Shown here one piece after another: positions 1 through 64,000 of a stretch of 64,000 bases of DNA. Within the stretch, counting starts at the first letter, position 1. Every line of letters starts with the position of its first letter. Source of the DNA: Barthelona sp. PCE. Its lineage: Eukaryota. Below the pieces are notes generated by a model. It was given only the letters and a program-made list of their open reading frames with translations, was not told the DNA's origin and did no database searches. Both the position numbers and the translations under genes were made by a program. The stretch covers positions 1,426,001-1,490,000 of the forward strand of contig JAUFOR010000002.1 in assembly GCA_040285745.1 (NCBI GenBank). The letters are read 5' to 3'.

Positions 1-1
1 G

Positions 2-157
2 CACGCAAATGAAAGCGACTTTACATATAAGAAATCCAAAATGCTGATTTTGTCTCGTGAAAAGCGAGGATTTGCTTCATGGGTTGCTTTTCAACCCAAC
101 CTTAACATGGTGACCGATAACAGCCACGTTCCTGATCTCGAAATTAACATAAAATAG
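2..157 (+). CDS. 3' end of an unidentified gene entering from the left (partial)
   Basis: Frame 2 is open from the window edge (HANESDFTYKK...PDLEINIK) to TAG at 155-157, converging on the FAM221 stop at 184. No motif recognised. Confidence 0.45.
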   Translation, partial: HANESDFTYKKSKMLILSREKRGFASWVAFQPNLNMVTDNSHVPDLEINIK

Positions 158-183
158 TAAAAATAATTCATCATTGCTTTTAC

Positions 184-1083
184 TTATCGATAATACTGAT
201 CAATATCCTCATCCTCTTCTTTAAAACGAGGAGTCTGATCGAGTTGGAACCTCTGGTACTGCTTTTGCAACTGGTCGAACGCCTCCCGCCTAGCGTTTGT
301 GTCCTTCTTTCGACGAATGGTGTCATTTCCAGGACGCTTATTTCTGCGCTCTGCCAATCTATTCGGTCTGCGTCTACGCGGCTTCAAGTTCTGTTTGAGA
401 TTGCTCACAGCGTTCTGTACAATAGTAGCGTTCGGATCATCAATTTCTTCGACTTGAGCAACCTGCATGTTATCAATGTTTGTTTGGGCAATCATACGCG
501 CCTCAGCCTTCGTTGTGTCATCCACCAATGACGAAAAATTGACAATACCGCCCATGTTAAGCTGCATCGCGTTCGGTACTCTGTTATCAACAGGTCTTCC
601 GTTTGCTATTCGTTCATCTCTTGTTTCAAATATCGTTCTGTGATTTGCGTACGGTTCTCCACATGTACATGTGTAAGAGCTGTGGAAGCCATCACAATTA
701 CATAAGCGACATTTGTGAGGCGGCTTCACATCATGATCTGTGGCACTGTGCTTACACATGCATCTCACGCGCCATGTTCCTGCGCTAGGAAGATATTTGA
801 AGCGCCTACACCTGCAATCACGGCAGTTTGCGCGCTTTCTGCCGGTATCCTCGTCCAGATCTTTGTTATGATCGCGGAAACGATGAGAACAGAAACAAAG
901 TGAACTAGGACCTATTTCCTTGCATGTTGCGCCCTGTGAATTCACATATGCGACATATACCCTCAGATGTGCGTTTTCAATTTGTTTGCGCTGAAATTCT
1001 ATAAATTGCTCCTCAGTCATGAGATTATCCCCCAAATCCCCGGTAATATTGACATAGTCGATGTACGCCTGTATGTGATTCAT
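184..1083 (-). CDS. FAM221-family (DUF4475) Cys/His-rich protein
   Basis: IGPSSLCFCSHRFRDH, CxCKHSATDH and CDGFHSSYTCTCGEPYANHRTIFETRDER...GRPV match FAM221A/B as recalled. May have an extra 5' exon (see findings). Confidence 0.8.
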   Translation of the reverse strand: MNHIQAYIDYVNITGDLGDNLMTEEQFIEFQRKQIENAHLRVYVAYVNSQGATCKEIGPSSLCFCSHRFRDHNKDLDEDTGRKRANCRDCRCRRFKYLPSAGTWRVRCMCKHSATDHDVKPPHKCRLCNCDGFHSSYTCTCGEPYANHRTIFETRDERIANGRPVDNRVPNAMQLNMGGIVNFSSLVDDTTKAEARMIAQTNIDNMQVAQVEEIDDPNATIVQNAVSNLKQNLKPRRRRPNRLAERRNKRPGNDTIRRKKDTNARREAFDQLQKQYQRFQLDQTPRFKEEDEDIDQYYR

Positions 1084-1244
1084 TGTAAATGCAAAGTGTT
1101 ACGTCAAAAAAAGGGGAAGTAAACAAAAACAAATAAAGTGATTATCCAACATACTATTCTTGTGTGGTTTAAAGTATGTAACATCCACTAAATGCACATT
1201 TCGGTAATTAAAATAACAAGCTTTATTATACAAAACTACAAATT

Positions 1245-2495
1245 CTACTCTTCCTTACTCTTGAGATATTCCTTTGTTAGGTCATCAGCATCAACCAGAT
1301 CGAAAACAAATGAGTTAATCAACACCTGTTCTCCAATCTTAAAGGTGCCTTCAAAACCACCGGTGAAGCGTTCCAAAAACTTTCCTCCTACAAAACCACT
1401 GTTCCTCGATGGTACTTCAAAAATAGAGATAGTCTCGTTTTCGAACTTCTTGATCACAAATTTCCTTCCAGCTCGATCTCCCTGCATTGTTGCCAAGAAG
1501 TTCATGTCAGGGTCAGCATCGACGACAATCACTTCCTCTGTCTCTTCCTTCTCTTCCTCGCACGTGGTGTTCTGCTCAATGCCCATCTCAGCAAAATAAC
1601 GATAAGTGAATGCATCACAGTGAGTAATATACATTTCTCTTCCGAAGATGTTCACAACACTTTCTGTGCGGAGGTCATCCATCGTGAGAAGCTTGTTGCG
1701 CTTCAAGAACGCAACAGAGGGCCTACCGTTAACGATCTCATACAGTTCAGTCGTGTCATCAGCCAAAAAGAAGTGCAGGGTAAAGTGACGTAGCTCACCA
1801 AAGGGTTGGCCTCTTGTGTCCCAATACAACCAGAAACGCAATACCTTGCCGTCATACTGCAAGAATTGACCACGACGATCGACCTTGACCTTCTTTGGCT
1901 TAGTAGGAAGCTCAGGACATTCAGTTTGAGGATCAGGCTCATTTGCCTTCTGTTCAAAGCCGGAGCACTTGTAGAACTCACGTGTGAAGTCGTCACAAGA
2001 CCAAATGTAAAAGTCACGGCCATAAATGTGGGCAACTTCACCAACCTTAATATTGGTCCAGTGAATGTGCTTGCCTGGCTTGAGGAACGCTCCCTGTGTG
2101 AGGCCGGAGTTGGGCTCGTTGGGCTCAAACAAAGAGCAAGTATCAGAATCCAGGAAATAGTTCAGATAAAGCTTACGTAATACCTTCTCATCTACACCAA
2201 CGTCATCGTAGAAGCAGGCGAGGAAGCGGAGGGACATTCTGTCGTACTTAACGTATTGTGGGACATTTTCATCACCATCAGTAGCTAGCTTGGGAAGGGG
2301 ATGTTCTGTTGGGGTAGATTCCTGAACGTTTTCGTCCACGACAACGGGGAGACCATTGCAGAAGTCAAACTTATGACCTTTGGCAAAATTAGTCTTCTAA
2401 AAATTAGGAAATCGAATTATATTATGGTAAACGAAATTACATACCCTCGGATCAACGCCGGGCTGCAGGCCTGGGAGGAAAGGTAGGTTGCTCAT
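1245..2495 (-). CDS. EFHC1/EFHC2/Rib72-like DM10-domain axonemal protein; join(2495-2445, 2396-1245), ~400 aa
   Basis: Exon 1 MSNLPFLPGLQPGVDPR splices in phase 0 to KTNFAKGHKFDFCNG, the typical EFHC N-terminus. DM10 motifs include YDRMSLRFLACF, YDGKVLRFWLYWD and ISIFE...RNSGFVGGKFLER. Confidence 0.9.
2397..2444 (-). other. 48-nt spliceosomal intron in EFHC/Rib72 gene
   Basis: Minus strand reads GTATGT...CCTAATTTTTAG. Removing it eliminates an in-frame TAG and joins two homologous coding pieces. Confidence 0.9.
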
Positions 2496-2590
2496 CTTCA
2501 AAACTTTTAGAAAGGGGGTGAATAAACCGAAACAAACCGTTTCACGGTTTCTCACCCTTTTAATCTGTATCATACCCACATAGCAATATA

Positions 2591-3016
2591 ATGCCACCAA
2601 AGAAGAAAAAGCAAGAATCAGACGAAGTGTTAGAACGTTTTTCTGCCAGATTCACATTCGATAATGACTCTATGTATGAAGGAGAGTTTATTAAGTCAGC
2701 AGAGGGGCCTATTCGTTCAGGACATGGTAAATTTATTTGTCCATTGTTTGAATATAACGGGGAATGGAATAATGATGTTATAGAAGGTGTAGGAGAAGTC
2801 TCATTCCACACAGGCGCAAAATACAACGGGCAGTTCGTCAACAACAAGTTCCACGGTGACGGAGAGTATGTATGGCCTGCTTCAGATGAACATAGATTAT
2901 GTATTAGATTTGTTGGTCAATTTAGTTATAATGAGATGCTTACAGGAAGTTTCTATGACCAAGAAGGGTTTATTTATCAAGGTAAAGTAGATGAAATGCT
3001 CTTAACATTGGAGTAG
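2591..3016 (+). CDS. Small MORN-repeat protein (MORN2-like)
   Basis: MORN repeats YEGEF...SGHGKF, YNGEWNNDVIEGVGEV and YNGQFVNNKFHGDGEYVWP. Confidence 0.85.
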   Translation: MPPKKKKQESDEVLERFSARFTFDNDSMYEGEFIKSAEGPIRSGHGKFICPLFEYNGEWNNDVIEGVGEVSFHTGAKYNGQFVNNKFHGDGEYVWPASDEHRLCIRFVGQFSYNEMLTGSFYDQEGFIYQGKVDEMLLTLE

Positions 3017-3035
3017 AGGGAAAAAGCTTTGTAAA

Positions 3036-4313
3036 TCAGAAATTGTAAGGGTTACTATATTCATTATAATCATTGTTTCTGTTCAGTTCTATGACGCTGT
3101 AGTCCTCCATTACCTCAGAAGCACCACTATCAATTTTTTCAATTGCCAGCTTCAAATTTTGAACAACATTGACATTTCCTATCTTATCTCCCAGGAATAT
3201 GCGGAAGAAGTACTGTGTCAACGCTATGATGGGCAGGGGCTTCTTAAAATACTCCAATGACTCCAACAACAAGCAGGTAAAGACATCCATTTCGTTCTCG
3301 GCGCCGAGGATGCTTTTCTGATCAACGTCCTCTCTAGTGAGTTCTAGCAAATCGTATAACAGCTCCTTTAACCCAAAGAAGCGCTCTCTTACGCTTAAAT
3401 TCACTTGTAACAGTTCCTCAAATCTTTTAACTGCGTTTATCTTCTCTTCTTCAGTGGGGCTCTTGCCGAGTTGTCCCCATTTGTTACTTGCAATAGAAAG
3501 CTGTGAGATTTCAAAAAAGCGCTCATCTGCACGAGTGTATTTTTCAACAAAAAGTTCAAATATGCTAAAGTCCTTGCTAAAGTAATAAAACACACGCCAG
3601 AAAAACTCAACTTCCAATACACTTTCCTTAAAAACCAAAGAAAAATTGCTTTTTTTTTGCAATTTCGAAAAAAGAGCCTTGATACTGTCTATAATCACAT
3701 TTAGCATCTCTAGCATATCGATTTCGCCCCTTAGCTCCTTATTAAGCTTGTCCTTTGCATGAAAAACCTCATTAAATGAGACATTTTGAAAAAAATTCTC
3801 AATAGAGTGGCGAGAAGCATAACAATCACATAAACTCATCCATTCAGGCGCGATATCCATTCTATTAGGCCCTTCGAAGTCCTTAATAAGAAATATACTG
3901 TTTCTATGTGTATAATTCTCACCATTATGTTCGCTTACATGCTCTTCTTGAAATACCAACTCCATACCATCAATCACGCCGGATCTGTGGTACTCGGCCT
4001 GTTGAGTGGATGGATTGATGTATCTAAAGGCATCCTTATACTGTATGCTACGTGTGAGAAAGAAAGGGAGAAAACTCTCGATTGTGTATGGGAGTCTGAT
4101 TCTTTCTTTCAGCTTCGGGAGAATAAGAGTGACATCAGGTGTTGGGGCTGGATATAAATTACCAATCTCGCATAGCAACTTCTCAATCCATGAATTTTCA
4201 CTATTGTTCGGATTAACGGTTAATCGCAAGTATGAAGCATTGATTTCACTGTGCATGAGGAAGTGAGCCCAATAGGAAAGTGTGAAAAACTTGAATACAC
4301 TTTCACCTCCCAT
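3036..4313 (-). CDS. Hypothetical protein; possibly a degenerate VPS9-like C-terminal domain
   Basis: 425-aa ORF filling the gap between neighbours. ILGAENEMDVFTCLLL loosely resembles the VPS9 GADDLLPVL motif (weak). Confidence 0.65.
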   Translation of the reverse strand: MGGESVFKFFTLSYWAHFLMHSEINASYLRLTVNPNNSENSWIEKLLCEIGNLYPAPTPDVTLILPKLKERIRLPYTIESFLPFFLTRSIQYKDAFRYINPSTQQAEYHRSGVIDGMELVFQEEHVSEHNGENYTHRNSIFLIKDFEGPNRMDIAPEWMSLCDCYASRHSIENFFQNVSFNEVFHAKDKLNKELRGEIDMLEMLNVIIDSIKALFSKLQKKSNFSLVFKESVLEVEFFWRVFYYFSKDFSIFELFVEKYTRADERFFEISQLSIASNKWGQLGKSPTEEEKINAVKRFEELLQVNLSVRERFFGLKELLYDLLELTREDVDQKSILGAENEMDVFTCLLLESLEYFKKPLPIIALTQYFFRIFLGDKIGNVNVVQNLKLAIEKIDSGASEVMEDYSVIELNRNNDYNEYSNPYNF

Positions 4314-4351
4314 TTCTCAACACGTTTGTTTGTATATATGATTTTTAACGT

Positions 4352-4948
4352 ATGAAACTTGATGAATCTGTATTGTCCAACGCACCACGGTACTCAAATG
4401 CACTGGGAATGAGAGAATTAAATCTTTCCAAATTTTCTCTCACTGATTTGGATGCTTTCCAAGATTATAGGGATTTGTATGACAGCATTCGCCTAGCACA
4501 CAATCGGTTAACGAGTGATTCTTTCACTTCTTTCGGTCTTCTTCAACGACTACAGTTTCTTGATCTCTCACACAACAGAATAGAGAGTTTTTCAAGTAGT
4601 TTCACAATTAAGGTGCCCAATGTAGAGGATTTAGTCCTGGAAAATAATAGAATTGCATCAGTACAAGATTTGGAATCATTAAAAAATTTGAAAAAGTTAA
4701 CTACTCTCATATTAATCGGTAATCCAATCACAGAGATTGAAGGATACCCTTGTAACGTATTAGAAGCACTTCCACAGGTACGCTACCTTGATTATCAAAA
4801 AAAGAATTTCTACTTTACACAATCAGGTTCATCATCAGATGAAACGGAACAAACTGATAATATAGATAAAGATGAAGTGCGCAGGCAACTTCAAAACGCA
4901 ACGTCATTAGTTGAAGCAATGCGTCTAAGATCATTACTTGAAGAATAA
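4352..4948 (+). CDS. SNRPA1: U2 snRNP protein A' (Lea1)
   Basis: N-terminus MKLDESVLSNAPRYSNALGMRELNL, LRRs, LRR cap (LIGNPIT...LPQVRYLDYQK) and C-terminal LQNATSLVEAMRLRSLL. Confidence 0.88.
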   Translation: MKLDESVLSNAPRYSNALGMRELNLSKFSLTDLDAFQDYRDLYDSIRLAHNRLTSDSFTSFGLLQRLQFLDLSHNRIESFSSSFTIKVPNVEDLVLENNRIASVQDLESLKNLKKLTTLILIGNPITEIEGYPCNVLEALPQVRYLDYQKKNFYFTQSGSSSDETEQTDNIDKDEVRRQLQNATSLVEAMRLRSLLEE

Positions 4949-5097
4949 ATTTAATTACATTCTTATTGAGTATTTTAGTGGCTAAACAGATAAGGAAAAT
5001 ATACTACAGTGCTGTTCCTGTGTAATATCTCAGAAAGAAGTTTTCTGACAATGTTTTATTACTTACTTCCTTCACCGAGCAAGACCGTCTATTCTCA

Positions 5098-6303
5098 ATG
5101 TTTCCGAGACTTAACTGGACAAAGCCCGCAGCCAATGAAGCAACAGATGCCGGTTTAGCAGAACAGTTTGATACACCAATTGAAATGTCTCGTGAATCTT
5201 TCACACAATACGTTGATTTTTTGCGTCAAGGTAAGGTTCCTGCGATAGAACCTCTTGTTCAGCATCTCACAACACATAAACAAAACCTACGCAACTTACC
5301 TAATGTTATCCGCTTCCGTTGTGATCGTGGAAAGAAGAAGGTTGTCGTAGTCGGTGATCTGCATGGTCGTTTCTTTGATTTGGCACAGATTTTAGACCAT
5401 TATAACATTTGGGATGCCGAACGTGAAACTGATATTCCTTACATGGTTTTTAACGGTGATTTCGTCGATAGAGGCTACTACTCTCTCGGAGTCATGGTTA
5501 CTCTGCTTTATTTAAGACACTTATTCCCCCGTCGTGTCTTTTTGAATAGAGGAAATCACGAAAGCAGATACTCTACCTTATTATACGGTTTTCATTCCCA
5601 ATTAGTGAGAGACTATGGTGAAGAGAACGTCTCAATTATCTACGAGTGTTTTGTTGACGTATTCCAATGTCTACCGCTCATCTCAGTCATCCATGATACT
5701 GTCGCTGTCGTCCACGGTGGTGTTCCCATCAAGATGGTCGATGGAGATCTAACGACACCTGCAAGCGACGAGAATAGAATCGAATACGATGACACCGAGT
5801 GCTACTCCTTGACTGAAATTAACCGCGTCAATCGTTTCCAAGAACCTGATGGGTCCTTGGTTATGAATAACATGATGTGGGCCGACCCTCTCGAGCAGGC
5901 AGCGCCCACCATTCTTCCGAGTTCACGAGGCATGTCATATCAATGGCCACCTCAATACACTCATTCGTTTCTGCGTGTCAACCATCTTCGAATGTTGATC
6001 AGGTCTCATGAGCTCGTCTCAGAGCCCAAATCCATGCATAACGGTCGATGTGTGACTGTATTTACTGCCGCCAGATACGTTGGTGATGATAATCAAGGTT
6101 TTGTGTTAGAATTTACTCCACAAGGTTTAACAAGAGATCCGCCAAGATACACAACTCGTTTCTTCCCCCGTGCAGCCGAGATTGGTGGATTTAAGAACGA
6201 TCACAATCCATTCGACGCCTTGGCCAATAACTTTGATTTATTGCAAAGTTTGTTAGGTGAAAATGTTGATTTAAAGCAAAAGATCGATAAAAGTGAGAAT
6301 TAA
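5098..6303 (+). CDS. PPP-family Ser/Thr protein phosphatase (PP5/PP7/PPEF-like catalytic domain only)
   Basis: GDLHG, FNGDFVDRG, RGNHE, HGG, WADP, SRG and IRSHE motifs. No TPR or EF-hand seen. Confidence 0.9.
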   Translation: MFPRLNWTKPAANEATDAGLAEQFDTPIEMSRESFTQYVDFLRQGKVPAIEPLVQHLTTHKQNLRNLPNVIRFRCDRGKKKVVVVGDLHGRFFDLAQILDHYNIWDAERETDIPYMVFNGDFVDRGYYSLGVMVTLLYLRHLFPRRVFLNRGNHESRYSTLLYGFHSQLVRDYGEENVSIIYECFVDVFQCLPLISVIHDTVAVVHGGVPIKMVDGDLTTPASDENRIEYDDTECYSLTEINRVNRFQEPDGSLVMNNMMWADPLEQAAPTILPSSRGMSYQWPPQYTHSFLRVNHLRMLIRSHELVSEPKSMHNGRCVTVFTAARYVGDDNQGFVLEFTPQGLTRDPPRYTTRFFPRAAEIGGFKNDHNPFDALANNFDLLQSLLGENVDLKQKIDKSEN

Positions 6304-6438
6304 GAGTTTCGCATATCATATTATATTATTAATTTATGTAAAAAATCATTTACTTTTTTGTTTCGTATATTTATACCTCCTTCTATAATCCTTTTTGTTG
6401 ATAAATATTACTGCTGAGCATTAAAATACCTAACCAAA

Positions 6439-7959
6439 ATGACTATGTTGCTGCTTGAATCTAAACCAAGATCTAAATACGATCTAAAGAATATTGCGGG
6501 TTGGTTCACAATTGTCGTTATAATCCTGTGTGTTTTTGTCATGATTTGGAGTTCCCTTCGGCATAACCACATTTATAGCAAGGAATATCTTCGTTTTTTG
6601 GATGAGTATCCTGGTTATGGATATAGTCAACTCAGTTCTGGACTTTACCTTATTGATACTGTTCGTCAGGAGCTGTTCCACAACTTGAAGAGTTACGTGT
6701 ACTTAGATAACACTGCATCATTAATGGCTCCGACTGATAATTTTGATCACAGCCTTCACTTTTTTAAAACACATTTTTTGGCTAATCCACACTCTGCTGT
6801 TGGCAACAGTATATCCCCTTCCACAAAAACAGATGCTGAAGTTGATGTAACTCGAGAAAAAATTGCAAAAATGTTTGGGATTAATACAAAAAATTACACC
6901 ATCGCATTCACAAGCGGTGCCACTGGTGCACTACATCTCATCGGTGAGTCCTTTAACTGGACGAATAATTCTTTATTCATTGTTTGTAGATTTAATCATC
7001 TTAGTGTTATAGGAATAAGAGAATTGGCAAAAGATAGGGGTGCTGCTTATATCGCTCTGCTCCCTGATGAAATTCTTCCTTTTTTAACAGCAAATGCAAC
7101 AAATTATGATACGATATTGGTCGGAATGCCGGTTGCAAGTAACTTTGACGGTTCACTTTGGTTGGAGGACTTTTTTGCTCCACTCCGTCAATTTAGCAAC
7201 GTAAATGTGTTGGCAGACGTCGCTGCCTATGTACCGTCGCATAAGTTAGACATATCAACATTCCCTGCCGACTTCTTTGCCGTTTCCTTCTATAAAATGG
7301 TTGGTTACCCTACAGGAGTCGGTGTCATGATATGTAACACCAATGTGGCTAACAGAGCACTCAGGAAAAGGTATTTTGGAGGCGGAACTGTCAAATTCGT
7401 CAATCCCCAAACAGATGATATTGTATTCAGCAAAAGCACACCATACCGACGTTGGGAAGACGGTACCATTAATTTCTATGATGCTGCAGCTCTTTCAATT
7501 GGGATAGACCATTTTAATTGGCTTGGAGTAGATCGAATCAACAACCACACGTTTTCTCTTGCAGATTACACTCGTGACATATTAGGAAATCTTGTTCATT
7601 CAAACGGTTCTCCCATGGTCTATCTGTACAAATCCCCTAGTTCAAATCCACGTCAGGCATCTATTATTAGCTTCCAGGTTCTTAACAAAACCGGATATGC
7701 AGTAGACCCCAAGATTGTCAACGACGCGTTACTAGATAATTACATCGTCACACGAAAGGGTGCACATTGCAACTACGGATCCGCGCTTTACTTTAACAAC
7801 GAATGGGACGGACTGTGCACTAAACCGAGAACACATGAGTTTCCGGGTGTAAGGGGTGGTTGTCCGTTTGGCGTTGTACGTGTCTCTATTGGTGCATATA
7901 ACACATTTAATGATGTTAGAATCATGCTTGTCACGTTGGAAAAAGAGTTCAAACAATAA
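6439..7959 (+). CDS. Molybdenum-cofactor-sulfurase-like PLP enzyme (aminotransferase class V) with N-terminal TM segment and no MOSC domain
   Basis: VYLDNTA, ANPHS, FTSGATGAL, NHLSVIGIRE, SNFDG, SFYKMVGYPTGVG (PLP Lys), WEDGTINF, RKGAHCN (catalytic Cys) and GVVRVSIG. Confidence 0.85.
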   Translation: MTMLLLESKPRSKYDLKNIAGWFTIVVIILCVFVMIWSSLRHNHIYSKEYLRFLDEYPGYGYSQLSSGLYLIDTVRQELFHNLKSYVYLDNTASLMAPTDNFDHSLHFFKTHFLANPHSAVGNSISPSTKTDAEVDVTREKIAKMFGINTKNYTIAFTSGATGALHLIGESFNWTNNSLFIVCRFNHLSVIGIRELAKDRGAAYIALLPDEILPFLTANATNYDTILVGMPVASNFDGSLWLEDFFAPLRQFSNVNVLADVAAYVPSHKLDISTFPADFFAVSFYKMVGYPTGVGVMICNTNVANRALRKRYFGGGTVKFVNPQTDDIVFSKSTPYRRWEDGTINFYDAAALSIGIDHFNWLGVDRINNHTFSLADYTRDILGNLVHSNGSPMVYLYKSPSSNPRQASIISFQVLNKTGYAVDPKIVNDALLDNYIVTRKGAHCNYGSALYFNNEWDGLCTKPRTHEFPGVRGGCPFGVVRVSIGAYNTFNDVRIMLVTLEKEFKQ

Positions 7960-7973
7960 AAATCACAAATAGT

Positions 7974-8363
7974 TTATTCCTCAACAAGAGCAGTACAAAC
8001 GATTTCAATGAGAGCAGCCTTAGGAAGGGCAGCAGCTTGATAGCAGGCACGTGCAGGGAACTCACCGTTAAAATATGTACGATAAACAGCATCAACCTTA
8101 GAGAAATCGTTAATATCAGCAAGAAGAACTTCCATCTTCAGAACACTATCAATAGATGAACCACCAGCCTCAAGAACGGCTAAGATGTTGTTCATACACT
8201 GTTGAGCTTGACCGACGACATCATCAGACACAAAAGCACCTGTTCCAGGTACTAAACCAATCTGACCACTTAAGTAGAGTACACCATTGGCCTTGGTACA
8301 TTGGCTGTAGCTTCCAACAGCAGCGGGGGCGTTGGGGGTTGAGATAATTTCACGAGAAGGCAT
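7974..8363 (-). CDS. ridA: RidA/YjgF/UK114 enamine-imine deaminase
   Basis: APAAVGSYSQ, LYLSGQIGL, FPARACY (catalytic Arg) and LPKAALIEI. Confidence 0.93.
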   Translation of the reverse strand: MPSREIISTPNAPAAVGSYSQCTKANGVLYLSGQIGLVPGTGAFVSDDVVGQAQQCMNNILAVLEAGGSSIDSVLKMEVLLADINDFSKVDAVYRTYFNGEFPARACYQAAALPKAALIEIVCTALVEE

Positions 8364-8591
8364 AATAAAAAGAAAGCTGAAATATTAGGATCTAAAATGT
8401 TGTTGTGGAATTTGCATGAAATAAAAAGAAATGAATGTGTGCTAATCTTTGAAAATATCACTTTGTATATGATCAGGCAAGAAAATGTTTACATTTATCA
8501 ATATTTTCTTTATTTACAGCAGTAAAAGTCGCCATACGTCGTCCAATAATAGTATAAAGAGAAAATAGATAGCTGAAAAGATAATGCGCAT

Positions 8592-9983
8592 TTATTCAAA
8601 ATGGATAGTGATATCCTTGCCTGTATCCGTACTTTCAAGCTTGTACGAATCAGACTCATCCGTGGACATCATCATACACAGCGACTGCATGGCAAGACCA
8701 GCACGTACACGGTCAGAAGTGACTGATGTGGCAAACTTGGGAAGCAAGTCATTAACAAGTGAGACATCCTGTATAGAGTTGCTTGAATCTCTGATGTTCC
8801 TCAGTGTGTTTTGGAACGATCTTGTGAAACCATCCACTGCATCATGCAAGTCTCTCACAGCAGAAAAAATTCGAACACTGGGACTGGGACGATATGATGG
8901 GTCCTCGTTCTGAGGCTCCATTGTGTGTGAAGGAAGGTCAGGCATTGATCCTATTTCATCCAACATCGGCAAATCTGGTAGATCAAGGTCACTCATGTTT
9001 CCGGGCTCAAATCCCATTGGAGAGATACTTGAGAGGTCTGCTGAGGGTCTGGGCGTTTTGCGCTGCTGGACAGCGGACAAATCCGTCCTGTGCGAAATGA
9101 TGGAGGCTTCTCTCAATTTTTCAACTTCTTCCACAAAACTCATCCTCTTATTCGAGTCTACATCAAAAAAGTCATACAATGCGGTGAACGTATCAGCTAT
9201 TCTCTGAACCTTACTGGGAAGAAATGGTTGTTTTCTATGAATAGACTTCCCACCTTTGAGGATCTCATCCTCATTCATCTTAATTCCTGCCTTACGCTTC
9301 TTTCTCTTGATCTTCAGCTCCTGTCTGCTCTCTTCAACTGACTCATGCTCAAGCTCCTCGTTCTCTGGTTCCTTGGATTCTTCAATACCCATGATTTCTT
9401 CTTGTAAATCTGGTAGGTCTGGAAGGTCTGGGATATCTAAATCTTCGGCGGGAAGCGGAGGAAGACCCAGTGCATCAATTTGAATCTCACTCATTGACTT
9501 CTCCTCTTCTTCCTCAAGAAGCATATGCAAGTTTAATCCAGAAAGCAATGATTCTCCTGTAAACCCCATTACTGATTCGTCGTGGCGGAGTTGCTCAATG
9601 CTATCGTCGAAATTAGAAATGAAACTTAACGTTTCAGGTAAATCTTTAGTAACCTCTTTAAAAACAGCATCTTTTTGTGCCCTGGTCATTGTAATCGACT
9701 TCTTGTCGGCAATACGGTTCACCTTCTGCTCAAGTCCGACAGACATTTCTTGATTAAGCTTCTTAACTGCAGATTCGACATCCTTAAACACAAAATTACA
9801 TTTGCGGGAATATATTTGAATTAACCCATGAAGTAAGATGGAGCCCATATACATGTTAATGACCTCACCAGGATTTTTAACCTTCTCAGTGAGCTTCTGG
9901 AAGTCTGCTACCATTACATGCTGCTTTGCAATTTTTGAGATGTTTAATGCTGCGTTCCATATCAGTTTTAAACGCTCATCCAT
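8592..9983 (-). CDS. Alpha-kleisin cohesin subunit (Rad21/Rec8 family)
   Basis: N-terminal LKLIWNAA...GSILLHGLIQIYSRKCNFVFKD, an acidic disordered middle, and a degenerate winged-helix-like C-terminus (DRVRAGLAMQSLCMM...GKDITI). Confidence 0.8.
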   Translation of the reverse strand: MDERLKLIWNAALNISKIAKQHVMVADFQKLTEKVKNPGEVINMYMGSILLHGLIQIYSRKCNFVFKDVESAVKKLNQEMSVGLEQKVNRIADKKSITMTRAQKDAVFKEVTKDLPETLSFISNFDDSIEQLRHDESVMGFTGESLLSGLNLHMLLEEEEEKSMSEIQIDALGLPPLPAEDLDIPDLPDLPDLQEEIMGIEESKEPENEELEHESVEESRQELKIKRKKRKAGIKMNEDEILKGGKSIHRKQPFLPSKVQRIADTFTALYDFFDVDSNKRMSFVEEVEKLREASIISHRTDLSAVQQRKTPRPSADLSSISPMGFEPGNMSDLDLPDLPMLDEIGSMPDLPSHTMEPQNEDPSYRPSPSVRIFSAVRDLHDAVDGFTRSFQNTLRNIRDSSNSIQDVSLVNDLLPKFATSVTSDRVRAGLAMQSLCMMMSTDESDSYKLESTDTGKDITIHFE

Positions 9984-11127
9984 TCTTAAACGAATTTGAT
10001 AATGTAAAAGATTGAAAATGGGAAAACAAACTCACTGCAATTCCAACTCCCAAAATACATCCTTTGGACAGCCATTATGGGTAAAAAGTTAACGGGTCTG
10101 TGTATGTTATTGCTTGCTTGTACGTCAAAAAATTAAAATTATTGCAAAAATCGAAACTTTACATTTTTCCACTTTTAACTACTTTATCAACTTTAACATG
10201 CCCTAATTGAACAGTTTGCCATCCATAAAAGATTTTTAAACCTTTTCATGCCAAAGTTCATGATTAATGCTGGTTACAAACTAATCTTACAAATTGGTTG
10301 ATACTGTGTTACCCGGGTAGTTACCATTGAAACCGAGCTTTCAATCCAATAAACTTGTGAAATATTGAAAAATAATGTCACAAAAAAATTGCAGGGTGTT
10401 ACGTTTTTACTTTTACAGTTAAAATACGCATGCATAAAGTGTAAGTATTAATATCCTAAAGAAAATGAAGCTGTGGAGAGTGAATTGCTTTAATGAAAAA
10501 GTATTGTGTAATTATAAACTTTCATTTATATGTGCTTTTGCACTCATACAATATATTACAACTAGCTATATAAGAAAATATTAAAGTCATTATTCTTCTT
10601 AAATACTCTTTACTGTCTTTTTTTAACAAGAAAATTTATATTAGAGCAATCAAATTTCATTAAGGCTATGTTGAAAAACAATATAGGTGTTAAGATGTTT
10701 AATTACTAATAGAAGTAAAAAGAGGAGATGGATACTATTCGAATGTTTTTTATTTTAGTTTTTATGGAAGATTTTTAGATAAATATGCTTTATTGTGGTA
10801 CAATTGAAAAGTAGATATTGATTAAAATCCACCAAAAGAGTATGATACTTGAGAATTCATTTTCAATAAATATTACGTTTTGAAGAGATTTTCAGAGGTA
10901 CAGCGAGGGATATTTCATCGCTTTATATGCAGTGACATTCAACGAAGATTTTTTTTGTTTAAATAATGCAAAATTTTAAGTAGATTAGATACGAGCATAT
11001 TTTCTTTAGTCAGTGAACACATTGTGGAAATATAGATACAAATGGACTCTTTCCAGATATTAATATGTGGATAGCGTATTTGGAGTAACGTTTTCTTTTT
11101 CCTTACTATTATTTTTTGGATTTTGCA

Positions 11128-12099
11128 ATGGATTCCATTTACACCCATTCAACCACACAGGTTTTAAGGGTTAATTTCAAAGGGAAAGTGTTTCTTATTG
11201 ACGTAGGAGTTCATTTTGATGATACAAGCTCAATTGCTGATTTAAAGGTACATCTATCAAGTCTTTTTAGTCTCCCACAGCATAGAATACGTATTAAGAG
11301 AGGACTTCTGGGGTTAAATGACTTTCAATCTTTACTTCCAATCGTGGATGAGCTTGATGAAACTGACTCAGCATTAACAGCCCGTGACCTCGGACCACAG
11401 GTATCACCTCGTGTAGTGTATGTAATTGAGTACCTAGGCCCGATATTTGTCTGGCTTGCAGTATTCGCTCACCGGTATCTTTTTGTAGAATGTAGCAAGC
11501 AGTCACACACATGCCACACACTAACAGAGAACCACCGCCAGATCCTCGCATCCATCCTTTGGTTGTTACATTATGTTCGAAGGGCTGCTGAATCTATGTT
11601 TCTTCACAAATTCACGCATTCGACTTTCCCCATTAAATCTCTTTTCAAAAACTGCTTGTACTATTGGGGATTTGCGTTCTTCATCGCTCGCGACGTGTTC
11701 AAGCTGAAAAAGGGTGGTATTCCCTCAGTCCATGATTACCATTTCGTTTTAACTTTCTTCTGGGTAGTTTGTCAGTTCCTAAATCATTATTGCCACCGTG
11801 TTCTCCGAAAGCATGGTGATCGCGTGCTGAAACTCCCCTTCAAAGACGGCAAGCCACGTAGAATCTTACCTAAGAATTGGGTTTTTAAACTCTGTATTAC
11901 GCCTAATTATTTTTTCGAGGTTTTAACCTGGATTTCCTTTACAGGAATCACTAGAAGTATTGTATGCGCTCTTTTTACTATTCTGGGGTTCTTACAGATG
12001 TTTAAATGGGCTATGGATAAGAAGAAGAAACTTTTAGCAGATGGTAGTGATTATCAGAAGATCAAAAAAATGTCTGTGATTATGCCGTTTTTACTATGA
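11128..12099 (+). CDS. TECR: Very-long-chain enoyl-CoA reductase (TECR/Tsc13)
   Basis: Ubiquitin-like N-terminus, RDLGPQVSPRVVYVIEYLGP, HYVRRAAESMFLHKF, FKNCLYYWGF and PNYFFEVLTWISF. The first ATG was used as start. Confidence 0.9.
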   Translation: MDSIYTHSTTQVLRVNFKGKVFLIDVGVHFDDTSSIADLKVHLSSLFSLPQHRIRIKRGLLGLNDFQSLLPIVDELDETDSALTARDLGPQVSPRVVYVIEYLGPIFVWLAVFAHRYLFVECSKQSHTCHTLTENHRQILASILWLLHYVRRAAESMFLHKFTHSTFPIKSLFKNCLYYWGFAFFIARDVFKLKKGGIPSVHDYHFVLTFFWVVCQFLNHYCHRVLRKHGDRVLKLPFKDGKPRRILPKNWVFKLCITPNYFFEVLTWISFTGITRSIVCALFTILGFLQMFKWAMDKKKKLLADGSDYQKIKKMSVIMPFLL

Positions 12100-12125
12100 T
12101 ATGATAATGCTAATAAACTTATGCG

Positions 12126-13523
12126 TTAAGCGTCGAGAATAACGTTAGATTGATGACCAGTTAAAGAACAGTAGCCTTCACCGTTCTTATCTTTGATATA
12201 CCCAACAATAGACTTTTCAGTTTTGGAGGTGACCGTGGCTGATTGGCTGTAATTATTCAGTTGCACAGAACCCCAATCCGGGGCATCGTCCATGTAAAGG
12301 CTAAAAGTACCTGAATACTGTGATCCAATCGCAACGTATGCACCACCAAATCTACTCTTGAAATTAACGCTACCTTCAAGGATTTTGATGATTAAATCTC
12401 CGTTTTCGGACGTTCCAGAGAACTCAGATCCCTTCATTAGATGCCTAACTTCCATATCTCCCATAAATATTTCGACGAAGAATTTCTGAATGCTTGCAGT
12501 GTCTGACAGAAAATAGCCATTCTGTAACGTTACAGTACCGCTGGATGCTGTAAGATAATTGCCTCGGAAGTTACCCTGGAAGATCTTGGCAGTTACGGAT
12601 TGCACCTCCAGATTTTTGTAGTTAAAATTGCCATTCTCAAGTGTGACCCAGAGGGCACAGGACGGACATGAGTTGTCCCCAAACGTAGCGTTACCAAGAC
12701 TAGAAGAGATAGAAAAGCCACTTGTGAATTGAGACACAGTAAAGTCACCGTTTTCAAGCTTGAACGTAGCCTGGGTGGCAATGGATTGTACTTTGACGTC
12801 TCCTAGTGATAGAGACACATAGAAATCGTTTGTGATGTCCTTTACCGTCAGATCACCGTTTTCCAAGTTTAACCAGACAGAAAACGGTGTGTTATCGAAT
12901 TGAAAGTCGCCAATCATCGACTTTGCTTGAATTTTCTTTGTGGTAAAGGCGGACGTGAACATATTGTCACCATTATCATTGCTCAAATCAAGGTTGGAAG
13001 TGATTATGTTATCGAACTTAAAGTCTCCCAGCCTGGTTTTGACAGACATGGACTTTGCATTGATGTTGCTGAACTCCGACCACAACTCGTTGTGGATGTA
13101 CATATCTGTGGAGTAAGGGACCGCCCATGCGGTGTTCCACTCGAAATTTTGGAACATTACACCTTTGGGAAGGCTGAGGTGTATTGTGGGGATGCAGCAA
13201 GTGTGGTTGCTGGTGTAATAATCCTCAAATAAGTCAAAAACTAGAGTTTTATCACCTTCAACATCAACCACAAAGTTCTGGAACTCAATAACAGAGTTCT
13301 TTATAAAAATTTTTGCAACAATTTGATCTGAATCGGTGTAGTCCACTTTCAAAGACATTCTCCAACCAGTGAACCTGATATTCTGAACTGCAGATGGATC
13401 CACTGTGAAGTTAACGAGATGTGAGTGCAAAAGCGGAGGACATTTGTTGGTAACAACAGTTTCGTCAGCAGAGGTCAACAAAGCAAGCCCGAAAACGAAA
13501 AGTAAAGCTAATAGGAGCTTCAT
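12126..13523 (-). CDS. Secreted protein with DUF4097/putative-adhesin-like beta-strand repeats
   Basis: Signal peptide MKLLLALLFVFGLALLTSA followed by about 13 repeats of the type xLxxGDxxV at ~19-23 aa spacing. Confidence 0.75.
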   Translation of the reverse strand: MKLLLALLFVFGLALLTSADETVVTNKCPPLLHSHLVNFTVDPSAVQNIRFTGWRMSLKVDYTDSDQIVAKIFIKNSVIEFQNFVVDVEGDKTLVFDLFEDYYTSNHTCCIPTIHLSLPKGVMFQNFEWNTAWAVPYSTDMYIHNELWSEFSNINAKSMSVKTRLGDFKFDNIITSNLDLSNDNGDNMFTSAFTTKKIQAKSMIGDFQFDNTPFSVWLNLENGDLTVKDITNDFYVSLSLGDVKVQSIATQATFKLENGDFTVSQFTSGFSISSSLGNATFGDNSCPSCALWVTLENGNFNYKNLEVQSVTAKIFQGNFRGNYLTASSGTVTLQNGYFLSDTASIQKFFVEIFMGDMEVRHLMKGSEFSGTSENGDLIIKILEGSVNFKSRFGGAYVAIGSQYSGTFSLYMDDAPDWGSVQLNNYSQSATVTSKTEKSIVGYIKDKNGEGYCSLTGHQSNVILDA

Positions 13524-13728
13524 GAAGAAGTAAAGAGAGTTATAAGAAGAGTTAGAAGGAGGAGAAAAATGCAAACATGGGACTCATTTGTCTTTTACTT
13601 ACCTTATTTCCATCATTTGCATCAAAGCAGACTTCAAAGACCGGTTAGAAGCAGTTATATCCTCAATAGTTGTGTTTCCTTCATTTTCTCTCTTTCGAGC
13701 TTTATTCAATTTTTAAGCTGATTTAATT

Positions 13729-14199
13729 ATGTTAATTCCCACTTTTACAGATTTATGCAGCATTCTTCAAGGCAGATGGTCAAGGCTATTGGAGCAGCAT
13801 GCATTTGCAGAAACTTTTCCCTTCTTGGAGGAGGTATCGAACGAAATAGAGATTGTAAGTGTTAAAGAGAACAGCAACACATTCTCTTTACGGTGGTTTA
13901 AAATATCAGAAGATTTCACACGTCAACCTTTATGGCGCATGAGAATATGCGAAGAGAAGTCTGGATCTGTTAAGATTAGTGTGGATAGTAACACGATGCG
14001 TTGCGGTGACGGGTTTTATTGTCAAGCATCAGGCTGTATCCAGTTAAACATGAAACACGAAAAGGGAAGGATGATGCTTCAACTCCATATCGAAGAGGCT
14101 AATCGTATATCAATGATAAACACCTTCTTCACCAACAACCCAGAATCCAACGTGCCTCCTGTCCTATGGATGGGCGCTATGTATCGGATAGAGGTTTAG
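13729..14199 (+). CDS. Hypothetical protein
   Basis: 156-aa ATG-initiated ORF whose stop overlaps the stop of the convergent gene. Confidence 0.6.
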   Translation: MLIPTFTDLCSILQGRWSRLLEQHAFAETFPFLEEVSNEIEIVSVKENSNTFSLRWFKISEDFTRQPLWRMRICEEKSGSVKISVDSNTMRCGDGFYCQASGCIQLNMKHEKGRMMLQLHIEEANRISMINTFFTNNPESNVPPVLWMGAMYRIEV

Positions 14200-15431
14200 T
14201 ACTTGTTGAAAAGTAATTCAGTTATGTTCGGGTCTGACAATGCCTCCTGAAGGACGTTCAGGCGCTCCTCTCTGGAGTCGATGCGAAGGTTTCCTATGTA
14301 TGATATGAGAAGGTCAGAAAGTTGGTGCCTGTTTTTCTTCAACTTCACTAATTGGCTTCGTACACGTCGTACATTTGCACGCTCTACATTGAGTAAACGG
14401 CGCAGACGCAGGATTTCAACGTCAGATATTGTTTCTAAGTTATCCTCAACAGCTTCTTCCTTTACCTTTGATCCTGCAGTTCTCAGTTTCCTAGAAAACA
14501 CCTTTGTTGGCTTTCTTTGGGCAAGTAACTTCGCCTTGAGGATTGCTTGGTACTGCTTGAGGATAATTTTTTTTTGATTAAGCTCCTGTAAAGTACTTTT
14601 TTTGGAACCCATCACAAGACATTTCTCACCTAAATTAAGCTTTAATTGCTTATTTTTATCCAGTAAACCATCGTTCTTTGTCTGTACAATCTGTATTTGA
14701 TCACGTAAAAGCTTGTTTTCTTTCAATAAATTCCCCTCATTCATGTTTAAAATTTGTTCTTCATTTGATTGCTCGTTCTGATCAAAATTAAAACTTTGGA
14801 GCTTTAAATTCTTACGGAGATTAAATGTGGAATGTATAAGACTCTTTTGCTTCTTTGAAGAGATTGCAGATTGCTTTAAAAAGTTCTTTAATCCTTCATC
14901 CAAATTTTTTTGAAATTGACTGAAATTCATATCTGAAGATTCCTTTGTATGTTGTTTTTTATCCTGCAGGGCTTCCTGACACTCATCCAAGAGGGATCTG
15001 ATTTCATTACTAAAGGCCTTTGTCCTATTTTCATAGGTATTTTTCTTCTGTTTTAAACTTACTTCAAGTTTCTCGTTTTCATTCTTCAGTTCACTGAATT
15101 CCATCATCAATTGAGAGTGTAACCTCACGTTTGTCCAGTATGAACTCCTTGTTGAATACTTTGGGCGCTTTTTCACGGTTTTTTTTTGAGTTTCCTCGCG
15201 ACTCATTTGGGAAAATGGTACAATAGGTTCTGGGTTGCGAGGCTCAAGATTGAGGTACTTCATTCGTAAACGGTGCACTTCTGACATCTCAGAACTTGAA
15301 TTTTTGGATGCGATTGATGTTGGCTCTTTAACCTTGCGCATGAAGCTGCTCATGGTTGTGGGCTGCGTGATTTCGCTTGTCCCGTACGAAAATGAAGGCA
15401 GGGCTGTGCTACTCTGCCTCAGACTCGACAT
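14196..15431 (-). CDS. Coiled-coil hypothetical protein
   Basis: 411-aa ORF rich in K/E/Q/L heptad-like segments. Confidence 0.75.
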   Translation of the reverse strand: MSSLRQSSTALPSFSYGTSEITQPTTMSSFMRKVKEPTSIASKNSSSEMSEVHRLRMKYLNLEPRNPEPIVPFSQMSREETQKKTVKKRPKYSTRSSYWTNVRLHSQLMMEFSELKNENEKLEVSLKQKKNTYENRTKAFSNEIRSLLDECQEALQDKKQHTKESSDMNFSQFQKNLDEGLKNFLKQSAISSKKQKSLIHSTFNLRKNLKLQSFNFDQNEQSNEEQILNMNEGNLLKENKLLRDQIQIVQTKNDGLLDKNKQLKLNLGEKCLVMGSKKSTLQELNQKKIILKQYQAILKAKLLAQRKPTKVFSRKLRTAGSKVKEEAVEDNLETISDVEILRLRRLLNVERANVRRVRSQLVKLKKNRHQLSDLLISYIGNLRIDSREERLNVLQEALSDPNITELLFNKY

Positions 15432-15439
15432 AGAAAAGG

Positions 15440-16354
15440 ATGAATTTGTTATTACAATGTGTTAACGGATTGTTCTTCCTTTTCAAGTGTTCAATGCTTT
15501 CAGTTGATGGATTGAACCTGTCAACGCCATATGTAGATGAGGAACCAGTTAATCGACCTGCACCACAACAAATACAGGCTTCTGATTTAGAGAGCACCCA
15601 ACAAGTTGAGGCAGAGGGTCATGCGTATAATATTTGGACGAATAGATGGATTAAACACGATTGGAATCCATCCTCCAACAAGGTTTTTGTTAATGAGTAT
15701 TGTCTTAACTTAGAAACTGATTGTGGCTGTACAGAAGGATTTAAACGGAGGGGACAACGATTTTTATGCATCAATTTTGCACGTGGGCGATGCTACAAAG
15801 GTGATAAATGCACGTATTTGCATTATCCTCCATTTGCATCATTTTTTACACGAATTCCCCGTGAAAGAGATGTTTTTGGACGCCGAAGACATCTAGAGGA
15901 CGCTGATATAGCATCTGCTGTCGGTAGTATGAGGCGAGATTGCAAGACAGTTGCTTTTATAAATATTGACACCAAGAACAAGAGTTTTACAGACAAACTA
16001 GTACGGTTTTGCAGTAAGTTTGCAGCGATTGTTGGATATACAATGAATACAGAGTTAGGAGTAATGTTTTTAACAGCGGAATCCAGAATTCAAGCAGAGT
16101 TTTTGAAAGTTGCAGTTCGAGGACAAAAGCTCCCCACTACAAAGTTCATTATTGAGGCACGGTGGCCTACAATTGGAGAGGCAGGTTATATACATGATGA
16201 TCTGTATGATTCAATGGGCAAACAAGAAGTTGAGGAAGAATTCTATGAGAGAGGGGAACCTAGGCGGAAGAAGCAGGCCATTCAGCGGAAAAAGGGGCCA
16301 AGTGCTGCTACAAAGGCATATATTGATGCTTTAAGTTTTGTTCCTGACATGTAA
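15440..16354 (+). CDS. CWC2: Pre-mRNA splicing factor Cwc2/Cwf2 (Torus, CCCH zinc finger, RRM)
   Basis: RPAPQQI, YNIWTNRW, CINFARGRCYKGDKCTYLH, RDVFGRRRH, AEFLKVAVRGQKL and ARWP. True start may be the Met at 15494. Confidence 0.85.
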   Translation: MNLLLQCVNGLFFLFKCSMLSVDGLNLSTPYVDEEPVNRPAPQQIQASDLESTQQVEAEGHAYNIWTNRWIKHDWNPSSNKVFVNEYCLNLETDCGCTEGFKRRGQRFLCINFARGRCYKGDKCTYLHYPPFASFFTRIPRERDVFGRRRHLEDADIASAVGSMRRDCKTVAFINIDTKNKSFTDKLVRFCSKFAAIVGYTMNTELGVMFLTAESRIQAEFLKVAVRGQKLPTTKFIIEARWPTIGEAGYIHDDLYDSMGKQEVEEEFYERGEPRRKKQAIQRKKGPSAATKAYIDALSFVPDM

Positions 16355-16394
16355 AGACCAGTTTGCTATCTTTCTGTTTTCTAACCATTTCAAC

Positions 16395-17174
16395 ATGACA
16401 GAATACGAGGAAGGGCATTTAGCAGTTAAGGACGAGGCAAGAGATATCGTCGATGACTTATTTAGTGATTCTAGTGATGAAGAGGAACCAACTTTTGTTG
16501 TTGGAATGCTTGAGGATCACAGCGGGCGCAGGGGCATGGGATCTGAAAAGGTCACAGCATCTGAGGAGCCTAAACTAAAGGTTAGGAGGCATCAGATTCA
16601 TAAAAAGCAAGAAACTGAGGATGTTGGCTTTGCTCAAGAAGATTCTTTGCTCAACGCACTGGATTCCACCCGCAAGCAACGTAATGCTATTCCAGAAAGG
16701 AAAAAGCGACGTGCCAGTGGGTTACCCACAGAACCCAAGGTTGTTGTTCAGAAGCAGGGCAAAACAGAGGTTAGAGAGCAGCCTAAGATCGTCGACAACC
16801 ACGCACAACACGAAGAATCAGACGAAAAACCACGTCGAAAGAAGAAAAAGAAGAAGAGATCGAAAATGAAGAACATTAGAAAGGATAAGAGAAACAAGGA
16901 TCATAAACCTGGAGGTACACAGTATAAGGGAGAAGTGAACTATAGAGAAAGACAGGAGCCACCAAAGGCATTGTCCATTGAGGAGAAGCTAGCTAAGCAA
17001 GAAAAGCATTATAGGAAGCTGAAGCAGTCTTCTAAACACGGGGTTAAAAATCTTGTGGACGGAATTCACGTGTTTGATGAGAAGAAAGCAGCCGGAAAGA
17101 AAAAGATAAAATTTGCTAATTTTGCCAATTTTGCAAGAAAGAAAAAATCTGGAGGGATTCTTGATGCTCTTTAG
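16395..17174 (+). CDS. Lys/Arg-rich hypothetical (probably nuclear or nucleolar) protein
   Basis: Acidic N-terminus plus basic NLS-like runs (KPRRKKKKKKRSK). The first ATG was used as start. Confidence 0.7.
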   Translation: MTEYEEGHLAVKDEARDIVDDLFSDSSDEEEPTFVVGMLEDHSGRRGMGSEKVTASEEPKLKVRRHQIHKKQETEDVGFAQEDSLLNALDSTRKQRNAIPERKKRRASGLPTEPKVVVQKQGKTEVREQPKIVDNHAQHEESDEKPRRKKKKKKRSKMKNIRKDKRNKDHKPGGTQYKGEVNYRERQEPPKALSIEEKLAKQEKHYRKLKQSSKHGVKNLVDGIHVFDEKKAAGKKKIKFANFANFARKKKSGGILDAL

Positions 17175-17397
17175 TTGAGGTGTGTTGTTGTGGAAAGGTA
17201 GTACGCGATTATGATGATGAAACATGCAGTTTCTCTCTTACAGGGATAATGTTTAAAGTTTAGGCGAAGTGGCTGAAATGTTAGAGCCGCACAAAATCAT
17301 TGGTATATATTTAAAGTAAAATGTGGACCTATTTTTTTCGCAACAATTCTCACTTTATCTGTGTTGTGGCGCATATACTAAGGTATAAATAGACCTT

Positions 17398-20300
17398 ATG
17401 AATCCCTTTAGTCATAATAATCTCTCACAGAGCGAACTGCAAAAAAAAAAAACTCGTTTTCTTTTTCTTTTTCTTTACTTAATACGCAAAGTGTCAGAAG
17501 AGCTAGAACCACTCATAAAAATGGCAAATAGTACCGAACCCACTGAGGAAGAACAACTTTTGCAACCAGCTCCTAAAATACGACACATTCATTTCAAAAA
17601 GGGCAATATTTCAACAACGCCTGAGGAGAACATTGACACCACAAACGCTGTTAAGAACACAAAGTACAACAAATGGACGTTCCTCCCCAAAACGATATAT
17701 AATCAGTTTAAATATTTTAATAATCTGTTTTTCTTGCTGTTGGCATTGACCCAATTCGTCAAGGTGCTGAGTGTAGGATTTCTTTTCACTTATGTCTCCC
17801 CCCTCATAATTATTTTGATGTTGAGTGGAGGTAAAGAACTTTTTGAACACATTGGCTTATTAAAGTCAGACAGGCAAGTCAACGAGAAGGAGTTCCAGAT
17901 CATGGATCCCTCAGGAGAGTTAAAAAAGGTCCAGAGTCAGGAATTAAGGGTAGGTGACATCTTACACTTGAAGTCAGGGGATGAGATACCATGTGATTGT
18001 CTTTTGTTGAGGAGTTCAGAGAAGAACGGTACCTGTTTCATTAGTACCATGCAGCTGGATGGAGAACAAGACTATAAACTTCGTAGAGCGCTATCATTAA
18101 CTCAACCTTTGACTGATATAACTGATGTCTTCAAGATGAAGTTTGCTGTGCAGTACGAGCAGCCCAGGAAGGAGATATACGACTTTGTTGGCCGCATAGA
18201 GATGGATGATGGAACGATGGAACCGCTTAGTTTGGAGAATACACTTTGGGGGTCAACCACGGTTAAGTCTGGTAATCATTACGTCATGGTACTGTACACG
18301 GGTGTGGATACAAGAACGAGCCAGAACAAGGCAAAACCGGTGTATAAGTTCGGTGTGTTTGACGCTGAGAGCAACCGAATGTCGAAGCAGCTCTTTGGGT
18401 TGCTGGTTTGTTTAAGTATTGTATTGCTCATATTTCGCGGATTCAATGCCATTTGGTATGTGTATCTTATCCGCTATATTGTTATTCTTGCGAGTATTAT
18501 ACCAACATCTATGAAGGTTAACCAGGATCTTTCTCGTATTCTTTTTAAGAGGGAGATCGAGAAAGGTGACCCAGATTTGGAGAACTGCATCCTTCGTAAC
18601 TCAAACTTAGCAGAGGAATTAGGCCGCATTTCATTCCTATGCTCAGATAAGACGGGAACACTAACACAAAATGTTATGGAGGTGAAGAAATTAAACACTG
18701 GAAACTTGATTCTCCTTCCTGAGAACTCCAAAGAGCTCGGTGAGATAATCCGTAACCACGATGAGGATCCTTACGAGATTCAAATGCACCTCTCACCTGA
18801 GTTGAAGGCACGTGAGGCCCTCATGTGTTTATTGCTTTGTCACAACGTCACCCCTGTTGAGGAGGATGGCACCCGCGTGTTGCAGGCCAGCTCTCCAGAT
18901 GAAATTGCGCTGGTGGAGTTTGCTGAGAAGTGCGGTTACAGATTGAAACAGCGTGAGATTGATTGGATGGACATTGTAACCCCTGCTGGCACGACCCGTA
19001 GATATAAGATCGAGCACGTATTTCCTTTCAGCTCTGCCAGGAAGAGAATGGGTATTGTGTTAAGGGATACGCAGACAAACATCATTTATTACTATCTGAA
19101 GGGTGCCGACTCAATCATGTTCCCGCTGGTTGATGCTCCGTGGATCACATCGGCTCAGGAGGCCGTTGAGCATTACAGTAGAGAGGGTTTAAGAACACTT
19201 GTCTTTAGTGGGCGGATTTTGAGTGAAGCAGAGCTAGAAGCATTCAGTGCTCTCGCTGCTGAAGCTGATGCCGCGCTCATTGGCAGACAGGAGAAGACAA
19301 ACGCCGCAATCGCTACTCTTGAAAATAACATGGTACTGTTGGCCGTATCAGGTGTCGAGGATAAGCTGCAGGAGGGCGTGCGCCCGAGCCTTGAGTTTCT
19401 TAGAAACGCAGGCATCCGCATATGGGTACTGACAGGAGACAAATCTACAACTGCAATGACAATTGCTCGTTCTTCATGCCTTGTATCAAGGACAATGCGT
19501 TTCTTTATATTTAAGGGAGGCAGCAACTCCATGAAGTCAATTGCTAAGATCAAGAACAGTGGTTATCAACACGCTATCGTCATTGAGGGCTCAACAATAT
19601 CCTATGTGTTGAAGCACCATAAAGAGGTTTTTATCAAGTGCGCATTGCGTTGTCCTATTGTTCTTGCATCGCGTTGCTCCCCTACGCAAAAGGCAGAACT
19701 GGTTGCTCTTCTCATTAAGTACAGCGGAAAGCGTGTGGCGGCTATTGGCGATGGTGGAAACGACTGCGCAATGATCTCTACTGCGCATCTTGGTGTAGGT
19801 CTGGAGGGTAAGGAAGGCTCTCAAGCAAGTTTGACCGGTGATATATCTCTTAAACAGTTCAGTCATTTGACTAGAGTTCTATTTTATGGACGTAAGTTCT
19901 ACAATAATGCATGTAACCTGAGTAACTTTGTCGGACACCGCGGTTTGTTGATCAGTTATGTTTGTTTCCTCAACATCTGCTGTTTCTACTTTAGTGCAGT
20001 TAGTGCATTCAGTGGCACTTTGTTGTTCTGTTTCACGAGTGTTTATTTGGTTTTCCCTGTTTTTGCGCTTGCGCTTGACAACGACATCACACCATCAATG
20101 CTCTCAAAGTACCCACAGCTGTACCGACCCAACAGATCTTTGATAAACATCAAGTCTTTTATCACATGGAACTTTATATCATTATTCCAAGCCTCTATTG
20201 CATTCTTTGTTGGTCTGCTTTGGTTCGGAAAGACAACAAACGCCATTCAATCTGTTGTTTTCACGGCACTTGTTCTAACTGAGATCTTTAATATCGCAGT

Positions 20301-20526
20301 AGAAGTGCGTACATGGACAAAATGGATGGTTATCAGTGAAGTAGGTAGTGTTATCATATATATAGTTTCAATTTTCTTCTTACCTTTTGACTTCGATCTA
20401 ACATTCATCATGACAAAATCATTTTTGTTGGGTAGTTTGATTTCATTTGCAATTAGTTTCATTCCAGTGTTTGTTGTCACTTTAATCGATCAAAGGATTA
20501 ATACTCCTCCAGAATATATGCTGTAA
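17398..20526 (+). CDS. P4-type ATPase phospholipid flippase, Neo1/ATP9 subgroup
   Basis: LDGEQDYK, IIPTSMKVNQDL, DKTGTLTQN, SSPDEIALV, WVLTGDK and AIGDGGND. Likely start at ATG 17521. Confidence 0.93.
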   Translation: MNPFSHNNLSQSELQKKKTRFLFLFLYLIRKVSEELEPLIKMANSTEPTEEEQLLQPAPKIRHIHFKKGNISTTPEENIDTTNAVKNTKYNKWTFLPKTIYNQFKYFNNLFFLLLALTQFVKVLSVGFLFTYVSPLIIILMLSGGKELFEHIGLLKSDRQVNEKEFQIMDPSGELKKVQSQELRVGDILHLKSGDEIPCDCLLLRSSEKNGTCFISTMQLDGEQDYKLRRALSLTQPLTDITDVFKMKFAVQYEQPRKEIYDFVGRIEMDDGTMEPLSLENTLWGSTTVKSGNHYVMVLYTGVDTRTSQNKAKPVYKFGVFDAESNRMSKQLFGLLVCLSIVLLIFRGFNAIWYVYLIRYIVILASIIPTSMKVNQDLSRILFKREIEKGDPDLENCILRNSNLAEELGRISFLCSDKTGTLTQNVMEVKKLNTGNLILLPENSKELGEIIRNHDEDPYEIQMHLSPELKAREALMCLLLCHNVTPVEEDGTRVLQASSPDEIALVEFAEKCGYRLKQREIDWMDIVTPAGTTRRYKIEHVFPFSSARKRMGIVLRDTQTNIIYYYLKGADSIMFPLVDAPWITSAQEAVEHYSREGLRTLVFSGRILSEAELEAFSALAAEADAALIGRQEKTNAAIATLENNMVLLAVSGVEDKLQEGVRPSLEFLRNAGIRIWVLTGDKSTTAMTIARSSCLVSRTMRFFIFKGGSNSMKSIAKIKNSGYQHAIVIEGSTISYVLKHHKEVFIKCALRCPIVLASRCSPTQKAELVALLIKYSGKRVAAIGDGGNDCAMISTAHLGVGLEGKEGSQASLTGDISLKQFSHLTRVLFYGRKFYNNACNLSNFVGHRGLLISYVCFLNICCFYFSAVSAFSGTLLFCFTSVYLVFPVFALALDNDITPSMLSKYPQLYRPNRSLINIKSFITWNFISLFQASIAFFVGLLWFGKTTNAIQSVVFTALVLTEIFNIAVEVRTWTKWMVISEVGSVIIYIVSIFFLPFDFDLTFIMTKSFLLGSLISFAISFIPVFVVTLIDQRINTPPEYML

Positions 20527-20562
20527 ATAATCAATAGCTACTATTTATTAACATATAAAAGT

Positions 20563-21231
20563 TTAACAAACATCCTTAACCAGAACATCCTTAGTAGGCA
20601 TGTAAAGCTTGTTGGAGTGGTTGTTCTTGTAAATAAGACACTTAATGTTGACCAAAAAGGTAGTGTAAGTCTTCTCAGTGTGATCAACACCGAAACGGGT
20701 AAGGAGACGGTTGTAAAGGGTTTTGAGAGATTCATCAGTGTTGTTCTCCATCAGGTCAAGGTCTTGCTCATTGATATCATCCATGGTGAACTGAACAGTG
20801 TTGTTACCGGTATGATTGTGGCTCATGTAGATGTTGACAGAACCCATGTACTTGGTGGGGTACTGCTTGAACTGATAGAAGTGAACGTAAACATCAGCAT
20901 GGAAGTTGGATTGGTTGTAAAAAGCATTAGCAAATGTGAAAGTGGCGCTGGAGATATCGGTTTGGATGTTCATCTGGAAGTAGTTGGGATCCTGACCAAT
21001 GAAGATTGCGGAAGTGCTGTTTGCAAAGGCTGTTTTACCATAGGAAGTCGTATTGAGACCACCAAAGACATAGGTAAGATTGTTCATAGGCATGACAGTG
21101 ATACCAAAGGCGGCAAATCCTGATTGGGTGTAAACAAAATCACCACAGGAACAAATTCCAGGATTGTTGTAGCATTGGGCAGCAACGGTGGCAAAAATTG
21201 CGGCAAAGATAACAAAAACGGCTGTCTTCAT
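20563..21231 (-). CDS. Secreted hypothetical protein
   Basis: Signal peptide MKTAVFVIFAAIFATVAA, several N-x-S/T sequons and C-ending-biased codons. Confidence 0.8.
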   Translation of the reverse strand: MKTAVFVIFAAIFATVAAQCYNNPGICSCGDFVYTQSGFAAFGITVMPMNNLTYVFGGLNTTSYGKTAFANSTSAIFIGQDPNYFQMNIQTDISSATFTFANAFYNQSNFHADVYVHFYQFKQYPTKYMGSVNIYMSHNHTGNNTVQFTMDDINEQDLDLMENNTDESLKTLYNRLLTRFGVDHTEKTYTTFLVNIKCLIYKNNHSNKLYMPTKDVLVKDVC

Positions 21232-21818
21232 TTATAAAGAGGGAAAATTTGCTAAAGTAGTTGAGTGTTATGTTTGCTGTGCTTGGAGGGTTGTTTTGTT
21301 GCTAATATCACAGTTGAAGATGTTTGTATAATTGTAGGATGAAACTAACAATTGTTTTTTTTACAACTTTGTATTAACATTATATTTGAATGTATGCACT
21401 CACTGTACAAATTATGAATAAAACGGGTATACCGATTCTACGAGTCGATACATCAAGAAGATCTTCCACTAGGAGGATCTCTAAAATACCAACAGACACG
21501 AATGGGAAAGTCTAAGTCGTATTGCAGCTTCAATGAGTAAAATACCCGAAGGCTTTCACTGAAGCGGATAGGAGACTATATTGATTAATAGTTAGGATAT
21601 TCGTAAGAATATCCAAAACAGGTTCTTTATTATACTGTTCAGTTCCTACACTGTTCATGCATCATTCATCCTCTAGATTTAGTGATGAGGACACTTAAAA
21701 ATTCAAAATTTCAAGGTTTCAGTTTTTATTATTTCATAGCAAAATGATTTAGGCTCCTTTTGAATAAAAATATAACCACTGCATTATTTATGTATTGTTT
21801 TCAGTCGTAATATTGCGA

Positions 21819-22697
21819 CTATTTAAGCCCTTTTTCCTTCAACAAAAGGTACTGCCTTAAAACCAGATCAGAAAAAAAGAATTGCAGGATAACCTGACCG
21901 GGTAGCAATATTAGATCACCGTTATTGAGGAATACAGTCTGTGTGATCTCAGTATCATTCACATACAACCAATTTTTTCCGAATTTCTTTAATTCAAAAC
22001 ATTTTTTCTCGCAATTTAACCTAATAGCAAAATGTAACTTACTGACGAGAGGACAAATGCCTTCATTTGACAGATTAATGTGAGCTTTCTTGCTTCTGCC
22101 AACAGTGACACATTCATGAATTCCGTAGAAGCAATCAAATCTTCCTTGCAGAGAAAACAGAATGGGAAGCGTGAAAGGAAGTTCATTTCTGTCATATTTA
22201 GGAAGATTACTGTCCTTAAGCTGCGGTATATTGTTGGCATCAACTAACCATGTGTCGGTCTTTTTCTGTACCCCGCTCCCCTTCTTTCTGATCTTATAAT
22301 AGCGTCCTTCCATGGTCTTTGGTGTTCTAGTGGGGTGAAAAACATGTCTAAAGTTAATAAGCACATCTTGTAATGGCATTTTTGGACGGTTGATTAGCAT
22401 AGTCTGATCCTCTTCTGCTGTCCATGCAACACGCTTGCTCTGCACATGAGGCTTGATCGAGCTAATGTCATACTTTAAAGGTGCGACACCGTACAACCAA
22501 CCAAATAAACGACTGTTAATGTCATGCATTGGGTATGTTTTCTGTAGATTTGTAAGGTTTCCCTTATAGTTGTTTGACTGACAAAGGTCCAACAGTTCCT
22601 GGTCTTGCTTACCACTGAATTGAATTGTTTTTGCACGTTCTTCCATACTTATCTCTTCACTTTTTGGTGACGCTCCCGCGGAATCAACTTCTTCCAT
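21819..22697 (-). CDS. Microspherule protein 1 (MCRS1)-like FHA-domain protein
   Basis: WTAEEDQ...FRHVFHPTRTPKTME..Y followed by a C-terminal FHA domain (VTVGRS...INLSNEG...VSKLHFAI...GKNWLYVND). Confidence 0.72.
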   Translation of the reverse strand: MEEVDSAGASPKSEEISMEERAKTIQFSGKQDQELLDLCQSNNYKGNLTNLQKTYPMHDINSRLFGWLYGVAPLKYDISSIKPHVQSKRVAWTAEEDQTMLINRPKMPLQDVLINFRHVFHPTRTPKTMEGRYYKIRKKGSGVQKKTDTWLVDANNIPQLKDSNLPKYDRNELPFTLPILFSLQGRFDCFYGIHECVTVGRSKKAHINLSNEGICPLVSKLHFAIRLNCEKKCFELKKFGKNWLYVNDTEITQTVFLNNGDLILLPGQVILQFFFSDLVLRQYLLLKEKGLK

Positions 22698-23138
22698 GAT
22701 CTTGATACCCCAATAATGTGTGTAATGTGAAAGTGGTAGATTTTGGTAAGACAGCTCTTTGTTTGGAAAATTGTATCTCAAGGACCCTTATTTGACCAAC
22801 TTCAGCCCTTAAAAGGATGGTATGCCAAATTGAAATGCTGAATAAGTAGAATTGAAAGGCAGGCAATACTGTTTGTGATTGTTTTTGTATTTTGTGTAAC
22901 ATAGCCGTGCCAATATCGCTGAAACGAGGGCAAAACCTCTGAGAATCATGCTAACGATCTTGACGACGTAAATATATTGTTGTGGATTAGGTCGGTATTT
23001 AGCTAGATAAATATGTTGAAGTAACAAGTTATATTTATAGTAGAGCGGCATTATCAGGATCAACAATGTTTATTGGGAAAATATGGTGATTTCGTTACTT
23101 TTCTCCTTTTCTTTTATCTAAATTCACAAGTTATTACC

Positions 23139-24842
23139 ATGGATCCAAATGTCATGGTGATAGGCCAGTCTGACGAACTCAGTAATTCGCAGTTCCAAGC
23201 CAGCAACAAGATTCAACCATATCCAATCGAAACACTTCTTGCACAAATTCGCAACGAAAAAGTCCACACTAAGCAACCAGTGCAACCAGTGCAGGCAATA
23301 CAGCCAATTCAGGGTTATCAGATTACTGATTCTAAGAGCGCTTCACCTCAATATCTACAATTTCAAAACGTTCCCAACATGCAAGGGAGCGTTCAGGGTA
23401 TGCAAAGAATGCAAGGTATACAGGGAGTTCAGAACATGCAAAACGTACAGGGAATGCAAAATATGCAGATTGTACAAGGTGTTCAAAATATGCAGAACTT
23501 ACAAGGTATGCAGCCTATGCAAGGGTTTCCCAACCTTCCAGTTTATCACACGCTTCCTACCAATACGGCTACTATGAACAATTTTCTGACAACGTTCCGT
23601 GCATACCAGCCACTGTTTTTGGTGTCATCCCCAAACCCCATGCAGGTGCAACCGCCCGTGATGCCCCCAGAGAAGCCATCCGAAGCCAAGCTGGACCTTT
23701 CGTTTAAGAAGGATCCTGTGACTCGTAAGAATTACTCAAGCCTCGTCACAGAGGCATCCAACGTCCACGACGGCGGTGTTGCGCAGGTTGCCATCCCGGC
23801 AGACCAAGCAGAGGTTGAACTCGTCAGCTCCAAGTCGAAACGCAAGAAAGTTACGTATTATGACAGCATGGCGTTGGATGACGGTTGGCATTGGCGGAAA
23901 TACGGGCAGAAGTTCAATAAGAGCAACCCGTTTCCGACATGTTACTATAAGTGCGCGTTCCCAAAGTGTCCAGCTAAGAAGCAGGTCTTCAAGGATTCTA
24001 AGACGAACAAGATCGTTTTTGTTTACAGGCATCAGCACAACCATAGGCGTCCGCGTGTCAAGCAAATGGTTGTCAGCACAACAGAGCAGCTCAGGATGGA
24101 GGTTGAGAAGAATACCTATCGTGATGAGGTCATTTATGGAGAGAAGCACGTTGTTAACTCCGTGCTCAGTGACATTGTCCAAGGAATCGCAACCAACTTC
24201 AGCGAGAGCAAGAAACGCGGTCGATCTGTATACCCACAACAGCGCTTTGTTGTTGAAATAGAGCCTGAAAAAGTTAATATTGTGGATCATTGCAACGATG
24301 GCTTTTCGTGGAAAAAGTATGGTCAGAAAACTGTCAAGGGCTCAAGCGTTGCAAAGGCTTATTTTAGATGCGCTGTGCCCACGTGTCCGGCGAAGAAGTT
24401 GGTGCAAATGCCAGCATCTGAGGACAGTACGAATAGATCCATCCTGGTAACATACGAGCACTGTCACAACCATTGCAAGTCTATCACAAGGGCAATGCCT
24501 GTTGCTGAAGGTCTCCCCACAAAGGCTCAGGCTGTTCGCCGTAAAAAAGGCCGTCGACGCCGTAGCGCAAAGCCTCGTGCCTCGCGTAGGGCATCATCTA
24601 CAGCGCCAAAGCTTGAAATGTCATTAGATATCCCAACCAAAGAGGAGGAGAGTCTTGTTCTTCATGATTTACAACCTTCCAGCAGTGTAGCGCCTTCTAT
24701 GAGTCCCAGTCTTAGTATGAGCATGTCTTTCGATCCAGAAGACCTAATGCGCCCCTCAGAATCTGTTTATTTTGAGCCTGATCAGTATCCCTTGCCTTCA
24801 TTCAGTTTTTCTTTTGATAACATCTTTACGGAACCATTCTAA
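23139..24842 (+). CDS. WRKY transcription factor with two WRKY domains
   Basis: DDGWHWRKYGQK...CAFPKC...HNH and NDGFSWKKYGQK...CAVPTC...HNH, with a Q-rich N-terminus and an acidic C-terminus. Confidence 0.95.
   Translation: MDPNVMVIGQSDELSNSQFQASNKIQPYPIETLLAQIRNEKVHTKQPVQPVQAIQPIQGYQITDSKSASPQYLQFQNVPNMQGSVQGMQRMQGIQGVQNMQNVQGMQNMQIVQGVQNMQNLQGMQPMQGFPNLPVYHTLPTNTATMNNFLTTFRAYQPLFLVSSPNPMQVQPPVMPPEKPSEAKLDLSFKKDPVTRKNYSSLVTEASNVHDGGVAQVAIPADQAEVELVSSKSKRKKVTYYDSMALDDGWHWRKYGQKFNKSNPFPTCYYKCAFPKCPAKKQVFKDSKTNKIVFVYRHQHNHRRPRVKQMVVSTTEQLRMEVEKNTYRDEVIYGEKHVVNSVLSDIVQGIATNFSESKKRGRSVYPQQRFVVEIEPEKVNIVDHCNDGFSWKKYGQKTVKGSSVAKAYFRCAVPTCPAKKLVQMPASEDSTNRSILVTYEHCHNHCKSITRAMPVAEGLPTKAQAVRRKKGRRRRSAKPRASRRASSTAPKLEMSLDIPTKEEESLVLHDLQPSSSVAPSMSPSLSMSMSFDPEDLMRPSESVYFEPDQYPLPSFSFSFDNIFTEPF
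23379..23525 (+). repeat. Degenerate 9-nt coding repeat ([M/V/I/L]-Q-x tripeptide) in WRKY N-terminus
   Basis: MQG S VQG MQR MQG IQG VQN MQN VQG MQN MQI VQG VQN MQN LQG MQP MQG. Confidence 0.85.
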
Positions 24843-24849
24843 CCATTCC

Positions 24850-24873
24850 TTCCCCTTCCCCTTCCCCTTCCCC
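24850..24873 (-). repeat. (GGGGAA)4 on minus strand; G-quadruplex-type motif
   Basis: Plus strand reads TTCCCC four times exactly, between two convergent stop codons. Confidence 0.85.
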
Positions 24874-24914
24874 TATCCTTACATATACCCATATATTGAA
24901 TAAATATTTATTAA

Positions 24915-26177
24915 TTAGTATCTCCAGATCTTGACCAACCCATCTTTTCCACCTGAAACAAGGAAGGTTCCGTCGTGTGCCCAATCCATGGCGTAAATTT
25001 CATCTCGATGTCCACTGAGATCGCTCACAAGTTTCCCAGTAGTAACATCCCATATCTTGACGGTCGAGTCACCGCTACAGCTCGCCAACAGATGAGAGTC
25101 TTTCGCCCATGCCAAGAGATAGACCTCCTTGACGTGGCCGCGTAGATTCTTAATGAATGTGCCTTGAGGGTTCCAAATTTTTATGGCCTTGTCAAAACTA
25201 CAGCTGGCTAAAAACCGGCCATTTGGCGAGAATTTGATGTCTGTAACGGGGCGTTGATGCCCGGTAAGCTTCTTTACCGGTCTCCTACTGTCAATATTCC
25301 ATAAAATAACAACAAAATCATCACTGCAACTCACAAAATGATGCTCATCACGCACGTCTATTCTGTTCACCCAATGCGCGTGGCCCGTGAATGTCTGCAC
25401 AACCTGGCCTGTCATCCAGTTCCACATGATGATCGATCTGTCCTCGCTGCCAGTGAGTAGATAATCCCCCATTTGCGCTAGGCAACGTACCGTTTTTGTG
25501 TGTGTGGTCAAAGTGAACGTCCGCCTGCCCGTGCGTGTATTCCAGATGCGAACAGTCGTGTCTTTGGAAGCAGAAGCAAGCGTCTCGGTGTTCAGGAATG
25601 TCATGCTGGTTATGAATTTTGTATGACCTTGAAGAGTCCTGCTTGATTTGTCTGACATGCGCCACACAACTACCTTACCGTCTCTATCGCCGGATGCCAG
25701 ATATTGACCATCAGGAGACCATGCAAGCGCTAAAATATTTGCAGTGTGACCTTCAAGGCTTGAGAATGGGAGTTGCATACCGCTCATCCATACGTGCACC
25801 TTCCTGTCGGCGCCAGCTGTTGCGAAGTAACGTGTATCAGGTGATATTGAGCATGTTAGGACAGGTCCGTTGTGTGCAGGAATTGTGCTTGAGCAACGGG
25901 TAGCTGGACGTACTCTAAAGAGGCTCTCCTTCTGATAGACGATCTCTACTGTTGTTTCAGTGCTTTTATCCATCTGGGTAACTAATTCATCTAAAGTACT
26001 TTCAATTTGCTCGTTGTCAACGTAAAATGAGTATTTTTGCACACGATCTTCATCAGCTTCCTCGTCAAGCGAGGTTACTATTGCAGTAAGTTCCTCTATT
26101 CCTACTGATCGTGGAACATTAATCTGTGGCCCAAGAGGGACGCCCTCTTCGTTTATAAGTTGGCAAAAGATGTTCAT
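24915..26177 (-). CDS. NLE1: Notchless / Rsa4 ribosome assembly factor
   Basis: NLE domain (YSFYV...STETTVEIVYQ..LFRVRPATRCSSTI), WD40 repeats, and terminal SGGKDGLVKIWRY. Confidence 0.93.
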   Translation of the reverse strand: MNIFCQLINEEGVPLGPQINVPRSVGIEELTAIVTSLDEEADEDRVQKYSFYVDNEQIESTLDELVTQMDKSTETTVEIVYQKESLFRVRPATRCSSTIPAHNGPVLTCSISPDTRYFATAGADRKVHVWMSGMQLPFSSLEGHTANILALAWSPDGQYLASGDRDGKVVVWRMSDKSSRTLQGHTKFITSMTFLNTETLASASKDTTVRIWNTRTGRRTFTLTTHTKTVRCLAQMGDYLLTGSEDRSIIMWNWMTGQVVQTFTGHAHWVNRIDVRDEHHFVSCSDDFVVILWNIDSRRPVKKLTGHQRPVTDIKFSPNGRFLASCSFDKAIKIWNPQGTFIKNLRGHVKEVYLLAWAKDSHLLASCSGDSTVKIWDVTTGKLVSDLSGHRDEIYAMDWAHDGTFLVSGGKDGLVKIWRY

Positions 26178-27229
26178 ATCCCTAGTTTAAATGCTGAATG
26201 AGTGCGATAAAGGTTGAAATAAATGAACCAGGACTAATTCAATAATGTTGTTTGGAGTAGAATGTTTCACCATTTTTAAGTGACAGGCGCGGTTAATCAA
26301 TTGGGTGGATCGTATTATGGGTCTGTATTTTTTTTGTAGTTGCATTGTTTCACATTAATAGTTTTTCTGGTATATGCGTAGTTTTATAGGTTTTTTGTTT
26401 TCTAAAAATCATGTTTGATTGAGATTCATGGGCACAGGCATCCTACATAGCAGTTTTTTGATTGCTCAAGATCTGAATTAATGTTTTTACTTATTTGGAT
26501 ATTAATACGTTCTTTTTTTATTGAAAATGTGGCTAATTTTGGTTATTGTGACGTAGATATGAAACAATATATGAATTATGAGGTATTTTAATGGTATAAT
26601 GCTTTGTAGCTGTTTTCTAGCTGTTAATATCGATTGTTTAACAACGCAATGCGTCTTATTTGAACTGTTTTTACTATGTATACACGAAATGTTACATAAA
26701 TGATGAGTATTGTAAGAATTTTGTAGTATATTAGTTTTCTTGCAATATGGTGTTCCTATTGAGATAAAATGAATCAAAAGTCCCCACCAAAAGGAGTTCA
26801 TTTGAAAATAACGTTGTCTAAAGCTAAGAATAAAAAAATCTTTTGTGCTAAAATAGTTTTAGACTGAATACTGGTGAAACGGAATGTATATTAGCAAAAA
26901 TCCCTGTATAAAGATAACTTACTAAGTTTATGTGGTAGTAACTCGAGAAATCAATATTTCTTCAAATATATGAACTTGATGCATATTTCAAACGACAAAC
27001 ATACTGAAATTCCTTAGTAAAGTGTTTATTACTTCTATTATCACTATAAAATCAGTTTTAGTTTGAAAATACATAACATTCCTCTATCTATCGTGCGGTC
27101 TGACTTTTGTCACTGAAACTCCGCCGGTTTGTTTGTATAAGCATCATTAGTCACAAATTACAGATTATAAGAACATCTTTTATACTTATTATTTCTAAAC
27201 TCTTTTAAATTATATATTTTACTAAAACA

Positions 27230-27940
27230 ATGAACAGTTTTACCATACAAGGAGTCGCAAAACCCTCATTTCAACCGAGTAATACGTATATTAATGCACC
27301 AATTGGTAAGAAGAGAAATGTCAGAGGTAAAGCATTTACAGCGAACCAATACGCTATATTAACTCGTTATTATGAAATAGTAACTACCAAGCCTAAACAG
27401 GAGCTGATTCATAAGATAGCACAAGAAACTGCACTTCGACCAGCCCAAGTCAAAACATGGTTTCAGAACAATCGTTCGCGTTCTAAAAGAAAGGCAATGA
27501 GCAAGTCTAAGGAGCAAGGCAACCATAACATGATGCAAGGGATGATGCAACCACCTTTTGCTATAGATCCCAAGATGTTTAACATGCAAAATCCTATGTT
27601 TATGAATATTCAAAAATCCAAAAATGCACAAACTATTCAGTCAAAGAAAGAAGGGGCTGACCCTAATGGCAACCCTCAACAAGTCATGAATCCTATGCAA
27701 GCAATGATGTTCCAACAACCTATGCCTTTTTTTCCTTTTATGATGCCAGAGTCACAAAAATCACAGACAGTTGTTCAACCAACAGAAGAACAAGCAAGTA
27801 TTATATCCAGAAGTGGTATCACCCTCGAGGAGGAGATGCTGATGATGGAGGAGAAGATGGACGAAGACATGGCAGAGATCTATGTTCCCAAGGATAACGA
27901 AGAAGAAGAATCTTCATTGAATTTGGTACTCACCCTATAA
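27230..27940 (+). CDS. Homeodomain transcription factor (non-TALE, Q50)
   Basis: FTANQYAIL...IAQETALRPAQVKTWFQNNRSRSKRK followed by M/Q/P-rich and acidic tails. Confidence 0.9.
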   Translation: MNSFTIQGVAKPSFQPSNTYINAPIGKKRNVRGKAFTANQYAILTRYYEIVTTKPKQELIHKIAQETALRPAQVKTWFQNNRSRSKRKAMSKSKEQGNHNMMQGMMQPPFAIDPKMFNMQNPMFMNIQKSKNAQTIQSKKEGADPNGNPQQVMNPMQAMMFQQPMPFFPFMMPESQKSQTVVQPTEEQASIISRSGITLEEEMLMMEEKMDEDMAEIYVPKDNEEEESSLNLVLTL

Positions 27941-28054
27941 GTTTTGTGGAAAGGTTCGCCCCAAGGGGATATATCAAACTAAGAACCTCCACTGTTTTCC
28001 TACAATAAAACATATATTTTTTATTCATTTCAAATATCCACCTTTTTCTTGGGC

Positions 28055-28312
28055 ATGAGCTTTTCCCTTTCTTTAGATCTTTCTTTGGACCCAATCCAGG
28101 AACTTAGTCAAAAGATTGAGAATGAAAGAACTGATTTGAGCGATATTGATGAATTTGTAGCTCATTCACACATTTTGATAAATGAATTGAGGGATTTTGA
28201 GGGGTCTGCGGCCGAGTACATCGAGTTGAACGAACTTTTAAGGTTCTATATTGCCACAACAGTTTCATATGCTTCCGATCGTGTTAAGAAGATTCTGGCT
28301 GAATCAACGTGA
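28055..28312 (+). CDS. Small hypothetical protein
   Basis: 85-aa ATG-initiated acidic, helical-looking ORF. The frame stays open after the TGA (see findings). Confidence 0.5.
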   Translation: MSFSLSLDLSLDPIQELSQKIENERTDLSDIDEFVAHSHILINELRDFEGSAAEYIELNELLRFYIATTVSYASDRVKKILAEST

Positions 28313-28575
28313 TTTATTGATATTGGCATTGAAAGCATGATCGAATCAGTGTTTAACTGGGTAAGACAACGTGATGCGTTCATGTTGTCATATTGAGAGA
28401 GAATATCATTTTTAATACCTGCTTAACAAACAAAGTATTAAGTCTTACCAAAATCTACCACTTGACATTCACACACTCTCACACACATTATTGGGATGTG
28501 CAAAGATGTTCGGATAGGACAGAAGCATTATTGTTATGACTTGTAAATTTTTTTTCTTACTTTTTCTTTGCATAA

Positions 28576-28785
28576 ATGAATACCAAGCACACGGAAACAG
28601 AGGAGTTCAGGGAAATCCTTGGTATAACGAGTGAAATATCAAATATTTTGCAAACAGGCTTAGATTTTGCAACTTTACAGAGCATTCTAGAACTTTCAGA
28701 GCTTGGAGCAAATCCTCAGGGCGTAGTGGAGACTATTAAGCATCTCAGAGAGGTAGGGAAACCGCAGGGATCGAAAACAGAATGA
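28576..28785 (+). CDS. MZT1: MOZART1 gamma-tubulin complex protein
   Basis: EISNILQTGLD..TLQSILELSELGANPQGVVETIKHLR. Confidence 0.9.
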   Translation: MNTKHTETEEFREILGITSEISNILQTGLDFATLQSILELSELGANPQGVVETIKHLREVGKPQGSKTE

Positions 28786-28928
28786 TGAACGCGCGTTTTG
28801 TATATACCCCACTAGTTATCTTGCATGTGATCATATATAGTGATCCTGGCCGGGCCTTGACACATTAGCGTGAATTGTGGCGGAGGAGCAAGAAAAGAAA
28901 ATAAATCACATAGTTTACATTTAATAGC

Positions 28929-30173
28929 TTACATATCATAGTCCTCATGAGTCAGTGCGGTCAGGCTATCTTTAATATCATTTAAAATAGCTAAACGGTG
29001 TTTCTTATTAATACTACTTGTTCTCTTCTGTTCTTTTTGTGGTTGCTCAATCTCTGTTACTGTAGTAGGATGCGTGGGCGTCAGGGGTTCAACGGAATAT
29101 GTGTATGTATTAAGATGAGGCTTTGCTGGAGATGCAGTGAGCTGGTTTAATAATACTTTCTTCTCTGTTTTCAGACTCTCAACCTCCATTTGCTGCTTGA
29201 AATCGTTCAACTCCTCATCTACAATGGATCTAACTGTGTTAGCTATCCTTTTCTCAAGAGCAGCGTCTGCATGCTTTCTGTTTTTAAATTCCTGCTCGAC
29301 ATTGTTGAAGCGCAGCTCAATTCCGCTCAGCTGCTTGACAAGATTAACGGAGTTTTCGTTCTGTCGCGTCTCTATTATATTCACTCTATCTTCCAATTCT
29401 GACACTAATCCGTCGGATTCCAGCGTCGTTTTCAGCTCATCAACTGCATGCAAAAGGTGCTTAAACCTGCTGTTGTGGTGATCTACCTCCTTTGCTAACG
29501 TATTTAATGCACCCTTTACCTCATCTTGCATCATTGTAATCTTTTCTTCGCTGTCTTCAACGCGTCTTAAAGTGTCCATTTGCTGAACATTCCACTCGCC
29601 CATGCTATCAATGACTGTTATAAGTGTATTCCTTATTTCGTTGAATGCAGATCTCTCTTGTTTTTGCTTCTTCCTTTTTTCCTTTTTATGTTGCTCTCGA
29701 ATACGCTCCCTATCGTGTTCCTTTTGCAAGTTCTCCATTTCAAGGTGGTAAAGAGCCTCCTTATCTTGTGCCTCCTTCTGTAAACGCTCAAGTAGGTTCT
29801 GAATCTGCTCTTGACGCTCTTCCAGCTCAATTGCTGCCTGCTTGTTCTCCTCTGCGACTATACGTCGCTGGATGTTGCTTGTGCGGGATGAACGTGACTC
29901 AGTTTCGCTGTCAGAGTCATAAAAAAAATCATCGTTTTCAAATCGCTGTTTTAAACGATTAAGAGCAGGTTTAGGTGTGTCAAGGTTGATTGCACTGTTC
30001 AGGGTCTTGCGTGCTAATAGACTACTGTCCCTATGTGAAGAGCGCCTCCTTTTTTTCCTTTTGTTGATCTGCTTTGCCATAAGTAAATCAGTTAACCCCG
30101 AAACAGCGGTTATTCCATCGTCTTGCTGGCCAAGGAGAGCCTGCAATTGGTTGATAGTTTGTGAAAGGGTCAT
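28929..30173 (-). CDS. Coiled-coil hypothetical protein
   Basis: Long E/K/Q-rich ORF. The first ATG was used as start. Confidence 0.75.
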   Translation of the reverse strand: MTLSQTINQLQALLGQQDDGITAVSGLTDLLMAKQINKRKKRRRSSHRDSSLLARKTLNSAINLDTPKPALNRLKQRFENDDFFYDSDSETESRSSRTSNIQRRIVAEENKQAAIELEERQEQIQNLLERLQKEAQDKEALYHLEMENLQKEHDRERIREQHKKEKRKKQKQERSAFNEIRNTLITVIDSMGEWNVQQMDTLRRVEDSEEKITMMQDEVKGALNTLAKEVDHHNSRFKHLLHAVDELKTTLESDGLVSELEDRVNIIETRQNENSVNLVKQLSGIELRFNNVEQEFKNRKHADAALEKRIANTVRSIVDEELNDFKQQMEVESLKTEKKVLLNQLTASPAKPHLNTYTYSVEPLTPTHPTTVTEIEQPQKEQKRTSSINKKHRLAILNDIKDSLTALTHEDYDM

Positions 30174-30208
30174 ATTTGTTAAAACGTTTACAAACAAGGT
30201 TAAAAAGC

Positions 30209-32161
30209 CTACTCTGAAGTAATAGTGACAAGATGCACATCGGCTCCATCACTGAAAACCATATGTTCACCGTCAACAGCGACGTATGGATGAATATTCG
30301 ACATTCCATATTTCAGACTAATTGTTTTTGGTGATTCCCAAGCAAGTATATCTTCAACAGAATTCCATCTTATGATGATGATTTCTTCTTTCTTAAACAC
30401 AAACAATGTGTCTTTGCACAAAAAAATGCTATCATATTGCGTGACGGAAACTGGTAAGGGATAACTGTTGACACCCCATTTTCCATCAATTTTCTCCATC
30501 TGAATTACATGGTCAGGAACAACAAAGACGATCTCAGCTTCAGAGCACATCCAAACAGATCTAGAACGTGATAGATTGCATAATTTCACGGAAACTTCAG
30601 AATTCAATTTCCCAACATGACAACCAGTTGCTAAGTCATAAATGTTAAATTCAAAGCTGAATTCCTGCGATTCAAACTCAACAAACATGTCTGTGACCAT
30701 CATGATACCGTATTCTTCTGAAACGAAAGAAAACAAAAAAGTTCCCTTTTTATGATGTATTACATCAACTTCTCTTGTTTTTAAATTATACCTCCTTACT
30801 TCAAAATAGACTTCGTAGAATAGCTCTTCTCCAACTACAGTAGCGCAATCAAACCTTATATCATCGACTGGAGGACAAATGTGCACTACAGAGAGATTAT
30901 CATCAAACATAACTAATGAGTTAGCATTGGAAGCAAAAAGATATTTTCCGCATTTGCTGATGCAAAACTCTGGGATCGTACCGCTCTTATACGTGGTCTG
31001 ACTATCATCGTATCTGATACCGGTTACATCCCACCCTTTATGATATAGCATGATGATATGATTGTTGGAGAAAACAGGGATATTATTCAATAAGCCAACT
31101 AGCTCACTGGACCCTAAAGGGTGATATCCCTCTAAAAACCCACTGTGTTCGTTATATACGTCAATCTCTTGTTCACGAAAGCAAAAAATAAATGAGTCAA
31201 CAGTTTTCATTTTGGGTGCAGCATCAATGAACTGTATGTGCTGCTTTGTGTGAAGCTTTCCGTTCTTAAATGCCACCCGATCGATGTTATTCCTAGTTCC
31301 TTCACTAAAAAAAGCAGAGGGAGTCATAGACGATTCAAAAAATTTCATATGCGCAGTATAGTTTCTATCCTTCTTTAAGAAGGACTTTGGACCTGTTTTG
31401 GCGATGGATATGACAGAATAATCTTCTTCAAAAATATCAGCCGTGGATATTAGTCGAAGTCTAAACAAAATTTCATCAGATCTAAGGTTATTATCACGAA
31501 AGTCCATAGATGCTATATACGGTGTATCCTCAAGTATGAAACCCTCTCGCATGACGTGAACATCAAAATTGGGGAGTCTGTACCAAATGTAGTACAATCT
31601 ATCACCATACATAGGAAGTACGAAATTCTTTCCACAGTTGCTCATCTCTCCCAACCAACTGTGGTGTACAGGATCCAGAGTGGGCACTCTTCCTTCTAAA
31701 GTTTCAGCGTCAAGATTCAACAAGGAAATTACATTCATTTCTTTATCTTTTTCCAGACCAACAACGACATATCCCTTTCTGACTGGGGTGAGGATAGTGG
31801 TGACTTCATCTGGGATTCTTATCCGTGATTCAATGAAGTTCGACTCAATAAAAGAACACTTAATAATATACTTTGAACCGTCTTCGCAAATGTAAGGTTT
31901 ACGGTAATAAAAGTTCCCATGTTCGTCATTGGAGAATCTATCTCTCAGACCTTCTCTTTCAAAAAATATGGGAGTCAGGTCCGTTTTATAGTCCTTCATT
32001 TTGACGGTCGGTGGGTTCGAAATATCTGTTATTTGCACATGCTTCCCGCTTAAATCAACGTAGTTGAGCATCCGATTATTGCCAAGATGTAACATATTAA
32101 TAGTATATGGTGTTTGGAATCTGCAATGAACTTTATCCGATTTGAATATTAATCCCGACAT
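30209..32161 (-). CDS. Hypothetical beta-strand-rich (possibly beta-propeller) protein
   Basis: 650-aa ORF of short hydrophobic strands (e.g. FNIYDLATG, ISKCGKYLFAS). No family recognised. Confidence 0.75.
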   Translation of the reverse strand: MSGLIFKSDKVHCRFQTPYTINMLHLGNNRMLNYVDLSGKHVQITDISNPPTVKMKDYKTDLTPIFFEREGLRDRFSNDEHGNFYYRKPYICEDGSKYIIKCSFIESNFIESRIRIPDEVTTILTPVRKGYVVVGLEKDKEMNVISLLNLDAETLEGRVPTLDPVHHSWLGEMSNCGKNFVLPMYGDRLYYIWYRLPNFDVHVMREGFILEDTPYIASMDFRDNNLRSDEILFRLRLISTADIFEEDYSVISIAKTGPKSFLKKDRNYTAHMKFFESSMTPSAFFSEGTRNNIDRVAFKNGKLHTKQHIQFIDAAPKMKTVDSFIFCFREQEIDVYNEHSGFLEGYHPLGSSELVGLLNNIPVFSNNHIIMLYHKGWDVTGIRYDDSQTTYKSGTIPEFCISKCGKYLFASNANSLVMFDDNLSVVHICPPVDDIRFDCATVVGEELFYEVYFEVRRYNLKTREVDVIHHKKGTFLFSFVSEEYGIMMVTDMFVEFESQEFSFEFNIYDLATGCHVGKLNSEVSVKLCNLSRSRSVWMCSEAEIVFVVPDHVIQMEKIDGKWGVNSYPLPVSVTQYDSIFLCKDTLFVFKKEEIIIIRWNSVEDILAWESPKTISLKYGMSNIHPYVAVDGEHMVFSDGADVHLVTITSE

Positions 32162-32355
32162 CTATGCACGTTAAAAACCCAAAATAAAGGGAAAAAAAGA
32201 TAGAAAAAAGGTAGAACAAGAATTTACATATTCTTCATACCAAACAGATAGTACTGTGGTAAATTGTAGTATATTGGGATTTGATGAGCAGTTAAAAGGC
32301 ATAAAGTTATGCTACTATTACTTCTTATGAATATAAAAGGAAAAAAAAATTCTAT

Positions 32356-33222
32356 TTACAATATCTTTTCCCGTGTGAGTTGAGGGAGTTCAATTTCAGT
32401 TTCAGAAGCTTCAGCTTTCCTCAAAGAGAACGTTACTTCACTCTTTGATTCTTTCATAACTTGAGAAATGCGTATACTAGCAACTAATATCGCAATGAGA
32501 GAAATGACACCAGTTGAAAGCAGTGCCCATGTCGGAATATCAGCGTCATGCAACGCATCCGATACATCACCTTCTTCAACAACCTTCTGTGCAGTTTGCC
32601 CAACATAAGTCTCCAAAAGAGCAGTTAACCATACCCCCACAAACGTTGTGATTGCGCAAGAAGAAAATGAAACACCATCCTTTAAAAGTGCAAGGATGAT
32701 TGTGAGTAGGTTCTGTGGGATCAAAAGAGAACAGCGCATTAAGAGTAGAAATATAAAACTTCTCTTATTACTCAAGACTCGATTAATTGCAATGAAAAAG
32801 AGATTATGCCTCAGTTTTTTGTTGAACTTCTCTGCCAGCCAGTATCTGGCTACGTAAAAGTTAAGCATCGTCCCTACATATACAACAGCTATACCAAACG
32901 GATAAACCAATGGTGGTGAATATGAGAGACCAATCAGAAATGACACTGGGAAGCTCGGAATACCAACCACCAACAGGAGAAGGCAGAATAGAGCAAATAT
33001 GATTGGTGATATAGTGGATAGTACATGCAGGAAACGCATTAGCGCTCTTGTGATTGGCGATGAGAGTTTCCTCACAACATATATGCCCAATATTGCAATG
33101 GCCGAGTACAGAATGAATTTTAGTATAAATCTTCGTCGTTTCGATAAAGCATGTGACCTTTTAAAAGTTTTCCTTGGACCAAAACACCTGAGATACTTTC
33201 TTCGTCTGAAACACTGAAACAT
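32356..33222 (-). CDS. DedA/TVP38/TMEM64 (VTT domain) membrane protein
   Basis: Multiple TM segments, GTMLNFYVARYWL and LLMRCSLLIPQNLLT. Confidence 0.8.
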   Translation of the reverse strand: MFQCFRRRKYLRCFGPRKTFKRSHALSKRRRFILKFILYSAIAILGIYVVRKLSSPITRALMRFLHVLSTISPIIFALFCLLLLVVGIPSFPVSFLIGLSYSPPLVYPFGIAVVYVGTMLNFYVARYWLAEKFNKKLRHNLFFIAINRVLSNKRSFIFLLLMRCSLLIPQNLLTIILALLKDGVSFSSCAITTFVGVWLTALLETYVGQTAQKVVEEGDVSDALHDADIPTWALLSTGVISLIAILVASIRISQVMKESKSEVTFSLRKAEASETEIELPQLTREKIL

Positions 33223-33305
33223 ATGATGCCTTCAGGCTAAAATCATGTGAATTAGAAAGAAAACGTGAAAGCGACCCTGTTTTTGCTTTTCTTCTTATAC
33301 AGCAT

Positions 33306-34289
33306 ATGGGTCGAGAATCTGAGCCTCTGCTGAAGTACAGCGGCTCCATTTCATACGAGTCTGTCCCATTGGACAGCTCAGTTATGAATGACGAGGGCGA
33401 ACTTGTCAGTGATCGTGTTCTATCCAAATCTACACGTAGAATGAAGGACCTTTACTTCAAATTGATGACAACGAGTTGGCCTGTGCTTTTCATTTATTAC
33501 GTATTCGTTGTTGTAGGTGTACACACATTATTTGCCTTTCTTTTTTATTTAGCTGGTGGTGACACCATCGGTAACACAGACCCGTCTTCTCCGCTACGGG
33601 AACATCCGTTTTTAACAGCATTTTTCTTTTCTATTCACTCTTTTTCCACAGTCGGTTATGGAGTCCTTTATCCTGAGACTGTTTACTGCAACGTCCTTGT
33701 TGCAATCGAGTTGATCTTTCAGTTTGTATTCTCTGCAATTCTTACAGGTATTTTTTTTTCAAAGTTTTCAAGACCCAGATCCAAAGTTGTATTTAGCGAT
33801 AATGCTGTGACACATTCTCGTCGAAACAATCAGGTTTTGAAGTTCAGAATGTGTAATTCTCGAAAATCACAAATTATGGAAGCTCAGGTTCGTGCCGTAT
33901 TGGCTTTAACAGAAGTTGACTATGATACAGGAGTCCTAACCAGGAAATCAATAAGGTTGGAGCTGGTGCAGAGTGAGACGCTCTTGTTTAATTTGATGTG
34001 GACGCTCCAACACGTTATCGACGAGACTAGCCCATTGTATCAACGAAGTGTTAATGATTTAGTAGGGAAGAATGCAGAGATTGTTGTCAGTTTTATTGGT
34101 GTAGATAGTGTATTTTTAGAAACTATTTATGCTCGGTATGTATACCCAATTGAAAATGTGAAATTTGGTTATAGTTTTGTGAATGTTTTTGATACTTTAA
34201 CAGATGGTAGACCTGTTTTTTGCTTTGATAGGTTTAATGACATACAAAAAGAACAGAATAGACCCGAGATTGATGAAGATTTTATTTAA
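33306..34289 (+). CDS. Inward-rectifier potassium channel (Kir/KirBac-like)
   Basis: Two TM helices around FFFSIHSFSTVGYG, then FSKFSRP...FSDNAV, LKFRMCN and WTLQHVIDETSPLY. Confidence 0.93.
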   Translation: MGRESEPLLKYSGSISYESVPLDSSVMNDEGELVSDRVLSKSTRRMKDLYFKLMTTSWPVLFIYYVFVVVGVHTLFAFLFYLAGGDTIGNTDPSSPLREHPFLTAFFFSIHSFSTVGYGVLYPETVYCNVLVAIELIFQFVFSAILTGIFFSKFSRPRSKVVFSDNAVTHSRRNNQVLKFRMCNSRKSQIMEAQVRAVLALTEVDYDTGVLTRKSIRLELVQSETLLFNLMWTLQHVIDETSPLYQRSVNDLVGKNAEIVVSFIGVDSVFLETIYARYVYPIENVKFGYSFVNVFDTLTDGRPVFCFDRFNDIQKEQNRPEIDEDFI

Positions 34290-34310
34290 ATTTTATTCTT
34301 TATCAAAATA

Positions 34311-37088
34311 TTAGTGCTGATTAATTCGATCTTCACAATAAATTAGTTGACATATGAGGTTCAAGAACTGATGTTTATCACCCAAAGCCTGTAAAATTTG
34401 TCCCATCACCTCGTCTTCAGTCTCTGGAGAATCAGTATCTGTTAAATCATGCACGAGACAATAAGAAGAGAGCATGGGATCGAGACCAATACTGTTCTCA
34501 ATGAAAACCCGGAGGGTCTCAACTCTGCTGCAAAGGCTGTCATGTTCTTTAGCCTTTGCCAACTGTAGTTGCTTACCCTTAAAAACAAATCGTCCGGTTT
34601 TACCCATTTCGTTCTTAAGATCAAACTCATTATCTTCGCCTTCTTCCTCTTCTTCTTCTTCATTGTCCTCATCGTCGTCATCATCCTCTGCTGTGATAAT
34701 GTCTTCCATCTGCAGAATAATCGTAGCAAGCTTGTTGGCCTCTTCTTCCGTAACCTCGATGCTAGGTCCTACAGATTCATCTTCCTCATCCTCCTCATCC
34801 TCATGAATGATGGTGGCTTGCATGTTTATAGTAACATGGAGAGGTTGGTTCTGCATTTCGGCGAGCTGGTCCTCTTCCTTTGTTTCCTCTTCATCTTCTA
34901 ACAGGGGAGCAGTGGATAGTTGTTCGGCCAAAAGACGGGCCTCAAGCGCACGACGCGCCTCATAACGCTCACGCTCTCTTGCTTCCTCAGCTTCTTGTAA
35001 GGCCAACATCTTCTGGCGCTGCAACTCGGCTTGTTCTGCAATACGCTTCTCCTCAGCAAGTCTTGCATCCTCCTCTTCCTTTTTACGCATCTGCTCTTCT
35101 CTCAACTTACGCTCCTGGCGCATCTTCACCAAACGAGCAGCTCTCTGTTGCGCAATGATCTCAAGACGTTCCTTTTCAGCAGCTTGCGCTGCGGCTTTTT
35201 CAGCCTGTACACGTTCAGCCTGTATGCGTTCAGCTTCGAGACGCTCCTGCTCCATTTGCTGATGCCTTATCCTCTCCTGCTCTCGTTGCGCTGCTTCCCT
35301 CTTGCGGCGCTCGGCCTCTCTTTGTTCGTCGAGCATACGCTGCTTCTGTTGCAGCTCCTGCATTCTCTTCTCGTGCTCCTCGCGCTTACGCTTCTCTTCA
35401 TCACGGCGTTTTTGCAGGATCTCTTCATTACGCCTAGCCTCATCCTCCTTTAGCTTCTGGATGCGAGAAAGAATCTCATTGGCCTTCTGATGTGCCTGTA
35501 ACTGCGGTCTGGGGTTGGCATCCACCTTTGCAGAATTATGAGGCACAATTCCCTGATCCCTTAGTGCATTAAGCCTGTTCTTCTCGGCAGCCTTCTTATT
35601 TTCTTCAAAGATGCGCTGTCTTTCCCTTCTTTCCTTCTCCTCAAGGATTTCCTTACGCTGCTTTTGCAAATCATTCTTACGTGCCTTGAGGCGATCAAGC
35701 TGTTCGTTTCCGCTCGGCCTGTCTCTGCTCGGTGGTCTCGGCTTCGGCTTCTCCTCTCGTTGGTTACCGTACATATTACGATAATGGCGTTGTTTGTTTT
35801 CCAGCGCCTTCTTCTTACGTTCAAGGTAGTCGTTGTACGCCCTATCTTCTGTTTTGCGGTTGGACGCTGCAGGCTTGTTGATGTTGTTCTGCAACAGCGC
35901 CTGCCTAACCTGCCTTTGCCTTTCAAGCTCCGCCTTATGCCTCTTCTCGCGGTCGTTCGCTACTCTGTCCAATATTGACTGGTGGTGCTTCTTGTGTGGT
36001 ATTGGAATCGCAGGACGCTTGACAGGTGCTCGTTCACGACGTTCACCACTGCTTGGCCTACGGACACGTCTTGGTTCATCCTTTTCAGGCTCCTCTACCT
36101 TTGCCTCCGGCTCCTTTGGATCAGTACGTGGCATACCAACATAGTCGTCAGGATTGCGCACAAGATTACGGCGTTTCCTATTCCGTGGGTCTATTATAGT
36201 CATGCCTTGCGGTAGCGGTGCTTGCATTTCGATTCCTGGCTTGTTGTGTATAATTGTATGTGAAAACTCAGCTGTAACCAGTGTCTTGGAGAGCATGTTA
36301 TGCACGTTCTGTTGCAGTCTGGGCATCTTCAGCAGTTGATTGATTGTGGGCCGTCTTTTTGGGTTTTTCTGAAGCATTGTATCAATAAGCTGAGACAGTT
36401 CACTACTGTAGTGGCTCGGGATACGGGGGTAGCGCCCTCTCAGAATCTTCAGAACAAGACCCCTCATGTTCTGGGCATCAAATGCATGTCGATGAGTAAC
36501 CATCTCATATAGAATACAGCCCAGGCTCCATATATCACTCTTCATGTTGTACGGCTTGTCCTCACAGATCTCCGGTGAGAGATAATACGGTGTACCGATT
36601 GCTGTAACGGCGCATTCCATTGTACTCTTCAAAACTCGTGCAATGCCGAAATCACCTAAAGAAAGAGTGTTATCCTTGTTGATGAAGATGTTCTGGGTCT
36701 TTAGATCACGATGCAAGATCTTACGATCGTGGACATGCTTAAGGGCCAAACATATTTGAGTAAACCACTTCCAAATTTGTCCCTCACTAAAGTGACGGCC
36801 TCTGCGCTTCTTGATGGCCTCGTAGAGATCACCATTCTCTGCAAAATCCATTACAATACAAAGACTTTTTTGGTGAATGAAACTTTCACGATACGTGACA
36901 ATGTAGGGATGATTCATCTGGCTCAGAACACGGATTTCATTTGACGCTTCTGCTTTTTCCTTGGAAGAAAGCTGTGAAACGTTGATCTGCTTAATGATGT
37001 ACTGCTTATTATCGACCCTCGATCGTACAAGGATAGCCTTACCAAAGCTTCCCTTTCCCACAACTCTTACGCGTGAATATTTGTCCAT
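34311..37088 (-). CDS. NIMA-related kinase (NEK1-like)
   Basis: GKGSFG, HRDLKTQNIF, DFG and GTPYYLSPE, a long coiled coil, and a NEK1-like C-terminal domain (RVETLRVFIENSIG). Confidence 0.93.
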   Translation of the reverse strand: MDKYSRVRVVGKGSFGKAILVRSRVDNKQYIIKQINVSQLSSKEKAEASNEIRVLSQMNHPYIVTYRESFIHQKSLCIVMDFAENGDLYEAIKKRRGRHFSEGQIWKWFTQICLALKHVHDRKILHRDLKTQNIFINKDNTLSLGDFGIARVLKSTMECAVTAIGTPYYLSPEICEDKPYNMKSDIWSLGCILYEMVTHRHAFDAQNMRGLVLKILRGRYPRIPSHYSSELSQLIDTMLQKNPKRRPTINQLLKMPRLQQNVHNMLSKTLVTAEFSHTIIHNKPGIEMQAPLPQGMTIIDPRNRKRRNLVRNPDDYVGMPRTDPKEPEAKVEEPEKDEPRRVRRPSSGERRERAPVKRPAIPIPHKKHHQSILDRVANDREKRHKAELERQRQVRQALLQNNINKPAASNRKTEDRAYNDYLERKKKALENKQRHYRNMYGNQREEKPKPRPPSRDRPSGNEQLDRLKARKNDLQKQRKEILEEKERRERQRIFEENKKAAEKNRLNALRDQGIVPHNSAKVDANPRPQLQAHQKANEILSRIQKLKEDEARRNEEILQKRRDEEKRKREEHEKRMQELQQKQRMLDEQREAERRKREAAQREQERIRHQQMEQERLEAERIQAERVQAEKAAAQAAEKERLEIIAQQRAARLVKMRQERKLREEQMRKKEEEDARLAEEKRIAEQAELQRQKMLALQEAEEARERERYEARRALEARLLAEQLSTAPLLEDEEETKEEDQLAEMQNQPLHVTINMQATIIHEDEEDEEDESVGPSIEVTEEEANKLATIILQMEDIITAEDDDDDEDNEEEEEEEGEDNEFDLKNEMGKTGRFVFKGKQLQLAKAKEHDSLCSRVETLRVFIENSIGLDPMLSSYCLVHDLTDTDSPETEDEVMGQILQALGDKHQFLNLICQLIYCEDRINQH

Positions 37089-37142
37089 AGAAAGATGAAT
37101 GTGGAGAAAAAGAATATTACAAATTATCCAACCGATTACTGT

Positions 37143-38093
37143 CTATTTATTTATCAAAGGCTCCGTTGTATCGACGAGTGTGAGCGACTCCAAACACCAT
37201 TTGTGAACGCGTCCTTTATCATCACCAAGCAATAAGAAAGAATCGTAAACTATATAACTGCGAATGTAAAACTCCTCTTCCACCTCAGGAAACGGGATCA
37301 CCTCATCCTCAGTCCACATAATCATGCGTCCTTCTGTATCTGCAAGGATAACTCTCATAACATCATCAATATATACAATACCAGCTATTATGGACATGTC
37401 ATGCTTGAAAGAATCGACCTTTTCGATGAGATTTCCATCGTAAAAATTAAAAAATAAACATTTGCGACAACCTGTTAATACTCCAAATAAGCCATCGCTG
37501 TCGAGAATATTTATATCTTCTACGGGGTATCCGCATGCAATGGTGGTTGCGATGGGAACATCATCTGAGTCCAGTTGTCTTTTTGAAATATCAATGAGTG
37601 CAATAGTACCATCTCCACTGCCTACCATGAGATATGTGTCTATTTTAACGCATGTGATGGTATCAAACGTGATATCGTAATAGTGGCGATGGATTTCAAG
37701 TGTCTCATGTGTAAGAAGAAATACGCTATTGTCTGTGAATACTCCAACATACTCTTCATTGCAAAAACACCCTTCAATGTTGCCTTCAAATGCTTCTTGA
37801 TTATTATCTGTTTCCAAGCTTTCCATCTCCATTGTTTCTGTGTCAATTTTCATTAAATAGTGGCCCCCCGCTATAAAGAAGAAGCGTTCCTCGTCTGTGC
37901 AGACATCAGAGCAATCAAAACCATTAGGAAGTTCGAAATTTTTAATGATGCGGTACTCTGGCAAATAAAGAATTGCAAAAGATTGTGCAAACGTAGCAAT
38001 ACCTACGAAGTCACCACACAATGCTAATTTTGCGGCTGGATCGTAACTGAAACTTGTGTCTTCCATTGAAAGGGATAGAAATTCAGATTCCAT
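37143..38093 (-). CDS. Acidic WD40-like beta-propeller protein
   Basis: LMVGSGDGTIALID, ILADTEGRMIMW and LLGDDKGRVHKW. Confidence 0.72.
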   Translation of the reverse strand: MESEFLSLSMEDTSFSYDPAAKLALCGDFVGIATFAQSFAILYLPEYRIIKNFELPNGFDCSDVCTDEERFFFIAGGHYLMKIDTETMEMESLETDNNQEAFEGNIEGCFCNEEYVGVFTDNSVFLLTHETLEIHRHYYDITFDTITCVKIDTYLMVGSGDGTIALIDISKRQLDSDDVPIATTIACGYPVEDINILDSDGLFGVLTGCRKCLFFNFYDGNLIEKVDSFKHDMSIIAGIVYIDDVMRVILADTEGRMIMWTEDEVIPFPEVEEEFYIRSYIVYDSFLLLGDDKGRVHKWCLESLTLVDTTEPLINK

Positions 38094-38351
38094 CTTTTTG
38101 GGGATTTATATGTATGTTTTTATCAGACTTAAGCGTATAAAAAGCCTTGTGCGTGGCGTGTAGCCGAGTAAATTGTATTAGGTTGATTTGATCTAAGAAC
38201 AGGCACACATTTTTTGGTAATGTTAAGCAATATTTATCCATTTAGCATTAAATAGACACAAAAATCGTCTAGAAACCACAAAATTATTACTTAATCAGAA
38301 AGTGAGTTTGTAAAATATTTTTCTTCTTGCTCTTACTGCATATCAGAATCT

Positions 38352-40013
38352 ATGGCAGAATATGTGGGCCGTGTTGTTGCAGCAGCGCAGGGTACTGGTG
38401 ATTTGAGTCTTCTATTGCAAAATTTAAAGATATTCGATGTTCGTGACGGCCATCTCAGCGAAGAGACCGATATTGCAATTCTTGACGGTGTTATAGTGGG
38501 TATCGGAGCTGGAATTTACACAGAAGCTGTCAAAAAGGTCAATTGTGTTGGTCTCATTGCTGTTCCCGGTTTCATTGATTCTCACGTTCATATTGAGAGT
38601 TCTCTACTTGCACCAGCGCACTTCTCATCGCTGGTCACCAAATACGGCACCACAACTTGCGTGTGTGATCCCCATGAGCTAGCAAATGTTGTTGGTGGTG
38701 ATGCGGTACGTTACGTCGTTGAATCAAATGAAGTGCTCCCCAACGACCTCAAATGCATGGTTCCTTCATGTGTACCAGCGACACACCTTGAAAGCAACGG
38801 GTCCGTGTTGGATGCAGAAGCAATCGCTGAGTTGGCCGATCTAGACGGTGTGCTTGGTCTTGCTGAGGTCATGAATGTGCCTGGGGTCCTGTACCAGGAC
38901 AGCGAGATGATGAAGAAGCTGGCTATTTTCAAGAACAGGCAAATCGATGGACACGCACCATCAGTATCAGGTGCAGGGCTCAACGCCTACATGGCAGCTG
39001 GTGTCAGAAATGACCACGAGTGCACCACTGCGGACGAGGCCCGTGAGAAGGTGAGGAAGGGAATGCACGTTTTTATTAGAGAAGGATCTGCCTGTAAGGA
39101 TCTTTATAATTTAATTGGAGCTGTTACTAATGAGTTGAGTGATTACTTTAGTTTTTGCACAGATGACAAGAACTGTGTCGATATTGAGGCAACCGGACAT
39201 ATTGATACAATCATTAGGAGAGCAATTTTGTCAGGTTTACCTTTACATCTCTGTTATAAACTTGCAACGCTCAGTGCTGCCCGTCATTTTGGATTCAGCG
39301 ATAGAGGGTTGATTGCCCCCGGTATGCGTGCAGATATCGTGCTTGTTAGTGATTTGCACATGGTTTCAGTTGAACAAGTTGTTATCAACGGTACGCTCCG
39401 GTCAGAAGCTAAGTTTCCTTTGATTGAACACAGCGTCACCAAGAGGGCTACGTGCGTTGTCCTCAGTGAACTGGACCCACTGATGCTTAAAGATGAACAG
39501 CGCACTGATTTTGTCATTGGAGTTCACCCAGGTTCAATTGTGACTGAGAAACTAACCTGCTGCAGTGCTGATGAAATCGACATGTGTGGCGTTATTCACC
39601 GCCACGGGCACAATGCCAATAGATGCATTGGTAGCGTTAAGGGATTTCAGCTAAAGAAAGGATGTGCGCTTGCTACAACAATTGCACATGATAGCCACAA
39701 CATTGTTTTTGTAGCAAGTGATGCAGAGAAAGCCGTGATTGCGATTGAAAGGCTGGTTGAGATAGGGGGCGGTATGTGCGTTGTTGAAGGTGATAAAGTA
39801 GTTGATTTTCCGCTGGAGATTGGTGGTCTGATGACTGGAAGCGATATGAAACACGCAATGGAATCCCTGGAGCTCGTACATAATACAGCAAAGAGTATTA
39901 GTGCATTGGAGGAGCCATTCATGACGCTAAGTTTTATAGCTCTTCCTGTAATTCCTTCTTTGAAAATCACAGATAAGGGTCTTGTAGACGTTGAGAAGTT
40001 TGATTTCGTGTGA
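38352..40013 (+). CDS. ade: Adenine deaminase, prokaryotic AdeC type
   Basis: PGFIDSHVHIESS, DPHELANV, GLAEVMN, IDGHAP, DHEC, IREGS, FCTDD, IAHDSHNI and PFMTLSFIALPVIPSLKITDKGLVDV. Confidence 0.95.
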   Translation: MAEYVGRVVAAAQGTGDLSLLLQNLKIFDVRDGHLSEETDIAILDGVIVGIGAGIYTEAVKKVNCVGLIAVPGFIDSHVHIESSLLAPAHFSSLVTKYGTTTCVCDPHELANVVGGDAVRYVVESNEVLPNDLKCMVPSCVPATHLESNGSVLDAEAIAELADLDGVLGLAEVMNVPGVLYQDSEMMKKLAIFKNRQIDGHAPSVSGAGLNAYMAAGVRNDHECTTADEAREKVRKGMHVFIREGSACKDLYNLIGAVTNELSDYFSFCTDDKNCVDIEATGHIDTIIRRAILSGLPLHLCYKLATLSAARHFGFSDRGLIAPGMRADIVLVSDLHMVSVEQVVINGTLRSEAKFPLIEHSVTKRATCVVLSELDPLMLKDEQRTDFVIGVHPGSIVTEKLTCCSADEIDMCGVIHRHGHNANRCIGSVKGFQLKKGCALATTIAHDSHNIVFVASDAEKAVIAIERLVEIGGGMCVVEGDKVVDFPLEIGGLMTGSDMKHAMESLELVHNTAKSISALEEPFMTLSFIALPVIPSLKITDKGLVDVEKFDFV

Positions 40014-40427
40014 TATATATATATATACAAGCATGTATTGATAATGTAAAGAAACATTTTTTTTGTGTGGGTTTTCGAAGCACGCTGCACATCGTGATCG
40101 ATTTCCAGGGGTAGTTAGGCCTGAATATTTGCGCGACGCATCCATAATCAATGAGCAATTTACATTATCTTATAAAGGTGTTTAACACCCTTTACACATA
40201 ATTTGGTTAGTGATGCCGCCTGCCTTACTTAGAACGACTCCTGGATTTCCAGGTGAACTCAAACTGTTTGAAGAGGAGAATCTCCTTACCCAAGGAAGTA
40301 TATACTGAAACCTTTTATTCATAATTTTTTTATAGTGAAACACACTTTGTGTTGTCTGGAAGTCATTTCCAGTGTTTTTGTAAATATCAAAAGTTGTTTC
40401 ATTGTTTTTCCGTCTCTTTTATGCGCT

Positions 40428-41147
40428 ATGGAAGTAACCGAAGATTTCCTGAAGAAATTGACACAACAGTTCGATCTGGCGACAATATTCTCACTTAATC
40501 TTGCAAATATGGATATTAAGACATGGCCTCAAAATATTGTTCTATCAGAATGCGAGCGACTGGACGTGGGCTATAATTCACTGGGCGACCTCAGCTTTTT
40601 GGAGTGTTTTCCGAAGCTAAAAATACTGCATGCTGAAAACAACAGAATATCTGATATTAGTGGTTTGATAGATGCACCTTACATTGAGCAGCTCTTCCTT
40701 GAGGGTAATAACCTGAACGGAATTGAGTCTCTTAGCCTTTTGAACGATGCAGGAAAGCTGCGCGTCTTGAATTTAAGATGTTTTGATGGTAGTAACCCAA
40801 ATCCAATTTGTTTAAGTGAAACTTATTGCAATGATATGAAGAACTTTCTATTTTACTCTTCCCTCCGTGTATTGGACCATGGGTTCACAGAAGAGAATTT
40901 GAGTACGGAGACGTATTTGAGCTTTATTGAAGAAATTGAGAATGAGTTGGCTAAAGAAGATAATGATCTTATATTTCAAATCCCAAAACTTTCCAAATTT
41001 GTTGATGAACACACTTTTAGACCAGTTTATGTGCGATCTGTGAGCTCTATAGGGCGTACACAGGAGTATTTGATGAGATTTGACCAATATAATGAAGAGG
41101 CCAGCAATTTGCTGGCACGCATCAGACAGTTTAATTCAAGCATTTAA
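40428..41147 (+). CDS. Leucine-rich repeat protein (LRRC61-like)
   Basis: MEVTEDFLKKLTQQFDLATIFSLNL, SDS22-type LRRs and NPIC...LRVLD cap. Confidence 0.75.
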   Translation: MEVTEDFLKKLTQQFDLATIFSLNLANMDIKTWPQNIVLSECERLDVGYNSLGDLSFLECFPKLKILHAENNRISDISGLIDAPYIEQLFLEGNNLNGIESLSLLNDAGKLRVLNLRCFDGSNPNPICLSETYCNDMKNFLFYSSLRVLDHGFTEENLSTETYLSFIEEIENELAKEDNDLIFQIPKLSKFVDEHTFRPVYVRSVSSIGRTQEYLMRFDQYNEEASNLLARIRQFNSSI

Positions 41148-42172
41148 CGTCTTTTACTGTTCTGTCGGATCAACCTGCGCTCAACCTGTCTCTGATATTG
41201 CGTATTCAGATCAAAATTTTTTGTTCTTCGAAGATTGCGAAGAATGGTTGGTATATGATCAATCTGCAATTGATCATTCGATCTCATTACTATATACTTC
41301 CCGTTTGCGTGCAGCTTTTGCACAGGGCGACCGTAAATGTCAACAACTCTAATTGGATCAGTTGTTGCGATGTTTGGAAGTATCTCACGTGCCATGTTGA
41401 TGAGTCCGTTTTGCGTAACAGGGAGTTGAACCTCCATCCCTGGATGCTTTGTGAATCCATATCGATAAACGCGCACAGTTTCATCTCTTCGTTGTATCGC
41501 TTGAATATGGTCTGATGTGTGTAGTGTTATTTCGTCAAATAGTTGATCAGGAGTCTCAAGTGGCGTGTTGTCAGGTAGCAGCAGTGTCTTTGTGTTTTCG
41601 AAACCTGGCTTCTTAGAGACTTGATCGAGGATCTCAAACAGTGTTTCTGGAAATTTCTTCAATGTGACGCTCTCTTCACTGTTATCTTGCCGGACAACAT
41701 TGATTTTCCACTTGTTCTGCTTATCGTGGGTAAGCTCCTGTACCTTCCACTGTTGTGCAATTGTCATAGGTTTATGTCGACGAATGTTAGGTAGAGGAAG
41801 GGGCTCCTCAGGATAGTCGATATATTGGTAGTCAGGGTAGATAATTTTTTGAATACTGGAGCATACCAGTGGTTGCTTTCTATTGGCATGTGACGCGATA
41901 TACGTCTCAAAATTCGATAAATCCAAAATATTTGTGATTGGAGAACCGTCAAGATCAAGGAGACCGCGGTGCTGCCCGGATATGGCAGGTATATTGTCCC
42001 TGCACCAGCGTAAAATCTGCTCTACTGTCTTCCACCTGAAGTTGATACACAGCTGACGAGCTTTTGGTGTTTGTTCTCCTTCAGGGATTATGTAGATAGT
42101 GGTTCCCCTCATTTCAACGGTTCTACGAGCTCTTACCTTTATGAGCTGTTTTTTCAACTGTAAATGTTGCAT
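41144..42172 (-). CDS. Protein with three doublecortin (DCX)-like domains
   Basis: Repeated pattern of an IY/VY..G start, TxxxIL helix and LxDxxGxxI...L...YI end. Confidence 0.65.
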   Translation of the reverse strand: MQHLQLKKQLIKVRARRTVEMRGTTIYIIPEGEQTPKARQLCINFRWKTVEQILRWCRDNIPAISGQHRGLLDLDGSPITNILDLSNFETYIASHANRKQPLVCSSIQKIIYPDYQYIDYPEEPLPLPNIRRHKPMTIAQQWKVQELTHDKQNKWKINVVRQDNSEESVTLKKFPETLFEILDQVSKKPGFENTKTLLLPDNTPLETPDQLFDEITLHTSDHIQAIQRRDETVRVYRYGFTKHPGMEVQLPVTQNGLINMAREILPNIATTDPIRVVDIYGRPVQKLHANGKYIVMRSNDQLQIDHIPTILRNLRRTKNFDLNTQYQRQVERRLIRQNSKRR

Positions 42173-42517
42173 GAAAAGGAGACGAAAGGAATAGCGAGTC
42201 TCTTTCTTTTTTTTTTGCAGTTTTGTAAGGATTTTGTGGTATTATATAAATTTATATGTGTGATAATGACATGGAAATGAACATATTTGATATAGAATTT
42301 TTAACCCCGTTTCTCCACCATCATGTTTTTACTTTTATTAAATCTCTCATTTTTGTGCTTATGGCAAAGCACACATACTCAATATCCAATAAATGGAAAC
42401 CTGTAGATTTTTTGAATAATCGAAACTTTGATAATCTCGTCCCCTGAATCTCCCAGTCACTACACAAACTGTAGTTTCACCAAAACACCCCCTCAAAAGA
42501 TAAAAATCATCTAGTAA

Positions 42518-45500
42518 ATGAATAAAGTTGTTTTTCGATATCTATTCAGTTTCATGGAAAGTATTTCCGAAAAAGCGATTTCCCACAAGAAGAGGGTATC
42601 TCCACCCTCGACACCGGAGAAATTTCTCCGTAATAACGCTGGTATTGCAAGCCCAGCTTCTCCTATGTCTCCAACTCTTGGTTCACCCAGAAGGATGACA
42701 GTTATGGATTCCAACACATACGTGCGTCCGCCAGCAGCGAGCGTAAAGCGTGCCGATAAAGATTTTGAGATGTTCCAGTTTGAGATCTCGAAAGCTCAAG
42801 TTTTTATGAGCAGTGACAAACAGGCACGTCACATTTTTAACCAAAACGAGCCTGGGTGGACCGTTGACAGTGCATCTGTCCTCCATCTCTTTGGTTGTGA
42901 TAGCAATGGTTCATCGATTTGTTTACACGTGCATGGCTTCAGACCCTATCTTTATATGACATGCCCAACGCACGTGACGGAGGCAGACCTCGATGATATC
43001 AAGAGGGATATGAACATGGCGTTCAGTAACAACTATTTGCGAAGAAAACTAAATGAATATGTTATTGATGTTGAGATTGTTGAGCGAACCTCGATCTGGT
43101 ACTATCAGTTGAGCGGCGCCAGTCGCTACATGCGTGTTACTCTTGCCAATCATGCGCTTGTGAACCGAGCGACTAAGGCCTTTAGTGACTTTGGTATTTC
43201 ATCCTTTGATATGGAATCGGTTCAGATGTTTCACACCAACCTTAACTTCGAAAGCCAGTTTCTCATCGAAAAAGGCGCTACAGTGTGCTCGTGGCTGACA
43301 ATTCCCAAGCATAAGTATGTGCAACGTGAGGAAAGAGAGATGGTTTCGAGCTGTCAACTCGAGCTTGACTGTTATTATTCTCACATTGACTTTCACGATC
43401 CAAGCACAGTGGAATGGTCGCACACACCACCTCTCCGTATAATGGCATTTGATATTGAAGTCGCAGGACGAAGAGGCCACTTCCCGGATCCTGAACACGA
43501 TGCAGTCATTCAGATATCATGCACAACATCCACACACATTGGCGGGGAGCCGTTCCACAAGGTGGTTTTCTGCCTGGACTCGACTGACGGTATTGCAGGA
43601 TGTGATATTAAGTGCTACACAAACACAACAGGAAAGGGTTCAGTCAACGGAGAGGCAAAGCTCCTGAAGGATTTCTCACAGTACATCGTCGATGTTGACC
43701 CCGATTTCATAACTGGATATAACATCAATGGTTTCGATCTCAAGTTTGTCTTTGAGAGAGCAAAGATATGTGACATTGAGCGGGAATTCAGAAAGTTTTC
43801 GCGTCTGAAGAGAGAACAAGTCATTCTGTTTGAGCGTCACTTCCAGTCCAACCAAAGAGGTGAAATCGTCAAGCACGAGTGTAGGCGCCTCGAGGGTCGT
43901 GCTGTCCTAGATATGTATGACCAGATGTCAAGGGATTACAAGCTCCGTTCGTACTCCCTTAACAGTGTATCAGCCCATTTCTTGAAAGAGACGAAGGAAG
44001 ATGTGCACCACACCCAGATACCTGTTCTTTTCAGAGGAGACTCGGAGGATCGTCGTAAACTGGCTCTTTATTGCCTTAAAGATAGCCTGCTTGTTCTGAG
44101 ACTGATGTCGAAGGTTATGATCATTTATCGTGTGATCGAGATGGCGCGTGTCACTGGTGTTTCACCATCAACAATTATTACGAGCGGAGAGTCCATCAAA
44201 GTATTTACACAACTACACCGCGAGGCATTCAACAGTGATATGATCATCCCAGCGTTCCGTAACGGAAACGACGGCGGTTCGTACACCGGCGCTGTCGTCT
44301 TGGACCCAATCGCGGGGTACTATACTAGCCCCATATCGGTGCTTGATTTTGCATCACTTTATCCTTCGATAATGATTGCGTTCAACATATGCTACACTAC
44401 GTTCATACCCGAGAGCCAGCTGAACAAGGTGCCACCAGAGCTCGTGCACAAGACCCCAATAATCAATGAGAAGGGTGCTGTCGAGTATTTTCACTTCTTG
44501 AAGAAGAACGTGAGGGAAGGGTTGCTTCCCCGTGTTTTGCGTGAGCTTTTGGGCGCGCGTTCTATCGCTAAGAAAGACATGAAGGGAGAGAAGGATCCCA
44601 TTCGAAAGGCCGTACTTAATGGTCGTCAGCTCGCTCTGAAGATTTCAGCCAACTCAGTGTATGGTTTCACAGGCGCGTCCATGGGTCAGCTCTATCTTCC
44701 GCAACTCGCTAGTTCCGTCACAGCGCACGGTCGTGAGCTCCTGCGTTTTACGCGTGACACTGTTGAGAACAGATATAGTAAGAAGAATGGTTATTCGGCT
44801 GATACTGTCGTCATTTATGGTGACACAGACTCTGTCATGATCAAGTTCGGCCACACTACGAATGTCGCTGAAGCGATAGAGACGAGCCACGACTTGTCGA
44901 ACTACATTAACGAGCTGTATGAGTCTCCAATTAGTTTGGAGTTTGAGAAGGTTTTCTCCCCGTATCTTTTGTTGAAGAAGAAGAGGTACGCCGGTCTGCT
45001 CTGGGAAAATGCGGAGCACTACAAGAAGATTGATATCAAAGGTTTGGAGGCTGTTCGACGTGATAACTGTAAGCTCGTTGCGCGTATGCAGAACCAGATC
45101 TTGGGCTATCTCCTCATCGAGAGGAATGTCGAGGCAGCAGAAGCGCTCATCAAACAGTACGTGGCTCGTCTGTTAACGCACGAAATCGATTTATCCCTGC
45201 TCATTATTTCGAAGAATCTGTCTCGAACGGACTACAAGGCGAAGCAACCGCATGTTGTGTTGGCGGAAAAAATGCGACAGAGAGATCCGAACTCTGCGCC
45301 CAACATTGGTGATCGTGTTCCTTACGTTGTAGTATCAGCACATTCGACAGCAAAGGTTTATGAGAAGGCAGAGGATCCTATGTACGCCATTGATAACGAT
45401 CTTAACGTTGACACCAAGTACTATCTTGAACGCCAAATTAAAGAACCTATTTCAAGGTTGATGGAGTACGTCATCAGCGAAAAAAAATTGATTGGACTGT

Positions 45501-45904
45501 TTGTTGGAGATCACACCAGGAAGAGGGTCCAGAGAACAAACAAGAAAGGAGCGCTGGCAGGGTTCATCACCATTTCAAAGAGGTGTTCACATTGTAACGT
45601 TAATGTTAATGGTGATGCTGCTCTGTGTCCGAACTGTTTAAGGAACACAACAGTCGTTGAGGATGTGTTTTCCAAGAAGCTGTCCGACCTGAGGGTTGCT
45701 GAGCGGGAGTTTGGTCGCGTGATGTCCGAGTGTCAGCGTTGTGCAGAGTCTTCGTATGCCACCATCATGTGTCAGTCAGTTGATTGTAACTTGTTTTATA
45801 TGCGCAAGAGGTGCGAGAAGAATCTTAGAAGGTGTCAGGACGAGGTTAATAGGTTCAGGTTTTCGATTAAGAAAAGTAATGCCGTAGATATTGAGGATTT
45901 GTAA
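42518..45904 (+). CDS. POLD1: DNA polymerase delta catalytic subunit
   Basis: Exonuclease motifs FDIE, GYNINGFD and YCLKD; polymerase motifs DFASLYPSIM, KISANSVYG and YGDTDS; CysA and CysB intact. Start may be 42554. Confidence 0.97.
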   Translation: MNKVVFRYLFSFMESISEKAISHKKRVSPPSTPEKFLRNNAGIASPASPMSPTLGSPRRMTVMDSNTYVRPPAASVKRADKDFEMFQFEISKAQVFMSSDKQARHIFNQNEPGWTVDSASVLHLFGCDSNGSSICLHVHGFRPYLYMTCPTHVTEADLDDIKRDMNMAFSNNYLRRKLNEYVIDVEIVERTSIWYYQLSGASRYMRVTLANHALVNRATKAFSDFGISSFDMESVQMFHTNLNFESQFLIEKGATVCSWLTIPKHKYVQREEREMVSSCQLELDCYYSHIDFHDPSTVEWSHTPPLRIMAFDIEVAGRRGHFPDPEHDAVIQISCTTSTHIGGEPFHKVVFCLDSTDGIAGCDIKCYTNTTGKGSVNGEAKLLKDFSQYIVDVDPDFITGYNINGFDLKFVFERAKICDIEREFRKFSRLKREQVILFERHFQSNQRGEIVKHECRRLEGRAVLDMYDQMSRDYKLRSYSLNSVSAHFLKETKEDVHHTQIPVLFRGDSEDRRKLALYCLKDSLLVLRLMSKVMIIYRVIEMARVTGVSPSTIITSGESIKVFTQLHREAFNSDMIIPAFRNGNDGGSYTGAVVLDPIAGYYTSPISVLDFASLYPSIMIAFNICYTTFIPESQLNKVPPELVHKTPIINEKGAVEYFHFLKKNVREGLLPRVLRELLGARSIAKKDMKGEKDPIRKAVLNGRQLALKISANSVYGFTGASMGQLYLPQLASSVTAHGRELLRFTRDTVENRYSKKNGYSADTVVIYGDTDSVMIKFGHTTNVAEAIETSHDLSNYINELYESPISLEFEKVFSPYLLLKKKRYAGLLWENAEHYKKIDIKGLEAVRRDNCKLVARMQNQILGYLLIERNVEAAEALIKQYVARLLTHEIDLSLLIISKNLSRTDYKAKQPHVVLAEKMRQRDPNSAPNIGDRVPYVVVSAHSTAKVYEKAEDPMYAIDNDLNVDTKYYLERQIKEPISRLMEYVISEKKLIGLFVGDHTRKRVQRTNKKGALAGFITISKRCSHCNVNVNGDAALCPNCLRNTTVVEDVFSKKLSDLRVAEREFGRVMSECQRCAESSYATIMCQSVDCNLFYMRKRCEKNLRRCQDEVNRFRFSIKKSNAVDIEDL

Positions 45905-46073
45905 AAATCGAATAATTCTGGATATTTATCAATGTATTCGTGGTTGAAGATGTTGTGCATTTCTGTTTGGAGAAGAAAAACTAATGTAAAGTAGGTGTTT
46001 CAAGTTTTAAAAATTATTCGCGCGTACTCGCTTTTCATTCTTTTTTCATTATTTTATTGCGGATCGTTGAGTA

Positions 46074-47660
46074 ATGTCGTTAATAGACTTTTCAGAAGAC
46101 GAAGATTTAAACGATTTAAGCGATCTGGATAGTTTTTCTCCAAAATATGAAGTCACACACAAATTCGACGCTTCCAAGCTGGGGGTTTCAAAGAATTCGG
46201 GACGGGGAGGCCTTTTCAACACACGGAGTCAGTCTATATCAAATGAGCAATCGCTTTTTGGAGGAAACGTTGTGGATAGTTACAAATCAATGGTTTCAAC
46301 CCGACCGCGCTCAGCCTCTGTACCGGTTCGCGACCGTCCTCGTGCAAATAGCGTTGCATCGAACATTTCAATTTCATCCAATGAAATGGATAATCCTGCT
46401 CTTGCTCGTGTATCACGTGCATTTAGCGTTCGTGAGTCACCCGTATCTCCACCCCCAATGGAGGTTGTTGATGAGGTTACGGAAGATTTTAGTGACTTAA
46501 CGAGGGTTCTTGCTGTCATTGATGAAAAACCCCCAATTACTGGATCAGGTTCTAAAAAGAGTTTACAGTCACCAATGAACTCCCCCAGGTACATGATGAC
46601 GACACCTACCACGACAACAACAGATGGTGAGACAGAAGTTATTCTTGAGTCAGACATTGAGGTGGTTGACCGTCCAACATTCAACATAGTTTCACTCGAT
46701 GCTGTCAAGGTCCCGTCCCCGCACAAGTTGTCAAGCCCCGACGAAGAGGATAAGCAGACGTTGAAATTTAGGAAACCGTCATTCTCAGTGCCTTCCAAAA
46801 ATATTGCTCCCGCACGGACTGTCATGGACGTTAATATGAACGTTTCCGCGGTCATCGACGATATTGTTGAGAAACAGCCCGTAAATAAGGTTTCCATGCC
46901 CAACTCGAGTATATACGCTGATTCTGATGTTTTTGAGGACATCTCACCAATTAAACAGACAAAGGAGATAGTCTCGCCTAATCCGACCAATGATGTGGTC
47001 GTTCCTGTAGCACAACAGGCTAACTCATACGAGACTCCAAAGAAGTCGGCTTCTGAGAATAATGTGCAACAACAACCAGTCCAGTCTGGTCAACCACAGT
47101 ATCCACCACAGTATCCACCACAGTATCCGCCAAGCATGATGCAGCAGATGCAGCAGATGTATCCGCACATGCCACCCTACATGCAATACATGCCGCCACA
47201 AATGCCGTACATGCCACCCTACGCAAATCCTGCATACCACGGTTACAGCATAGCTCCACCACAGCCGGTGGAGATCAAAATTGTGCATGAGCGGGAGAGC
47301 AGGCGGAGGCGAACACCGGGCAGCAGCGCATCGAAGAGCTCTGCTCGACTTGATTTTTCGGATGCTAGCGAGGTGTTCAGACCCGAAGACATGCACATTC
47401 CCATCACGCCTGAGATCAGCCCAGGTCAGAGAAGTAATCACACACCTAAACGTGACTTCTTCAAGCAGCCTGTTGTTGATGAGAAGGTTGGTCGAATGAT
47501 CCACAGTTATGTACGCAATTCAACGGCGCTTCGTGCACACAGAGACATGTTTCTCACCCAAATTAATTTATTGGAAACGATGATCACGTCGAACAGCGTT
47601 AAGCCAAAACTGCGCCATTATGATTACATAAGGAAACCGAGTTTCAGGCATAAGAGCTGA
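46074..47660 (+). CDS. Low-complexity S/P-rich hypothetical protein
   Basis: 528-aa ORF with PPQY/MPPY repeats near 47090-47225. Confidence 0.75.
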   Translation: MSLIDFSEDEDLNDLSDLDSFSPKYEVTHKFDASKLGVSKNSGRGGLFNTRSQSISNEQSLFGGNVVDSYKSMVSTRPRSASVPVRDRPRANSVASNISISSNEMDNPALARVSRAFSVRESPVSPPPMEVVDEVTEDFSDLTRVLAVIDEKPPITGSGSKKSLQSPMNSPRYMMTTPTTTTTDGETEVILESDIEVVDRPTFNIVSLDAVKVPSPHKLSSPDEEDKQTLKFRKPSFSVPSKNIAPARTVMDVNMNVSAVIDDIVEKQPVNKVSMPNSSIYADSDVFEDISPIKQTKEIVSPNPTNDVVVPVAQQANSYETPKKSASENNVQQQPVQSGQPQYPPQYPPQYPPSMMQQMQQMYPHMPPYMQYMPPQMPYMPPYANPAYHGYSIAPPQPVEIKIVHERESRRRRTPGSSASKSSARLDFSDASEVFRPEDMHIPITPEISPGQRSNHTPKRDFFKQPVVDEKVGRMIHSYVRNSTALRAHRDMFLTQINLLETMITSNSVKPKLRHYDYIRKPSFRHKS

Positions 47661-47713
47661 TTCCGTTCCATAGTCAGAGTAAAAGTAGCATTTTGTAAGA
47701 TTTTTTATGAAGA

Positions 47714-50200
47714 TTATAATGTGTGATAGCCAACATGTTCAGCCTCATTAATTGATATACGCTTGACTTCATAAGCATTTCCAGTCTTTTTAGTCCTTTT
47801 GCGATACCATACAACAAACACAATTACAAAAGCCAAAGCAAAGAATAAATAAGCAATATAGTAATAAATCTCATATGGATCACTTGCATATGTTATGTAG
47901 TGCTTAGTTGTGATTGCACAATATGCTTTGGATGAATATGGGTCAATCACCCGAACCCATCCCTTCTTACCTTCACATTCATTGGTTTGAAGTGACTCCA
48001 CAACCGTGCCATGCAAGCTCAAGTGGATTCGTTGGTCTATATTCTCATTGTGAATTACTAATGAGTCGCCATGTCCCTGATCAAAGTACACGGCACGTGG
48101 AATCCGTTCACCGAATACTCTCCTCTTGTTGACCTCGATCCAATTCATAGGATCAGTCTGGAGCGTTGAGTTGTCAAGTATCATGATGAATGCTCGGTTG
48201 GATCGGTCGTCACACTGGTCTGCTCCCAGCTTTACGCCAAATGTGAGGGGGGTGTTGAACGGCAGGAAGTTGTACTCGAATGACGTTTTTCTTTCAGTAA
48301 CAATACCGGGTAATGGTGTGCCGCATCGGTCTCCCTGGTATCCTAAACACGCACATGTCAGCAAATCACAATCGACACAATCACAAACCGTGCCGTTCAT
48401 CATAACAGAGATTTCAAAGGAATCAAAGAATCTAAAGTATACTTCAACAACCGCATTTGGATCTACAACAACTTTTTCAACCTGGTACCCGGTATGGAAA
48501 TACGATCGAGGAATGGTTCTTATTGCTGTTTCTGAAACACGAATTGTTCCAGCATGATGAGCACCATACACTGATATGGTGGCACGGGTTTTCGTTGATG
48601 ACGCACCTCTGAGCACTAATTTGAAACCCTCACCTTTGTAATCGACATTAAACCTCGTGAAGTCGTATGCATCGTTATCCATATTAATACTTAATATATT
48701 GTCAACATTGATACAATCTGGGGCTTTATATCCTTGCTTACACACACAACCTTCCAGAGTGCAGCGTTGATTCATTCCACAACCAGAAGGACACCAGTTA
48801 TGATGCTCTATGTCTGACTCGTATACATAGCTGACGAATTTGAGCTCCGGGGAAACATTCTTACCCTTCAACATAAAAGATGTGCAACTTGGCGAATATA
48901 AATCAAAATATGAGGTTTCTGTGACTGAAACTGGTGTTTTCGAAGGATCCCACACCTTTCCAGGCATCAGCTCAACAGTTGCGTTGGTGAAATGTAAGAG
49001 TTTTACGTAGATGCTGCGAGTTGCCACTATTCTCGGTTTAATCTGACGTGGTTCGAAGACATACGGACAAATAGTAACGTTAGCATTGAAGGATGTAACG
49101 TGAGGGAATACAGCAGCTGAAAATGAAAATTCGCTATACATTTTTTCCTCATCACCATTAAGGTACAGCAAGTTACCAATATTGCAGCCATTATCATTGA
49201 AGAAGATAGGGTCTTTTCCATGACAAGCACACATAGACCATGATATCATCCGACCTAATGTACAGGGATCGTCGAATGTATCATTCCAACTCATCAGAGA
49301 CCATCGCATGTGCATGTATCCATTTCTCAATCGACTGAATAATATGAAAGAGGGAGTTGAATCTGCGGAACTGTATAATGTACTTCTTTCATTTGAAACA
49401 TCATTAATATCCTGGATAGATCCCAAGTCAGTGCCGTTGACATAATCAACATCAGTAAAAACAATAGATGTTTGGTCGCGATGCTGGCCCAAATATAAAT
49501 CCTCGAATATGAAACGGTACACCATATTGTCCGGCGGGGTAGGGAAGACCACCTCCATATGTGCTTCATCGATGATGCTGTCCATTGAGAGCGAACCCCG
49601 AACATCTGTCACCTCAACTGTACTGTTCTTTATATTGTCAAGGGAATAGTGCGTGCTCGTAGGATCACACTTTGCGCCCAGACACACACATTCGCCATCG
49701 ATTAGGAATCCTTGATCATTACAATCCGAGGCTAAATGAATGGGTGTGGTTGTAAATGAGAACTGTATTGGTCCGTAATTGTTTCTAATCAACACTGAGA
49801 ATGATGTTCTGTATGACTCAAAGCTAGGAATGGCATTCACACGATGAAATGGAGGCGAATCACCACAAAATCTCTTACTACGGTCAATCGTTCTGACCAA
49901 ATCTACAATGCTTAGGTAATCTCGGTAACACCCTGCATCGTACTCCATGTGAAATGTGTCCAATGAAGTGGTAAATGCGACATTAGGTTGTGATCCCATG
50001 AATTTGATTCTTGTGAACCCTTTGTCATTCCAATCAATGTTAAACGTATTTGGCCTGTCAACGTCTATAAATACGGTCTGATCAGCTTGACTTATGTCCC
50101 GAGAGACTAGCGCTCTATTTGTGCTGTGATGTTCGCTAATAAGCCCATAACACTGTGCAATAAAAACAATTAAAACTGCTTGCAAAACAATAATATTCAT
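47714..50200 (-). CDS. Type I membrane protein with CUB-like and EGF-like modules
   Basis: Signal MNIIVLQAVLIVFIAQCYG, CUB-like CYRDYLSI...RFCG, EGF-like CVCKQGYKAPDC and CACLGYQGDRC, a TM helix, and a tail ending in YHTL (YxxL). Confidence 0.85.
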   Translation of the reverse strand: MNIIVLQAVLIVFIAQCYGLISEHHSTNRALVSRDISQADQTVFIDVDRPNTFNIDWNDKGFTRIKFMGSQPNVAFTTSLDTFHMEYDAGCYRDYLSIVDLVRTIDRSKRFCGDSPPFHRVNAIPSFESYRTSFSVLIRNNYGPIQFSFTTTPIHLASDCNDQGFLIDGECVCLGAKCDPTSTHYSLDNIKNSTVEVTDVRGSLSMDSIIDEAHMEVVFPTPPDNMVYRFIFEDLYLGQHRDQTSIVFTDVDYVNGTDLGSIQDINDVSNERSTLYSSADSTPSFILFSRLRNGYMHMRWSLMSWNDTFDDPCTLGRMISWSMCACHGKDPIFFNDNGCNIGNLLYLNGDEEKMYSEFSFSAAVFPHVTSFNANVTICPYVFEPRQIKPRIVATRSIYVKLLHFTNATVELMPGKVWDPSKTPVSVTETSYFDLYSPSCTSFMLKGKNVSPELKFVSYVYESDIEHHNWCPSGCGMNQRCTLEGCVCKQGYKAPDCINVDNILSINMDNDAYDFTRFNVDYKGEGFKLVLRGASSTKTRATISVYGAHHAGTIRVSETAIRTIPRSYFHTGYQVEKVVVDPNAVVEVYFRFFDSFEISVMMNGTVCDCVDCDLLTCACLGYQGDRCGTPLPGIVTERKTSFEYNFLPFNTPLTFGVKLGADQCDDRSNRAFIMILDNSTLQTDPMNWIEVNKRRVFGERIPRAVYFDQGHGDSLVIHNENIDQRIHLSLHGTVVESLQTNECEGKKGWVRVIDPYSSKAYCAITTKHYITYASDPYEIYYYIAYLFFALAFVIVFVVWYRKRTKKTGNAYEVKRISINEAEHVGYHTL

Positions 50201-50267
50201 GATAAATACATTGAAGAGGAGTAAATGTGTATTACAATTTACGCCCCTATTAATTTCACAGTTAATT

Positions 50268-50663
50268 ATGAAATTGCAGAGGATATTTAGCAGGATCCCC
50301 GATGAGGGCAAACGAGAGGAGATTAATGAACGAGTTATTGAGAAATATTTGGAAGAGCGCAGGCGTAACTTTCCTTCTGAAGAGAACATAAAAAGGAAGA
50401 AGAGGCTTCAGACTCTCCACGAAAATGAAGATGGTGGTTACATAACAGTCGAACTCACAGATAAAGATGTTGTCAAAAATGCAAAGCAGAGTTTAACGAC
50501 AACAAAGAAGAAGGGCAAAAGGAAGGCAAAGATTCGCACTTCTCAACCCAAGTTAAAGGCACACGGTCATTTATTCAGATTATTGATCAAAGATGAGTTT
50601 GAGCGTGAAGGACGTGCATTGCTACAGGCCTTTAAGTACTTTATTGATAATGGTGCTGTATAA
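50268..50663 (+). CDS. NUFIP1/Rsa1 box C/D snoRNP assembly factor (minimal form)
   Basis: IEKYLEERRRNFPSEENI (PEP motif) and C-terminal LLIKDEFEREGRALLQAFKYFIDN. Confidence 0.8.
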   Translation: MKLQRIFSRIPDEGKREEINERVIEKYLEERRRNFPSEENIKRKKRLQTLHENEDGGYITVELTDKDVVKNAKQSLTTTKKKGKRKAKIRTSQPKLKAHGHLFRLLIKDEFEREGRALLQAFKYFIDNGAV

Positions 50664-50993
50664 GCAGGTACAATAAGAACATATAGAATAGTGAGATAAC
50701 CTGCTTTATATGATTTGTTTATATGAGAGATTGAGTGCAGTTTTCAAGTATTAATGATGTTTTATTGGTCTTATCATTGAAACTTTATAGTGAAATATGA
50801 TGATTAATGAACCAGAGTTGATATATTGTTTTAAGATGGTCAATTACATCTTAACTGGTATTAATGTTTGGAATAAAGTAAATTGGAGATGTTGGTGTGT
50901 ATATTTAGACAAACAGTGAGACTGAGTCAGAGACATATAGAAATCTGACAAGGTATTCGTAGTTCTTTTTTCACACTTTTTCACACTTGGGTA

Positions 50994-53036
50994 ATGGAAG
51001 AATACAGCGAAGAAATCAAGGCTAAGTATCCAGAACTTGATTATCACAATTTTAAGTTAGAGTTTCGTAGAAAGGATTACTTTAACCGTGTTCTTGACCG
51101 TAGTGCAAAGGACCACGGCACAGACGACGTTGCATCTGAGCATGCCAATGCATTTGACTTTGTCAAAAAGGCTAAGGAAGTAGAAGTCAAGGGAGAGGAT
51201 CTGATTGATGCTGAATTCACTCAAGATCAGGCTAAGGTTGAGGAAGAGGCACTGCAGCGTAAGAGAAAGTCCTCTGAAATGAAGAATGAGGACTTTAACG
51301 ATCTCATTACAAAAACACAGGCAAGTAGAAGTGAGAACGGGTTTTCCGAAGCCATTCTTAGCAAGTATGAGGCAAAGGAGCGCTTCAACCGTCTTAAACA
51401 ACAGGTTGGAAGTCTTTCATTGATTATTATTCAGAAGCCGAAGGAAGTCAGCAATATCCAGTTACTCTTTGATGTACTTCTCAGATGTAAGACGGATGCC
51501 GAGCGTAGGCTGCTGCATCTGAGTCTTTGTTCGATCTTTACTGATATTCTACCTGTTTGGGCATTACGTGACGAGGACATGGATCTTGATCAACCGCGTT
51601 TGACGAAACTCATCAGAAAGGAAAGGGAATACAACATATACCTGCTCGATCTTTACTCTAGATATGTGAAAATCCTCACAAGCAGTGTATCAAAATCTTC
51701 AACTGCTTTAAAATGCCTTGGAGAACTTATTCTTGCACGACCAGAGTTCAACAAGAGAGATGACATCCTGGAGTGTCTGATCAGTGTCGTTAACAAGGGA
51801 TCAGATGAGAGCAAGAAGGCTGCTGTGCATTTCTTACGTGAGCTGATCAAGATAGATAGGAACGGTTTTGCAGTTTTGAGTCTTTTAAGGTTCTTGAACG
51901 ATAAATTTAAGAGGCGTTTGAAGACAGGCCGTGTTGCTAATGAATGGTGGAAGGTGCTCATATCGTTGAAATTGAACAGAAACACTGTTATTCAAGAGAC
52001 GCAGGAGCATTTCGATAAGAAGCAGAAGAAGGAGATCCATTTAAAGCGCAGGAGGCGCATGCAGGAACTCAAGAAGCTCGAAAGAGACTCTTTACAGGTT
52101 CAAGTTGATGTTAGTAATCATAACCGTAAGTTGCTTCACACAGAGATGCTTTCCATTCTTTTTAACATTATCTTTAGGGTATTTAAGAACTTTAACTTCA
52201 GTTGGGATATTACACCATTATTTTTCAAGACTGTTGAAACTTTTTTACCTCTTGTTAACTTGGAATTGGTTGAAAACTTGCTGGGTTTACTTTCTGATCT
52301 TGTCATCCAAGCGCCCTCACACCTCGCATGCCGTTTTGCAGCACTCCAACTGACGATTTTAACAGGTCCAATGGCAGCTTTCAACATTGATTTATACCCA
52401 ACATACAACCGCTTTTATGAATTGCTGCTCGAGTTACCTCTTGATGAGATCTCAGTGCTGGAGGTGCTTGAACTATTGAACTCCTTCCTCAAGAAGAAGG
52501 GAGTGATGACGACCAATAGAGTTATAGCTTTTGTGAAAAGACTGTGTCAGATCTCGTTGCATCTTGCTCCACACGAGATCCTTGCAGTTCTAGCCTTTGT
52601 CTATCAACTGTTTGTGCGATATCCAGAGGCTCAATCAATTCTTGATGATGAGGAAATCATGCCTGATCAATCTCTGCTCACAATTCCTCTCAAGGGTATT
52701 GCCAAGGTTAAGATTGATCTGAACAGCGTCACTCCAGAACACTGCAAGCTGGATGAACTCGATATTCTTACCAGGCATTGGCATGAGGGAGTTTCTAATT
52801 TCGCACGTGCTATAAAAGAAGGCGATGAATTGAGTAGACTTACAAGGCCGGAGTACTACTGGGAGGCGTATAAACCAGTTGGAAAGAATATTTTTAATCC
52901 ACAGAGTACATTCCCCAAGCTACATAAGAGAGTGAAGCCTGAAGTGGGTTCAGGAAGATCTTGTTTTGCTTTCCCTGAACTAGGAGACCTTCTTGGTGTT
53001 GGAATGGAAGAAGAAGAAGAACAAGAACAAGAGTAA
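50994..53036 (+). CDS. NOC3: Nucleolar complex protein 3 (CBF/Mak21 family)
   Basis: LSLCSIFTDILPVWALR, PEFNKRDDIL, LVNLELVENLL and RVIAFVKRLCQISLH. Confidence 0.85.
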   Translation: MEEYSEEIKAKYPELDYHNFKLEFRRKDYFNRVLDRSAKDHGTDDVASEHANAFDFVKKAKEVEVKGEDLIDAEFTQDQAKVEEEALQRKRKSSEMKNEDFNDLITKTQASRSENGFSEAILSKYEAKERFNRLKQQVGSLSLIIIQKPKEVSNIQLLFDVLLRCKTDAERRLLHLSLCSIFTDILPVWALRDEDMDLDQPRLTKLIRKEREYNIYLLDLYSRYVKILTSSVSKSSTALKCLGELILARPEFNKRDDILECLISVVNKGSDESKKAAVHFLRELIKIDRNGFAVLSLLRFLNDKFKRRLKTGRVANEWWKVLISLKLNRNTVIQETQEHFDKKQKKEIHLKRRRRMQELKKLERDSLQVQVDVSNHNRKLLHTEMLSILFNIIFRVFKNFNFSWDITPLFFKTVETFLPLVNLELVENLLGLLSDLVIQAPSHLACRFAALQLTILTGPMAAFNIDLYPTYNRFYELLLELPLDEISVLEVLELLNSFLKKKGVMTTNRVIAFVKRLCQISLHLAPHEILAVLAFVYQLFVRYPEAQSILDDEEIMPDQSLLTIPLKGIAKVKIDLNSVTPEHCKLDELDILTRHWHEGVSNFARAIKEGDELSRLTRPEYYWEAYKPVGKNIFNPQSTFPKLHKRVKPEVGSGRSCFAFPELGDLLGVGMEEEEEQEQE

Positions 53037-53306
53037 ATATCAAAAATGGTTGTTTGTCACATATTTTTTTGTTGCTTTGGGAATTATCGGTATATGGATT
53101 GTGGCATATGGGGTTGTACGGTGGTATATCCATATGGCACGGTTTGAAGCACAGTGAAATGTCTTAAATGCTGAAATCAGTGCAGGTTTCGACTTCTAGT
53201 ATATTTACACAAATTTCTTAAGATTGCACGGTTGTATAAGGTATATTTTATTCTATTGAACTGAATACTGTAAGCAAAAACCTGCTTTTACTTAATATAT
53301 CTTAAT

Positions 53307-54048
53307 ATGTCCGATTCTAGCAGCCGCGCCATCATCAAAAACGCAGATATGTCTGAGGACATGTATGTTTACCCACTTTTGCATTTTTTAGGCGTTTAAC
53401 GACTTTTAAATGCGAAAAAAGAAGTGTTTATGTTTTAGCTTACATTTAGGCAGCAGTATGTACATTATTTGCGCATGTTAGGGTATTACTGAGATATGTT
53501 GCGGTGCGATGGACTATGTACGAGCGTATTTTACAATTTGAATTGCTTAACTTAGCCATCTATCCTTTGTACTGATATGGTGATCTTTTACGTCAATGCT
53601 CCTCACATAATGGACAACGGGCAAGCGAAGATTGTTTTGGCAAAGAAAGTTTTTTTTTTTGTTGTGTCAGTATTGTTTCGTATCTCAAAAAATATCCCTA
53701 CATGTTCATCAAGATTCGAATATTGATGAAAACTAACACCTAGAGACGCCATTGACTGCGCTCAGTCCGCTCTCGAGAAGTTCAACATCGAGAAAGACAT
53801 TGCAAGCTACATTAAGAAGGAATTCGAGTATGCTTTTTGAATTGGCACCCCTAAATATGATCTTATGGTTGTATAATAAGTTTTTGGATGCCTGATTTTT
53901 TAGTTTATTAATATTTAGTCGCAAATACGGTTCTTCCTGGCACTGCATCGTGGGTAGAGCCTTCGGCAGTTATGTCACCCACGAGACCAAGCACTTTATC
54001 TACTTCTACAAGGGTCAGCTCGCTTTCTTGCTCTTCAGATCCGGTTAA
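53307..54048 (+). CDS. DYNLL1: Dynein light chain LC8; join(53307-53362, 53450-53455, 53744-53827, 53919-54048), 91 aa
   Basis: Spliced product [91 protein letters not shown] is colinear with canonical LC8. Absent from the ORF track. Confidence 0.96.
53363..53449 (+). other. LC8 intron 1 (87 nt, phase 2)
   Basis: GTATGT...GCTTACATTTAG; required to restore the conserved MQQD. Confidence 0.88.
53456..53743 (+). other. LC8 intron 2 (288 nt, phase 2)
   Basis: GTATGT...ACTAACACCTAG. Confidence 0.9.
53828..53918 (+). other. LC8 intron 3 (91 nt, phase 2)
   Basis: GTATGC...ATTAATATTTAG; restores KKEFD-RKY. Confidence 0.92.
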
Positions 54049-54166
54049 GTGAAATTATGTTGTAAACTCTGTTATTTTACCTCCTCCTTTATTATTAATG
54101 AAAACTACACATATTTATGTTATGTTGTTAATAGTAGAAAAGTGACTCAAAAATATTTAACACTAT

Positions 54167-55135
54167 TTAAAGCTTTTTTGCAAAAAAGTTGACAAATTCT
54201 GATTGCTCACCACGTATAATATCTTTATCTTTCATATACAATCCTAATAATTTTAACTCTTTTGAATATTTCTGCTCAGTAACAGAATCTATATCAATGT
54301 TATATGTCTCAAAGACTTTAAGAACTGAAAGAATCTCATCCATCCGGTTAAAAATATCACAATCTGTTAAGTCATAGATAAATTCCCAATCTTCACTTGA
54401 TTCATACCCGTACTGATATCTCATCCAAAATTCATATTGCTCATTATCCATCCATACCCGAAATATCATCGAATTCTCACTGAATATGTGTAAACACCCA
54501 AGCATAAAATATAAAACAAAATTGTAAAACTCACTTTCTATTGTCATTGGATCAAATGAATTGGATGACATGAACGCGGTGAATTGTTTATAAAATGAAC
54601 TACATGCTTCCATTGTATGAGCAAAGAAATCTAAAGAGTGGCAACCATTGTCATTGGCAAAGAACTCGTTTATCAAGAACCAACCCTCATCTCTACTCTC
54701 TTTAAGGATGCTCAGCAGCGTTTTGCTGTACAAAAAAAAGTTCTCTGAATGATATGCTGATGATTGCACATTGGTTAAAAAATGTGTAAAAAATTGGAAC
54801 TCATTGTTGATGCGCATATACAACATTTGCCTTAATAGTGTGCCCAAATGTTCGTGCTCACCATATCCCAAGTGCTTACAAAGCGAATAAATAATCTTAA
54901 CGGGTACTATTTGTGATATAACTATGGATTGGCAAGCAGATTTGGCCCTAGCCCTTTGCAGCACCTCCATCAGAATGTCTGTATCACTCAAATCACTCTT
55001 TTTCATCGGAAATTTGAAAGAAATGAGAAATGGTAGTGCAAACAGTTTTTCAGATCTGAGAAGATTTTTCATAATCAACAGACTAACGCTTGTGTTTGAA
55101 CCGTTTATTTGTACTGTAATGCGACTTTCCACCAT
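54167..55135 (-). CDS. Hypothetical helical protein (start uncertain)
   Basis: ORF of more than 300 codons in AT-rich sequence. No family recognised. Confidence 0.65.
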   Translation of the reverse strand: MVESRITVQINGSNTSVSLLIMKNLLRSEKLFALPFLISFKFPMKKSDLSDTDILMEVLQRARAKSACQSIVISQIVPVKIIYSLCKHLGYGEHEHLGTLLRQMLYMRINNEFQFFTHFLTNVQSSAYHSENFFLYSKTLLSILKESRDEGWFLINEFFANDNGCHSLDFFAHTMEACSSFYKQFTAFMSSNSFDPMTIESEFYNFVLYFMLGCLHIFSENSMIFRVWMDNEQYEFWMRYQYGYESSEDWEFIYDLTDCDIFNRMDEILSVLKVFETYNIDIDSVTEQKYSKELKLLGLYMKDKDIIRGEQSEFVNFFAKKL

Positions 55136-55248
55136 AGAAGGCTTTTTCTGCACAGGTTGGTTCTATTTAGAGAACATTTTAGAGCATTATCCGGTTTTTA
55201 ACTTTTTTCATCATTTATTTAGCTACTTGAATCTTAATAGCTTGGTGG

Positions 55249-58200
55249 ATGTTAAAGAAATTTACAAATCTTAAGATAGGTATATTTTTGTGCCTTTTGC
55301 TAGTTTCTCAAGCATCTGTGACAATTATAAAGGGCTTTGCAGACTCTGATCTCATCGACGGCTCCGATTCAAAGGGTAGAAGACTCCAATGCATTAATGG
55401 AGGCTCAATTTGTTTCCCTTGGGATCTTGCAGATATTGAGCAAACGAAGACCTACAGCAGTCTTAGATACGGAGAAGGTGCATCCAGCACCGCTAGTGCT
55501 TACATGAAACAGCACCCCCTGCTTCACCAGTATCCATTAACCAGCAACAGTGCAGGTACCGGAAACGGCCCTACTTTGACATGTAAGATGTATCCCACTT
55601 CTGAAAGTTATACCATCAAAACATACACTGTTACAATTGGATCAGGATCACTTGCTTGTGTGAATAGTTATGGTGTTTATTCGAGTTATTGTTCAGCAAG
55701 ATATTCGGTGGTGGTCACTGTCAATCCATCTACAAACTTAGATTATAGTATATCTATAACCGGTAGTTCTGTTTCAAGTACTTATTGCTATTTAAAAAGT
55801 TCTTTTAACATGAAATTTATTGATTATGAGACTAAATTGTTTACTCAAACTGCTGGATGTACCGATGGATGCACTGCAGTTGATGTGTCTGCCGATCCAA
55901 CATGTGCAAATGGAGGTGTACTTAAAACTAACCGTTATTGTGCATGTACATCAGGATTTGGAGGTCGTTCTTGTGAGGTAACGCTCACTGACGATGTCTA
56001 TTCCACTGCACCTTGGCTTGGTTATGAAACCACTTTCAAATCACTTTTTGAATTGGCTTCAACAACTTCTATCAAGGTTGCTGTTACAGTCAGTATTGAA
56101 TCGGGAATTTCTCCCAAACTTTTAAATCGATTCCCGGTCAAGGTTGATTTGTTCAAAGGCGGTGAGTTCGTCGAGACATTGGCTACTGATGCTTATGTTG
56201 GTGATATCCTCACAATTGACACTTCATCATTAGACGCTGACGCTGTTTACACGCTTCATTCATCATTTTATGATGGAAACCATACTTGGAATTTCAAACA
56301 CTCCAACTTCTACGGTTTCTATCTTTATACAACAGAACCAACCGCTACCAAGAAGAAGAGTTTGTATTCAACACTATTCCCAGTAATTAACAGTTTTGGT
56401 ACAGGTCAACAAGGTTATACTACATCTGTTTTCTATTCAACAATGGTTGCTCTCAGATCTTCCTATTCTTATTATTACAAGGTTTACTATTACCCATACT
56501 GTGACTTCTCTGTTTCCCCAACTCTAATTGATGTTGATTCAGGTACAGTTCGATTTTTCGAACCTGGAGACCAAGATTCAGAGTTTTACTCATGTTTCTA
56601 TCGTGAGATTGGTACATCAACTGGTTTAGCCAGTGTTACACCCGGCGGTAAACATTTATTTGAGAATATAGGTACTGTTAGTAGCATTGCTTATCGTAAA
56701 GATACTGTTGTTTTTTGTCCCCCTAATAGAGTATGTTCGACTGGCCAGTATGGTGCATTTATTGTGCAAAGACAAGGTCTTCCTGCAAAATTACATCATC
56801 TAATTGGAGGAGAGCATGGTGTTTATGCTGTTTTACATCGTAGAGATTCAGAATCAACAACTTCATCTTTTATCACAGCAACAACTTCGCATTTAATCAC
56901 TGAAAAAATGCATGGTCCTGCCAACACCCCTCCTTATAGAAATGACATTAGGAGAGATAATTTTGAATATGAAGGTGAAAAGATCGCAAAGGTTTTATCA
57001 TTGGAGGAACAGGGTGATTACTATCCGATGGGAATGTGCACAATCAATTCAATTGGTTCAGTTTACTCAGAAATCCCTTCTTACGGTAACACAATGGATT
57101 ATAAGTGTTATAATCCATCAGGGGCTGATTATGATTCGTCTTATGTTGACTTAAAACGTAAAGTGGTTGCTTCTCCTGGTGAACTTGTTTATTTGAGTGA
57201 ACAGGGAACTGTTTCTATCTCATCAGAATTGTACCCTCTGTACATGAAGGTATTGCCTGATTTGATCACGTTCACAACTGCAAAAGTATTCACATTTCCA
57301 TTAGAGCAGAACGTGTTTGGTTATATGTTTTACATTAAGATGCCAAATAAGCCAATTCGAGCTACAACAACATTGGCAGAAAATACATACGGATGGAATG
57401 TCGCGGTTGGTATGATTGAGAATCCTACCATGCTCCCGTGTCAAAGAAGTCTGTTCATTCAGGATTACACGTTTGATCCAGAGGTTACATACACTATCAC
57501 AATTTGTTATGGTCAAACAACAGCAGATATTCCAACTATTACTTTCCAGGATACCGTTGAGCTCTACCCTGCTGCTACTGCTACTGAGAAAACATTTGGC
57601 AGTTGGACTGTTACTACAACACAGCCTTTATCCACTCGTTTGTATTATGCTTTTGCTGACATAACTCCTCTTACACACGTGACACCTGCAGCGTACATTA
57701 CTGCTACAGGAACAGTCACATCAACATCAAACCCCAATTTTGGTTTCCTACATGCCACAAGAAAGGACGGAACAACATTCAAGACTCTTGACTGGGCAGC
57801 ATTCTGGCGCCAAGCGGATGATCAGGATCAACCGATGGTTGGTTACGATGATAAGAAGCTTGGACTGAATGTGATGTCGAATCTTGGATCGCCTGCGATT
57901 GGCGCCTTCAACGCTTCATTTGCTTCATTCACGTACTCTTCGGGACACAACCAAGGCTTTGATTTGGAGGAAAGTACTGATTTCTGCCGTACTGGTACTG
58001 GTAATTCTGCTGGTGTCGATCGTTGCACTTGTGGTGATGATTTCTATGGTGATAACTGTCAATACATGATCATTGATGGCGAAGCAACCAGCGACTGGAC
58101 ATACACTGTTGCTCGTGATACCCGCTATCTACCCAACGTTTTCAAGTTTACCCCTCAAGCGCTTGCTACAGTCAGGAACGTAAAGGCTCTCTATAACGTC

Positions 58201-61200
58201 TCAGTGCCCCTTTACATCAAGGTTAAGTTCCCTTATGTTACTGAAGATCGAGTGAATTTTGGTCACATCTCAGTTTCCACCTTTGAACCACGCACGTATT
58301 ACGATGGTGAGTTTAATCTTACCACCATTGAAGATTACATTGTTATCAAGAACACAACAGGTATGGGTGATGTTTATCAGATGGTTAATATTCCTCTTGA
58401 CACTGATGATGATGTCTATGTTCTCACACAGTTCGGTATGGTTGGCGCTGAGATCAGTGTCGGTTTCGAATGTGCCGCGAACTGCCATGGTATTGGTATA
58501 TGTGGTTACGATGGTTCATGTAGTGACTGTGCGCATGCTGATCGTTTTTGTAATGCAGATTTCTATCCCAGTGGTTGTCCCCCGGGTAAGTATATCAAGC
58601 AAGATGACGGTTCATGTGAGCCTGTTTGCGATGAACTTCCTGATAATGCCGACTGTGTTGCCCCTGATGTCTTCGTATGTAAGGGTGGCTACGAGTTGAA
58701 CGCTGATGAGACTTTATGTGTCGAGGCATGCACTCTAGACTGTGTCACAAACAGCAAGTGCGTTCGTCACAATGTCTCATATCAAGAATGCGTTCCCAAG
58801 GACGGATACAAGTGGGTTGATATCGCTGAACAGACCCTGGGCGTCGAGCCCATCTGTGCCAACGGATGCCCCAAGAACTCGCGTTGTAACGCCCCAGATA
58901 CATGTGCATGTATGCCTGACTACTCTTATGATCAGAGCAGCGGTGCGTGTGAGCCAAACGTGGACTTTGATTTCACTGTTTCAGCTCCATACTATGAGGT
59001 GTTTAACGGTAAGTCTAACTATTACCGAAGTGGTGATACTATTTCCGGTACAGTTGAGGTTAGTTTCAACAATAAGCCAGTTGCTTATTTCCAAGCGTCC
59101 ATTTTATACATGCAACTATCATGTAATGGAGGAAAGAACAACAAGATATTTACTACAGGTGTCTTTTCCAAGAATGGAAAGTACAACTATGGTTTTAAAC
59201 TTGATTCATTCGGTGTTTGCGAGCTGAATCTTATTCATAAGCAGAAATCTGTTGGAAAAGCAAAGATATTTGTTGGTTACAGCACAGATCAAACCCCAAA
59301 GGCTCGCCTTTCCAGATCTTATGGTACCACATCTTTCTCAGTGCACGGTTATATTTTCGATAACATCATTAAATCTCCTATCCGTACTGAGTACAGCTCA
59401 CTTAACTATGTAGATGGTGATTTTACGCTTGAAATAGATTGTGACTCTTATGTCACATCACCTTTTTCACTGAATACTGTTGTTAATTTCGTAGAATTAG
59501 GTCAGTACAATCATAACATGGAGGATTATTTCACTTGTGACGTTAAGTTGCAAAAGGATGGTGTGTACTATGTTGATGAAACGGTTAAAGCAAAGCTTAA
59601 CTATAGCATGGAGTTTTATGATCTGAACGGTAAGAAACCATTTGTTTTTGTTGAAGGTTATTCTCGTCGTCTGCGTTTGTTACCTCATAATAATGTTAAC
59701 GATATGAACATCGATGTTTCTTTCGATGGGGATATTGGAAGCAAATGTAATGTTGATCTGAGAACTACACATTGTGTACATGATAATATTGGATCGTTAA
59801 AAATGTGTTACAATCCTACTGATTGGGCATCAACAATCACAGACAAGATCGTTCGTGGAAACAACGCATCTCACTCTCACTGGGTTGATGTTGTTGTTTA
59901 CGGATGTACTGGTGTTGTTAGCCAGCCAAATACCGAGACTATTGGCAGTATTATTGTCGAGACTCGTCCTGACTCCATTGCAGAAGAGTGGGCTGCTGTT
60001 TCCAAGCATCCTTGTGTTTTGACAAATGCTTTTACGAAGATAGAAATGGTTGGTCGCAGCCATCTCAAGGTTGAAACAGCTTTCGATAACAGCGATAAAC
60101 GTCACTCACATACTCAGTACATTGTACCTTGGAACGTTGAAAAGAGTATTGACCCAGCTCGTCCTGAATGTGTTGAATCTCGTTTCGGTGATTTCTCGAA
60201 TGGTTATTTGTTTGTTGGCGACCAACTTCGTTCGAGAGATTTGGCCATCAATTATCCCTCAAATGCTGTCTTTAAGGATGGTAGATACTCATATAAGGCC
60301 GAAAGATATTCCAAGGCTGATGAGCAGGAGCAATTTTATTTGGAGGTTGCAGATTTTGATTTTACTGAGTTTGAGATTTCCGAATCTTCACTTTGTGGAG
60401 AAACACTCTTCCAGGGTAAGAACTGGACAACTGAACCTTATGTCAAGGTCGGTATGCTTTGTAATGATCCTTTCACCATTGAGCTTCGATCTGAGGGTGG
60501 TTCCACATTACAATCCGCTTCAGCAATGAGCGACATTGATTTTGCTTCATTGACACCAAATACTTATCAGCTCTACGTTTCTAGAACTGATATGTATGGT
60601 ACAACAAGGGAGAATACATGTAATTTCAAGGTACAGGATCAAAATTACTGTGCTCGTGTGATGTTTTCAAACACAGATGTTGTTAAAACCAATCGTCCAA
60701 GTCTTTTATATTACTTCAGTCACAGTCATATGTACAAGTTTTCACATCTCGATATCGAGCAGATCTCTGGTCCCCAGAACGTAACTTTTGAATTTGATGA
60801 GTATCGTAATGCTATTCGCAATAAGGGTCAGTTCATGCTACCTGGTACATACCGTTTCAGACATAATATTACGCTAACAAAGATGAGTGACAACTCCGAT
60901 TGCATGCGTGAGTTAAAGTCATTCTCGTTCAAGGTTGAGTATCCCGAGATCACTGTCAAACCCAAGAAGACTCATGTGACAACAAGTATGTCAGACCCCC
61001 TAACTGTCAACCACATTGTGTATGATAAATTGTACGGTACAAGTGATGGTTTCACATATTCATGGGCATGTCGTGCGTACAACGAAACACGCATGAGATA
61101 TGACAATGAATTGTGTGACACTATCATGCCCGGTATCAAGTCTCGCGCTTTGATATTACAGCCTGAACAGCTGGCTTTGCTTGAAGATAATACAAACATG

Positions 61201-64000
61201 TACCTGGATTTTATTGTGTCTCATAACGATACTGGACGTTCAACAAAGGTCAAGATTCTCGTTAGAGTCTTTGATAACGTTGCGTATGGAGCTTTCGATG
61301 CTGAGATCTCTCTTTCTAGGATTGGTGATGTTCGTCGCATTTCTCCTCACAGCGCTAATGTGTTCTTCGATATGGTTCCCAGAAATCCTGGAACCAAGTT
61401 GTACACATGTACATACAAGGCTCTTGAGGTTACAGGCGCTATCACGAACAAGGATCTTTATGATTGGGGTGACATGGAACTTGATGCTGTTGCCAACGTT
61501 TCAATTGCTGAAGAGTTCTTCAATTTGAAGCTCAAGGTTGCAAAGTACGATCGATTTTATTCATTCTTTAACATAAAGAAACCTGTGGAAGAAACAATTT
61601 TCCTCTCAAAGACTTTTAAAGAAACGAAACGTTTGGCTTTCAATCGCTTTGGGTTGTTTGCATGTTCTTCATTTAAATTCGAAGCAACGTGTTCATCATA
61701 CGGTAGAGTATCAAAGGATGAATGGGAGTTCGCTACTTATTGTCCAGACGCTAGTGGTTATTTTAATGTTAGCAGACTTGATGGTTCGCGTTACCAAATG
61801 GTATTTAAACCATCTTTTGGTGAGAAGGGCCGTGAATGGGCTAATGATCTTGTTAAAGGAACTTCAGTCATTGCTAGACCCGATGTGTCTTACACATACA
61901 CATATATTAACCCTGTAACGCGTCGCAGAACTATTTTACATAGTTCAGACGATGTTAAGAGTAGTTTCACAACACCTCCTTTGCCATTTGCTAATGTTAA
62001 TGTTACTTTCGGAATTGAGGTTACTGATAAGGCATATGACATCAAGTCAGTGCGTACTCTGGACGTCGAGATGAGTGCACCAGAACCCGCACCTCTTTCT
62101 ATTGATAATTCTAATGAGATTTCTGCAGCTTCAACACTAGTCCGTGATATGAACAAGGCTTTAACCGATCCTGCCAAACAAGCATCTCAAAATGCGCACC
62201 TGAAGGATCTTACAAAGGGTCTAAAAAGTGTCTTTTCTAGACCATCAACAAATTCATTCATGGGAAGAATCAAAAAGAAGCGTGTTCTTGCTCATGTCAA
62301 AGCATCTTTGTTGGATGTTGCTGGTTTGGTTCGCAACTCTGGTTCTTCTGGTAACGACACAATTGACTTCACTGATGAAGAGATTGACGCCATGACCACT
62401 GAAGAACTGATGCCGATCATTGATCTTGCATCGTTGTACTCCATGTATGATGAGCTCGGTGTGATTTCACCCATCGACATAGTCAGCAACTTGTTGGTTA
62501 TGGTGGATTCTGACTCGTCGACCGCGCTCATGCCAACTATTCTCGATCTTTGTGATTACTTGCCTTATGCGTTCCTCGATGAGGACACTGATGCTGTCAA
62601 GGAAGCAACTGGTGAGTCACTTATGACTTTGGTCAACACCATGTTAACCACCCTGAAGGACCGCCAGTTCGAGAATGAAACCGTTCTTGAGTGGGCACAC
62701 GAAGTTGCAGTCTCTGGCTTCAATCTCATGGCACGCTACAGCGACGAGCAAGAGGGTGATATGTTTAATGAAAGCCTCATCAACGCGGCCTTTGTCAAGG
62801 ATAACATCGCAGACTTGGTCAACATGACTGAGTCTACTTTCACCTTCACGGGTGACTCCGAAACCGATGACGACCGCGAACTCACTGTGGGATATATGAC
62901 TGTGCCTTTCGCCGGCTCCCACTTTGAGTATGTCGAAGGCTTAATTGGTTTCAGCGACGTCTTCTCCCTCAAACTTCAGTATCAGAATACCGAGCTCGAG
63001 ATTTCTGATGTCGACTTAACTTCCATCTCCTTTGGACTCCCAATTGTGGGCTCATACGAGAAGAACGTCACTGCATCTGATATTACTGTCATGCGTTTCG
63101 ATGGCGAGACTTGGGTTCCTGCCCAGTGCTCCGTCACATACGCACCGTTCGCAAGTACAGTATCGTTCACGTGTACTGAGACAGGCACTTTCGCTGCGTT
63201 CGTCACCAAGGCCATGAGCTGCGGATCGACTTTCTTTGGCGAAGACTGCGACGAGTGTGTCCGTAACCACTACGGTGAGCACTGCGAGCCATGTCCTCTC
63301 GAATCCCCCAACGGTATATGTGACGCCGGAATCACTGGAACTGGTGCTCTTGTGTGTGTCTCTGACGCATACAGCGGTGAGCTTTGTGACACATGTAACT
63401 CCGGTTACTACGAACAGGGCTCTGCCTGTATCACATGTCCTCCCTGCGAGCGCGGTACGTGTCTTGATGGCACCGGTAACGGAACCTGTCAGTGCGAGCA
63501 GTACTTCACCGGTACTCTCTGTAACATGTGCGAGTTCGGCCGTACTGGTACTGATTGTGATGAGTGTATCCCCAAATACTACTCATCTGAATGTATCGCG
63601 GCTGGCGCTTGTATCCACGGCACTTTGTTCGATGGCTTCAACGGCAACGGCAGCTGTGTGTGTAACGAAGGTTACACCGGTGCTGATTGTTCAGAAACCG
63701 ACTCTGGTTACTATGGTCCCAACGCTGTCCCATGTCGCTCTTGCGAAAACGGCGGTACATGCGACGATGGTACTTCCGGATCAGGTATGTGTCTCTGTCC
63801 CGCAGGCTACAACCCCGGTACAAACTGTTCTGCATGTATGCCCGGATATGTCGGTGCTTCTTGTGAGCTTGCCCGTGACTGCGGACCCGGTGGTGTTGTT
63901 TTTGACGGAATCACCGGAAACAACACGTGCCTTTGTGCAACTGGTTTCAACTCCAGCGCAGGTGGTGTGTGTGACGTTTGTGAGAGCAACCGATTCGGTG
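55249..64000 (+). CDS. Giant secreted/surface protein (>2,900 aa, 3'-partial) with EGF, REJ-like, GAIN/GPS-like and laminin-type EGF modules
   Basis: Frame +1 opens at ATG 55249 after a TGA at 55228-55230, with signal peptide MLKKFTNLKIGIFLCLLLVSQASV. EGF-like motifs lie at ~55900, ~57985 and ~58470-58950; REJ-like FTYSWAC at ~61050; a GPS-like motif at ~63090-63205; Cys-rich repeats run to the window end. The parts translated by hand are open and the ORF track shows no closed frame +1 ORF here. Confidence 0.85.
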   Translation, partial: MLKKFTNLKIGIFLCLLLVSQASVTIIKGFADSDLIDGSDSKGRRLQCINGGSICFPWDLADIEQTKTYSSLRYGEGASSTASAYMKQHPLLHQYPLTSNSAGTGNGPTLTCKMYPTSESYTIKTYTVTIGSGSLACVNSYGVYSSYCSARYSVVVTVNPSTNLDYSISITGSSVSSTYCYLKSSFNMKFIDYETKLFTQTAGCTDGCTAVDVSADPTCANGGVLKTNRYCACTSGFGGRSCEVTLTDDVYSTAPWLGYETTFKSLFELASTTSIKVAVTVSIESGISPKLLNRFPVKVDLFKGGEFVETLATDAYVGDILTIDTSSLDADAVYTLHSSFYDGNHTWNFKHSNFYGFYLYTTEPTATKKKSLYSTLFPVINSFGTGQQGYTTSVFYSTMVALRSSYSYYYKVYYYPYCDFSVSPTLIDVDSGTVRFFEPGDQDSEFYSCFYREIGTSTGLASVTPGGKHLFENIGTVSSIAYRKDTVVFCPPNRVCSTGQYGAFIVQRQGLPAKLHHLIGGEHGVYAVLHRRDSESTTSSFITATTSHLITEKMHGPANTPPYRNDIRRDNFEYEGEKIAKVLSLEEQGDYYPMGMCTINSIGSVYSEIPSYGNTMDYKCYNPSGADYDSSYVDLKRKVVASPGELVYLSEQGTVSISSELYPLYMKVLPDLITFTTAKVFTFPLEQNVFGYMFYIKMPNKPIRATTTLAENTYGWNVAVGMIENPTMLPCQRSLFIQDYTFDPEVTYTITICYGQTTADIPTITFQDTVELYPAATATEKTFGSWTVTTTQPLSTRLYYAFADITPLTHVTPAAYITATGTVTSTSNPNFGFLHATRKDGTTFKTLDWAAFWRQADDQDQPMVGYDDKKLGLNVMSNLGSPAIGAFNASFASFTYSSGHNQGFDLEESTDFCRTGTGNSAGVDRCTCGDDFYGDNCQYMIIDGEATSDWTYTVARDTRYLPNVFKFTPQALATVRNVKALYNVSVPLYIKVKFPYVTEDRVNFGHISVSTFEPRTYYDGEFNLTTIEDYIVIKNTTGMGDVYQMVNIPLDTDDDVYVLTQFGMVGAEISVGFECAANCHGIGICGYDGSCSDCAHADRFCNADFYPSGCPPGKYIKQDDGSCEPVCDELPDNADCVAPDVFVCKGGYELNADETLCVEACTLDCVTNSKCVRHNVSYQECVPKDGYKWVDIAEQTLGVEPICANGCPKNSRCNAPDTCACMPDYSYDQSSGACEPNVDFDFTVSAPYYEVFNGKSNYYRSGDTISGTVEVSFNNKPVAYFQASILYMQLSCNGGKNNKIFTTGVFSKNGKYNYGFKLDSFGVCELNLIHKQKSVGKAKIFVGYSTDQTPKARLSRSYGTTSFSVHGYIFDNIIKSPIRTEYSSLNYVDGDFTLEIDCDSYVTSPFSLNTVVNFVELGQYNHNMEDYFTCDVKLQKDGVYYVDETVKAKLNYSMEFYDLNGKKPFVFVEGYSRRLRLLPHNNVNDMNIDVSFDGDIGSKCNVDLRTTHCVHDNIGSLKMCYNPTDWASTITDKIVRGNNASHSHWVDVVVYGCTGVVSQPNTETIGSIIVETRPDSIAEEWAAVSKHPCVLTNAFTKIEMVGRSHLKVETAFDNSDKRHSHTQYIVPWNVEKSIDPARPECVESRFGDFSNGYLFVGDQLRSRDLAINYPSNAVFKDGRYSYKAERYSKADEQEQFYLEVADFDFTEFEISESSLCGETLFQGKNWTTEPYVKVGMLCNDPFTIELRSEGGSTLQSASAMSDIDFASLTPNTYQLYVSRTDMYGTTRENTCNFKVQDQNYCARVMFSNTDVVKTNRPSLLYYFSHSHMYKFSHLDIEQISGPQNVTFEFDEYRNAIRNKGQFMLPGTYRFRHNITLTKMSDNSDCMRELKSFSFKVEYPEITVKPKKTHVTTSMSDPLTVNHIVYDKLYGTSDGFTYSWACRAYNETRMRYDNELCDTIMPGIKSRALILQPEQLALLEDNTNMYLDFIVSHNDTGRSTKVKILVRVFDNVAYGAFDAEISLSRIGDVRRISPHSANVFFDMVPRNPGTKLYTCTYKALEVTGAITNKDLYDWGDMELDAVANVSIAEEFFNLKLKVAKYDRFYSFFNIKKPVEETIFLSKTFKETKRLAFNRFGLFACSSFKFEATCSSYGRVSKDEWEFATYCPDASGYFNVSRLDGSRYQMVFKPSFGEKGREWANDLVKGTSVIARPDVSYTYTYINPVTRRRTILHSSDDVKSSFTTPPLPFANVNVTFGIEVTDKAYDIKSVRTLDVEMSAPEPAPLSIDNSNEISAASTLVRDMNKALTDPAKQASQNAHLKDLTKGLKSVFSRPSTNSFMGRIKKKRVLAHVKASLLDVAGLVRNSGSSGNDTIDFTDEEIDAMTTEELMPIIDLASLYSMYDELGVISPIDIVSNLLVMVDSDSSTALMPTILDLCDYLPYAFLDEDTDAVKEATGESLMTLVNTMLTTLKDRQFENETVLEWAHEVAVSGFNLMARYSDEQEGDMFNESLINAAFVKDNIADLVNMTESTFTFTGDSETDDDRELTVGYMTVPFAGSHFEYVEGLIGFSDVFSLKLQYQNTELEISDVDLTSISFGLPIVGSYEKNVTASDITVMRFDGETWVPAQCSVTYAPFASTVSFTCTETGTFAAFVTKAMSCGSTFFGEDCDECVRNHYGEHCEPCPLESPNGICDAGITGTGALVCVSDAYSGELCDTCNSGYYEQGSACITCPPCERGTCLDGTGNGTCQCEQYFTGTLCNMCEFGRTGTDCDECIPKYYSSECIAAGACIHGTLFDGFNGNGSCVCNEGYTGADCSETDSGYYGPNAVPCRSCENGGTCDDGTSGSGMCLCPAGYNPGTNCSACMPGYVGASCELARDCGPGGVVFDGITGNNTCLCATGFNSSAGGVCDVCESNRFG

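What the first reader, a model, noticed from the sequence alone, without database searches (positions are those of the whole stretch)
53363..53918. Three introns of very different length all fold down to ~31-34 unpaired nucleotides
Seen in sequence: intron 1 (87 nt) pairs CACTT-TTGCATTT (53374-53386) with AAATGCGA...AAGTG (53408-53426), leaving 11+23=34 nt. Intron 2 (288 nt) pairs CATGTTAGGGTATTACTGAGATATG (53474-53498) with CGTATCTCAAAAAATATCCCTACATG (53679-53704), followed directly by a perfect 8-bp hairpin TTCATCAA/TTGATGAA (53705-53730) abutting the branch point, leaving 18+13=31 nt. Intron 3 (91 nt) pairs AATTGGCACCC (53840-53850) with GGATGCCTGATT (53886-53897), leaving 12+21=33 nt. Known: long cis-introns and trans-spliced intron halves in diplomonads are brought together by RNA base pairing. 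Inference: this spliceosome measures a fixed effective 5'SS-to-3'SS distance, extra sequence is tolerated only if looped out, and intron 2 resembles a structural precursor of a split intron.
Basis: partly seen in the sequence, partly recalled or inferred. Interest (0 to 1): 0.8.

Follow-up and report, generated by a model that had tools for sequence, protein, structure and literature searches.

The report
One zipped intron, two ordinary ones
A small dynein light-chain gene in an intron-poor flagellate has three real introns, but only the long one carries a helix stronger than chance, and the matching "folded lengths" of about 33 nucleotides are what any RNA of this composition gives.

Summary
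The region is an LC8 dynein light chain gene (53307-54048, + strand). It has three GTATGY...YTWAY-N4-AG introns of 87, 288 and 91 nt and a 6-nt microexon. The model rests on homology; no RNA data were available.

Only the 288-nt intron folds better than chance:
- Its MFE z-score is -2.91, with 0 of 200 shuffles folding as well.
- Its 22-bp end-bridging helix scores -25.0 kcal/mol on a windowed duplex statistic. This was reached by 1 of 300 shuffles and 3 of 500 natural 288-nt segments.

The stems in the two short introns are not significant (z -1.56 and -0.90).

The headline claim fails its control. Shuffled introns, and random window segments of 48-450 nt, fold to the same effective length (medians 32-36 nt against 33-36 observed). 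This is the generic closeness of the ends of folded RNA plus the 19 nt I kept unpaired. A fourth intron in the window (48 nt, EFHC-like gene) has no stable fold.

The idea itself, including the "precursor of a split intron" reading, is already published for Giardia, Spironucleus and Trichomonas (Hudson et al. 2019) and as yeast "zipper stems".

Verdict: one new example of a known kind, and no evidence for a fixed-length ruler.

The parts
53307..53362 (+). LC8 exon 1 (ATG to split codon AT|G)
   Evidence: Spliced CDS is 276 nt, 91 aa plus stop. The N-terminus aligns with full-length LC8 homologues.
53363..53449 (+). Intron 1, 87 nt, GTATGT ... CTTAC-N4-AG
   Evidence: MFE z -1.56, 15 of 200 shuffles as good. 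Inner helix 53379-53386/53408-53415 has P 0.81-0.96 and outer helix 53374-53378/53422-53426 has P 0.02 in the pre-mRNA fold.
53450..53455 (+). 6-nt microexon (GCAGCA) completing the codons for M-Q-Q
   Evidence: With it, the product reads ...DMQQDAIDC..., as in homologues P0288 and P0294. Without it the frame stays open but MQQ becomes I.
53456..53743 (+). Intron 2, 288 nt, GTATGT ... CTAAC-N4-AG
   Evidence: MFE -72.7 kcal/mol, z -2.91, 0 of 200 shuffles as good. With the splice motifs kept single-stranded, z -3.06.
53473..53498 (+). 5' arm of the intron 2 closing ('zipper') helix
   Evidence: 22 pairs in three helical segments. Duplex -22.0 kcal/mol. 19 of 22 pairs have P >= 0.75 when the whole pre-mRNA is folded.
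53679..53705 (+). 3' arm of the intron 2 closing helix
   Evidence: Same as the 5' arm. Windowed duplex statistic reached by 1 of 300 shuffles and 3 of 500 natural segments.
53705..53730 (+). Small hairpin (7 bp in the fold, 10-nt loop) next to the branch motif
   Evidence: -6.2 kcal/mol alone. Pairing probability only 0.19-0.22 in the pre-mRNA fold. Weak; not shown to be more than chance.
53733..53743 (+). Branch motif CTAAC plus N4-AG 3' splice site of intron 2 (branch A inferred at 53736)
   Evidence: The same YTWAY motif sits at -11 to -7 in 4 of 4 introns of the window. The branch A is inferred from the consensus, not mapped.
53744..53827 (+). LC8 exon 3
   Evidence: Pfam Dynein_light, E 2.1e-6, profile positions 16-44.
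53828..53918 (+). Intron 3, 91 nt, GTATGC ... TTAAT-N4-AG
   Evidence: MFE z -0.90, 33 of 200 shuffles as good. Claimed stem has P 0.33-0.60. Half-against-half duplex matched by 133 of 1000 shuffles.
53919..54048 (+). LC8 exon 4, ending in TAA
   Evidence: Pfam Dynein_light, E 3.8e-20, profile positions 46-86.
2397..2444 (-). Comparator: 48-nt intron of the EFHC-like (DM10) gene, GTATGT ... CTAAT-N4-AG, unstructured
   Evidence: Removing it joins a 17-aa first exon (from its ATG; the open frame runs 69 codons upstream) to the 1245-2339 ORF. The intron holds an in-frame stop. Constrained MFE 0.0 kcal/mol.

Best explanation
This is an ordinary LC8 dynein light chain gene in a compact, very intron-poor flagellate. 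It has three U2-type introns with strong, fixed signals: GTATGY at the 5' end, and a YTWAY branch motif four bases before the terminal AG.

The long intron (288 nt) carries a 22-bp interrupted helix. It starts 18 nt after the 5' splice site and ends 32 nt before the inferred branch A. The helix loops out about 180 nt, so the splice sites sit about as far apart as in a 50-57 nt intron. I infer that it acts like a yeast zipper stem or the stems of long Giardia and Trichomonas introns, helping a reduced spliceosome pair the two ends.

The stems seen in the two roughly 90-nt introns are what AU-rich RNA of that length forms by chance. The shared 'effective length' of 31-34 nt is the generic end-to-end closeness of any folded RNA plus the splice motifs held unpaired. 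It is not evidence of a ruler.

Shown: the gene model by homology, the helix, and its excess stability. Inferred: that the helix forms in vivo and helps splicing.
For: Gene model:
- Pfam Dynein_light hits on exons 3 and 4.
- An open 91-aa product.
- MQQ from the microexon matches homologues.

Intron-poor context:
- Long unbroken ORFs cover most of the window.
- Motif scans found only one further intron.

Intron 2 helix:
- z -2.91, 0 of 200 shuffles.
- z -3.06 with splice motifs held unpaired.
- Windowed duplex statistic matched by 1 of 300 shuffles and 3 of 500 natural segments.
- Pairing probabilities near 1 when the whole pre-mRNA is folded.
- The linkers sum to 50 nt. That lies inside the 42-85 nt range used to define yeast zipper stems (PMC12350175, passage read).

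Chance origin of the equal lengths:
- Shuffles give 35.0, 35.4 and 35.4 nt against the observed 34.9, 34.6 and 33.5.
- Natural segments of 48-450 nt give medians of 32-36 nt.
- Yoffe et al. report an end-to-end distance of about 12 for random RNA regardless of length (PMC3017586, abstract). Adding the 19 nt I constrained gives about 31.
Against: - No RNA data, so neither the junctions, the microexon nor the helix is confirmed experimentally.
- Intron 1 is borderline rather than clearly null. Its constrained MFE z is -1.89 (0.06 of shuffles as good) and its half-against-half duplex is matched by 27 of 1000 shuffles. Its inner hairpin is robust in context (P 0.81-0.96).
- The three lengths are tighter than most random triplets (P 0.056).
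- Only four introns were available, so a genome-wide ruler cannot be excluded.
- Thermodynamic models may mislead in vivo.
Confidence: 0.7

Rival explanations
1. This spliceosome measures a fixed effective distance of about 31-34 nt between splice sites. All three introns depend on their stems, and extra sequence is tolerated only when looped out.
For: - The three MFE folds leave 34, 31 and 31 unpaired exterior nt.
- The range is tighter than most random triplets (P 0.056).
- The same pattern is claimed for Giardia (35-45 nt), Spironucleus vortens (40-42 nt) and Trichomonas vaginalis (25-44 nt) (PMC6679479).
Against: - Shuffles and unrelated sequences give the same effective length.
- The stems of introns 1 and 3 are not significant.
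- The outer stem of intron 1 has P 0.02 in the pre-mRNA context.
- The 48-nt intron in the same window is unstructured.
- Counting only robust helices gives about 50, 55-57 and 91 nt, so the number depends on which stems are accepted.
Confidence: 0.15
2. The intron 2 helix is a relic of an inverted-repeat (foldback or MITE-like) insertion of about 231 nt into an originally 57-nt intron. It is tolerated because it folds away, not selected for splicing.
For: - Two imperfect 25-26 nt inverted arms bound the looped-out part.
- Removing 53474-53704 leaves 57 nt, close to the 48-nt intron.
- All the excess stability of the intron lies in the terminal helix.
Against: - No second copy of any part of the intron in the 64-kb window; the longest other match is 15 nt.
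- No target-site duplication is visible at the arm ends.
- The rest of the genome could not be searched.
- This origin would not exclude a present role in splicing.
Confidence: 0.2
3. The looped-out interior of intron 2 encodes an intronic small RNA (snoRNA-like), and the terminal helix is its processing stem.
For: Intron-hosted snoRNAs with terminal stems are common in eukaryotes (established knowledge). The interior is about 180 nt and folds into two hairpin domains.
Against: - Rfam gives nothing at gathering thresholds.
- The permissive scan gives only one chance-level match, E 3.5, on the opposite strand.
- By eye I found no properly placed C/D box pair beside the stem.
Confidence: 0.05
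4. The microexon is not used. A single 381-nt intron (53363-53743) is removed, giving an 89-aa protein.
For: Skipping the 6 nt keeps the frame open. The donor at 53363 and the acceptor at 53743 both fit the motifs.
Against: - The 6 nt are flanked by a full acceptor motif and a perfect GTATGT donor.
- They restore MQQ, which is present in full-length homologues.
Confidence: 0.05

Closest known systems
Structured long cis-introns of Giardia, Spironucleus and Trichomonas vaginalis (Hudson et al. 2019, PMC6679479, citing earlier Giardia work)
   Same: - Intron-poor genome.
- GTATGT-type donor.
- Branch motif fused to the 3' splice site at a fixed distance.
- A long intron with an internal helix that brings the splice sites close.
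- The same proposed meaning, including the step towards fragmented trans-spliced introns.
   Different: - The organism is not shown to be a diplomonad or parabasalid.
- Here the 'constant folded length' was tested against shuffles and natural controls and failed.
- The only unstructured short intron in the window is 48 nt, not about 33 nt.
Yeast zipper stems (RPS17B; Rogic et al. 2008, PMC2536676; in vivo probing, PMC12350175)
   Same: [quoted passage not shown]
- The intron 2 linkers (18 + 32 = 50 nt) fall in the 42-85 nt range of the yeast definition.
- Excess stability over shuffles is the accepted test there too.
   Different: - Different lineage.
- The branch-to-AG distance is fixed and very short here.
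- No functional or probing data exist for this intron.
Giardia trans-spliced, fragmented introns
   Same: Long complementary arms that could hold two intron halves together.
   Different: All four LC8 exons lie contiguously on one strand within 742 nt. Nothing here is split.
Generic end-to-end closeness of folded RNA (Yoffe et al. 2010, PMC3017586)
   Same: Predicted distance between the ends is small and independent of length and sequence. This is what my controls show for 48-450 nt.
   Different: This is a null expectation, not a biological system. It explains the equal lengths but not the excess stability of the intron 2 helix.

Membership tests
LC8 / DYNLL dynein light chain (Pfam PF01221) | Match to the Dynein_light profile over its whole length | tested here: met
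   Exon 4: E 3.8e-20, profile 46-86. Exon 3: E 2.1e-6, profile 16-44. The N-terminus including MQQ aligns with 89-aa homologues. Exon 1 alone is too short to score.
Metamonad-type structured introns (Hudson et al. 2019) | Extended 5' splice site GTATGT | tested here: met
   GTATGT, GTATGT and GTATGC in the LC8 introns and GTATGT in the EFHC-like intron: 4 of 4.
Metamonad-type structured introns (Hudson et al. 2019) | Branch motif fused to the 3' splice site at an invariant distance | tested here: met
   YTWAY at -11 to -7 in 4 of 4 introns. The EFHC-like intron was found using this motif, so only the three LC8 introns are independent. Irimia and Roy 2008 show the feature is convergent in intron-poor lineages (PMC2483917), so it does not place the organism.
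Metamonad-type structured introns (Hudson et al. 2019) | Introns longer than 50 nt carry internal stems more stable than chance | tested here: inconclusive
   Met for intron 2. Not met for intron 3. Borderline for intron 1.
Metamonad-type structured introns (Hudson et al. 2019) | Folded splice-site distance equals the uniform length of the organism's short introns | tested here: not met
   Folded lengths of 33-36 nt equal those of shuffles. The one short unstructured intron is 48 nt. Only four introns were available.
Metamonad-type structured introns (Hudson et al. 2019) | Host is a diplomonad or parabasalid | tested here: inconclusive
   TAA is used as a stop. The best non-self hits of a P4-ATPase and of DNA polymerase delta are 41-45% and 42-44% identical and come from many eukaryotic groups. 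None of the 120 listed for each is named as a diplomonad or parabasalid, and many are unnamed.
Yeast-type zipper stem | [quoted passage not shown] | tested here: met
   Intron 2: 18 nt (53456-53473) plus 32 nt (53705-53736) = 50 nt. Criterion taken from PMC12350175.
Yeast-type zipper stem | Disrupting the stem lowers splicing efficiency and restoring it rescues | not testable with these tools
   Needs a reporter experiment.
Giardia-type trans-spliced split intron | Exons transcribed from separate loci and joined through paired intron halves | tested here: not met
   All exons are contiguous on one strand.

The most novel reading that the evidence does not exclude
In a deep-branching, intron-poor flagellate with no close sequenced relative, and possibly outside the diplomonads and parabasalids, long introns must be zipped by an end-bridging helix to be spliced. 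That would mean a 'short-reach' reduced spliceosome has evolved, or persisted, in yet another lineage. The 288-nt LC8 intron next to a 6-nt microexon would then be a cis-intron already capable of surviving fragmentation.
Probability: 0.2. Interest if true: 0.5.

Novelty: new member of a known kind. Interest (0 to 1): 0.25.

Why it matters
The direct result is modest: one more long intron with a zipper-like helix in an intron-poor genome, a pattern already described in yeasts and metamonads.

The more useful result is methodological. 'Single-stranded distance after folding' does not separate real introns from shuffled or unrelated sequence. Every control lands at 32-36 nt whatever its length. 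Published and future claims of a constant folded length should therefore be tested by the stability of the bridging helix against controls, not by the length itself.

If the organism's full intron set showed such helices in all long introns, that would support a convergent link between spliceosome reduction and intron self-structure.

Tried and rejected
- Whole genome: none is held for this window, so no genome-wide intron set or repeat census was possible.
- RNA evidence: no RNA holder was listed for 53200-54150.
- Strict pattern GTATGT-N(10-40)-ACTAAC-N(2-12)-AG: 0 matches in the window. Looser scans gave many rows, of which I accept only the LC8 introns and the 48-nt EFHC-like intron.
- Candidate 84-nt intron at 2866-2949: rejected. 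The stop-to-stop listing shows one continuous 150-aa MORN-like ORF at 2564-3013. Its fold statistics are therefore dropped from all counts.
- Other candidates at 21392-21595, 26824-27004, 26617-27004 and 10840-10932: they join no convincing ORFs.
- Relatives for covariation: a metagenome scan with the upstream NOC3-like protein found none (302 pattern matches, none confirmed).
- Lineage: best non-self hits of two conserved proteins are about 40-45% identical and spread over opisthokonts, plants and protists. The best polymerase hit is a choanoflagellate and the nearest full-length LC8 cluster is from Mucorales. No placement was reached.
- Rfam and tRNA scans of the window: nothing.
- Promoter and terminator consensus scan: not above shuffles.
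- ORFs on either strand of the locus other than LC8: none convincing.
- The first fold of intron 2 was one base out of register (53457-53744). It was repeated correctly.
- Supplementary files of the cited papers were not opened. The per-intron folds of Hudson et al. are in additional files I did not see.

Full report
**What is there**

The finding lies in a small gene on the + strand. Splicing four exons gives a 276-nt reading frame and a 91-aa product ending in TAA. The exons are 53307-53362, 53450-53455, 53744-53827 and 53919-54048.

Exon 4 matches Pfam Dynein_light at E 3.8e-20 (profile positions 46-86). Exon 3 matches at E 2.1e-6 (positions 16-44). The gene is therefore an LC8-type dynein light chain.

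The second exon is only 6 nt. It completes the codons for M-Q-Q. Leaving it out keeps the frame open but replaces MQQ by I. Full-length homologues from a search of 1.84 billion representatives carry the same ...DMQQDAIDC... or ...EMQQEAIEC... stretch. That search gave 1876 hits at E <= 0.001. I aligned the 24 of the 150 listed hits that are 85-99 aa long. I therefore accept the microexon. No RNA data could be obtained, so all junctions rest on homology and splice motifs.

**Intron signals and genomic setting**

The three introns are 87, 288 and 91 nt. They begin GTATGT, GTATGT and GTATGC. Each ends with a YTWAY motif at -11 to -7, followed by four bases and AG.

The window is densely packed with long unbroken ORFs on both strands (43 ORFs of 150 aa or more). 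Of these, 33 were sent to Pfam, and 22 of the 33 returned a Pfam family at E <= 1e-5. They include ciliary proteins (FAM221, a DM10/EFHC-like protein), a WRKY protein, DNA polymerase delta and a P4-ATPase.

Two motif scans and a check of the inter-ORF gaps found only one further intron. It is a 48-nt intron at 2397-2444 on the - strand, and it joins a 17-aa first exon to the EFHC-like ORF. It has the same GTATGT and CTAAT-N4-AG signals. A candidate at 2866-2949 turned out to lie inside a continuous ORF and was dropped.

The genome is thus very intron-poor with strong, fixed splice signals. Irimia and Roy (PMC2483917, passages read) show this combination arose convergently in yeasts, a red alga, a microsporidian, Giardia and Trichomonas. 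It does not place the organism.

TAA is used as a stop. The best non-self hits of two conserved proteins are only about 40-45% identical and come from many eukaryotic groups. No protein named as diplomonad or parabasalid is among the 120 listed for each; many listed hits are unnamed. The diplomonad assumption is therefore neither confirmed nor excluded.

**Are the stems there?**

Yes. With the first 7 and last 12 nt held single-stranded, the MFE folds leave 34, 31 and 31 unpaired exterior nucleotides.

**Are the stems more than chance?**

Only in intron 2. The fold tool gives:

| Intron | z-score | Shuffles folding as well |
|---|---|---|
| 1 (87 nt) | -1.56 | 15 of 200 |
| 3 (91 nt) | -0.90 | 33 of 200 |
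| 2 (288 nt) | -2.91 | 0 of 200 |

An earlier fold of intron 2, one base out of register, gave z -2.39 with 3 of 200. With the splice motifs constrained, the z-scores are -1.89, -3.06 and -0.76 for introns 1, 2 and 3. The fractions of shuffles at least as stable are 0.060, 0.010 and 0.240.

The intron 2 closing helix has 22 pairs in three segments, and its duplex energy is -22.0 kcal/mol. I also scored the best 30-nt by 30-nt duplex between the 5' 70 nt and the 3' 95 nt of the intron:
- Intron 2: -25.0 kcal/mol.
- Shuffles: -14.9 +/- 2.8, with 1 of 300 as good.
- Natural 288-nt window segments of higher GC content: -15.0 +/- 3.8, with 3 of 500 as good.

When the whole pre-mRNA (53280-54100) is folded, pairing probabilities are as follows:
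- Intron 2 closing helix: 19 of 22 pairs at P >= 0.75.
- Intron 1 outer stem: P 0.02. Its inner hairpin is robust, at 0.81-0.96.
- Intron 3 stem: P 0.33-0.60.
- Small hairpin beside the intron 2 branch motif: P about 0.2.

**Is the common length of about 33 nt more than chance?**

No. I defined effective length as exterior unpaired nucleotides plus two per exterior stem.
- MFE folds: the real introns give 36, 35 and 33. Shuffles give medians of 35, 34 and 36, with 10th-90th percentiles of about 26-48.
- Boltzmann ensemble: the real values are 34.9, 34.6 and 33.5. Shuffles give 35.0 +/- 5.0, 35.4 +/- 5.2 and 35.4 +/- 4.8.
- Random natural segments of the window of 48, 60, 87, 91, 150, 288 and 450 nt give medians of 32-36 nt at every length.

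This is the known generic property that the ends of a folded RNA are close whatever its length. Yoffe et al. report about 12 for random sequence (PMC3017586, abstract). Adding the 19 nt I held unpaired gives about 31.

Only the tightness of the three values is mildly unusual. A range of 3 nt or less has probability 0.056 for random triplets. That figure takes no account of the freedom to choose stems by eye.

The 48-nt intron has no stable fold (constrained MFE 0.0). If only the robust helices are counted, the introns reduce to about 50, 55-57, 91 and 48 nt. The number one gets depends on which stems are accepted.

**How it most likely works**

The intron 2 helix starts 18 nt after the 5' splice site and ends 32 nt before the inferred branch A. 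These 50 nt of linkers fall inside the 42-85 nt range used to define yeast zipper stems from spliceosome modelling (PMC12350175, passage read).

I infer that the helix loops out about 180 nt and lets the two ends of a long intron find each other. This role is shown experimentally for yeast RPS17B (PMC2536676, abstract). It is proposed for long Giardia, Spironucleus and Trichomonas introns (PMC6679479, abstract and passages).

The helix might instead, or also, be the remnant of an inverted-repeat insertion into a 57-nt intron. No second copy exists in the window, but the genome could not be searched. An intronic small RNA is unlikely.

**Comparison with what is known**

Hudson et al. 2019 already state that base pairing in long introns constrains the distance between splice junctions to that of the short introns. 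They give 35-45 nt for Giardia, 40-42 nt for S. vortens and 25-44 nt for T. vaginalis. They also say that such pairing is a likely first step towards trans-spliced fragmented introns.

What is new here is one further example in an organism without close sequenced relatives. There is also a control result showing that folded length is not a valid statistic.

**Verdict**

The kind of feature is known, the instance is new, and interest is low to moderate.

Noticed in passing
window 53450-53455: A 6-nt microexon lies between an 87-nt and a 288-nt intron in an otherwise intron-poor genome. The acceptor of intron 1 and the donor of intron 2 are only 6 nt apart, so the two introns probably cannot be recognised at the same time and may be spliced in order. 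Skipping the microexon stays in frame.
   Followed up: partly
window 2397-2444 (- strand): A 48-nt unstructured intron sits near the 5' end of an EFHC-like (DM10 domain) ciliary gene. It has the same GTATGT and CTAAT-N4-AG signals. It is the only other intron I could find in 64 kb.
   Followed up: yes
window 53363-53369 with 53437-53443; 53828-53834 with the 3' end of intron 3: Without constraints, the MFE pairs the GUAUGU donor with the branch-motif region in introns 1 and 3. This is probably a by-product of both sites being complementary to snRNAs with related sequences.
   Followed up: no
LC8 gene, window 53307-54048: LC8 keeps introns in several independently intron-poor genomes. There are three here, a 32-nt intron in Giardia (PMC10711314, Table 1) and two in S. 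cerevisiae DYN2 (PMC3287188, abstract). That DYN2 is the LC8 orthologue is recalled, not tested. The Giardia intron is at codon position 3, so it is not at any of the positions here.
   Followed up: partly
window 53466-53473 and 53920-53927: A perfect 8-bp complement links the segment just 5' of the intron 2 helix to the start of exon 4 (part of pair I2). By my own rough estimate, a few such 8-mers are expected by chance in about 700 nt.
   Followed up: no
window 14196-15440: Gene packing is extreme. Divergent ORFs 14196-15431 (-) and 15440-16354 (+) are 8 nt apart, and ORFs 13729-14199 (+) and 14196-15431 (-) overlap by 4 nt.
   Followed up: no
window 38352-40013: An ORF with Adenine_deam_C (Adenine deaminase C-terminal) and Amidohydro_1 domains. 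I recall this adenine deaminase type as mainly bacterial, so it is a possible lateral transfer.
   Followed up: no
window 55249-63999: An open reading frame of more than 2917 aa runs off the window end and has no Pfam match at E <= 1e-5.
   Followed up: no
window 23073-24842: A protein with two WRKY DNA-binding domains. As far as I recall, this family has a patchy distribution outside plants.
   Followed up: no
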